A DNA stretch of 24,000 bases. It comes from Buttiauxella warmboldiae (GTDB taxonomy: Bacteria > Pseudomonadota > Gammaproteobacteria > Enterobacterales > Enterobacteriaceae). Positions within the stretch are counted from its first letter, which is position 1. Every line of letters starts with the position of its first letter. The stretch spans positions 28,670 to 52,669 of the forward strand of contig NZ_RPOH01000017.1 of the NCBI RefSeq assembly GCF_003818135.1, written 5' to 3'. Made by a program: the position numbers and the translations under genes. Positions 1-24,000 of the stretch are shown here, in pieces. Under the pieces are notes generated by a model. The model searched no databases and was not told the DNA's origin. It worked only from the letters and a program-made list of their open reading frames with translations.

Positions 1-731
1 CGTGTAAGCAGTGAGCGTATCCCCAGCACTGCGAGAAGAAGGCCAGTTAACAGAAAAAGGCCCATATCCTGCATAAAGTGCGAAAGGGTAATCAGAATGC
101 GGGTTGAAAGCGGAAGTTTTTGCTGAAATTGCGTGAACTGATCGATAATTTGTGGCACCACGGCCACAAGCAGGATCACGATAACGGTGAGGGCAACCAG
201 GGTTAAAGTCAGTGGATAAACCATCGCCTGAATCAGCTTATTACGCATGGCGTGGCGAAATTCACTATCCTCGGCGAGGCGGGTCAATACCACACCCAAA
301 TTCCCGCTTTTTTCTCCGGAAGCCACCAGCGCCCGGTAGCGATTATCAAAACAGTCCGGCCAGCGAGACAGCGCAGCGGTAAATGACTGGCCTTCAGCTA
401 CCTGGGCCCGGATATTTTCTATCATCTCAGCCGCTGTTTTATGGCTGCACTGCCCAGCCACAACTTTAAGGGACCGCTCCAGGGGAAGTGAAGCGTTAAT
501 TAACGTGGCGAGCTGGCGGGTAAAAAGGAGAAGCTGGCTAGCAGGAATACGCGTTTTATGAAAAGACAGGACGCTGATATTTAATGTAGTTCCACGTTTT
601 TCATCTACTTGCAATGGGCTTAATTGCTGAGTGCGTAACCACTCGCGTACCTGTCGTGAAGTGCTCGCCTGTAAGGAACCACGATGCCGTTTCCCTGTGC
701 TATCAACCGCCAGATATCGAAATTGTGGCAT
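1..731 (-). CDS. gspF: Type II secretion inner-membrane platform protein GspF, 5' part (runs off the window edge)
   Basis: This gene is absent from the ORF track because it is truncated by the window. My minus-strand translation from the ATG at 731-729 reads MPQFRYLAVDSTGKRHRGSLQASTSRQVREWLRTQQLSPLQVDE...LLLFTRQLATLINASLPLERSLKVV...LVASGEKSGNLGVVLTRLAE. That is a typical GspF/PulF N-terminal half. The start overlaps the gspE stop (TAATG). Confidence 0.85.
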   Translation of the reverse strand, partial: MPQFRYLAVDSTGKRHRGSLQASTSRQVREWLRTQQLSPLQVDEKRGTTLNISVLSFHKTRIPASQLLLFTRQLATLINASLPLERSLKVVAGQCSHKTAAEMIENIRAQVAEGQSFTAALSRWPDCFDNRYRALVASGEKSGNLGVVLTRLAEDSEFRHAMRNKLIQAMVYPLTLTLVALTVIVILLVAVVPQIIDQFTQFQQKLPLSTRILITLSHFMQDMGLFLLTGLLLAVLGIRSLLT

Positions 732-2194
732 TATGCTTCCTCATTTCCGGAATCCGAGGTAACACGCAGTACTTCCTCCAGAGAGGTCACACCCTCCACA
801 ACGCACTCCAGCCCACGGCTCCGCAGGCTGACAACCTTGCTCGCAAAGATGTTTTCATGTTGCCCTTGATAAATAGCGATTTGCAGCTCTTTATCAATGC
901 TTAAATGTTCATGGATCGCTACCCGGCCTTTGTAGCCGGTATAACGGCAGGCCTCGCAGCCGACAGCGTGCCAGATATGGGTAACGGGTTGCAAAAAGTG
1001 GCTAAACCATGCGCACTCGCTCTTCTCCAGGGGGCGCTGTTGCCGGCATTCTGTGCATAATTTTCGCACCAGGCGCTGGGCGATTACGCCGAGTAGTGAC
1101 GAGGAGAGTAAAAAGGGTTCAACCCCCATATCTCGCAAACGAGTTATAGCACCCGCTGCACTGTTAGTGTGTAACGTGGAAAGCACCAGATGCCCGGTGA
1201 GCGATGCCTGAATAGCGATTTGCGCCGTTTCGGTATCCCTTATTTCCCCTACCATCACCACATCTGGATCCTGGCGTAAAATAGCACGCAGGCCGCGGGC
1301 AAAGGTCATCTCTATTCGGGTGTTTACCTGCGTTTGTCCTATGCCCTCCAGCTCATATTCCACCGGATCTTCGATGGTCATAATATTGCGGGTAGTGTGA
1401 TCCATCAGGCTGAGCAAACCATACAGCGTGGTGCTTTTACCGGAACCGGTTGGGCCAGTAACAAGCAGGATCCCATGCGGTTTTTGTATCAGTTTTTTTA
1501 CCTGTAACACTTCGGTAGCGGGCATGCCCATATGCTCCAGGTCAAGCCGTAGTTCACTTTTGTCTAAAAGACGTAGTACCGCACGTTCTCCGTGGCGCGA
1601 GGGCAGAGTCGATACGCGTACATCAACATTACGCTGTCCGATACGCAATGAGATGCGCCCATCCTGCGGTAGACGTTTTTCAGCAATATCTAACCTGGCC
1701 ATCACCTTGATGCGTGATATTAGCAGCGGTGCCAGTCTACGTGCGGGCTCAAGAATCGTGCGCAGCTCTCCATCGCAGCGAAAGCGGACAAGTAAACTAC
1801 GTTCAAAGGTTTCAATATGAATATCTGAGGCACTTTCACGTATTGCTTCGCTCAGGATGGCATTGATCAGGCGGATGACCGGCGCGCTGGTGTCACTATC
1901 AAGCTGCTCTGCATTTTCATCAACATATTCGGTCAGCGCCATCAAATCGATATGTTCGTCCAGCGAGTCAACCATCTCCTGAGAAATGCGGTTATGGGAT
2001 TCATAGAATTGCTTAACACGTTCGTTAAATTCAGAAACATCAAGCTGTTGAATTAAAACCTGCGCCCCTATCCTACGCCGCATATCAAGGAGCGTCTCAA
2101 GCGAAGTGTCCCCGGTTATATAGAGATGATTCCCTTCCGCTATAACCTGGTGCGTGCGAGCAAAAGAGTAATCCAGTTCAATCTTGTCACTCAT
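731..2194 (-). CDS. gspE: Type II secretion ATPase GspE
   Basis: 487 aa. It has the Walker A motif GPTGSGKST, DPDVVMVGEIRD and LTGHLVLSTLHTN boxes, and a tetracysteine cluster (CTEC...CEAC) typical of GspE/PulE. It is overlap-coupled to gspD and gspF. Confidence 0.95.
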   Translation of the reverse strand: MSDKIELDYSFARTHQVIAEGNHLYITGDTSLETLLDMRRRIGAQVLIQQLDVSEFNERVKQFYESHNRISQEMVDSLDEHIDLMALTEYVDENAEQLDSDTSAPVIRLINAILSEAIRESASDIHIETFERSLLVRFRCDGELRTILEPARRLAPLLISRIKVMARLDIAEKRLPQDGRISLRIGQRNVDVRVSTLPSRHGERAVLRLLDKSELRLDLEHMGMPATEVLQVKKLIQKPHGILLVTGPTGSGKSTTLYGLLSLMDHTTRNIMTIEDPVEYELEGIGQTQVNTRIEMTFARGLRAILRQDPDVVMVGEIRDTETAQIAIQASLTGHLVLSTLHTNSAAGAITRLRDMGVEPFLLSSSLLGVIAQRLVRKLCTECRQQRPLEKSECAWFSHFLQPVTHIWHAVGCEACRYTGYKGRVAIHEHLSIDKELQIAIYQGQHENIFASKVVSLRSRGLECVVEGVTSLEEVLRVTSDSGNEEA

Positions 2195-4164
2195 CGCGAA
2201 TCCCTGAATGGAGACTTTCCTGAGGACGAATCAGCGGGCGACGTTGAATTAAGCTGAGGTAAAGTAAGGTTTTTAGGTTTGATTAATTCATAACGATTTT
2301 CCTTTACGCGTTTACCCAGGTCGCTATTGGTTTCCTGGTAACGTTTTAAGCTCATATCGCGATAAATATTCCCTTCCTGCAAAATGGTAGGGCGAATAAA
2401 TACCATCAAATTCCGCCGGGTATTCTCGACCGAACGATAGCGAAAAAGATTGCCAATATAGGGGATGTCACCCAGTAGCGGTACCCTGGATTCAGATTCA
2501 CTTGAGGTATTATGAATCAATCCACCAAGCACAACAGTTTCGCCACTGCGTACCATTACCGCGTTCTGGATGGTACGTGTGTTAAAAGTCGGGCCGAGTG
2601 ATGAGCCGGTGCTGGAGGCATCAACGCTTGAGACTTCTTGCTCAATTTCAAGCTGGACGGTACCTGCCTCATTAATTTGCGGTGTAACCTTCAGTTTGGT
2701 ACCCACTGTTTTACGTGAAACAGTGTTAAAAACATTGTCTGCTGCTGTCGTCTGCGATCCGGATAGCACCGGCACATCCTGGCCGACATTCATAGACGCT
2801 TCTTTATTATCAAGCGTTACGATGCTTGGTGTGGAGAGGATATCATTTTTCGCATTTGAAGAGAGTGCGCTTAACAATACTCCCCAGTCGCCCCGGAAAA
2901 ATCCCATGGTCACGCCATTAAAGGCACTCAGAGCCGTATTTGAAGCAATGCTGCCTGTTTTTTCCAGCCTATCAAAGTCTGAGGCGGAGGAAAAAACCGG
3001 CAGGCCTGTTTTTGTGAATTGCTGCCCGCCGACTTTACGATTAGCCCACTGGATCCCAAGATTTAAGCCATCCCCATCCTGAACTTCAACAATAATAGCC
3101 TCGACAAGCACCTGAGAACGGGCGACATCAAGTTTGCGGATCACGTTTTCGATGGATTTACGTATTGCAGGGGAGGCGGTGAGAATAAGGGAATTCGTCT
3201 GCTCATCGGCTACAAGATTAAAATCACCATTGGCAGTACCGGGTAACATCCCCCCGCTGGCAATCTGTTGTGGTGCACTACTCATCGGCGCCGCACCCCT
3301 GGTGCTACTTTCTTTCTTTGTTAATTTTTGACTGACGCCGTTTAACACATTAACCAGGTTTTCTGCTTTTGCGTAATTTAAAGCGATAACCTGAGTATTA
3401 TCGCTATCTACGGCATCACCATCGAGACGGGCAACCAGCTGACGGATACGCTGGCGAGCATTCAATGGTCCACTCACGATAATGCTATTTGTTCGCGTAT
3501 CCGCAGTAATCCGTGCGGACGCAGCTGGAAGCTGGGCCGCCTGCTGTCCACCCGGCTGGTAAAGACTTTTTAATACGTTTGCCAGGTCATCGGCTGATGC
3601 ATTGCGCAGGGGAATAACATCCTGATTCTGCTGCCCGTCGCTATCAACCCGAATCACCAGGTCAGCAAGCCGGTTAATCACTGAAGCGCGACCCGTCATC
3701 AGTAATGTATTGGACGGTGCGTATGGTGAAATAGTACCGACACCGGAGTTGTCATTTAATTGGCTAAGTAGAGGTGCAAGTTCGAGTACGGGCACATTTT
3801 GTAAACTCAGGATGCGGGTAATAATTTCATCCCCCTGTGCTTGCAGATGGCTTGTTGTAACAGGCGCACCAGAGGACTTTGCGTTTGCTGAGCGAACAAC
3901 CTTAAACATTCCATTATCCATGGGTATCACTGAATAGCCGTAAATATCCAGCACGCTCAAGAAAAATTGATAATATTGTTGGTCATCGAGTGCATTATAG
4001 CTTCGTACGGATATCAATCCCTGAACGTCTGGTGAAACAATAAAAGTGACGTTAAGATTTTTGCTAACTATGTCAATAAACTCACGAATGTCGGTGTCAT
4101 AAAAGTTAGCATGGAATTTCTCTGCGATTGCAGACATAGTGTTAATAATGAAAAGAAATATCAC
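2191..4164 (-). CDS. gspD: Type II secretion outer-membrane secretin GspD (N-terminus or start uncertain, see findings)
   Basis: 657 aa. It has an N0 domain (FYDTDIREFIDIVSKNLNVTFIVSPDVQGLISVRSY...QYYQFFLSVLDIYGY) and a secretin core ending VPLLGDIPYIGNLFR. It overlaps gspE by 4 nt. The tracked start is a GTG that gives a signal peptide without a basic n-region. Confidence 0.9.
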   Translation of the reverse strand: MIFLFIINTMSAIAEKFHANFYDTDIREFIDIVSKNLNVTFIVSPDVQGLISVRSYNALDDQQYYQFFLSVLDIYGYSVIPMDNGMFKVVRSANAKSSGAPVTTSHLQAQGDEIITRILSLQNVPVLELAPLLSQLNDNSGVGTISPYAPSNTLLMTGRASVINRLADLVIRVDSDGQQNQDVIPLRNASADDLANVLKSLYQPGGQQAAQLPAASARITADTRTNSIIVSGPLNARQRIRQLVARLDGDAVDSDNTQVIALNYAKAENLVNVLNGVSQKLTKKESSTRGAAPMSSAPQQIASGGMLPGTANGDFNLVADEQTNSLILTASPAIRKSIENVIRKLDVARSQVLVEAIIVEVQDGDGLNLGIQWANRKVGGQQFTKTGLPVFSSASDFDRLEKTGSIASNTALSAFNGVTMGFFRGDWGVLLSALSSNAKNDILSTPSIVTLDNKEASMNVGQDVPVLSGSQTTAADNVFNTVSRKTVGTKLKVTPQINEAGTVQLEIEQEVSSVDASSTGSSLGPTFNTRTIQNAVMVRSGETVVLGGLIHNTSSESESRVPLLGDIPYIGNLFRYRSVENTRRNLMVFIRPTILQEGNIYRDMSLKRYQETNSDLGKRVKENRYELIKPKNLTLPQLNSTSPADSSSGKSPFRDSR

Positions 4165-4288
4165 AAATAATAAAAGGTATGTTTTTTCATTCCATATGGA
4201 ATTCTATGAAATATAATGTTTTTTGACTGTACTGCGGGGTGAAATAGGAGTCCAGAAAAAATAGTGCGTAAGTTTACGCATTGACTGG

Positions 4289-4747
4289 TCACTTTTTAAA
4301 GTATGAAGGCGTTTCTATCAGTAGCTCAATATCACCTGTCGGTGTGCTAAGGGTTACGGATTCTTCGTTAATTCGCGCAACAGTAACATTATCAAACATA
4401 TCCAAAGACATCCCACGTCCATAGTTAGACTGCTTATTATTTATCTTCATGATTACCCATGATAAGTCGTTGTTATTACTTTGCAAAATACCTTTTACTG
4501 TAATCATCGATGCGTAAGGAAGGGGGGTGGTACGGGGTTCGATTTGAATCTCTTTTTTGGTGACAAAAAGATTTAGCGTGCCTGGTGGCGAGGTTTTATT
4601 TAGCGGTACTTCATTATAAGGCTGAGTTGGGTTTGACGTTGAAGCAACAATTTCCCACCATTGATATCCTACAATCGTTAAAAGCGTAAGGCTTAACGGA
4701 AATAAAAAATACCATGCCGAAACCGGGATTTGTGGCCATCTTTCCAT
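4289..4747 (-). CDS. Short GspC-like T2SS protein (one N-terminal TM helix plus an HR-like domain, no PDZ or coiled coil)
   Basis: 152 aa, first gene of the minus-strand gsp operon. It has an N-terminal hydrophobic helix (WYFLFPLSLTLLTIVGY). The C-terminal segment (ITVKGILQSNNNDLSWVIMKINNKQSNYGRGMSL...VTVARINEESVTLSTPTGDIELL) resembles the secretin-interacting HR region of GspC. The call rests mainly on position and architecture. Confidence 0.55.
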   Translation of the reverse strand: MERWPQIPVSAWYFLFPLSLTLLTIVGYQWWEIVASTSNPTQPYNEVPLNKTSPPGTLNLFVTKKEIQIEPRTTPLPYASMITVKGILQSNNNDLSWVIMKINNKQSNYGRGMSLDMFDNVTVARINEESVTLSTPTGDIELLIETPSYFKK

Positions 4748-4925
4748 TTGCTGCTCCTGTATAGATTGTCCTCATGGTAAAAAAGACCGCTTAGATTTTC
4801 TATGAATAATATTACTTATCGCTGCGCGTTGAAAAAGCTGACCAACGGCGGTACGGTTACTCTTGGTTACATTTTTCGCGGGGATATTTACATCTCTTAC
4901 TCTATTAACAATAAAGGGCCTTATT

Positions 4926-6448
4926 ATGAAGAAGATAATTAAGCCAGTTAGTTTATTAATACCAATTGTGTTCTCTTCTTTTGCATGGTCGCATGGATAT
5001 GTTGGAGAACATACTGGTAATAACGCTACGTCTTTAAAGCCAGGCACCCTCGCTTCAAGAAATATACTCTGCAAAACAACTATTAATGGGAAGGGAAACA
5101 TCGGATGCGGCAGCGTAATGTATGAGCCGCAAAGTCTGGAGGCTCCAAAGGATTTCCTCAGGATGCAAATGGAAATGTAATGGGGCCAGCAGATGGGCAA
5201 ATCGCCAGTGCAGGGCATGCACAATTTAATGAATTAAATGTCCAAACTTCTTCCCGATGGTATAAAAATCCCGTAAAAGCGGGCCCTGTAGCATTAACCT
5301 GGACCTTTACCGCTAAACACAAAACGGCTCAGTTTCGTTATTTTATCACTCGCGAAGACTGGAACCCCAATCAACCCCTAACGCGCATGTCTTTTGACCT
5401 TAACCCCTTCTGTAGCGCACCTTACGGCGGCCAAATTGTACCTGAAACCTTAACTCACAACTGTACTTTACCGGCACGTACAGGCTATCAAGTGATTTTA
5501 GCCGTATGGGATGTCTCGGATACCGGTAACGCATTCTATAACGTCATCGATGTTGATTTTGGGTCGGGGGCAACTTCGCCTGGCGGGGACAACACGGTGC
5601 CTGCAGCTCAGTGGACCAGTATTGGGCAGATCTCCCCGACGTTGAATCTGAAAGCCGGAGATAAAGTGACACTTCGCGTGTTTGACAGCAATGGCGAGCG
5701 TAGCGATCTGGCACAAACTCTGCTTATTAATAGCGATAGTGAAGGGAATAGTAAAACCTGGTCCTATAACCTTGCGGTTAAAGTTAATAACTCCAGTAAT
5801 GGATTAATACGAGCAGGGCAGATTAACGGCGATAAGATTGAGCCTGTATACGATACTAACAATGTCTATGCTGCCGCTAACAGCCAGATCGTTCGTACCG
5901 AAGTACAAATTGAACAGAAACAGCAGGTAGCATCTACGTTGTCGATAGAAGGCGTCGCATCCTCTATTTCCATCACCCCAGGGCAGACCTTGCCTCTGTC
6001 TGTAGGCGTTAATGTCGGAGGGCAGCCTATGGATATCGAAGCGACTGTTTTCAGCCATGATGGCAATCAGCAGGCTTATTCCAGTAAAAAAGGTGTGAGC
6101 GGTCTGCAAACGCTTAATCTGCAACTGACTAATGTCCAGACCGGGCAATATAATTTGGTCGTTGTGGGTAAAAATGCCCAGGGAGATATCATTCAAAAAA
6201 CGCAGACATTTGTGACAACTTCCTCAGCGGATAATAGAGATAATAATCCAGCATATTCTGCTGTTTTCCCTGAAGGCATTGCAAGTTATGCGGCCGGAAC
6301 TCGCGTATTACAGCCAGCAGACGGAAAGGTATATCAATGTAAGCCATGGCCGTACAGCGGATACTGCAAACAATGGAGTTCTAATGCCAGAGGCTTTGAA
6401 CCGGGTGTCGGAGATTCATGGGAAATGGCCTGGATTAAAGTCGAATAA
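4926..6448 (+). pseudogene. gbpA: GbpA-type N-acetylglucosamine/chitin-binding protein (AA10 LPMO, two middle domains, CBM5/12), disrupted by a 1-nt frameshift near 5147-5150
   Basis: The signal peptide MKKIIKPVSLLIPIVFSSFAWS is followed by the LPMO N-terminal His (HGYV...). The first frame ends at 5178-5180. The rest continues in another frame: (GFPQDANGNV)MGPADGQIASAG...WTFTAKHKTAQFRYFITREDWNPNQPLTR...GYQVILAVWDVSDTGNAFYNVIDVDF. The C-terminal YQCKPWPYSGYCKQWS...W motif is a CBM5/12 chitin-binding domain. Confidence 0.8.
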
Positions 6449-6663
6449 ATTTTTCCGGGTCGGAATGTAATGTTCCGACCCAAATTCATGCGCTGAATAT
6501 TTAATTTTTACTGAAGTCCGCCACGGGTTTTAACGGATTACTGCATCAGATGGGTTTTCATCAGGGAAATAATTTTTTGTCATGGAAAGAAAACATACTT
6601 ACGAATTAGCGGAACATATTCAGTACGTTCGTCCTTTGTTCAATAAAAGAGGAATTTACTCGT

Positions 6664-8520
6664 ATGCATATATGCAATGGTTTTAAAGCCTCCGCGATTG
6701 TGGTGGCACTATTTTCTCCAGCTGTATTGGCTGCGTCGCCGCCCTGGCAGGAGGGGCAAAGCTATAGTGCGGGGACAACGGTAAGCTTTAACGGTAAAGA
6801 GTATCAGGCTCTGGCCGCGCATACTGCGTGGCCCGGAAGCAACTGGAATCCAGCCGATTCAATAACACTGTGGAAAATACTAAATACCTCCACGGAAATA
6901 CCACCACAAGCACCTGCTAATCCAGAGACCATTAATACACCTGCCGGTAGCCAATACCCTACATGGGTAAAAGGGGCTGTTTACACGGGGGGAATGCGGG
7001 TAATTTATAATGGGGTCGTTTATGAAGCAAAATGGTGGACCAATCAGGAATCGCCTGAAGAATCAGGTCAGTGGGGAGTCTGGAAACGAATTGGTGAAGC
7101 AACGCCGCCACCGACAACAGATCCAACCCCAACCCCAACGCCTGACCCAACCCCAACGCCTGACCCAATTCCAACGCCTGACCCAATTCCAACGCCTGAC
7201 CCAGCCCCAACCACAGGAAAACAACTCGGAGCTTACTTTGCCCAGTGGGGAGTTTATGGGCGTAACTATAAGGTAAAAAATATTGATACCAGTGGTTCAG
7301 CTAGTAAGCTTACCTTTATTAACTATGCGTTTGGCAATATCTACCCGCAAAATGGTGGCTATGAGTGCGATATCATCCATCGAGCAGAAGCGGGTAATGG
7401 TGATGGTGGTGATGCTTTTGCTGATTTTTCTAAATCATTTGAGGCAAGTGAAAGCGTAGACGGTAAAGCTGACGCATGGGATCAACCGCTGCGTGGTAAT
7501 TTTGGCCAGTTGAAAAAGCTCAAAGCAAAATACCCTGATATGAAGGTGTTTATTTCGCTGGGGGGATGGAGTTGGTCAAAATGGTTCTCTGCAGCCTCTC
7601 AGACTGATGCCCTAAGAAAACAGCTGGTGAGCAGCTGTATCAATCTCTACATTAAAGGAAATTTACCGACATATGACAATGCTGGTGGTTCTGGCGCCGC
7701 AATAAATGTCTTTGATGGTATTGATATTGATTGGGAATATCCCGTCATCCAGGGGATTGGGTATAATACCGTTAGCCCTGAGGATAAACAGAATTATACT
7801 TTATTACTGAAAGAGTTCAGGGAGCAGTTAGATGCTCTGGGCGTCGCCAATAAAAAACGGTATCCACTGACCGTCGCCATTGGCGCAGGTAAGGATAAAA
7901 TAGCCGCTACTGAGCCGAGTAAATATAGTCAGTATCTGGACTGGATAAACCTGATGTCTTACGACTATAACGGCGGCTGGCAGTATGCAGACCCGACCTA
8001 TGTACCGCCTGGGTCCAGTCGGCCAAATGCCGATCCGAATGCGAAAACGAATTTCCATGCCCCGTTATTTATCGATCCTAATGCACCGGATGCATCTGCT
8101 GCAAATGGTCCGACTAACTCGGTCGACGGTGCCGTTAAAATTCTGCTTGCGCAAGGCGTTACGCCGCAGAAAATTGTTGTCGGTATTCCATTCTACGGAC
8201 GGGGATGGACAGGTGTCCCAAATGTTAGTAATGGTTTGTACCAGAAAGCGTGGCGACCGGCAGCAGGGACCTATGAAACTGGAATTGAGGATTATAAAGT
8301 ACTTAAAAATGCTGCTGGCACATTAAGTATTCACAATGTAACAAAGCAGGCATATAAATTTGATGGATCGACGTGGTGGTCTTATGACACGCCAGCCACA
8401 ATCAAAACCAAAGTTGATTACGTGAAATCCAATAAGTTGGGCGGGGTATTTAGCTGGTCACTTGATGGCGATACCGTAGATGGAGAGCTTATGAATGCGA
8501 TGGGCGAAATGCGTAAATAA
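6664..8520 (+). CDS. Secreted GH18 chitinase with two N-terminal CBM5/12 chitin-binding domains and a Pro/Thr linker
   Basis: 618 aa. It has a signal peptide (...FSPAVLA/AS) and two W/Y-rich CBM5/12-like modules (YSAGTTVSFNGKEYQALAAHTAW..., YTGGMRVIYNGVVYEAKWWTNQ). A PT linker follows, then the GH18 catalytic motif FDGIDIDWEYP. Confidence 0.9.
   Translation: MHICNGFKASAIVVALFSPAVLAASPPWQEGQSYSAGTTVSFNGKEYQALAAHTAWPGSNWNPADSITLWKILNTSTEIPPQAPANPETINTPAGSQYPTWVKGAVYTGGMRVIYNGVVYEAKWWTNQESPEESGQWGVWKRIGEATPPPTTDPTPTPTPDPTPTPDPIPTPDPIPTPDPAPTTGKQLGAYFAQWGVYGRNYKVKNIDTSGSASKLTFINYAFGNIYPQNGGYECDIIHRAEAGNGDGGDAFADFSKSFEASESVDGKADAWDQPLRGNFGQLKKLKAKYPDMKVFISLGGWSWSKWFSAASQTDALRKQLVSSCINLYIKGNLPTYDNAGGSGAAINVFDGIDIDWEYPVIQGIGYNTVSPEDKQNYTLLLKEFREQLDALGVANKKRYPLTVAIGAGKDKIAATEPSKYSQYLDWINLMSYDYNGGWQYADPTYVPPGSSRPNADPNAKTNFHAPLFIDPNAPDASAANGPTNSVDGAVKILLAQGVTPQKIVVGIPFYGRGWTGVPNVSNGLYQKAWRPAAGTYETGIEDYKVLKNAAGTLSIHNVTKQAYKFDGSTWWSYDTPATIKTKVDYVKSNKLGGVFSWSLDGDTVDGELMNAMGEMRK
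7135..7206 (+). repeat. Four tandem 18-bp repeats (CCAACGCCTGACCCAAYY) encoding the PTPDP(T/I) linker of the chitinase
   Basis: Read directly. The copies lie at 7135, 7153, 7171 and 7189. They are in frame and lie inside the CDS. Confidence 0.85.
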
Positions 8521-8545
8521 CCTTATGCGATAAGAAATATTACAA

Positions 8546-8570
8546 GCCGCTCAAAAATAGTTTGGGCGGC
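8546..8570 (+). terminator. Hairpin downstream of the chitinase gene (possible terminator, no clear U-tract)
   Basis: GCCGCTCAAA-AATAG-TTTGGGCGGC forms a 10-bp stem with one G-U pair. It starts 26 nt after the stop codon. The following sequence is not T-rich. Confidence 0.35.
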
Positions 8571-8649
8571 AATTGCAGAGAGCAACGGCGATTCGCGCGA
8601 TGCCCGGCAACCACCGAAGGTGGAAAAATGCTATTGGGCTTTCTAACCC

Positions 8650-8750
8650 TTAAAAATCGGATATAAATTATCATCTAGTTGATAGGATCACTGTTGCTCT
8701 AATCCGGAGCAGGGAAACTGATCCTGACCACCACCGGTGAACACCTGGCG
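8650..8750 (+). repeat. Copy 1 of a diverged ~100-bp direct repeat flanking the IS3 remnant. It contains the perfect 23-mer CTGTTGCTCTAATCCGGAGCAGG at 8691-8713.
   Basis: TTAAAAATCGGATA...CTGTTGCTCTAATCCGGAGCAGG...CCGGTGAACACCTGG aligns by eye with 9621-9737. The 23-mer contains a TGCTC/GAGCA stem. Confidence 0.6.
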
Positions 8751-8898
8751 GCGCAGCTGAAAGAAACGAAGGTGGTAAAATGCCCCCTGAAACCTGGCGT
8801 CGTATCCACGCCTTCCGCAACGCTCTGATACTACCCCTCAGTGTCAGCATAGTTGTCACCCCTTCTGAAAATGAATCCAGAGGGCAACGGAGTGACAA

Positions 8899-9381
8899 AT
8901 GAAACGTATTTCCCCGGAGCGTAAAGCCAGCACACTGGCAAAATTGCTGCCCCCTTACAACATGACCGTCGCGGCTGTTGCACAGATGGAAGGGATATCG
9001 GAAGCTACTCTCTATAACTGGCGTAATCAGGCTAAAACAGAGGGGAAACCGGTGCCCGGTGCAGATAAAAACAGTGAGCAGTGGCCTGCCGAAGCGCGGC
9101 TGGCGGTTATCGTCGAAACCGCTACGTTGAGCGAAGCGGAAATCGCCGAATACTGCCGTAAAAAGGGACTCTACCCCGACCAGATAATCCAGTGGAAACA
9201 GGCTTTTTTACAGGTGACTTCCGGTGATGATAAAGCGGCCCTCAGGCAAAGCCAGAAAGAAATCAAGCAGTTGAAAAAGGAACTGCTCCGTAAGGAAAAG
9301 GCGCTGGCAGAGGCGGCAGCGATCCTGGTGTTAAGAAAAAAGCTCAGGGACTACTACGGGGAAACGGACGGGGATGACTGA
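8899..9381 (+). CDS. IS3-family transposase OrfA (HTH plus leucine zipper)
   Basis: 160 aa. The HTH segment reads VAAVAQMEGISEATLYNWRNQ. The C-terminal heptad-leucine region reads IKQLKKELLRKEKALAEAAAILVLRKK. The canonical A6G frameshift motif lies near the 3' end. Confidence 0.85.
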   Translation: MKRISPERKASTLAKLLPPYNMTVAAVAQMEGISEATLYNWRNQAKTEGKPVPGADKNSEQWPAEARLAVIVETATLSEAEIAEYCRKKGLYPDQIIQWKQAFLQVTSGDDKAALRQSQKEIKQLKKELLRKEKALAEAAAILVLRKKLRDYYGETDGDD

Positions 9382-9543
9382 CCTCGGGGGATACACGCCA
9401 ACAACTTATTCAGTGGATAAATGAGGCCATCACTGCCGGTGCACGCCGAGCCGTGGCCTGCCGCGAAATTGAACTCAGCGTACGCACCTGGCAGCGCTGG
9501 CAAAAATCCCCGGAAGACCGAAGAGCGACGGCAATACCCTCAG
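9378..9543 (+). pseudogene. IS3-family transposase OrfB, N-terminal fragment only
   Basis: The -1 frame reads LTSGDTRQQLIQWINEAITAGARRAVACREIELSVRTWQRWQKSPEDRRATA, which is typical of an OrfB N-terminus. A TGA at 9375-9377 separates it from the slippery site. No DDE domain follows. Confidence 0.55.
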
Positions 9544-9600
9544 TGTCAGGATAGTTGGCTCCTCTAACAAAATAGACCTGAGGGTGTTGGAATGACAAAT
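9544..9600 (+). repeat. Second, diverged copy of the IS3 left-end segment (ATACCCTCAGTGTCAGGATAGTTGG...GACAAAT)
   Basis: It aligns in direct orientation with 8829-8898 (TACCCCTCAGTGTCAGCATAGTTGT...GACAAAT). It carries a CCCTCAG/CTGAGGG 7-bp inverted repeat. The ATG of orfA is lost (GACAAATAATG). Confidence 0.5.
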
Positions 9601-9620
9601 AATGTGTGTTTCAACAAAGA

Positions 9621-9737
9621 TTAAAACCGGATACGGGAAAATTGCTTTCCCCTTGTAATAACCTGTTGCTCTAATCCGGAGCAGGAAAACCGGCTGCGTA
9701 ATTAACTCCGGGGACAACTTCGGTGGAACTTACCAGG
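9621..9737 (+). repeat. Copy 2 of the diverged ~100-bp direct repeat (perfect 23-mer at 9663-9685)
   Basis: TTAAAACCGGATA...CTGTTGCTCTAATCCGGAGCAGG...TCGGTGGAACTTACCAGG aligns by eye with 8650-8750. Confidence 0.6.
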
Positions 9738-9767
9738 TATGAAATCAGGGCCATTTACCATAGTGAG

Positions 9768-10200
9768 TTAAATTAAAAATGTTCCTGCCTCATTGGCAAA
9801 CTTTTGTAACAGATCGCTCCATTCCTGCATCATTTGCCGCGTTGTTCAATATATCTTGCATGATTGTAGGCACTTCGAACGGCATTGGGGTCTGCATGAG
9901 ATAACTGTGCCTCGATCCATTCCGTAGGATAACCAGGCTCATTTAATGCAGTGGAAAGCGTGCCCCTGATACCATGGCCGGTCAGCATTCCTTCATATCC
10001 TGCACGTTGAACGGCTTTATTAATAGTATTCTCACTTATCTGTTTGAGAGCGTTACTATTATGTGCAAGTAGATAGCATTGGGAGGCCGCAGACATGCCC
10101 ACCAGCGTTTTAATTATTTCCACTGCCTGCCATGAAAGGGGAACAACGTAGGGCGGAATGGTTCTTTGTCTCAGGTTTCTTTGTCACCGGAAGAGGGTGG
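9768..10200 (-). pseudogene. P4-type tyrosine integrase, C-terminal remnant with multiple frameshifts
   Basis: ORF 9830..10123 reads ...ISENTINKAVQRAGYEGMLTGHGIRGTLSTALNE...IEAQLSHADPNAVRSAYNHARYIEQRGK. That gives the catalytic HxxR box, the LSH motif and the Y region. The expected tail MMQEWSDLLQKF... continues in another frame down to the stop at 9768. Upstream, PPYVVPLSWQAVEII is readable but earlier segments need further frame changes. The upstream limit is unclear. Confidence 0.7.
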
Positions 10201-10590
10201 AGGAACATGGAATCGGATGTAACAAAAACAACACATGTCGTTCGTCGTTCAGGTAAGCGGAAAAAGGATAAAAACGGCCAGAAAGGTGTGTTATTACAGC
10301 AGATAAGCAGGGGAAGGGGCGGCTAACTAACTGAATCCGGTAGCGCTTTTTTTGGGTGTATTTATTGTTACGGAAAAGTTGAAATCTGGAGTGATTTTTC
10401 ATTATGGTGCGTCCGAGTTGATTGGTCAATATCGGTTTTATTTTTATCTTCCAATGGGTTGGAAGTTGTAAAACAAAAAATGTACACACGCTTGTACCAA
10501 TGAAATAACAAATTTATTTTATATATTTTTCTCATGCTTTCTGTGGGTTGGGCAGCAAAATTGATTCTGTATGCAAATGACATATAAAAT

Positions 10591-10642
10591 ATGTCAGTGT
10601 TTTTATAATATAAAACATGTCAGTGTTTTTATAATATAAAAC
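10591..10642. repeat. Perfect tandem duplication of a 26-bp AT-rich unit (ATGTCAGTGTTTTTATAATATAAAAC x2)
   Basis: Read directly, with units at 10591-10616 and 10617-10642. A partial third match (ATATAAAAT) lies immediately upstream. Each unit contains a near-palindrome, TTTTTATA-A-TATAAAA. Confidence 0.9.
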
Positions 10643-10958
10643 ATTATTTTTAATAATTGAGAATATTATTTCACTGCATATACCCAATAAACATAAGCGC
10701 ACAGCGGGAACCGTATTGACGAAGATAAGTTATTCAGCGAGCAGTACTGCACACCATGGCAACAGTTACCGGCCAGTGTGCAATAACGTCAAGCACATGG
10801 TAAAGGGGGCGTGGGCTGAGTAAAATACAGATGCAGTGCCTGCAGGCGTCACGGTAACGCTTGTATTACTGCTGCCTCTGCAGTAAGTACAGCCATCTGT
10901 CAGCGGGGCAGGCGAAGATACGGCGGACGTCCGGTCAGGGCCGGACAGACGAAGGCAC

Positions 10959-11255
10959 TCACCTCCAGGGGGAGTGTCTGAGGGTATCCTGGGACTGGCT
11001 GAGCACACGGATCACTGTAACAACAGAATGCGAGGGCACGAAATAGATCATGTGCTGCTCAACCGGCAACGAAAAGATATTTTCTCCAAGCTCTGCCCGG
11101 TGCGTACCGATGTCATGGCTGGCCAGAATGTCGAACACCGCAGCCAGCCTGCCGATATACGCATCCGCTTTTTCCAGCCCAAACTGCCGGAAACTGTAGT
11201 TCCAGATGGCCTCCAGATCCGCTTCAGCTTTCGGTGTCAGCTTAATTGCTTTCAT
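10959..11255 (-). CDS. parE: ParE-family type II toxin
   Basis: 98 aa. MKAIKLTPKAEADLEAIWNYSFRQFGLEKADAYIGRLAAVFDILA...YFV..SHSVVTVIRVL is the ParE/RelE-superfamily pattern. It overlaps the upstream antitoxin gene by 14 nt. Confidence 0.85.
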   Translation of the reverse strand: MKAIKLTPKAEADLEAIWNYSFRQFGLEKADAYIGRLAAVFDILASHDIGTHRAELGENIFSLPVEQHMIYFVPSHSVVTVIRVLSQSQDTLRHSPWR

Positions 11256-11502
11256 CTGCCACTCTGGCTCTTACCTTCTTCAGGAAGGCATCCTGCTCCC
11301 AGGGCATAGCGTCACCGCTGCTTATTCCTTCGGCCAGAAGATCACGAAGTATCTGTAGACGCGATTCTGCCTGTTTTTCACGAAGCAAACGCAGCCCATC
11401 ACGCATCACTTCACTCTGTGTCCGGTAATCGCCAGCCTGAACCAGTGAATCAATAAACTCACGCAGTTCATCTCCGACATCGACCGTCATTGTCCGGGCC
11501 AT
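11242..11502 (-). CDS. parD: ParD-family (RHH, COG3609-type) antitoxin
   Basis: 86 aa. MTVDVGDELREFIDSLVQAGDYRTQSEVMRDGLRLLREKQ...LRDLLAEGISSG is the ParD/CC2985-type pattern. A strong RBS (AGGAGG) precedes the ATG. Confidence 0.85.
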   Translation of the reverse strand: MARTMTVDVGDELREFIDSLVQAGDYRTQSEVMRDGLRLLREKQAESRLQILRDLLAEGISSGDAMPWEQDAFLKKVRARVADESN

Positions 11503-11769
11503 ACTGCCTCCTGTTATCAGTGTAAGATTTATTCTTATATCATAATAGCCGGTATGCCAGCCTTTTGCATCCTTCTCTCAGCAGATCCTCTGCTGATAGC
11601 GTCAGAGCTGTATGTACCAACCCCACCATCTTTGTTTACACGGCAATAATATTTGCAGGTCAAAGCATGTGCAGGACCGGTATGAGGGAAGCGACGAAGT
11701 GATAGAAGGCCACTGGTGTGAGCGGTATGTACGTAAAGGCGAAGCTTCTGACTGGGGTCACAACCACAT

Positions 11770-11830
11770 GTTGCAATAGATTTTGTATCTTTTAACAGTT
11801 TCACAGAATTCGGATCTCCGGAGAAAAGGA
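11770..11830 (+). promoter_or_regulatory. Copy 1 of the conserved leader element (GTTGCAAT...TTGTAT...TTCGGATCT..GAGAAAAG), 166 bp upstream of the RHH gene ATG
   Basis: It aligns by eye with 15356-15425 and 19130-19180. The TTCGGATCT core lies at 11809-11817. Confidence 0.5.
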
Positions 11831-11858
11831 GCGACTGCTTAAGAATTGCGTCCAATAA

Positions 11859-11954
11859 AATGACATGATGTCATTAAATTGACCGCTTAATAATTAAATG
11901 ATTTACTTCACTTCTGATTAATTCATTTACTGAAACTGTATTCAGAGAATACAG
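11859..11954 (+). promoter_or_regulatory. Promoter/operator region of the RHH-KAP operon
   Basis: AATGACAT-G-ATGTCATT (11859-11875) is a perfect 17-bp palindrome. It is followed by TTGACC (11879-11884), a 17-nt spacer and TTTACT (11902-11907). CTGTATTC-AGA-GAATACAG (11936-11954) is a perfect 8-bp inverted repeat just before the RBS AGGAG (11965-11969). Confidence 0.4.
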
Positions 11955-11974
11955 CCATCCTGACAGGAGCCCAC

Positions 11975-13063
11975 ATGCTGAGTCAGCTGACCCTGCGCTT
12001 TCACAAGAAACTGATCGAGGCACTGAAAGTACGTGCCGGTCGCGAAAATACCTCGGTCAACGCCCTGGCCGAACGCTTCCTCGATGACGGTCTGAAGTCG
12101 GCTGCCACCGGCGACGGTTATTTTCAGCTGATCGCCGATCCGGATGCCACGATCCGTCAGCTGTACCGGCATATCATTCTTGGCCAGACCTTCGGCACGT
12201 CAACGTTCTCCCGCGACGAACTGCGCTTTCTGCTGGCCTACGCCCGGGAGGCCTTCATATGCGGGCATGGCAGACTTGCCACTCTCCCGGCGCTGCGCAC
12301 TCTACTGGAGATCACCCGCGACCTGCTGGCATGGCAGGTCGAGCATGATCACCCGGTGGATGCCCACTACCTGAAGGGGACCTTCCGGCTGCCCGGCGAA
12401 AACTGGGTCGAGGAATTTGACGATTTCCTTGCGACACTGCGTCCGGTCATTGATCAGGGCTATGCAGAGCACCTGCTACGACCACTGGGGAGCGACTGTT
12501 TTACGCTGGCTGACTTTCCCGACGCCGTGCTGGCGGAGATTTTCACGCTCCCTCGACTGAAGGGCATTTTCCCACTGGTCCTGCGCGGGCTGGGCTGGAC
12601 GGATGAAAAGGCCGCGGCTCTGGCGCAAGAGCTACGCCCGCTTATCCCGGCCGTGACGGAAATCCTTGAGGCCGGCACGCTGCGTCTCGAGATCCGCGTG
12701 GACGGCCAGCATCCGGATCAGCGTCCGGGAGCCTGGTATGACACCCCGAAAATACATCTGATCATCACAGGCCAGGAGTTTGTGGTACCGGTGGACTGGG
12801 CAACTTTCACCGAACTGCTGGGTCTGTTCAGCCTGTATGTCCGCTTCCCGGAGGCGCTGGCACACGGCCATCATGGTGAACGCGTCATGTTCTCGCCGCC
12901 AGGCCATGTCATGGCGGACGGTTTTTTTGGCCTCGACGGGCTGCGGATTTTCCTGCCAGCAGAGGGGTTTGAGACGCTGGTTCGGGAGCTGGTAACGCGC
13001 AGCAGCGAAGGCTCGCTGGCTGACGCCCTGTCCGGGCTGCGCTGCCTGTACGGAGATCTGTGA
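11975..13063 (+). CDS. Hypothetical protein with an N-terminal ribbon-helix-helix-like domain fused to ~315 aa of unknown family
   Basis: 362 aa. The N-terminus LTLRFHKKLIEALKVRAGRENTSVNALAERFLDDGL fits the Arc/CopG RHH pattern (beta strand, helix, helix). It has a good RBS, and the stop lies 1 nt before the next gene's ATG. The block is GC-rich and antisense ORFs in it are spurious. Confidence 0.8.
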   Translation: MLSQLTLRFHKKLIEALKVRAGRENTSVNALAERFLDDGLKSAATGDGYFQLIADPDATIRQLYRHIILGQTFGTSTFSRDELRFLLAYAREAFICGHGRLATLPALRTLLEITRDLLAWQVEHDHPVDAHYLKGTFRLPGENWVEEFDDFLATLRPVIDQGYAEHLLRPLGSDCFTLADFPDAVLAEIFTLPRLKGIFPLVLRGLGWTDEKAAALAQELRPLIPAVTEILEAGTLRLEIRVDGQHPDQRPGAWYDTPKIHLIITGQEFVVPVDWATFTELLGLFSLYVRFPEALAHGHHGERVMFSPPGHVMADGFFGLDGLRIFLPAEGFETLVRELVTRSSEGSLADALSGLRCLYGDL

Positions 13064-13064
13064 T

Positions 13065-15290
13065 ATGGCTGATATCAACGCAATGAGGCTGGATCAGTCC
13101 GTCACCTGTCCGGAACAGGATCGTTATGGTTTCCGCTATGTCGCCGCACAGCTGGCACAGTCTGTTCAGGCTATTGGCCGCGAAGGAAGCGCTGTTATCG
13201 GCATTGAGGGGGCATGGGGTTCCGGAAAAACTAGTCTGCTGAACCTGCTGCGTGCGGCACTGGATGAGCAGAAAGAGGACAACACGTTTGTCCTGAGTAT
13301 CTCTCCCTGGCTTGATGGCAGCGACACCAGTCTGGTGGAATCGCTGCTGATACCGGTGGCAGGTATCATTGCCGCAGAGGAAGAGCGCCGCCTTCCCCTC
13401 GAAGAGCGGGAAAGCCTCAAAAAGAAAAAGGGGCTCACCCGGACAGCCCGGACCCTCATGGAATATACCCGAGCGACGGCCCGCCATCTGGCTCCGCTGG
13501 CTCAGGCCGCGACTGTGATCCCGGGCGTACCTGATGCGAGCGGGGCGCTGAACGCGCTATCGGAAACCAGCTGGTTAAAAGAAAAACAAAAAACCGCAGC
13601 GGAGATGCGTACCGAAATCGCAGAAAAAATTGTCGCAATGGATCTCAGTTTTATTATTCTTCTTGATGATCTGGACAGACTGGAGCCTGCGCAGGCTGTG
13701 GAAGTTGTCCGTCTGGTCAAATCCGTCGCCGATTTTCCCCGCTTCCGCTACATACTCTGTTATGACAAGACGGTGCTGGCGCAGGCCATCAAGAAAGGAC
13801 TGGGCGTGGAGGATGGCGAACTTTATCTGCAGAAAATCGTGCAGATTTCCTTCAGCCTGCCAAGACCGGAATCCTTCGATCTGCGCCGGGAATTTCTGGC
13901 CGGCGTCGTAGGGTTGTATGAATCCGTTAACGGAATGTCTCCGAGCGAAGAGTTAATAGATGAGTTAAACAGGGTAACAGATATTTATGGTGCAGCCCTG
14001 AACACCCCCCGTGAAGTCCATCTGGCACTGAATAATCTGCGTTTTAGGTACAGCGGAATACGCGATTACGTCTTTCTGCCGGATCTGTGTTTCCTGCAGC
14101 TTATCCGTACCACCAATTCCGGGCTGTATAACTGGACAGAAGAATATCTGACAGAGCGGGCCATCGTGGAATCCGGGGACGGCCGTGTCAGTGAAGAGGA
14201 GCAAGAACAGCTGGCACAAAAGCTGGGCGAATACTTGTCCAGATTTCGCTCTTCAGAGGCAAAATCTGCAATCTCCCTGCGCCACTGGGTTCCGGGTATT
14301 TCGGGGTATCAGGCTGATAATCTGAAATTGTTCGCTCAGGCGGGCGAGGAAGAGAAAGCGATGATGACAGCCAACCGCCGCCTCGGGAGCACCGCATACT
14401 GGCGTTATTACTTTGCATTTTCCTCACCGCAGAACGTTCTGCCGCCAGCGTATTTTGATGATCTGTTCCGTAAAAGTAGTAATCCCGAAAATTATCTGTC
14501 AATGGCCCGGGAGTTGTTAGGCCGGATCAACAGCAATGGTGTGTCCTCACGTACCTGGTTTGAGCATATTCTGAGCCAGATGACACGACCGATGATAAAC
14601 GAGCGTACAGCATCAGAGTGTTCTGGTCTGCTGACATTCTTCTTTGAAGAGGGCGATGAGATACACGCACGATTCCGACAGAGAAATCACTGGTTTTCCC
14701 GGTATGATCTTGATGTCAACAGCGTGGCTGATCGTCTTCTGAAAAGAATGCTGGATGATGACCGGGCTAAGACGATGAACACCCTGCTTTCACTGACGAT
14801 GAAAGGAACCGCCCTGGTCTGGATTGCGAATTATATCCGCGATTTGCTGTGGCAGAATGGGCTGGCTGGTAACCGGCCCGCCTCAGAGCAGGAACGCGTG
14901 CTGACAAATGATGAGTTGAACCTCGTTCGCAGCAAGTTTAGTGAGCGCCTGAATAATAATAAGCTGATATTGCAGCTTCTGCAGGGAGGTGAGCTGGGAG
15001 GATTCGTCTGGGCCTGTCAGGATATTGCAGGCCAGGAAACACTGATTGCCTGGATTTCACAACACGCTACCTGTGACGAGGTATTTCTGACCTTATTGCT
15101 GAGTCTGCGCTCTCACTGCATCTCCAGCGAGTCCGGACACTATCTATCCCTGAAAATAACGGAAATCGCTCATTTGTTCGGGGGAGAGAAAGAACTGCGC
15201 GAAAGGCTAAGCCGTATTGAAGCTGAAGGTCAGTTTCCTGATCAGACGGATGAAATCAATAAAGCTATCATGCTCAGCAAATCATTCTGA
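13065..15290 (+). CDS. KAP-family P-loop NTPase (apparently soluble)
   Basis: 741 aa. The Walker A motif is VIGIEGAWGSGKTSLLNLL. The Walker B motif is SFIILLDDLDRLEPAQAVEVVRLVKSVADFPRFRYILCYD, the hallmark KAP arrangement. A long helical C-terminal region follows. I see no convincing TM helices in the Walker A-B insert. Confidence 0.9.
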   Translation: MADINAMRLDQSVTCPEQDRYGFRYVAAQLAQSVQAIGREGSAVIGIEGAWGSGKTSLLNLLRAALDEQKEDNTFVLSISPWLDGSDTSLVESLLIPVAGIIAAEEERRLPLEERESLKKKKGLTRTARTLMEYTRATARHLAPLAQAATVIPGVPDASGALNALSETSWLKEKQKTAAEMRTEIAEKIVAMDLSFIILLDDLDRLEPAQAVEVVRLVKSVADFPRFRYILCYDKTVLAQAIKKGLGVEDGELYLQKIVQISFSLPRPESFDLRREFLAGVVGLYESVNGMSPSEELIDELNRVTDIYGAALNTPREVHLALNNLRFRYSGIRDYVFLPDLCFLQLIRTTNSGLYNWTEEYLTERAIVESGDGRVSEEEQEQLAQKLGEYLSRFRSSEAKSAISLRHWVPGISGYQADNLKLFAQAGEEEKAMMTANRRLGSTAYWRYYFAFSSPQNVLPPAYFDDLFRKSSNPENYLSMARELLGRINSNGVSSRTWFEHILSQMTRPMINERTASECSGLLTFFFEEGDEIHARFRQRNHWFSRYDLDVNSVADRLLKRMLDDDRAKTMNTLLSLTMKGTALVWIANYIRDLLWQNGLAGNRPASEQERVLTNDELNLVRSKFSERLNNNKLILQLLQGGELGGFVWACQDIAGQETLIAWISQHATCDEVFLTLLLSLRSHCISSESGHYLSLKITEIAHLFGGEKELRERLSRIEAEGQFPDQTDEINKAIMLSKSF

Positions 15291-15327
15291 TTTTTCCAGT
15301 TCTGCCATTTTATTAACAATCTCCAGG

Positions 15328-15354
15328 GAACCTGCCCAGCAGGTTCTCTTTTTC
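15328..15354 (+). terminator. Rho-independent terminator of the RHH-KAP operon
   Basis: GAACCTGC-CCA-GCAGGTTC forms an 8-bp perfect stem followed by TCTTTTTC. Confidence 0.7.
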
Positions 15355-15355
15355 A

Positions 15356-15425
15356 GTTGCAATCATTGTTGTATACCTGAATAACCTCCGTCTTTTGGGG
15401 TTTTCGGATCTGAAAAAGAGAAAAC
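15356..15425 (+). promoter_or_regulatory. Copy 2 of the conserved leader element (contains GGGGTTTTCGGATCTGAA at 15397-15414), 138 bp upstream of the next ATG
   Basis: GTTGCAATCATTGTTGTATACC...TCCGTCTTTTGGGGTTTTCGGATCTGAAAAAGAGAAAAC. The 18-mer is identical to 19151-19168. Confidence 0.55.
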
Positions 15426-15482
15426 AAAAAAAGCACATAGATTAATAGCTAAAAACTATAAAAAACGGAACAAGAACAAAAC

Positions 15483-15540
15483 TTGCACAGCTTAACGATT
15501 TATCGTAATGTATAATACATGAAATCGATAAGGAGGTTTT
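15483..15540 (+). promoter_or_regulatory. Promoter/operator and RBS of the 229-aa HTH gene
   Basis: TTGCAC (15483-15488), a 17-nt spacer and TAATGT, with TATAAT at 15511-15516 as an alternative -10. The palindromes are ACGAT-TT-ATCGT (15495-15506) and ATGTAT-A-ATACAT (15508-15520). The RBS is AAGGAGG (15530-15536). Confidence 0.45.
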
Positions 15541-16230
15541 ATGAACACACCAACCCAAAAACGAAACGGTAATGATCGTTCCTCCACTATGCATAATTTT
15601 ATGGACAACAGCATTGCTGCAGAGCGTCTTCAGAATTTTTTTCAGGACCTGGCAGAAGAAGTCCGGTCCGGTAAAACTCCGATTGTTCCTGAGAGTATGG
15701 GGAAGACCGACGCGGTTTTTACCATTGATACCATTCTGAAGTTTCTTGAAAATCGTGCAGTTAACAGCCTGACGCCGGAAAAAAAACGCCAGCAGCGACG
15801 TTTACACAGTAAGGCTCTTTTCCTTCAGACGCTGGAAAATGACGGCGGGATTTACAATTCAGCTAAAGCTGCAGAAATGGTGGGCAAGAGTAAACCAACG
15901 GTTAAAACCTGGAAAGATACCGACCAGTTGCTTGCCCTTGATATTGATGGTGAGTTTTACTACCCGGCGTTTCAGTTCACTGATGAGGAAGGGATCTCGG
16001 ATAAAGGTGTGCTCCGGGGGGTGGCCGAACTGCTGCCTATGCTGGGCAGCTTCAGTGACAGAATGAAATATTCTTTCTTTATGGAACAGAGAAATACTAT
16101 CCTCGATGGCCTGAACCCTGCAGGACGTACGTTTACCGTTGCAGACGTTCTGAAGGGCAATCCGGATGAAAAAGTGATGAATGAATTACGCCGGCTGGCT
16201 CGCAACTACGGTACACAGAACGCAGTTTAA
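15541..16230 (+). CDS. HTH DNA-binding protein resembling Xre-type antitoxins with a C-terminal DUF2384/ParS/MbcA-like toxin-binding domain
   Basis: 229 aa. The HTH-like segment is IYNSAKAAEMVGKSKPTVKTWKDTDQLLALDIDGEFYYPAFQF. The C-terminal part is RMKYSFFMEQRNTILDGLNPAGRTFTVADVLKGNPDEKVMNEL. It has a strong RBS. The function is inferred from motif memory and the neighbouring RES gene. Confidence 0.6.
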   Translation: MNTPTQKRNGNDRSSTMHNFMDNSIAAERLQNFFQDLAEEVRSGKTPIVPESMGKTDAVFTIDTILKFLENRAVNSLTPEKKRQQRRLHSKALFLQTLENDGGIYNSAKAAEMVGKSKPTVKTWKDTDQLLALDIDGEFYYPAFQFTDEEGISDKGVLRGVAELLPMLGSFSDRMKYSFFMEQRNTILDGLNPAGRTFTVADVLKGNPDEKVMNELRRLARNYGTQNAV

Positions 16231-16232
16231 TG

Positions 16233-16256
16233 AAAGGGGGTGCTTGCCCCCCCTTT
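16233..16256. terminator. Bidirectional hairpin terminator between the convergent HTH and RES genes
   Basis: AAAGGGGG-TGCTTGCC-CCCCCTTT. The A/T runs flanking a G/C stem give a U-tract on either strand. Confidence 0.6.
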
Positions 16257-16261
16257 ATCAG

Positions 16262-16960
16262 TTATTCCTCAACAGGAATTCCCAGTTCATAAACAAGAAT
16301 ATCCGCCGCTTCCTTACCCTGATATTCAAATTGACTGAGACTTGTCTGGCTCCGGGTTGTGGCCAGACCGGTTCCGGCCGGATCGTCATGCCATAGAACA
16401 AGGCATGGGTCACCGGTGACATTTGACGGAAACTCCATTCCGTCAAACCCTGCTGAATGAACCTTTTCAGCCAGATGCTGAGTAACAGCACGTGTTGCCG
16501 TTGTCACATCATGCAACGTCAAATCACTGCCTTTAATCAGCTTACTGACCTGAAGGACCCTGATATCTTTCTCAATAACTACAGTTCCCATCATGTAATT
16601 ATTGAGGTCCGATTCCCTGAGCCCTTTTTTATGCTGAAACACTTCCTTCATTGCCGTGTCAGGTGTTCGGGCCACGTACATGGAACCATTCACACCATCA
16701 TTAAGACTGTAACGGCAATCCTCACCATTACGATTGAAAAAGACACTGCTTCCGCCGTGGCTACCGAGCTGAAGCCGGAACACCTCAGTTCCTGATGTAT
16801 CGGTCATTTCGGACCGCTGGAGCTGCTCGTCTTGCAACTTCCCGATTTTATCGAGAGCTGCCACGTCCTGTTCATTCATGCCTGCATTTACAGAAGTTTC
16901 AACAGCCTGATTAACTTCGTCGTTTAGGTTTACCTCTGATTTTAAACTCATATTGATCAC
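16262..16960 (-). CDS. RES-domain protein (putative NAD+-targeting toxin) with an acidic ~60-aa N-terminal extension
   Basis: 232 aa. The R/E/S signature is spaced as in RES toxins: FFNRNGEDCRYS...SMYVARTPDTAMKEVF...GFDGMEFPSNVTGDPCLVLWHD. The tracked start is a GTG at 16960. An ATG at 16951 is an alternative start. Confidence 0.75.
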   Translation of the reverse strand: MINMSLKSEVNLNDEVNQAVETSVNAGMNEQDVAALDKIGKLQDEQLQRSEMTDTSGTEVFRLQLGSHGGSSVFFNRNGEDCRYSLNDGVNGSMYVARTPDTAMKEVFQHKKGLRESDLNNYMMGTVVIEKDIRVLQVSKLIKGSDLTLHDVTTATRAVTQHLAEKVHSAGFDGMEFPSNVTGDPCLVLWHDDPAGTGLATTRSQTSLSQFEYQGKEAADILVYELGIPVEE

Positions 16961-17181
16961 CGCCTTTCTGGTAAGGATTTACATAAGCCATAGGCTTAAT
17001 CTCCATCGTTTTGATGTTTTGTCCCCCGGGCAGAATGCTCGGCAGGACGATGTATCTGTCGCTGTGCTGACAGACCCTCAAAGCATAAACGATTGAGATT
17101 GTTAAACAACGGCTTGTAATGCACAGAGGTACAGAAAAATTACGGGATACAGGGAGACAACCGTTCATAAAAGAAAAAGTG

Positions 17182-17214
17182 CAGATCCGCCACTACCGGA
17201 AATCGGATCTGAAA
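17182..17214. promoter_or_regulatory. Inverted repeat CAGATCCG-N14-CGGATCTG carrying a partial copy of the leader-element core (TCGGATCTGAA)
   Basis: Read directly. The arms lie at 17182-17189 and 17204-17211, and TCGGATCTGAA lies at 17203-17213. It is intergenic, between the RES gene and the small membrane ORF. Confidence 0.4.
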
Positions 17215-17423
17215 GGCAGAAGAGATGGATTATTGCCTGACAATCACAAAAAGTTAAGAATTGTTGCTACGTGGGGATTATTGCAAGGAATGCAAAATTC
17301 AGGACTGACTGAGCCTTTAATTGCAACAAAGAGGAAAGGAAAACTTTTTTTCAGTTTTTTTATCAACCAGCCTTAAAGGCCGCATCGGATTTCCTACATA
17401 CAGTTTTAGATAAGGAAAATTCT

Positions 17424-17621
17424 ATGACTGTATTTCTGATGACCGCTGCCTATGGTCTTTTAAAAACTGGCTCTCTCATTGTTTTAGTTGTTGGTGCCTA
17501 TAATGGCTGGACATTGTTCTGGAAAAATTATGGCCGCCTTCCTCATATCTATCGTTCGTGCTGGCGTTACCAGAGGCGATTTATTCTCAAACGAATCTGG
17601 AAACGCGTCAGAACCGGCTAA
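17424..17621 (+). CDS. Small hypothetical membrane peptide (hydrophobic N-terminus, very basic C-terminal tail)
   Basis: 65 aa. MTVFLMTAAYGLLKTGSLIVLVVGAYNGWTLFW is followed by KNYGRLPHIYRSCWRYQRRFILKRIWKRVRTG. An RBS (AAGGA) lies 7 nt upstream. The 3' end overlaps the convergent HTH gene by 4 nt. Confidence 0.45.
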   Translation: MTVFLMTAAYGLLKTGSLIVLVVGAYNGWTLFWKNYGRLPHIYRSCWRYQRRFILKRIWKRVRTG

Positions 17622-17630
17622 GCCGGTTCT
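17610..17630. terminator. Perfect 9-bp hairpin spanning both convergent stop codons
   Basis: AGAACCGGC-TAA-GCCGGTTCT. The loop is the stop codon of the small ORF. There is no strong U-tract on either side. Confidence 0.45.
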
Positions 17631-17902
17631 TCTAACAGCATTCCCAGCCCGGCCAGCCAGCAAAGGCAGCACCAGGTGGTGAACACCATCCGGGTCTGGC
17701 CGGATTTCCACTTGCGGATTGTGCGTTCATCTACGTCCAGGCGGTTGGCCAGCTGGATATCAGTCAGGTGGATCAGCGCCCGGACCAGGCCAATTTCACT
17801 GGCAGAAGGCACCATCCAGCTTTCGCCCGAACACAGCGTTTCAGGATTAAATTTCTCAAGCTCAATCAGTTCTTTAATCTGCCTGGCATTTTCCGCCTTC
17901 AT
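17618..17902 (-). CDS. Small Xre/Cro-type HTH protein (antitoxin- or regulator-like)
   Basis: 94 aa. SEIGLVRALIHLTDIQLANRLDVDERTIRKWKSGQTRMVFTTW resembles the HTH of MqsA/HigA-type regulators. It starts 19 nt downstream of the DUF3800-like gene on the same strand. Confidence 0.7.
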   Translation of the reverse strand: MKAENARQIKELIELEKFNPETLCSGESWMVPSASEIGLVRALIHLTDIQLANRLDVDERTIRKWKSGQTRMVFTTWCCLCWLAGLGMLLEEPA

Positions 17903-17921
17903 ATGTAGTTAACCTTTCTGA

Positions 17922-19055
17922 TTAAGATTGCGACAGACTTTGTACACGATGAGCCAGCCGCCGCGCTTCTTCCACATCCCTGAGTTCCCTCGCTTTTTCC
18001 ATCATTTCTGTGGTTGGCTCAGGCAATTTTTCAAAAAACTCCTTAAACTGTTTTCCGACAGACTTCAGGGAAACACTGTCCGTTCTGGCTGTCTTAATAT
18101 TGGTGTAAACAAGGCGGTTAAGAGGTTTTGTCAGCTCTTTCTCTTCCATAAATCGTTTGAAGATCCAGAGATAAATATCAACCAGCTCCAGACCTGCGCT
18201 TTGCGTGCCCGACTGGAAGACAAGCGGTTCAGCCGGCATGTTCTTCATATCCATGACCGGCAAACCAGGCCCGAGTGCCCACGGCTGTTTTCGAATCTGG
18301 TAGTAAAACTCGTTCAGCTCCCGCTGGGTGGTGTTGAACTGTGATTGCTGGTCCACAATGATGTTGGCTTTTCTGTTAGGAGCCCCCAGTCGGGAGCAGA
18401 TACCGTGCAATACGAACTGAAATCCGATCATATTGGGCATGATTTGCAACTTTTCCTTGTTGGCTTTGCAGTTGTACCCCAGCCCTTCAAAGTTGACCAT
18501 CGCCCAGGACAGAGCGTCTGTAATAAGTTCAACTGAACGGGCATCACCCAGAGTATCGACTCGCTGAAGCAGCACACCACAGACCTCGTTGAAAAGAGAG
18601 GAGGAACGTCCATCATGTGCCTCGAGACGGGCACGCCATGCTTTTTCAGCCAGCTCATCATCAAACAGATTTGCCAGATTCAGCAGCAACGGATAGCGCA
18701 GTGGAGTCCAGTAGACACTCCAGGGCACCACCGGATTCAGTCCCTGATCAAACACCTGATCGAAGAACGAAATAATGGCGTGATCCCGTTTAACCACCTG
18801 CCAGACATCAAACCGTATCCGGTGCTTCTTCTGCAGTACAAGCAGTGTATCGATAACTTCATCAAGGCGGTACATGCCCAGTTCTGCGGCATGAAGGCGC
18901 TGTACGTTCAGTTTTTTCCGCAAACTGGCAAGTTCAGCTTCAGCAACCTTATCCAGGTCATCCGGAGAGGAAAGCACGCCGTAAGAAAGTACAGGCTGGG
19001 TACGGTCAAAAAGATTCGGACCGGTATGACCGGTTTCATCCACATAAAAGTGCAT
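17922..19055 (-). CDS. DUF3800-like protein
   Basis: 377 aa. The N-terminal MHFYVDETGHTG matches the (Y/F)(I/V)DE(S/T)G motif. The distal FQSGTQSAGLELVDIYLW matches the xS..S.GLQLAD motif. Both are hallmarks of DUF3800 as I remember it. The RBS AAAGGA lies 7 nt upstream. Confidence 0.65.
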   Translation of the reverse strand: MHFYVDETGHTGPNLFDRTQPVLSYGVLSSPDDLDKVAEAELASLRKKLNVQRLHAAELGMYRLDEVIDTLLVLQKKHRIRFDVWQVVKRDHAIISFFDQVFDQGLNPVVPWSVYWTPLRYPLLLNLANLFDDELAEKAWRARLEAHDGRSSSLFNEVCGVLLQRVDTLGDARSVELITDALSWAMVNFEGLGYNCKANKEKLQIMPNMIGFQFVLHGICSRLGAPNRKANIIVDQQSQFNTTQRELNEFYYQIRKQPWALGPGLPVMDMKNMPAEPLVFQSGTQSAGLELVDIYLWIFKRFMEEKELTKPLNRLVYTNIKTARTDSVSLKSVGKQFKEFFEKLPEPTTEMMEKARELRDVEEARRLAHRVQSLSQS

Positions 19056-19129
19056 TCAAATATCCTTTATCAGGCTGGAGGAAAGCGAAACGGCATAATT
19101 CGAGTGAATGTAAAACCTTCATGTATCTG

Positions 19130-19180
19130 GTTGCAAGTGTTCCGCTTATGGGGGTTTTCGGATCTGAACGTGAAAACAGA
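19130..19180 (+). promoter_or_regulatory. Copy 3 of the conserved leader element (GGGGTTTTCGGATCTGAA at 19151-19168), 145 bp upstream of the kfrA-like ATG
   Basis: GTTGCAAGTGTTCCGCTTATGGGGGTTTTCGGATCTGAACGTGAAAACAGAGAG. The 18-mer is identical to 15397-15414. Confidence 0.55.
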
Positions 19181-19186
19181 GAGCGC

Positions 19187-19270
19187 GTATGTATTTTATG
19201 TATTATTTATTCTGTATGTACTATATGTATTGTATGTATTTTGTGTATTTTTCACTCCGGTTGTACAATA
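19187..19270 (+). promoter_or_regulatory. Array of seven direct TGTAT pentamers plus the TTGTACAA palindrome in the divergent promoter region
   Basis: TGTAT starts at 19190, 19199, 19213, 19226, 19231, 19235 and 19244. A TGTAC lies at 19217 and TTGTACAA at 19261-19268. Confidence 0.5.
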
Positions 19271-19301
19271 ACCTCTTTCCCTGAAAGACCGGAGCCTTTC
19301 C

Positions 19302-19913
19302 ATGACCACGCTATCCCCGGACACCGTCCGCCGCATTGAAGACGCCGCTGCCGCCCTGATCGCTGCCGGTGTCCCGAACCCGACCAACGAGCAGGTCCGC
19401 CAGCACCTCGGCGGCGGCTCGCTGTCCCACATCTCCCCGGTGATGCGCGCATTCCGCGCCCGTCAGCGCGAGCAGGCCGCTGAACAGACCACGACCCTGC
19501 CGGCAGAGCTGGCGCAGTTGCTGACGGGTCAGCTGGGGCTGCTGTGGCAGGCGGCGGTGAAACAGGCTGAAGCCGGGGCTCTGGCGGCGCGCGAGCAGGC
19601 CGACGATGACATTGCCCGGGCCGACCAGGAGCGGGATGAGGCGCTGGCGAAAGTGGCCGCCCTGGAAAGTGAACTGGCGGTGCTGCGGGAGGTGGTGGCC
19701 GAACGTGATCGCCTGCTGCAGGAGGTGCGCGAGCTGCGCGCGGAAGTACTGCCGCTGCGTGAGCAGGTGGCCCGCCTGACCGCCACCGGCGAACACCTGG
19801 CGGCACAGCTGCAGGACACGAAAGCGGAACTGAAGGAGGCCCGGGAGGATGGCCGCGCCCTGCAGATCGAGCTGCTGGCCCTGGCACGCCATGATGGGAA
19901 GGTGAAAAAATGA
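19302..19913 (+). CDS. KfrA_N-like DNA-binding protein with a long Ala/Glu/Arg/Leu-rich coiled coil
   Basis: 203 aa. VRRIEDAAAALIAAGVPNPTNEQVRQHLGGGSLSHISPVMRAFRARQRE matches the KfrA N-terminal DNA-binding domain pattern. The remainder is heptad-like. The gene is very GC-rich, which produces three long spurious antisense ORFs. Confidence 0.8.
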   Translation: MTTLSPDTVRRIEDAAAALIAAGVPNPTNEQVRQHLGGGSLSHISPVMRAFRARQREQAAEQTTTLPAELAQLLTGQLGLLWQAAVKQAEAGALAAREQADDDIARADQERDEALAKVAALESELAVLREVVAERDRLLQEVRELRAEVLPLREQVARLTATGEHLAAQLQDTKAELKEAREDGRALQIELLALARHDGKVKK

Positions 19914-20530
19914 GACAGGAAAGAACATTACGCATACGGGCATTTCGCCGTGCGCTGGAGCTTGGCGCCGGTGAGCGGGCTGAAGAGTGCCGTCATTTTC
20001 ATCGCTGGAAAATGGAACTGAGGAATTTCCCGCACGGCAGCTGCGATTTAGCCAGCAACACACTGGCGCAGTACCTGACAGATACTGAGGGGGGCCACCC
20101 CTGCATCATTTTTATGGAAGGGAACGCAGGCTTTCAGGAAGCTGAAAACTCAACTGTCCATGGCCATGTCATCGTATTGCTGGACGGTGAGTACACCGAT
20201 CTGACGCTGGATCAATTCGAAGAATATCCGGACTACATTCCTTCCGAACCTGTCGAATCTGGCGGGCCGCTTGGTAAGCTGTTACGCAATATCATGAAGC
20301 ATGAAGACCATGTACAAACCCGCCAGGTTGATCTCGATGGTGGCGAAGAGCTGTATGCCTGGTTACGCGATACCGCCAACGAAGTGCTGGCTGCGGATCC
20401 GGAATGGCAGGCCTGGGAACAGTCTATAGCGGAACAAAGGGAAGCGGCCCTTAAGCTGTTCCCATTTCAGTCTAACATGCAGAAAATTGAGTGCGAACAG
20501 GGCCAGGACAGTCAGGAGGTTGCCAGATGA
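19910..20530 (+). CDS. Hypothetical 206-aa protein with an ordered Cys...His...Asp motif
   Basis: ATGA overlaps couple it to both neighbours. It contains FPHGSCDLASNTLAQYL ... VHGHVIVLLDGEYTDLTLDQF. I recognise no family, and a thiol-hydrolase-like triad is only a guess. Confidence 0.7.
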   Translation: MRQERTLRIRAFRRALELGAGERAEECRHFHRWKMELRNFPHGSCDLASNTLAQYLTDTEGGHPCIIFMEGNAGFQEAENSTVHGHVIVLLDGEYTDLTLDQFEEYPDYIPSEPVESGGPLGKLLRNIMKHEDHVQTRQVDLDGGEELYAWLRDTANEVLAADPEWQAWEQSIAEQREAALKLFPFQSNMQKIECEQGQDSQEVAR

Positions 20531-21333
20531 AGATTTATCATTACACTGACCTGAACGGCCTGAACGGCCTGAACGGCCTGAAGGGCATCATCGAATCAGG
20601 CTCACTGTGGGCGACGCACTTTTCCTTCCTCAATGACAGCAATGAACTGATTCACGGCATGAACTGCCTTGAGAATGCCCTGCAGCACCTGAGGGACGAC
20701 TTTAACCCGAAAACCCTTAAGTTCATCGAACAGGCACTGACGCACTTCAGAATGCACCGGGCTGTTCATGTCTATAACCTTTCTTTCTGTCTCGAACCCG
20801 ACCTGTTAAGTCAGTGGCGGGGTTATGGCAGCTCTCAGGGTGTGTGTCTGGAATTTGATGATGAAGAACTGATTGCCTCCCTGCAACTCACGCACTACCA
20901 AGTGTTTAAAAACCGGGTGATCTATACCAAAGAGGATTCCACGGTTGAAGCCCGGAACGAAATCCTCGCCTTTTTTCGTCAGCCAGAGGTTCAGGCGGCA
21001 ATAAATGCAGATGCAATGCATGAGATGATTCAGGCAACCAAACTGGCACACAGCCTGCCGCCTTTTTTCAAGAATGACGGTTTCAAAGAGGAGCAGGAGT
21101 TCCGGATGGTAATTCTCCCGGACAGACCTTTTGAGGGAGTCAATTTTCGTGTCAATGACAGCGGTCTGGTGCCATATCTGATCATTAAAGCAAAAGATAA
21201 GCTGCCACTGAAAAACATCAGAATTGGTCCCCGCAGTAACAGAGCAATGATGATGGATGGGATTTCATTCCTGTTACAGAGCAGGGGGTACACCAGTACA
21301 CGGATTTCGTTTACTGAGACGCCGTTCCGGTAA
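20527..21333 (+). CDS. DUF2971-family protein
   Basis: MKIYHYTDLNGL...IIESGSLWATHFSFLNDSNEL ... YNLSFCLEPDLLSQWRGYGSSQGVCLEF ... FKNDGFKEEQEFR fits the DUF2971 pattern. I prefer the ATG at 20527 (RBS AGGAGG at 20512-20517, ATGA overlap) to the tracked upstream start at 20491. Confidence 0.75.
   Translation: MKIYHYTDLNGLNGLNGLKGIIESGSLWATHFSFLNDSNELIHGMNCLENALQHLRDDFNPKTLKFIEQALTHFRMHRAVHVYNLSFCLEPDLLSQWRGYGSSQGVCLEFDDEELIASLQLTHYQVFKNRVIYTKEDSTVEARNEILAFFRQPEVQAAINADAMHEMIQATKLAHSLPPFFKNDGFKEEQEFRMVILPDRPFEGVNFRVNDSGLVPYLIIKAKDKLPLKNIRIGPRSNRAMMMDGISFLLQSRGYTSTRISFTETPFR
20551..20586 (+). repeat. In-frame 9-bp tandem repeat, CTGAACGGC x3 plus a degenerate CTGAAGGGC (LNG LNG LNG LKG)
   Basis: Read directly. 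The copies start at 20551, 20560, 20569 and 20578. Confidence 0.9.
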
Positions 21334-21368
21334 ACTCAATTAAGAAGTACAAACTTCAAGGGATCAGT

Positions 21369-22109
21369 ATGTTGAATAAAGTTTCACAAATTAATTTGGC
21401 CAAAATCTTGGCTGAAAAATTTAACGAAGGTGACTGGCAGGAGCTGTTTGCTGTTACCGATTGTGAAGATGTTCCGGAAGGGCTGTATAAATTCTACCAG
21501 CATGTTCACTGGGACAACCCGGAGCTGAAAGGGATGGCCATCTTTGCCATAGAAAGCACTCTGGCCAGGGACGCTGATAACCTTTCTAAAATCTGGGCGC
21601 TGGATAATGTTCAACGCTATATCAACAATGCCAATACTGAGTTATTCAATGAAATAAAGGACATTGTTAATCAGAATGGGCAAAGAAACGTTTCCGCAGC
21701 TCCAGTGAAAAATGTGAACGAAAACATTTACCAGGCTTTAGAAGATGCGGAAGTGTTGCTTCAGAAAAATGGACCACACCGGGCTTATGATCGTGTCCAT
21801 ACAGCTCTTCATGCTTCATTAAGACAAATGTGTGCAAACCATGGAATTGCGACTAATAGTACAAATAATAATGTTCCAGGATTGCTTTCCCTGATAACTG
21901 CACATCTCAAGGCGCTGCCGGATGATGGAAGAAACGAAGATGTGTTTAAAATGTTGAAGTCATCTGCCGCAATACTACATGGAATCAATAACCTGCGTAA
22001 CAATTACAGTATGGCCCATCCTACTGAAAATTTGCTTAATGAGGCCGACGCGCGTTTTGCCATAAATCTGGTTCGTTCCATTATGACTTATATTGATGAA
22101 TTGCTTTAA
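21369..22109 (+). CDS. Abi_C (abortive infection C-terminal domain)-like protein
   Basis: 246 aa. The C-terminal ALHASLRQMC...LLSLITAHLK...MLKSSAAILHGINNLRNNYSMAHPTE...ADARFAINLVRSIMTYI matches the Abi_C LRN..G.aH signature as I recall it. The RBS AAGGGA lies 6 nt upstream (spacer TCAGT). The gene is AT-rich relative to the upstream genes. Confidence 0.65.
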   Translation: MLNKVSQINLAKILAEKFNEGDWQELFAVTDCEDVPEGLYKFYQHVHWDNPELKGMAIFAIESTLARDADNLSKIWALDNVQRYINNANTELFNEIKDIVNQNGQRNVSAAPVKNVNENIYQALEDAEVLLQKNGPHRAYDRVHTALHASLRQMCANHGIATNSTNNNVPGLLSLITAHLKALPDDGRNEDVFKMLKSSAAILHGINNLRNNYSMAHPTENLLNEADARFAINLVRSIMTYIDELL

Positions 22110-22167
22110 TTTTAATAAAAATATGAGGCTCACAGCGAACAGATAGAGTATCAACGAAGAAGTGAAA

Positions 22168-22208
22168 TACGGCCAGCATTTCGAACTCTGGCCGTACTCT
22201 TATTGTTT
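22168..22208 (+). terminator. Rho-independent terminator of the four-gene operon
   Basis: TACGGCCAG-(11 nt)-CTGGCCGTA forms a perfect 9-bp stem followed by CTCTTATTGTTT. Confidence 0.7.
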
Positions 22209-22228
22209 AACAATTGATGATCACCTGT

Positions 22229-22260
22229 GTAAGCGTTTAATGGGGTTTGAGGTCCAATGG
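22229..22260 (+). repeat. Possible IS66-family terminal inverted repeat (starts GTAAGCG)
   Basis: GTAAGCGTTTAATGGGGTTTGAGG lies immediately left of the IS21 remnant. IS66-family ends characteristically begin GTAAGCG. No matching partner is visible in the window. Confidence 0.3.
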
Positions 22261-22486
22261 GGCGAAAACCTACGCTAAGATGTGTGATTCATAGACATCA
22301 TTTCACTTCGTGCAGCTGCTGCTTGAGAAGATTGCAAAATGGCATCTGAATCGATCGCGGTTTGGCATCACAATCGATCATGATTTGGCACGCATCCGAT
22401 CACTGATTGGCATCCTGTCGCTCACTCCGGGAATTAACTCTTTCCATCACAGTCTTCATTGCTGTTTTAAGCCAATGGAGATATCG

Positions 22487-22978
22487 ATGTCCAAAAAGAG
22501 AAAAGCCAGGAGTTCCATGGAAACCTGTTTTAAGATCCTTCAGCTTAAGTTCGGCCAGAAGCTGACCAACCGTTGCATCGCACTGACGCTGAAAATCAGT
22601 GCATCAACCGTTTTTGAGGTGCTCTCCCGCTTTAAAGCCACGTCTCTCCCATGGCCCCTCCCTGAAGCCATATCCCACGCGGCCCTTGAAAAGCGTATCT
22701 TCCCGGCCAAAAGTGCCTCTGCGTCAGAGCTGGTTATGCCTGACCTGCTTCACTTCGATACTGAGATGAGAAAGCCAGGCGTGACGCGCCAGCTGCTGTG
22801 GATGGAGTACAAGGCTCAGGCCGGTGAGCTGGCTATGGGGTACTCCCACTTCTGCCGCTGCTATCGGGAGTGGAAAAAAACGCGCCGCCTCTCCATGCGC
22901 CAGGAGCACCGCGCCGGTGAAAAGCTTTTTATCGACTTCTGCGGCCCGACGGTCCCCGTCGTTAACCCGGATACTGGA
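22487..22978 (+). pseudogene. istA: IS21-family transposase IstA, N-terminal ~160 aa only
   Basis: MSKKRKARSSMETCFKILQLKFGQKLTNRCIALTLKISASTVFEVL...GVTRQLLWMEYKAQ...HRAGEKLFIDFCGPTVPVVNPDTG, after which the frame degenerates. The DDE domain is missing. Confidence 0.8.
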
Positions 22979-23234
22979 CGATCTGGGTCTGGAACCGCTG
23001 AGCAACGCGCAATGTAACGACCTGCTGGAGATAATCGAAGACCGCTACGGACAAAGCAGCACCATCGTAGTAAGCCAGTTCCCGGTAGACAAGTGGCACG
23101 GTCTGATGGAGAACCCGACAACGGCAGATGCGATCCTGGACAGGCTGGTGCATAACGCGCACAGGCTGGTACTCCAGGGAGAGTCAATGAGGAAAAATAA
23201 ACCGGCAGTGGAAAGCGATGAAAAAACAGGTTAA
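22971..23234 (+). pseudogene. istB: IS21-family helper ATPase IstB, C-terminal ~85 aa only
   Basis: ILDDLGLEPLSNAQCNDLLEIIEDRYGQSSTIVVSQFPVDKWHGLMENPTTADAILDRLVHNAHRLVLQGESMRK. This covers Walker B onward. The junction with istA' lies at ~22970-22978. Confidence 0.8.
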
Positions 23235-23333
23235 AAAGCAGTAGGAAAAGTTAAGTTCCCGGTTGATCGAATGGAAGCGAATCGCTGATCGAACTTCGAT
23301 GCCAATCCGTGATCGAATAGAGCGGAATACGCA

Positions 23334-23486
23334 GTTCATCCGGCGAAGCTTATCCAGTTGCGCCTGCAGATAGTCTATTTCGCGCTCCCGGTTGCTCAGC
23401 TTTTCCTGCAGGGTGTGGATCAACGCTTCCTGTTCAGCCAGGCGCTGTTTCAGCAGAGGGATGTCGTCAGAAGAGGTGTCGTTCAT
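23334..23486 (-). pseudogene. IS66-family transposase (TnpC) N-terminal leucine-zipper fragment, truncated by the IS21 remnant
   Basis: MNDTSSDDIPLLKQRLAEQEALIHTLQEKLSNREREIDYLQAQLDKLRRM. The expected continuation (LFG..SEK) is replaced by IS21 end sequence. Confidence 0.7.
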
Positions 23487-23524
23487 AAGCCCGCATTTTA
23501 CCAGGCTTATTCTGCGACGCTCAC
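23487..23524 (-). repeat. Possible IS66-family left inverted repeat (minus strand GTGAGCGTCGCAGAATAAGCC...)
   Basis: It lies directly upstream of the N-terminal TnpC fragment, at the point where the other TnpC fragment loses homology (after GSDHGGER). It suggests one IS66-type element inserted into another. Confidence 0.35.
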
Positions 23525-24000
23525 CTCCGTGATCGCTCCCGAAGAAGATATAGTTTTTCTTTCCCAGACATACTGCACGTAATGCCCGTTCTGCCGCGTT
23601 GTTATCAGGCTCTGCCAGCCCATCATCACAGTAGTAGCACAGCGCATCCCACTGGTTCAGAGCATAAGCGAACGCTTCACCCAGACGGGATTTTTTCGAC
23701 AGCGTCGCGCTTTTTTCTATCAGCCACTCATGCAGGGATGCCAGCAGCAGCTTGCTTTGGGATTGTCTGGCGGCCAGTCGCTCAACTGCCGGAAGGCCGC
23801 GTATGGCTTCTTCTATAGCGTACAGTTCACCGATACGCTTCAGTGCTTCCTCTGCTGTCGCCGTTTGGGTGCTTATATACACATCGTGGATTTTTCTGCG
23901 CGCATGGGCCCAGCAGGCCGCTTCTGTTAACGGGCCACCTTCACGCTCTGCGCTGAACAACCGGTCATAACCCGCGAAGGCATCCGCCTGCAGCACACCA
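23525..24000 (-). pseudogene. IS66-family transposase (TnpC) central/C-terminal fragment, continuing beyond the window
   Basis: LQADAFAGYDRLF...EAACWAHARRKIHDV...LYAIEEAIRG...RQSQSKLLLASLHEWL...LSKKSRLGEAFAYALNQWDALCYYCDDGLAEPDNNAAERALRAVCLGKKNYIFFGSDHGGER is the conserved IS66 TnpC core. Confidence 0.8.

Follow-up and report, generated by a model that had tools for sequence, protein, structure and literature searches.

A short element that recurs at the joints between gene modules in the 24-kb window (the whole stretch of Buttiauxella warmboldiae DNA analysed) is probably an rfsF-type core recombination site marking cassette junctions, an identification that rests on its position and on secondary descriptions of rfsF. 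The window holds four copies, named e1, e2, e4 and e3 in their order along the sequence, all in the same orientation, spanning 7.4 kb and placed one per joint between modules. ResD is a small Xer-like tyrosine recombinase of IncF, IncI and IncR-type plasmids, named RsdB in Salmonella plasmids, and dimer resolution at rfsF is established for plasmid F; by analogy, the copies adjoining resD in other plasmids (primary copies, below) would serve the same role. We propose, at a probability slightly under one half (roughly 45%), that, beyond resolving dimers, ResD and rfsF drive a cassette platform resembling that of integrons on plasmids of enterobacteria (F itself as well as IncF, IncI, IncR and relatives), where co-oriented sites allow self-contained units (defence, abortive-infection and toxin-antitoxin modules) to be cut out, taken up and reshuffled, and that plasmids without resD, perhaps including this one, carry orphan arrays which a co-resident ResD could mobilise.

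Copies, anatomy and statistical support of the element

Sequence checks of the window confirmed all four copies at the positions reported in the initial annotation. Copy e1 (11809-11833, plus strand) is a half rfsF-like site, in which the right arm TTCGGATCT (11809-11817) is followed by the purine tract CCGGAGAAAAGGAGCG and neither a left arm nor a centre is recognisable. Copy e2 (15384-15425, plus strand) consists of the left arm ACCTCCGTCTT, the centre TTGGGG, the right arm TTTTCGGATCT (15401-15411) and the purine tract GAAAAAGAGAAAAC; e4 (17183-17226, plus strand), a full inverted repeat, of the left arm AGATCCGCCAC, the centre TACCGG, the right arm AAATCGGATCT (17200-17210) and the purine tract GAAAGGCAGAAGAGAT; and e3 (19138-19183, plus strand) of the left arm TGTTCCGCTTA, the centre TGGGGG, the right arm TTTTCGGATCT (19155-19165) and the purine tract GAACGTGAAAACAGAGAG. 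In the common unit of about 45 nt, a variable left arm (AGATCCG/nTCCG) and an invariant right arm flank a short G/T-rich centre, and a purine-rich tract follows, the arms being imperfectly inverted in an arrangement of approximately 11-6-11 bp (AGATCCGnnnn / G,T-rich / TTTTCGGATCT), and the consensus of the aligned copies reads a..agaTCCGg.t.t.gGgGTTTTCGGATCT. The arms of e4 are perfect over 8 bp and can be read as 11-6-11, and the left-arm consensus matches e2 at 8 of 11 positions and e3 at 6 of 11. In a published description, rfsF-type sites have imperfectly matched inverted arms of 10-14 bp on either side of a 6-8-bp spacer (PMC5587640), and this form was seen in the primary copies and in e4.

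The initial annotation had aligned three segments running from GTTGCAA to TTCGGATCT, and its positions proved accurate: GTTGCAA begins at 11770, 15356 and 19130; the starts of TTCGGATCT, at 11809, 15403 and 19157, precede the ATGs at 11975, 15541 and 19302 by 166, 138 and 145 nt, respectively; the 18-mer GGGGTTTTCGGATCTGAA occurs without change at 15397-15414 and at 19151-19168; and a partial fourth copy, TCGGATCTGAA, lies at 17203-17213 within CAGATCCG-N14-CGGATCTG. The shared unit is nevertheless not the one drawn there, as GTTGCAA lies outside the element, is not enriched in the window (7 matches against 5.0 expected) and is absent from about 50 other copies. At e1 and e2 it falls in the 3' flank of the pifA unit, a flank shared by loci L003 and L038, and at e3 it is the -35-like hexamer of the divergent DUF3800 gene. 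Allowing one mismatch, TTCGGATCT alone is likewise not enriched in the window (6 matches against 5.35 expected).

The extended element greatly exceeds what chance would give. A profile (nhmmer) of 51 copies from other plasmids, with the window sequence excluded, scored e3 at 32.7 bits, e2 at 31.8, e1 at 16.5 and e4 at 9.5; the best score in 200 dinucleotide shuffles of the window was 18.6 bits, with hits at or above 14 bits occurring 0.005 times per window and those at or above 10 bits 0.02 times. Over all profile scans e2 and e3 scored 32-34 bits and e4 9.5-14.3 bits. The score of e4 is borderline; further backing for this copy comes from its inverted repeat, complete over 8 bp, and from homologous copies at the same position in other plasmids. 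A repeat search of the window found the element family independently.

Probable identity with rfsF and linkage to resD

The site is identified by comparison with plasmid F (NC_002483), where AGATCCGTAACTTGGGGTTTTCGGATCT at 45922-45949 lies between ccdA-ccdB-resD and pifC, scores 41.5 bits with the profile and forms the perfect inverted repeat AGATCCG-N14-CGGATCT. rfsF sites have been placed at the start of the F segment 45922-52516 (PMC4398462). In F the order is rfsF, then CCGGAGAAATAAGAAG, then pifC, and e1 stands in the same position relative to pifC in the window. Both the F system (rfsF and ResD, the D protein) and that of Salmonella virulence plasmids (rfsF and RsdB; rsd-crs) share with the window the core, which between F and e2 is identical over the 17 nt of TTGGGGTTTTCGGATCT, and the imperfect-arm architecture. 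These systems are described as a single locus per replicon for dimer resolution, whereas the window has four co-oriented copies in 7.4 kb, none of them beside resD, most with a weakened left arm, all without the 330-nt region on the left, and each bounding a defence or toxin module.

Linkage of the site to resD is established in other plasmids. A genome-wide pattern scan found about 26 enterobacterial loci with the site, and at 10 of the loci fetched a divergent gene approximately 1.2-2.7 kb from the site encodes a product 73-92% identical to the integrase of locus L002, which is itself 90% identical to F ResD; annotated resD-type neighbours accompany further primary copies at L047, L048 and L053 and in F and pSLT. 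Each primary copy, placed shortly upstream of the resD operon and divergent from it, is a perfect inverted repeat, and ahead of it lies a conserved, roughly 330-nt region that occurs in at least 5000 PLSDB plasmids, pSLT among them. Sequence comparison showed this region to be absent from the window. A tblastn search of the 24 kb with the L002 integrase found no ResD homologue, so the window copies are secondary, orphan sites. An integrase fragment at 9830-10123, considered as a cognate recombinase, is unrelated, the L002 integrase having no tblastn similarity in the window. The recombinase linked to the site, ResD, gave only weak, sub-threshold matches to integron-integrase models.

Modules of the window and their reuse

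The first unit carries pifC (11975-13063, 362 aa) and pifA (13065-15290, 741 aa) on the plus strand (11975-15290), homologues of the phage-T7 exclusion operon of F, with products of equal length that are 78% and 42% identical to F PifC and PifA (PADLOC PifA, E=1.2e-297). Its 3' flank (15325-15383, plus strand) comprises an intrinsic terminator at 15325-15349 with a T run, found by a terminator scan, and then GTTGCAATCATTGTTGTATACCTGAATAAC, and is conserved at L003 and L038 directly ahead of their sites. The second unit (15541-16960) contains a 229-aa protein (15541-16230, plus strand) and a convergent RES-domain protein (16262-16960, minus strand; Pfam RES), and from 15408/15421 to 17190/17211 it shows 94-95% identity in Erwinia and Serratia plasmids and 83% in Edwardsiella, with differing neighbours. 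The third (17424-19055) contains a 65-aa hydrophobic peptide (17424-17621, plus strand), a 94-aa protein (17618-17902, minus strand) and a DUF3800 protein (17922-19055, minus strand; Pfam DUF3800), and 17183-19165 is 83% identical to the IncF plasmids at L001 and L002. The fourth (19187-22193, plus strand) comprises 9-bp-periodic TGTATT repeats (19187-19270), a kfrA-like gene (19302-19913), a 206-aa protein, a DUF2971 protein and an AbiJ-like gene (21369-22109) with a terminator-like hairpin (Pfam KfrA_N, DUF2971 and Abi_C; PADLOC AbiJ); its right side is truncated by an IS66-like end near 22229, and 19151-22193 is 89% identical to L047, where it directly follows the resD-adjacent primary site. 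Promoter-like matches (11 against a background of 7.2) were not above background, and the pifA terminator was the sole informative result of the scan.

Each inter-site segment (pifC-pifA; 229-aa/RES; 65-aa peptide/DUF3800; kfrA-like/AbiJ-like) recurs elsewhere as a discrete unit with other neighbours, which establishes the reuse of modules in different orders. The pifCA unit comes after the primary site in F and L038 and after e1 in the window, and the 229-aa/RES unit is preceded by the primary site in Serratia (L053), by DUF3800 in Edwardsiella (L054) and by pifA in the window, and is followed by the kfrA-like gene, by vapBC and by the 65-aa peptide, respectively. Co-orientation is equally established among the multi-copy loci (four copies in the window, three each at L004, L006, L010 and L048, two in F, and others), where about 27 adjacent pairs of sites point in the same direction and one, at L054, in opposite directions.

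Breakpoints of homology fall inside the site. At e1, homology to the pifC leader of L038, which there follows a resD-type primary site, begins exactly at 11809. At e2, pifA-unit homology ends at 15423-15429 and RES-unit homology begins at 15408-15421. Homology to pAPEC-O1 begins at 17183, at e4, of which the left flank and left arm (TGCAGATCCGC) are joined to other centres and right flanks at L052 and L053. At e3, matches on the DUF3800 side end at window position 19165 (in the E. coli IncF plasmids among the matches listed, out of 318 plasmids that matched) and kfrA-unit homology begins at 19140-19151. Loci L048 and L049 are 100% identical rightwards from TGGGAGTTTTCGGATCT, and their unrelated left flanks both end in TTCCGA. 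Homologies on the right side continue leftwards beyond the right arm for 7-39 nt, in most cases for no more than 30 nt, and in five pairs of primary sites the left-side homology ends exactly at the end of TCGGATCT. With F as the query, 22 of 23 long sampled matches end within query positions 1756-1796, the site occupying 1751-1778 of the query, and match ends cluster similarly with pAPEC-O1 as the query. These breakpoints resolve the exchange point only to within the conserved 15-28 bp, and RecA-dependent exchange at such short identity would give the same pattern. Not all junctions lie at sites, as the DUF3800 gene switches its left neighbour at 17891-17910, where no element is present. rfsF has already been reported as a point at which segments are swapped between plasmids (PMC8004404, PMC9412624), and appears in the literature as a switch point of gene sets in IncI1 plasmids and an insertion point of foreign DNA in IncR plasmids.

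Proposed mechanism and alternative explanations

In the proposed mechanism, ResD, acting in cis or supplied by a co-resident plasmid, would pair two sites and exchange strands in the centre, so that the left arm would stay with the left DNA and the centre and right arm with the right DNA. A module between directly repeated sites would be excised as a circle bearing one site, which could be re-inserted at any other rfsF, and between two plasmids cointegrates would form and everything on one side of the site would be swapped. Repeated rounds would build an array in which co-oriented sites separate self-contained modules and each module's own promoter and operator come directly after the site. 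Judged from the sequence, ResD may have catalysed the joints of the window, and its copies may still be active. Among the explanations offered in the initial annotation, that of a cassette boundary or recombination site is favoured by the rfsF-type sequence, by the adjoining resD in F and many other plasmids and by the homology breaks within the element; membership of a known repeat family, which had been put forward as grounds for rejecting the idea, does apply in that the site family is known, but this family is itself tied to module boundaries.

The purine-rich tract, the fixed orientation of the site towards the first gene of the module and the spacing between them are not explained by recombination alone. 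The site points at this gene from 140-220 nt upstream in about 25 annotated cases, and the right arm with its adjoining purine tract is far better conserved than the left arm, which decays, a pattern that fits selection beyond a symmetric crossover site. The site could be a shared operator or insulator: a plasmid protein, possibly ResD, would bind its right arm and purine tract upstream of every module, giving the island co-regulation or insulation, and recombination would be incidental; ResD reportedly also acts as a repressor, a role associated with Lane et al. in 1986, and e3 abuts the -35-like hexamer of the divergent DUF3800 gene. We consider this unlikely as the whole explanation, as the modules have their own distinct operator and promoter regions between site and ATG (CATCTGCATAT repeats for vapB, TGTATT repeats for kfrA, palindromes for others), the best promoter after e2 (TTGCAC-N17-TATAAT, about 15484-15518) is 70 nt downstream of the site, and a pure operator leaves unexplained both the homology breaks inside the site and the perfect copy beside resD. 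Operator and recombination roles are compatible. With the module promoters and operators so placed, the site is probably not transcribed with the modules, and of the co-regulating non-coding leader first suggested, co-transcription is unlikely while regulation mediated by ResD is possible.

Some or all window copies may be inactive scars, because the left arms of e2 and e3 are degenerate and that of e1 is missing. An array of purely inert scars would be no working cassette system but a historical record of hybrid rfsF remnants, left by past exchange through ResD at primary sites only or through RecA on 20-28 bp of identity, and both the absence of a resD gene from the window and the junctions outside sites are in keeping with it. 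We regard such an array as unlikely, as in 38 diverse copies, drawn from at least 15 genera, TCGGATC is invariant and conservation in the rest of the right arm is 90% or more, which is hard to square with neutral decay, and perfect 8-bp arms are kept in several secondary copies (L004 at 8894, L006 at 14997, and e4).

It is very improbable that the element works as a structured RNA or as single-stranded DNA (as a 5' leader hairpin, a relic of an sRNA or an ssDNA promoter of a leading region), even though its inverted repeat could form a hairpin, an A/G-rich tract of Shine-Dalgarno-like or (ARN)n-like character follows, and the orientation towards the genes is fixed. Among seven arm pairs no change is compensatory and every departure breaks pairing, the stem is just 4 bp in e2 and e3, the module promoters lie downstream, the element is far smaller than Frpo/ssi elements, and Rfam gave no match in the whole window at gathering thresholds. 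The relic of an sRNA or common transcript raised in the initial annotation accordingly finds no support, conservation being asymmetric and at the level of sequence, and the alignments indicate a protein-DNA site and not a folded strand. An insertion sequence end or MITE, suggested by the short, dispersed inverted repeat and by an IS66-family element abutting the site at L002, is scarcely credible, as that element has inserted into the site with an 8-bp duplication (TTCGGATC) and the sites are single, not paired ends, lack target duplications and lie in one orientation between intact modules.

Several known elements were compared and rejected. Frpo/ssi leading-region promoters, KorA/KorB-type operators and IHF sites misfit in sequence and size; on inspection of the aligned copies neither arm resembles the XerC arm (GGTGCGCATAA-like) or the XerD arm (TTATGTTAAAT-like) of dif, cer and pdif; and the consensus has no R''/L''...L'/R' boxes or GTTRRRY core of an integron attC, the linked recombinase being ResD and not IntI.

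Relation to known systems and significance

The site type itself is already known, and we found no prior description of co-oriented multi-site rfsF arrays in the literature; a literature search with TTTTCGGATCT itself returned unrelated primers only. Like integron attI/attC arrays, the rfsF-type arrays have a recombinase gene divergent from a primary site and then co-oriented secondary sites, more variable than the primary one, between exchangeable units, many of which are toxin-antitoxin or phage-defence modules. Unlike those of integrons, the sites are 28 bp long as against 57-141 bp, and the units are multi-gene, with their own promoters, operators and terminators and often a gene that reads from the other strand; neither a shared Pc promoter nor single-strand folding finds support at the rfsF-type arrays. 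The pdif (XerC/D) modules of Acinetobacter plasmids are similar in that small modules, often carrying toxin-antitoxin or resistance genes, are delimited by 28-bp, 11-6-11 tyrosine-recombinase sites in many plasmid contexts, one arm being well conserved and the other variable. However, the rfsF-type sequence is unrelated to dif, cer and pdif, its copies are in direct and not alternating orientation, and the presumed enzyme is the plasmid ResD in place of the chromosomal XerC/XerD.

The cargo of the window consists of phage-defence and addiction modules. Even as mere scars, the copies supply precise module boundaries for annotating such islands. If ResD acts on the secondary sites, a very common housekeeping recombinase of plasmids would double as a cassette shuffler, which would account for the mosaic variable regions beside RepFIA/RepFIB and resD in clinically important plasmids; the 28-bp site would then be a simple marker with which to delimit and discover new defence modules, and modules would be predicted to be mobilised in trans between co-resident plasmids.

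Copies of the element and anatomy of the site

Four copies (e1–e4) of the element proposed in the initial annotation were confirmed in position: GTTGCAA starts at 11770, 15356 and 19130; the core TTCGGATCT, with starts at 11809, 15403 and 19157, lies 166, 138 and 145 nt upstream of the ATGs at 11975, 15541 and 19302; the 18-mer GGGGTTTTCGGATCTGAA occurs unchanged at both 15397-15414 and 19151-19168; and the fourth copy, TCGGATCTGAA, lies at 17203-17213 within CAGATCCG-N14-CGGATCTG. The site family was also recovered independently in a repeat search of the window (repeats D4 and D6). Short words taken alone were not enriched, but the extended element was. Against an nhmmer profile that drew its 51 copies from other plasmids and contained no window sequence, e3 scored 32.7 bits, e2 31.8, e1 16.5 and e4 9.5. 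The best of 200 dinucleotide shuffles reached 18.6 bits, and hits of ≥14 bits occurred at a rate of 0.005 per shuffled window.

When redefined from the copies collected in other plasmids, the repeated unit was ~45 nt long and consisted of a left arm, a centre, a right arm and a purine tract, readable as 11-6-11 bp. The left arm is variable: the best copies carry AGATCCG, and e2 and e3 carry nTCCG. The centre is G/T-rich, and the right arm, TTTTCGGATCT, has an invariant TCGGATC, its other positions being at least 90% conserved across 38 aligned copies. Nearly every copy continues 3' of the right arm into a purine-rich tract (11818-11833, 15412-15425, 17211-17226 and 19166-19183 in the window), which is 15-20 nt long, frequently GAAAAAGAGA- or AAAGGAGG-like, and varies in sequence between unrelated modules. 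Copy e1 is a half-site, and the left arms of e2 and e3 are weak. GTTGCAA, originally counted as part of the element, had to be removed from it: the e1 and e2 copies are part of the sequence that flanks the pifA unit on its 3' side (the terminator at 15325-15349 followed by GTTGCAATCATTGTTGTATACCTGAATAAC), a flank that also precedes the sites in two loci from other plasmids (L003 and L038), and the e3 copy lies in the DUF3800 promoter region, as the -35-like hexamer of that divergent gene, alongside which it is conserved in IncF plasmids.

Identity with rfsF and link to ResD

From its sequence, its position and published descriptions of rfsF, we conclude that the element is an rfsF-type site, the short site acted on by the ResD tyrosine recombinase of F-type plasmids. 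Scanning one genome per species for TCCG-N7-GGGTTTTCGGATCT returned 38 loci, ~26 of them in Enterobacterales from at least 15 genera, the non-Enterobacterales remainder being close to the chance expectation calculated for 18 specified bases (~17). The site is the perfect inverted repeat AGATCCGGAACTCAGGGTTTTCGGATCT in ~17 of the scanned loci, where it is preceded by a conserved non-coding region of ~330 nt that is found in at least 5000 PLSDB plasmids. A perfect site with the enterobacterial-type upstream region also occurs on a contig labelled Vagococcus sp. WN89Y (L035, 2594-2640); under this Firmicute label it may represent contamination or a mis-binned plasmid contig.

A small tyrosine recombinase gene lies ~1.2-2.7 kb from the site, and divergent from it, in 10 of the fetched loci; the ten products are 73-92% identical to the query, itself 90% identical to F ResD, and the same divergent arrangement is annotated in L047, L048 and the Serratia locus L053. 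F carries AGATCCGTAACTTGGGGTTTTCGGATCT at NC_002483 45922-45949, between ccdA-ccdB-resD and pifC and ~170 nt before pifC, and pSLT carries AGATCCGGGACTACCTTTTTTCGGATCT upstream of its ccdA-ccdB-orf-orf-rsdB operon. The window's e1 is the counterpart of the rfsF-to-pifC junction of F, minus the left half; no resD gene was present within the 24-kb window. The resD-family genes are last or penultimate in operons with variable first genes (E. coli pOHT76-1_3, L002 1841-3712; L046 4558-6710), which start with hyp116-hyp229 in E. coli and with ccdA-ccdB-orf-orf in pSLT; the two ORFs preceding the resD-family gene gave no family match. Published work supports the identification: the rfsF sites, on which ResD acts, have been placed at the beginning of F 45922-52516 (PMC4398462), rfsF in IncI1 plasmids is described as the point of switching from one alternative gene set to another (PMC8004404), and in IncR plasmids it is treated as the point where foreign DNA inserts (PMC9412624).

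Modules of the island

The window is plasmid-like and, outside the island, contains type II secretion genes, a GbpA-like protein, a chitinase, IS fragments and parDE (10959-11502, minus strand). The chitinase gene (6664-8520) holds five copies of an 18-nt CCCAACCCCAACGCCTGA-like tandem repeat (7104-7211), probably encoding a Pro/Thr-rich linker, and a 26-nt sequence, ATATAAAA(T/C)ATGTCAGTGTTTTTATA, is perfectly duplicated in tandem at 10582-10633, between the IS fragments and parE. In the island, e1 is followed by pifC-pifA. The operon at 11975-15290, initially termed RHH-KAP, is a homologue of pifC-pifA, the classical T7-exclusion operon of F: the products (362 and 741 aa) have the same lengths as in F, with 78% and 42% identity, PifA having diverged, and PADLOC called PifA in the window at 1e-297.

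Site e2 precedes genes for a 229-aa protein (plus strand) and a RES protein (minus strand; 15541-16960 together), which are convergent and not co-transcribed, unlike typical Xre-RES toxin-antitoxin systems, which are operons; a homologue of the 229-aa protein is annotated as helix-turn-helix, and plasmids of Erwinia, Serratia and Edwardsiella have the pair conserved as a single unit. Site e4 is followed by a 65-aa peptide gene (plus strand) and genes for a 94-aa protein and DUF3800 (both minus strand). In many IncF-type plasmids, the genes for the 65-aa hydrophobic peptide (MTVFLMTAAYGLL...) and the convergent, overlapping 94-aa protein (17424-17902) are conserved together ahead of DUF3800, DUF4238 or korC-like genes; the pair gave no family match and could encode a small toxin or a peptide of the membrane. 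Site e3 leads into genes for kfrA-like, 206-aa, DUF2971 and AbiJ-like proteins. Between e3 and the kfrA-like gene, a 9-bp-periodic TGTATT/GTATGTATT repeat with at least five copies (19187-19270) is probably the operator of the kfrA-like protein, and the kfrA-like genes of L048, L049 and L053 have similar repeats in front of them. On its right side the island is cut by an IS66-family element: an end-like sequence, GTAAGCG..., is found near 22229, a DDE_Tnp_IS66 fragment occupies 23184-23996 on the minus strand, and both halves of a 21-nt inverted repeat (22394-22414 and 23298-23318) fall within 22229-23996.

Orientation, module order and breakpoints

The initial suggestion that the element is a cassette boundary or recombination site is supported by the co-orientation of the copies, the reordering of units, and unit ends and breakpoints that fall at sites. 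Copies are co-oriented within multi-copy loci (four in the window, three each in L004, L006, L010 and L048, two in F), and adjacent pairs share orientation in ~27 cases versus one opposite, in the Edwardsiella locus L054. The 229-aa/RES unit is preceded by the primary site (the perfect copy upstream of the resD operon) in L053, by DUF3800 in L054 and by pifA in the window, and is followed by kfrA-like, vapBC and the 65-aa peptide genes, respectively; directly after the primary site come the kfrA unit in L047 and pifCA in F and L038.

Matches between the window and other plasmids begin and stop at sites, at 11809-15429 for the pifCA unit, 15408/15421-17190/17211 for the RES unit, 17183-19165 for the peptide/DUF3800 unit and 19151-22193 for the kfrA unit; one module junction is off-site, at the DUF3800 3' end (17891-17910). 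From TGGGAGTTTTCGGATCT onwards to the right, L048 and L049 show 100% identity, with unrelated left flanks that both still end in TTCCGA, and window e4, L053 and L052 have a common left flank and left arm, TGCAGATCCGC, with differing centres and right flanks. In an all-against-all comparison, right-hand homology spanned the right arm in all cases, ending 7-39 nt (mostly ≤30 nt) further left, and left-hand homology ended exactly at the end of TCGGATCT for five primary-site pairs. In a sample of 23 long matches to F as query, 22 ended at 1756-1796 (site at query 1751-1778), and match ends for pAPEC-O1 clustered likewise at the site. The breakpoints thus lie inside the site, the left arm going with the left DNA and the centre and right arm with the right DNA, the pattern to be expected if strands were exchanged in the centre of a tyrosine-recombinase site. 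Identical traces would be left by RecA-mediated exchange over 15-28 bp of identity. In pOHT76-1_3 (L002 6052-10558), an IS66-family element, itself carrying IS100, has inserted into the rfsF-like site and duplicated 8 bp of the target, TTCGGATC.

Regulatory and RNA readings

Recombination alone is insufficient to explain why the right arm and purine tract are more strongly conserved than the left arm, or why the site keeps a constant orientation to the first gene at a spacing of 140-220 nt. The site may have a regulatory role; Lane et al. reportedly described ResD in 1986 as also acting as a repressor. The initial reading as a leader giving island-wide co-regulation is unproven, and between site and ATG every module carries operator-like repeats and a promoter of its own, among them the good promoter TTGCAC-N17-TATAAT ~70 nt downstream of e2. 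A relic transcript or sRNA was rejected, as none of the seven arm pairs of a hairpin showed compensatory change in 38 copies, departures being unpaired left-arm decay, and Rfam had no match in the window.

Relation to known systems

rfsF-type sites and their recombinase are already known, and rfsF is already viewed as a mosaic junction; in the literature searched, we found no description of arrays of co-oriented rfsF-type sites dividing an island into reusable defence/toxin modules. Such co-oriented arrays are common among the fetched loci, and F itself has one: a second, co-oriented rfsF-like site, TTCCGGTTTTACCTTTTTTCGGATCT (NC_002483 41088-41118, minus strand; L050 3089-3119), 4.8 kb beyond rfsF, bounds the pif unit, with the leader of the 65-aa-peptide unit coming after it; we found no mention of this site in the same literature. 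The arrays resemble integrons in having a recombinase, a primary site and an array of secondary sites, and Acinetobacter pdif modules in having 28-bp sites with one variable arm, but they lack the defining features of either, and the rfsF-bounded units are multi-gene and have their own promoters. The element is a known kind of site, rfsF, in an arrangement that is, as far as we found, new to description.

Follow-up and report, generated by a model that had tools for sequence, protein, structure and literature searches.

By its sequence, the two-gene module of Buttiauxella warmboldiae is a diverged copy of the F-plasmid operon pifC-pifA. It lies in a 24-kb window (the whole stretch of DNA analysed) of an 81-kb contig. 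We consider the whole explanation, a diverged orthologous pif operon that is repressed by PifC and whose PifA is an abortive-infection NTPase, to be very probable. The module is real; as a kind of system it is already known, since it is a diverged copy of a long-known operon. The name pif stands for "phage inhibition by F". Knowledge of the pair goes back to the 1980s, judging by the title of Miller, Lanka and Malamy 1985 as cited in PMC5696584. The module and its edges comprise the following features (positions are those of the window).

11807..11826, + strand: partial rfsF-like site AATTCGGATCTCCGGAGAAA, right arm kept and left arm degenerate; upstream module edge
11859..11875, no strand: palindrome 1, AATGACAT-G-ATGTCATT, perfect, with 8-bp arms, unique in the 24 kb
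11879..11907, + strand: putative promoter, with -35 TTGACC (11879-11884), a 17-nt spacer and extended -10 TGaTTTACT (11899-11907)
11936..11954, no strand: palindrome 2, CTGTATTC-AGA-GAATACAG, perfect, with 8-bp arms, unique in the 24 kb; presumed 5' UTR
11965..11969, + strand: Shine-Dalgarno AGGAG of pifC, read from the sequence, 5 nt before the ATG
11975..13063, + strand: pifC, 362 aa; ribbon-helix-helix (RHH)-like residues 1-41 (nt 11975-12097), then about 320 aa without an assigned fold
13052..13055, + strand: GGAG in the last pifC codons, read from the sequence, 9 nt before the pifA ATG
13065..15290, + strand: pifA, 741 aa; KAP domain at residues 26-330, C-terminal region at 331-741
15325..15355, + strand: intrinsic terminator, stem 15325-15349 of 11 pairs (6 G-C) with a 3-nt loop, then TTTTTCAG
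15385..15411, + strand: rfsF-like site CCTCCG-N14-CGGATCT; downstream module edge

Orthology to the pif operon of F

As originally predicted, two co-oriented open reading frames on the + strand (11975-13063 and 13065-15290) are spaced by 1 nt, the pifC stop codon (TGA, 13061-13063) being followed by one base and then by the pifA ATG at 13065. The layout in F (NC_002483 nt 42445-45760) is the same, with a pifC of 362 aa, 1 nt and a P-loop gene of 741 aa; IncI1 plasmid R64 also carries the F operon. The second protein matches the PADLOC profile for PifA (PDLC02361) with E = 1.2e-297, its residues 5-738 aligning with profile positions 3-718 of 720, and is 43% identical to F PifA over 712 aa, so that its homology to the family is full-length. 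The first is 78% identical to F PifC over 361 aa, without gaps, and supplies the co-oriented, tightly coupled upstream orthologue; its homologues carry the name "transcriptional repressor PifC". An undescribed RHH-coupled or toxin-antitoxin-like KAP system had been proposed for the pair, and this proposal gives way to the profile match, the PifC identity and the identical layout in F, by which the pair matches an already named system. The source genome annotates the two genes just generically, as "transcriptional regulator" and "NTPase". Neither PLSDB nor the complete E. coli genomes contain an exact or near-identical copy of the module, and a full-text literature search returned nothing useful on pifO, or on pifC together with pifA.

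The surroundings of the operon differ between F and the Buttiauxella contig. The RepFIA/ccd/ResD neighbourhood of F is absent from the Buttiauxella locus, which has ParDE upstream instead, and a convergent gene for a "nucleotide-binding protein", found behind pifA in F, R64 and Klebsiella plasmids, is also absent. The window lies in a cluster of genes for defense and toxin-antitoxin functions, with ParDE, a RES-domain protein and an AbiJ-like protein. On the contig there are a KfrA-like gene, toxin-antitoxin genes and IS elements; we infer that the contig is a plasmid. The view of a defense-type module with its own promoter, operator and terminator is upheld. Its description as a GC-rich block holds for gene 1 (62% GC) but not for gene 2, in which GC declines from 58% to 51%; the flanks have 40-48%.

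PifA is a soluble-looking KAP NTPase

Pfam places the second protein in KAP_NTPase (PF07693; E = 2.6e-42, 145.5 bits against a cutoff of 20), and the Walker A (GIEG..GKTSLLN) and Walker B (DDLDRLEP) motifs are invariant in 12 PifA homologues, which bears out its original identification as a KAP P-loop NTPase. The motifs quoted at that time (GAWGSGKT, IILLDDLDRLEP, FRYILCYD and LLIPVAGIIAA) are present. A PDB sequence search with PifA gave no match. The protein had also been judged soluble, and by a crude measure, a 19-residue Kyte-Doolittle window with a transmembrane threshold of about 1.6, it has no convincing transmembrane helix; its hydropathy peaks at 1.42, on the Walker B strand. The conserved Walker motifs and the lack of transmembrane helices are shared with F PifA. 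Classical membrane KAP NTPases of the Kidins220/ARMS type have the Pfam KAP_NTPase P-loop domain in common with Buttiauxella PifA but differ from it in their transmembrane helices. Solubility is in fact a published property of PifA, a protein after which the family (Kidins220/ARMS and PifA) is named and which is described as a member without transmembrane helices (PMC13001434).

Two other defense systems were considered and rejected as relatives. Tmn (Gao et al. 2020), the comparator first chosen for gene 2, resembles PifA as a single P-loop NTPase in membrane-level anti-phage defense. However, it belongs to the distinct YobI family, has two transmembrane helices inside the P-loop domain and causes no membrane depolarization (PMC13001434), and gene 2 has neither a match to Tmn among the PADLOC profiles nor a transmembrane segment. 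QatA of the QatABCD system is weakly similar over the KAP-type ATPase region (PADLOC, 1.6e-12); the NCBIfam score for QatA reaches 33.5 of the 600 bits required, and no QatB, QatC or QatD gene lies nearby.

PifC and its ribbon-like N-terminus

The RHH-like segment with which gene 1 had been said to begin can be retained, but its assignment by sequence is just borderline. Pfam searches of the N-terminus gave DUF6364 at 27.0 bits, under its cutoff of 27.3, FitA-like RHH at E = 0.035 and HicB at E = 0.085. The roughly 315 aa that follow fit no family, as was originally noted, and no model in NCBIfam or PADLOC matched gene 1. The N-terminus of F PifC aligns without gaps on residues 7-35 of P22 Arc, an Arc/Mnt-type RHH repressor (PDB 1arq/1par), and its Q4, N6 and R8 fall on Q9, N11 and R13 of Arc in an Arc-like Q-x-N/T-x-R strand; we take these Arc residues to be the base-contacting ones in the Arc-operator structure. 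Residue 6 is Thr in the Buttiauxella copy and Asn in F. PifC differs from Arc in its extra 320 aa, and the Arc match, with E = 1e-4 in a pairwise comparison, loses significance when the whole PDB is searched. Sequence searches of PDB with PifC returned no match, and the N-terminus by itself, used as a single sequence or as a profile, retrieved no RHH structure. AlphaFold2 with 30 homologues produced a mediocre model (pLDDT 67.8, pTM 0.59; four of the five models near 40), a monomer in which residues 4-23 are a helix and the N-terminus is not a strand. Foldseek comparison of the model to PDB found nothing better than E = 0.029, with a TM score of about 0.1.

A candidate operator beside the proposed pifC promoter

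Two perfect palindromes of this kind in the 275-nt upstream region are more than shuffled sequences would lead one to expect (P for at least two = 0.004). They had been placed at the ribosome-binding site, which is accurate for palindrome 2, 10 nt upstream of AGGAG, but not for palindrome 1, which adjoins the -35 box about 100 nt upstream of the pifC ATG. Palindrome 1 is the best candidate for the PifC operator (pifO) of the Buttiauxella allele. Its core, TGACAT-N-ATGTCA, is found at -112 to -135 in 22 of 23 loci with a Thr-6 PifC, the remaining one having a one-mismatch variant, and is absent from every Asn-6 locus compared. The F operator, in contrast, is ATGCTA-GGT-TAGCAT and lies about 44 nt before the ATG. 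Across 91 loci, operator type covaries perfectly with PifC residue 6 (N or T), with no crossovers. Two linked lineages are involved, and the covariation may arise simply because the promoter and the 5' end of the gene were inherited together. PifC occurs with two putative ribbon/operator specificities.

Directly after palindrome 1, TTGACy followed by TGaTTwACT is conserved across T-type loci, and the proposed promoter rests on this conservation only; it escaped a generic sigma-70 scan, as its -10 element lacks A at position 2. The conserved palindrome beside a conserved -35 box, together with the covariation of residue 6, predicts autoregulation of PifC at its own promoter. Palindrome 2 could serve as an accessory operator or form a hairpin in the RNA. 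It is present in only part of the T-type loci (missing from L002, L012-L014 and others), and it forms the hairpin of the predicted RNA fold. The hairpin reading is unsupported, since the fold of the presumed 5' UTR is not distinguishable from shuffles (z-score -0.65). Rfam gave no match in the window.

Junction and module edges

The GGAG within pifC and the 1-nt spacer suggest translational coupling of pifC and pifA. The junction, GGAGATCTGTGAnATG, is conserved across loci, even those in which another gene lies downstream. Behind pifA, the 11-pair stem followed by a T run agrees with the clean terminator originally described. The module is bracketed by rfsF-like recombination sites. The upstream one aligns with an element that lies some 172 nt before pifC in F and in many further loci; an rfsF-type element at about this distance (~170 nt) is another likeness to the F operon, and in R64 it coincides with the published rfsF switch point 43,619/43,620. 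In another locus, L015, the same rfsF-like element is found on both sides, upstream of pifC and downstream of pifA.

Distribution and mosaic structure

An adjacent, co-oriented pifC-pifA pair is present in 960 of the 1431 matching plasmids in PLSDB, often annotated as "phage T7 exclusion protein | transcriptional repressor PifC", and pifA directly follows pifC in 12 of the first 17 loci compared. The partnership had been thought obligate, and this claim fails. About 600 Klebsiella plasmids have an intact pifA behind a pifC that lost its RHH segment; its C-terminal 300 aa remain in frame before pifA. Conversely, pifC occurs without pifA in about a fifth of the sampled plasmid rows and in several loci, and the same pifC junction precedes at least three unrelated genes elsewhere. 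A classical type II toxin-antitoxin system was rejected on the same observations.

Among the loci compared, PifA is mosaic and varies far more than PifC. The closest alleles that were found for the Buttiauxella PifA are those of metagenome contig L017 (79.9%) and Pantoea alhagi pPALTYR11Z (75.6%), both with the same junction as the Buttiauxella module. However, the Pantoea PifC is just 48% identical to that of Buttiauxella, and L017 has an Asn-6 PifC with an F-type operator region; since the PifA proteins are near and the pifC genes differ, pifC and pifA have recombined with each other. PifA alleles recombine at the pifC/pifA junction and also between the NTPase and C-terminal halves.

In other loci, the pifA position holds a HEPN-like candidate defense protein, a 457-aa protein or a 250-aa membrane protein, the latter two without a family assignment. 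One joint reading of the locus is that PifC, its operator and the junction form a portable control module before an rfsF-adjacent cargo slot, whose occupants besides the many mosaic PifA alleles could be undescribed abortive-infection genes, and that the 320-aa part of PifC is a sensor; we think this rather unlikely. Under it, the 320-aa region could release repression upon the arrival of a foreign plasmid or phage, and the Buttiauxella allele, with its Thr-6 ribbon and an operator of its own, would represent one specificity variant.

Function and alternative explanations

In the F operon, pifC is the regulatory (repressor) gene, and its product inhibits conjugation of rival IncP and IncW plasmids via the coupling proteins TraG/TrwB (PMC5696584). 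F PifA responds to T7 gp1.2 and, to a degree, to the capsid protein gp10 by aborting the infection, and its activation leads to membrane depolarization and nucleotide leakage (PMC8594841; PMC13001434). Abortive infection of T7-like phages is known for the F allele only. At 43% identity, the function and trigger of PifA may differ from those in F, and because the identity is no higher, the triggering phage is probably a different one. If the pif operon explanation is correct, a PifC dimer would bind palindrome 1 (TGACAT-G-ATGTCA), abutting the -35 box, through an Arc-like ribbon (Q4-T6-R8) and would keep pifC-pifA transcription low, with PifA produced through translational coupling. A phage protein engaging the variable C-terminal region of PifA would then switch on the NTPase, and the infected cell would be sacrificed.

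The operon could instead serve mainly in conflict between plasmids, PifC being a fertility inhibitor aimed at the coupling proteins of rival plasmids and, in F, a factor for oriV1 replication, and phage exclusion by PifA a side effect. Consistent with this are the inhibition of IncP and IncW conjugation through TraG/TrwB (PMC5696584), the frequent retention of pifC without pifA, and the very narrow target range of F PifA, which affected just 2 phages of the BASEL collection; some authors doubt that its primary role is phage defense, and those of the BASEL study suggest another (PMC8594841; PMC13552941). However, the greater diversity and mosaicism of PifA are as expected in an arms race, and both the HEPN-like protein in the pifA position and the ParDE, RES-domain and AbiJ-like neighbors in the window point to defense. 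This alternative, to which we assign a low probability, is compatible with a copy of the pif operon.

A second alternative retains part of the toxin-antitoxin idea: besides repressing transcription, PifC would neutralize a toxic PifA by contact through its 320-aa C-terminal region. The 1-nt spacer and internal Shine-Dalgarno suggest coupled synthesis, type II antitoxins typically have RHH domains, the Klebsiella plasmids retain the C-terminal part of PifC in frame before pifA despite the loss of the RHH, and the BASEL authors failed to obtain a functional ectopic pifA construct (PMC8594841). Against these, PifC is large and described as a repressor, no antitoxin family was matched in PADLOC or Pfam, and at this junction the same pifC is followed by at least three unrelated genes; we consider neutralization by contact improbable. 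Finally, a sensor-coupled or regulated variant, not described before, of a KAP/Tmn-type defense system, for which the generic source annotation and the lack of a near-identical copy in PLSDB or complete E. coli genomes might speak, is hardly credible given the full-length PifA profile match, the orthology of both genes to F, the missing Tmn match and a pair on record since the 1980s.

Implications

The Buttiauxella module is a rediscovery of the pif operon, which tools of the PADLOC type would label directly. Its value is modest and lies in what it adds on the diversity and recombination of PifA and on the two ribbon/operator specificities of PifC. The comparison yields a testable model of DNA recognition by PifC, and the genes of unknown function in the pifA position are cheap candidates for new defense genes.

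Identity and layout of the module

The module consists of two co-oriented genes, pifC and pifA, separated by 1 nt, as the original prediction had described, and all of the peptide motifs quoted there are found in the window. The terminator reported behind the second gene was also recovered.

Features of the pif module in the window
11859-11875, palindrome 1, AATGACAT-G-ATGTCATT, perfect, 8-bp arms
11879-11907, putative pifC promoter, TTGACy to extended -10, from conservation across T-type loci (PifC residue 6 is Thr)
11936-11954, palindrome 2, CTGTATTC-AGA-GAATACAG, perfect, 8-bp arms
11975-13063, forward strand, pifC (gene 1), open reading frame of 362 aa, TGA at 13061-13063
13065-15290, forward strand, pifA (gene 2), open reading frame of 741 aa
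15325-15349, terminator after pifA, 11 pairs followed by a T run, graded strong

Both of the palindromes that had been placed at the ribosome binding site (RBS) exist, each as a single copy in the window, but only palindrome 2 is near the RBS. Palindromes of this kind number only seven in the whole 24 kb, and two per 275-nt stretch are rarely reached in shuffled sequence (P = 0.004). Apart from this correction, the earlier sequence observation is confirmed as real. The GC content is 62% in pifC and declines from 58% to 51% along pifA, while the flanks have 40% to 48%. A GGAG read within the final pifC codons, ahead of the pifA start, and the 1-nt spacer suggest that translation of PifA may be coupled to that of PifC.

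The source annotation of this 81-kb B. warmboldiae contig names the products merely "transcriptional regulator" and "NTPase". Judged by homology, the module belongs to the pif operon family, a system already known, and represents a diverged copy under generic annotation. For the pifA product, the PADLOC PifA profile gives a full-length match (E = 1.2e-297, profile positions 3-718 of 720), and KAP_NTPase is hit in Pfam (E = 2.6e-42). The reference pif operon, on the F plasmid (NC_002483), encodes a 362-aa "transcriptional repressor PifC" and, after 1 nt, a 741-aa P-loop NTPase, a layout identical to that of the window. The F and window PifC proteins share 78% identity in a gapless alignment, and the PifA proteins 43% across 712 residues. 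A tblastn search of PLSDB with both proteins concatenated returned an adjacent, co-oriented pair in 960 of 1431 matching plasmids, frequently annotated as "phage T7 exclusion protein" and "transcriptional repressor PifC". Neither PLSDB nor the complete E. coli genomes yielded a near-identical copy of the window's pair; the closest PifA alleles found are in a metagenome locus (L017, 79.9% identity) and a Pantoea alhagi plasmid (75.6%).

The homology to F pifC-pifA, the shared layout, and the PifA profile match do not bear out the proposal of a novel RHH-coupled KAP variant. The apparent solubility of the NTPase holds up: the highest 19-residue hydropathy in a crude scan is 1.42, located at the Walker B strand, and PifA is described as the KAP family member without transmembrane helices (PMC13001434). 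The name KAP itself refers to Kidins220/ARMS and PifA (PMC13001434). What looked like a soluble KAP NTPase paired with an RHH protein is therefore the family's founding member rather than a variant. Tmn, which had been raised as a comparator, belongs to a different family (YobI; PMC13001434), and pifA has no Tmn match. Across 12 PifA homologues, neither Walker A (GIEG..GKTSLLN) nor Walker B (DDLDRLEP) varies.

The operator bound by PifC is named pifO, replication from F oriV1 requires PifC, and the Pif system in DefenseFinder comprises PifA and PifC. In the F plasmid, according to the literature, PifC represses its own operon and PifA acts by abortive infection. PifA defends against T7 through membrane depolarisation and nucleotide leakage (PMC13001434), with gp1.2 determining the sensitivity of T7 to PifA and gp10 contributing (PMC8594841). 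The pifC gene has been called the "pif operon regulatory gene", and its product also blocks IncP and IncW conjugation via the coupling protein (PMC5696584).

Candidate operator, putative promoter, and the proposed PifC ribbon

We compared 91 pifC loci from plasmids, genomes, and metagenomes that had sufficient upstream sequence. PifC residue 6 (codon 11990-11992 in the window) covaries perfectly with operator type and position, with 0 crossovers. All 68 loci encoding MLSQL-N-LRF carry GCTA-NNN-TAGC 44 nt before the ATG (two of them degenerate), whereas all 23 encoding MLSQL-T-LRF, among them the window, have TGACAT-N-ATGTCA at 112-135 nt upstream of the ATG (one with a single mismatch). The F operator is ATGCTAGGTTAGCAT; the window instead has the T-type operator. 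T-type loci also share a conserved TTGACy 3 nt past the palindrome and, 17 nt beyond it, a conserved extended -10 (TGaTTwACT). This comparative evidence suggests that PifC would bind palindrome 1 in the window, and the bound repressor would occlude the pifC promoter because the palindrome directly precedes the conserved -35 and -10 elements.

Aligned without a gap to P22 Arc, the N-terminal part of F PifC places Q4, N6, and R8 on Arc Q9, N11, and R13, the base-contacting residues in the Arc-operator structure. Residue 6, aligned to Arc Asn11, is precisely the position that separates PifC proteins of the two operator classes. When the PifC N-terminus was searched against the whole PDB, the similarity to Arc was not significant, and Pfam support for an RHH there is borderline. 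Some 320 aa of unassigned fold come after the RHH segment in PifC. The covariation may also reflect mere co-inheritance, since physical linkage joins the promoter to the 5' end of pifC. Palindrome 2 is present in only part of the T-type loci and could be either an accessory operator or a 5'-UTR hairpin; the RNA fold around it is unremarkable.

A variable gene position behind pifC

The partnership between the two genes had been regarded as obligate, a view contradicted by other genes following pifC and by pifA occurring with RHH-less pifC. Among the first 17 loci compared, pifA lies directly after pifC in 12; in the remainder, and in many metagenome loci, another gene starts at the pifC stop, at the same junction.

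Genes found in the pifA position
~289 aa, HEPN-like: L005, L009, L016, L018, L053-L055, L057, L064, L072
457 aa (MYNNLPAL...): L019, L026, L028, L030-L032, L036
250 aa, N-terminal hydrophobic segment: L078, L082

The ~289-aa protein matches PADLOC PDC-S64 (E = 1e-16) and Pfam HEPN (E = 0.0046), the 457-aa protein has no Pfam or PADLOC match, and the 250-aa protein has a weak, below-threshold match to DUF6442. All three are possible unknown defence genes.

About 600 Klebsiella plasmids in PLSDB keep pifA intact behind a pifC that lacks the promoter and residues 1-62, the RHH segment, which argues against PifC and PifA being a strict toxin-antitoxin pair, provided that pifA is natively expressed there. 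In one example, Klebsiella pneumoniae p426-Vir (L098, 1507-4636), the residual 300 pifC codons remain open and the 1-nt junction to pifA is kept.

Sequence identities to the window are discordant between the two proteins: the F locus, with the closer PifC, has the more distant PifA, and the Pantoea locus has 48% identity in PifC and 76% in PifA. PifA itself is mosaic, as its nearest relatives differ between the NTPase and C-terminal halves (window versus L001-L015): identity to the window is 53% and 80%, respectively, in L011 and 69% and 48% in L001. The GC gradient inside pifA is consistent with such a mosaic. Discordance and mosaicism together are a pattern typical of recombination-shuffled defence sensors.

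Neighbourhood of the module

A ParE toxin and ParD (RHH) antitoxin pair is encoded directly upstream of the pif module (10959-11502, reverse strand). Downstream, a 229-aa ORF without a family match (15541-16230, forward strand) is convergent with a gene for a 232-aa RES-domain protein (16262-16960, reverse strand); no Xre-RES operon of the usual layout can be recognised there. Upstream of the 229-aa ORF, the promoter region is similar to the sequence preceding F pifC and includes the palindrome ATGTAT-A-ATACAT. The block at 17904-22193 encodes DUF3800 (reverse strand), a KfrA-like DNA-binding protein, an uncharacterised 206-aa ORF, DUF2971, and an AbiJ-like protein (Abi_C); many plasmids from Citrobacter, Salmonella, E. 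coli, and Enterobacter share it at 86% to 89% identity. A run of short TGTAT(G/T)-type repeats directly upstream of the KfrA-like gene (19185-19250) may represent its operator iterons. Plasmid-borne type II secretion genes (GspE ATPase and GspD secretin) occupy 731-8520, together with genes for a GbpA-like LPMO chitin-binding protein and a GH18 chitinase with CBM5/12 modules. Fragments of an IS3-family transposase ORF-A (8899-9381) and of an IS66-family transposase (23184-23996, extending past the window end) flank the accessory region.

rfsF-like sites as module boundaries

An element of ~35 nt with inverted arms (AGATCCG-N14-CGGATCT), each containing a Dam GATC, precedes pifC by ~172 nt in F and most other loci. 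It is normally single per plasmid (1768 places in 1758 PLSDB records). The copy in the IncI1 plasmid R64 (nt 43,620-43,630) corresponds exactly, to the nucleotide, to the published switch point at the recombination site rfsF, where whole gene sets are exchanged in IncI1 plasmids (43,619/43,620; PMC8004404; see also PMC9412624). In E. coli p14EC020b (L005), a CBASS pair (oligonucleotide cyclase and 4TM effector, 1587-3821) lies between the rfsF element and pifC as further cargo at this site.

rfsF-like copies in the window, all co-oriented
11807-11826, half-site
15385-15411, fuller copy
19139-19165, fuller copy

Between them, the three copies enclose pifCA and the following gene block, each with an rfsF-like site on either side. 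Among the window's genes, no tyrosine recombinase was detected. The variable position downstream of pifC and the rfsF bracketing are modestly interesting leads, as is the pairing of the PifC ribbon with its operator.

Follow-up and report, generated by a model that had tools for sequence, protein, structure and literature searches.

The window, the 24,000-nucleotide stretch of Buttiauxella warmboldiae DNA analysed here, contains four co-directional open reading frames on the + strand between positions 19302 and 22109. These are a kfrA-like gene (19302–19913, 203 aa), ORF2 (19910–20530, 206 aa), a DUF2971 gene (20527–21333, 268 aa counted from the ATG; the ORF listing extends its 5' end to a GTG at 20491) and an AbiJ-family gene (21369–22109, 246 aa). 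Two ATGA stop/start overlaps are seen in the sequence, at 19910–19913 (kfrA/ORF2) and 20527–20530 (ORF2/DUF2971), and a gap of 35 nt separates the DUF2971 and Abi genes; the gene layout and translational coupling described in the initial annotation are thus borne out. Purifying selection acts on each of the four (dN/dS 0.09–0.28 against relatives, and 0.11–0.18 for kfrA), which are therefore real genes. The GC content declines in operon order as had been noted (0.693, 0.533, 0.488 and 0.412), and the three antisense ORFs reported opposite kfrA are present (227, 250 and 96 aa), a by-product expected of a coiled-coil gene with a GC3 of 0.80.

The kfrA product, the predicted autorepressor of the operon, has a KfrA_N head (2e-21, residues 10–125, above the Pfam cut-off) and a tail with weak coiled-coil-type matches (residues 80–195). 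Its leader carries seven 9-bp direct repeats of the TGTATT type at 19190–19252 (+ strand) in perfect register: TGTATTTTA, TGTATTATT, TATTCTGTA, TGTACTATA, TGTATTGTA, TGTATTTTG and TGTATTTTT. The 9-bp spacing emerged from a repeat search of the window. The phased motif TGTAYTNNNTGTAYT occurs four times in the window, all within the leader array, versus 0.00 expected; across 43 loci, it was found only 5' of kfrA genes and on the kfrA strand, in 17 loci. An imperfect inverted repeat (GTTCCG-N14-CGGATC, 19139–19164) lies a short way 5' of the array; in relatives it reads GATCCG...CGGATC and occupies the same place in most kfrA leaders compared, being weaker in the pO157 copy.

The KfrA operator of plasmid RA3 consists of five 9-bp repeats, TGTATTGTA, which overlap kfrAp, with a repression index of > 200 (PMC7783346). 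An exact copy of TGTATTGTA is located at 19226–19234. The leader repeats match this experimentally defined operator in motif and period, suggesting a putative KfrA operator. As in RA3 (IncU) and R751 (IncP-1), the operon's KfrA combines a KfrA_N head with a coiled-coil tail; as in RA3, kfrA is the first gene, direct repeats of the same core overlap the (here putative) promoter, and the gene sits within plasmid maintenance regions. In contrast to RA3, the tail is short (203 aa vs 355 aa), all seven repeats share one orientation where RA3 has three plus two inverted, and kfrA is ATGA-coupled to enzyme genes rather than accompanied by a KfrB/KfrC-type helical partner. Binding and repression are experimental results in RA3, whereas here they are predicted from sequence.

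A putative operon promoter was read by eye at 19241–19269 (+ strand), with a -35-like TTGTGT (19241–19246), a 17-nt spacer and a -10-like TACAAT (19264–19269); TAC[ACG]AT occupies the -10 position in most leaders compared. Having a -35 element that matches at only 3/6 positions, it went unreported in the consensus promoter scan. At the 3' end, a hairpin at 22168–22196 (9-bp stem, 11-nt loop, -16.7 kcal/mol, z = -3.3) followed by a broken T-run forms a probable intrinsic terminator with a U-rich tail (22168–22209, + strand), and homology to relatives reaches 22193, inside this region. The consensus terminator scan did not call the hairpin because its loop is 11 nt. Therefore, the hairpin that the initial annotation called a strong terminator exists, but “strong” was an overstatement.

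ORF2 encodes an alpha/beta protein with no match in Pfam, PADLOC, NCBIfam or PHROG. Residues P41, C45, H86, D97 and T99 are invariant across 59 sequences of its family at ~20% identity. The GSC and HGHV motifs noted earlier correspond to C45 and to H84 and H86; a thiol-hydrolase-like triad is supported by the invariance of C45, H86 and D97, but the key histidine is H86, not H84. As in YunG/transglutaminase-like enzymes, the cysteine starts a helix and the histidine and aspartate lie on successive strands, and the remote relatives give sub-threshold matches to YunG (46/59), Transglut_core3 (11/59) and Transglut_core (8/59; best 2.8e-7). ORF2 itself, however, falls under every Pfam cut-off, and a Foldseek search with its AF2 model (pLDDT 89.2) returned no significant match, in the PDB or otherwise; the weak matches were mostly papain/transglutaminase-like enzymes and included vasohibin, protein glutaminase and the PMT C3 domain. 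We predict that ORF2 is a member of a broader YunG/transglutaminase-like family whose Cys45-His86-Asp97 triad is invariant, YunG being nearest, an assignment that is new here.

The third and fourth products match DUF2971 (PF11185, 1.2e-11) and Abi_C (2.3e-13), both above the Pfam cut-offs, so all three domain names given at the outset, including KfrA_N, hold. The DUF2971 family has been placed among ADP-ribosyltransferases (ARTs) (PMC12522546). Its invariant residues here (H5-Y6-T7, S95, Y100 and E189-x-E191-x-R193) are of the H-Y-E type found in DarT, and the top three PDB matches of the model (pLDDT 90.4) are all DarT (E 2.9e-3, prob 0.98), the structural match being weak (TM 0.35–0.43). PADLOC gave a weak PDC-S31 match. 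The protein is thus a predicted DarT-like (H-Y-E clade) ADP-ribosyltransferase, and DarT as best model match is a new result, but the DarG macrodomain antitoxin of DarTG is absent. A second counterpart, likened by family membership and description, is the DUF2971 protein Aristaios of Lactococcus, a single-gene antiphage system (PMC11381338); the gene studied here differs in being embedded within a KfrA-led operon.

The Abi protein combines the C-terminal Abi_C (HEPN) RNase domain with an AbiJ_NTD5-like N-terminal domain, whose score (1.6e-5, 25.2 bits) is just under the 26.7 cut-off. The LRNNYSMAHP motif was located in this protein, and R210, N211 and H217, the Rx6H signature, are invariant. 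AbiJ-NTD5 was defined on the E. coli protein w0043, within a model of AbiJ as a sensor joined to HEPN (PMC3710099). Membership of the AbiJ family is also suggested by a partial PADLOC AbiJ match (1.9e-7) and by stand-alone relatives; however, Lactococcus AbiJ is very distant, and the anti-phage role is predicted.

The initial annotation did not recognise this gene combination as a named system. The combination does lack a name, but it has been reported: a 2025 survey of ARTs (PMC12522546, Fig. 8) describes an operon variant of DUF2971, Abi_C, KfrA_N and a papain-like toxin, the same four domain types, which is almost certainly the E. coli/Salmonella orthologue of the block. That account is one descriptive paragraph proposing a “coordinated stress response”, and modularity, operator repeats, triad conservation and mosaic structure are unaddressed in it; the TGTATT leader array is new relative to it. 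The genes are adjacent elsewhere, since 80 enterobacterial plasmids and 56 E. coli genomes carry the whole block at ~90% identity. Every full four-gene copy falls within a single lineage of close relatives, with DUF2971 and Abi at >= 85% nucleotide identity.

Beyond this lineage the genes separate. Near-complete kfrA and ORF2 occur together on 420 plasmids, including pO157, and DUF2971 with Abi on 83. Among 15 species-level ORF2 loci, a full kfrA is adjacent in eight, DUF2971 is present in three and Abi in two, and all four genes are together in only two; the kfrA-ORF2-DUF2971 coupling is kept in an ORF2 lineage at 64% identity. Other genes take position 4 in relatives, and the block is often eroded, as in pO157, where a DUF2971 stub follows kfrA-ORF2, or where 250-nt Abi remnants persist. 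In distant neighbourhoods, sampled at two or three per gene, Abi relatives (46–75% identity) stand alone; DUF2971 relatives (43–53% identity) also occur alone, as expected for a single-gene system such as Aristaios, either plasmid-borne or in prophage accessory gene sets; one lies beside HicAB in a P2-like prophage and another adjoins QatCD. ORF2 relatives follow a PifA-like gene or stand alone, some of them on chromosomes without kfrA. Thus, tight coupling does not imply joint function as had been argued, because each of the three downstream genes also occurs alone.

The assembly from parts of different origin suggested by the initial annotation is supported by the GC steps, by the alternative cargo in relatives and by per-gene divergence. 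The dS of kfrA is 0.27–0.32 in every comparison, while values reach 1.3 for ORF2 and range over 0.15–0.28 for DUF2971 and 0.18–0.62 for Abi. The kfrA gene remains ~90% identical while the genes behind it are swapped, a constancy that is new here. Its product keeps 72–95% aa identity in the eight species loci, including those in which the gene behind it is at only 40–47%, and three different genes follow kfrA by ATGA coupling. KfrA had been regarded as the misplaced member; instead, the backbone element that stays conserved is kfrA together with its RA3-type repeat operator, and the variation lies in the other genes.

These results lead us to think that the locus is probably a plasmid-borne expression platform, autoregulated by KfrA, whose cargo genes are of the abortive-infection type and act independently. 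A KfrA oligomer would bind the seven-repeat array, at whose 3' end the single promoter would lie, and repress its own promoter, as demonstrated for RA3 KfrA, keeping a four-gene transcript low and buffered. Genes 2 and 3 would be translated by ATGA coupling to the preceding gene. The three downstream products may then act in parallel as self-contained enzymes, not as one complex: ORF2 as a transglutaminase/papain-like enzyme, the DUF2971 protein as a DarT-like ADP-ribosyltransferase, and the AbiJ-type protein as a sensor N-domain with a HEPN RNase. The latter two are most likely abortive-infection effectors, inactive until a phage cue. The defence context agrees with such a role: PifA is encoded 4 kb upstream of the operon, Aristaios is an Abi system consisting of one DUF2971 gene, and AbiJ has been modelled as a sensor joined to HEPN (PMC3710099). 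The conserved leader and kfrA could provide homology for recombinational exchange of downstream cargo, which would account for the GC steps and mosaic divergence. Against this reading we weighed the partial or weak PADLOC matches, the coupling in the 64% lineage, the weak structural matches, the promoter missed by the consensus scan and the sampling of two or three distant neighbourhoods per gene. The intact kfrA-ORF2 pair on hundreds of plasmids also counts against it, as it could mean a functional partnership and not mere co-transport.

That partnership is the core of a plasmid-maintenance module, an unlikely but credible alternative, in which kfrA-ORF2 would be a backbone pair for stability or positioning, like KfrA with KfrB/KfrC (IncP-1, IncU), and DUF2971 and AbiJ would be addiction toxins or passengers. 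The widespread ATGA-coupled pair lies among ccdAB, resD, repFIB, sopAB and parAB genes, and RA3 stability requires KfrA and its operator, KfrA also interacting with partner proteins (PMC7783346). However, ORF2 is a predicted Cys-His-Asp enzyme and not an alpha-helical protein of the KfrB/KfrC type, it has relatives that lack kfrA, on chromosomes and after PifA-like genes, and kfrA is coupled to unrelated genes as well.

The joint function argued in the initial annotation could be pictured as a single defence system of four parts, with KfrA sensing DNA and three enzymes cooperating; this appears improbable to us. The two overlaps, single leader, single terminator, the spread of the ~90%-identical block and purifying selection on all four genes fit it; confinement of full copies to one lineage, separation beyond it, frequent erosion, replacement at position 4 and discordant dS do not. 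Most likely, the three separately mobile enzyme genes are anti-phage cargo that has been stacked, and the operon is not a new machine of four parts.

Still more doubtful is a toxin-antitoxin logic in which the ORF2 cysteine hydrolase would neutralise or reverse the DUF2971 ADP-ribosyltransferase, by analogy with DarG/DarT. ORF2 does lie directly 5' of the DarT-resembling gene, is translationally coupled to it and is retained where it is truncated, as an orphan antitoxin might be, but DUF2971 relatives at 43–53% identity lack an ORF2-like neighbour, DUF2971 is missing from most ORF2 loci, ORF2 does not have the macrodomain of DarG, and Aristaios works as a single gene. Secreted or contact-dependent toxins against competitors or hosts, suggested for some DUF2971 proteins and “papain-like dermonecrotoxins” (PMC12522546) and in keeping with the papain-fold and ART domains common in polymorphic toxins, are very improbable, since the Pfam scan reported no secretion or toxin-delivery domain in the four proteins, the block shows neither an evident cognate immunity gene nor linkage to a secretion system, Tox-PLDMTX, the label used in that paper, is matched not by ORF2 but by 1/59 of its relatives (E = 0.026), and other genomes have defence or plasmid genes next to these.

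Locus comparison identifies the window as a recombinant relative to Serratia fonticola and E. coli arrangements, in keeping with exchange around a KfrA platform. A DUF3800 gene (17922–19055, - strand; PF12686, 1.6e-7), which recurs beside the kfrA module (4/15 species loci), is upstream and divergent here but downstream and convergent in E. coli relatives; window positions 17891–19148 match 13006–14262 of a relative locus (L002).

The four co-directional genes described in the initial annotation are real and were rightly described, yet they do not form a new four-part system. The ORF listing placed kfrA (19302-19913), ORF2 (19910-20530), the DUF2971 gene (20527-21333) and the Abi gene (21369-22109) on the + strand as reported, with ATGA junctions at 19910-19913 and 20527-20530 and a gap of 35 nt before the fourth gene. 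Shine-Dalgarno-like elements, read by eye, precede 19302 (GGAG), 20527 (AGGAGG) and 21369 (AAGGGA), and dN/dS values of 0.09-0.28 against relatives in all four indicate real, constrained genes. The domain calls were upheld by Pfam: KfrA_N (PF11740, E = 2e-21, 77.2 bits against a cut-off of 26.1, residues 10-125), DUF2971 (PF11185, E = 1.2e-11, 46.2 bits against 22) and Abi_C (PF14355, E = 2.3e-13, 50.5 bits against 24). The GC content drops from gene to gene as had been noticed (0.693, 0.533, 0.488 and 0.412; leader 0.386, window 0.490), and the three antisense ORFs opposite kfrA are present in the ORF listing, being the usual artefact of a gene with a GC3 of 0.80. The operon was said to end in a strong terminator. 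The hairpin at 22168-22196 (9-bp stem, -16.7 kcal/mol, z of -3.3 against shuffles) exists and is a plausible terminator, but its U-run is broken and “strong” overstates it: a consensus promoter and terminator scan of the window reported neither this hairpin nor the proposed promoter, and its internal matches were at or below chance.

The tight coupling had been taken to mean that the genes function together, which was not borne out, since outside one close lineage the genes separate. Copies of the whole block with ~90% identity were found on 80 plasmids (from Escherichia, Klebsiella, Salmonella, Citrobacter and Enterobacter) and in 56 complete genomes of E. coli, typically beside ccdAB-resD and repFIB or sopAB, and the combination of these four genes is already in the literature (PMC12522546). 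All four are thus adjacent elsewhere in the literal sense; this adjacency does not extend beyond a single, closely related lineage and reflects shared descent. Among 15 species-representative ORF2 loci, a full kfrA lies directly upstream in 8, and a full DUF2971 gene accompanies ORF2 in 3, Abi in 2 and DUF3800 in 4.

At least 80% of kfrA-ORF2 was found on 420 plasmids, and DUF2971-Abi on only 83. In pO157, kfrA-ORF2 is followed by a DUF2971 stub of ~200 nt, and on Serratia plasmids (ORF2 identity 45-49%) the two genes are ATGA-coupled, with unrelated genes downstream. Such loci can be read as a plasmid-maintenance pair consisting of kfrA and ORF2; this is the main rival to our interpretation, and we consider it unlikely. 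The ORF2 homologue of Cronobacter (L016 1653-5579; 57%) directly follows a pifC-like/PifA-like pair, with no kfrA, and the homologues of E. coli (61%) and Pantoea (59%) lie in other islands. Other cargo follows this leader and kfrA in some loci. In Atlantibacter (L012 6442-7560; ORF2 64%), kfrA-ORF2-DUF2971 is followed by a 45-codon Abi stub and then by a 321-aa ORF in the place of Abi. In S. fonticola (L014 7300-8969; ORF2 64%), kfrA-ORF2 is followed by DUF3800 and by a second kfrA with the same leader, which is ATGA-coupled to a 349-aa ORF. These alternative cargo ORFs (321 aa, 349 aa, 251 aa and others) had no Pfam or PADLOC match. Relatives of DUF2971 with 43-53% identity stand alone on plasmids; one of them, next to HicAB, lies between the portal/terminase genes and gpA of a P2-like prophage. 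A relative at 34% abuts QatC/QatD, and one at 46%, from a Pantoea plasmid, lacks an Abi partner. Relatives of Abi (30-75% identity) also stand alone, and the other three genes are absent from their vicinity. The evidence says that the four genes are modular. Because the genes dissociate, an integrated four-gene system, as proposed from the coupling, is improbable, and a toxin-antitoxin pair of ORF2 and DUF2971, neighbours joined by an ATGA junction in the window, is more improbable still.

We favor, somewhat above even confidence, a reading in which an autorepressed KfrA expression module carries recombination-shuffled and individually autonomous enzyme genes. The leader upstream of kfrA contains seven 9-bp units in perfect register (19190-19252), five of which start with TGTATT and one with TGTACT. 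The window has four copies of the phased motif TGTAYTNNNTGTAYT, all in this array, against 0.00 in shuffles. Among 43 loci fetched from relatives, it was found in 17, only 50-130 nt upstream of kfrA and always on the kfrA strand; the 26 loci without it include every locus that lacks a kfrA-like sequence, and it is also absent from two loci (L033 and L042) that hold only a short, divergent KfrA-like N-terminal fragment. The characterized KfrA of the IncU plasmid RA3 binds cooperatively to an operator of five 9-bp repeats, TGTATTGTA, which overlaps kfrAp (-35 TTGTAT), with a repression index above 200 (PMC7783346). The leader array has the same motif, and the exact RA3 9-mer lies at 19226-19234. 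The significance is limited to the phased array, since the RA3 9-mer with at most one mismatch was not enriched across the window (6 against 4.1 expected). By reading the sequence, we placed a putative promoter at the 3' end of the array (TTGTGT, a 17-nt spacer and TACAAT at 19264-19269), and a TAC[ACG]AT element occupies the putative -10 position in most leaders compared; we infer that the repeat array overlaps the operon promoter. Directly upstream of the array, at 19139-19164, is an inverted repeat, GATCCG-N14-CGGATC, which contains Dam GATC sites and has GTTCCG as its left arm in the window; it recurs in most kfrA leaders examined.

KfrA proteins of the RA3/R751 type are characterized by autorepression, a part in plasmid stability and contacts with ParA/ParB and KfrB/KfrC. 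The kfrA product differs from RA3 KfrA in its tail, which is much longer in RA3, and no KfrB/KfrC-like helical gene adjoins kfrA. Residues ~80-195 gave many weak matches to coiled-coil families (SMC, Rad50, LmuB and JetC), and the PADLOC matches to LmuB, JetC and ZorA were dismissed as coiled-coil noise.

The divergence of the genes from their relatives is mosaic. Protein identity of kfrA is 72-95% and nucleotide identity 90-92%, even in loci whose following gene reaches only 40-47%. In every comparison, dS for kfrA was 0.27-0.32; it was 0.34 to 1.3 for ORF2, 0.15-0.28 for DUF2971 and 0.18-0.62 for Abi. Rapid evolution of ORF2 by positive selection was rejected, since a dN/dS of ~0.2 with saturated dS indicates replacement by an older allele. 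The window itself is a recombinant: positions 17891-19148 (DUF3800 and spacer) correspond to the stretch that follows the Abi gene in E. coli CT02, 17912-19889 runs collinear with the DUF3800-leader-second kfrA side of S. fonticola, and 19290-20704 is collinear with its first kfrA-ORF2 side. Citrobacter meridianamericanus has the layout of the window, DUF3800 and then the four genes, preceded by a second kfrA-ORF2b unit. The leader and kfrA thus likely provide the homology for cargo exchange, and the exchange of cargo across this conserved segment would explain the GC steps noticed in the initial annotation. A second, diverged ORF2 paralogue (42-47%) was observed behind a full or truncated kfrA within the same locus in several genomes (L029 4926-5475, L030 433-1520 and L034 7333-8132), which indicates that kfrA-cargo units occur in tandem and recombine with one another.

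The ORF2 sequence matches a Buttiauxella warmboldiae protein at 100% identity. It has no Pfam match above cut-off and none in PADLOC, NCBIfam or PHROGs; tblastn against phage genomes gave no match, and no paralogue was found elsewhere in the window. The thiol-hydrolase-like triad suggested for it is well supported: C45, H86 and D97 are invariant in 33 homologues, while H84, the other histidine of the proposed motif, is not. A profile search of 1.84 billion representatives returned 199 relatives, among them a remote family whose proteins have ~150 aa, and in a 59-sequence alignment (~20% identity) the only invariant columns were P41, C45, H86, D97 and T99, giving the family motif FPxGxC ... H ... 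(I/T)D(I/L)T. In the AF2 model (pLDDT 89.2, pTM 0.83), C45 opens a helix (45-60), and H86 and D97 lie in strands 85-91 and 94-97; the modelled Cys-His-Asp order and context is that of the papain/transglutaminase arrangement. Pfam searches of the 59 remote relatives pointed, mostly below cut-offs, to YunG (46 of 59, best 2.3e-5), Transglut_core3 (11), Transglut_core (8, best 2.8e-7) and DUF2026 (6); ORF2 itself matched YunG at E = 0.11. Foldseek against PDB and BFVD gave nothing at E <= 0.001 (best 0.074), and its weak matches were mostly papain-fold proteins: vasohibin, protein glutaminase, PMT, a Josephin-type clippase and a NAT-like amide synthase. PDB sequence searches with two ORF2 profiles returned nothing significant, and a literature search on YunG turned up author names only.

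The second gene has been labelled a papain-fold dermonecrotoxin (Tox-PLDMTX; PMC12522546). This label is not supported: ORF2 did not match PF15645 at E <= 1, only one of the 59 remote relatives did (E = 0.026), and PMT (2ebh) ranked only 25th in Foldseek (E = 1.3).

The third gene product also matched phrog_1762 (E = 7.7e-25). DUF2971 proteins have been placed in the H-Y-E clade of ADP-ribosyltransferases (ARTs) close to the toxin DarT (PMC12522546), and the H, Y and ExE residues of the window protein agree with that description: in 35 sequences, down to 29% identity, H5-Y6-T7, S95, W97-R98-G99-Y100 and E189-x-E191-x-R193 are invariant. The model has a pLDDT of 90.4, with residues 11-15 lowest (below 50). 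Its top three PDB matches in Foldseek were DarT (E 2.9e-3 to 1.1e-2, probability 0.90-0.98, TM only 0.34-0.44), followed by a Tpt1-type ART-fold enzyme, a ranking that lends modest independent support to the ART assignment. Pfam matched no DarG-like macrodomain in any protein of the block, so the block is not DarTG. Aristaios, a DUF2971 protein of Lactococcus, is an experimentally validated single-gene antiphage system (PMC11381338). We also rejected the view that the gene is broken in relatives. RefSeq/PGAP divides the gene of the E. coli relatives (L001 9368-10156; L002 11314-12102) into a stub, annotated as a pseudogene, and a gene of 582 nt, although the reading frame there runs uninterrupted for 262 aa. 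This division of the gene in the E. coli plasmids of RefSeq is an artefact of annotation and was probably seeded by the truncated ORF of pO157. Near the N-terminus, a tandem LNG codon repeat (20551-20577) has three copies in the window and one in the E. coli relatives.

In the fourth gene, R210, N211 and H217 (Rx6H) are invariant in 18 sequences. Its N-terminus matched AbiJ_NTD5 (PF18865) just below cut-off (E = 1.6e-5, 25.2 bits against 26.7), two homologues carry PF18865 in precomputed annotation, and PADLOC matched the gene to AbiJ (1.9e-7). AbiJ-NTD5 was defined on the E. coli protein w0043, and the NTD5 plus HEPN architecture has been proposed to combine a sensor with a suicide RNase (PMC3710099). 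At least two of the enzymes, the predicted DUF2971 ART and the AbiJ-type HEPN protein, come from families for which a role in abortive infection has been demonstrated or long proposed. In hundreds of plasmids, many of them F-type (e.g., matches H90-H101 and H165-H191), all that survives of the Abi gene is its last ~250 nt (82 codons), a widespread remnant still annotated as “abortive infection family protein”.

A more far-reaching combination, in which the leader and kfrA are a docking and expression platform on enterobacterial plasmids and KfrA-ORF2 is at the same time a new DNA-sensing conflict system, is improbable as a whole. ORF2 alleles, the 349-aa ORF, DUF2971, AbiJ and the 321-aa ORF would have been recombined behind kfrA and translationally coupled to it; KfrA would be titrated off its repeat operator, or polymerise on incoming DNA, and either event would free the YunG-like cysteine enzyme against phages or rival plasmids. 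The autorepressed module carrying autonomous enzymes remains the reading we prefer. Hundreds of F-type and related plasmids of clinical relevance, pO157 among them, carry the block or its remnants. If our reading is true, backbone regulators such as KfrA govern anti-phage cargo, linking plasmid maintenance to host immunity, a concrete predicted operator-repressor pair is provided for IncF-associated KfrA, and ORF2 and its YunG-like relatives are defined as a conserved Cys-His-Asp family. This predicted pair and the three putative catalytic residue sets offer direct experimental handles.

The window is a plasmid-like mosaic, and the block sits in a defence-rich plasmid segment that also holds PifA. 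At 11975-15290, a pifC-like gene is followed by a full-length PifA (PADLOC 1.2e-297), the T7-exclusion gene of the F plasmid. The PifA-like protein that precedes the Cronobacter ORF2 homologue is 41% identical to it; this arrangement hints at a recurrent PifA-ORF2 association. The DUF3800 gene (17922-19055, - strand) accompanies the kfrA module in E. coli relatives as well as in the species loci; its position varies, being upstream and divergent in the window and downstream and convergent elsewhere. At 731-8520, the same mosaic element carries a cluster for chitin utilisation and secretion, in which type II secretion genes (gspE and gspD) adjoin a GbpA-like LPMO and a GH18 chitinase with CBM5/12 domains. 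Immediately after the putative operon terminator, overlapping fragmentary ORFs at 22310-24000 resemble remnants of IS elements and may delimit the conserved block on its right-hand side; parts of this segment recur on unrelated plasmids.
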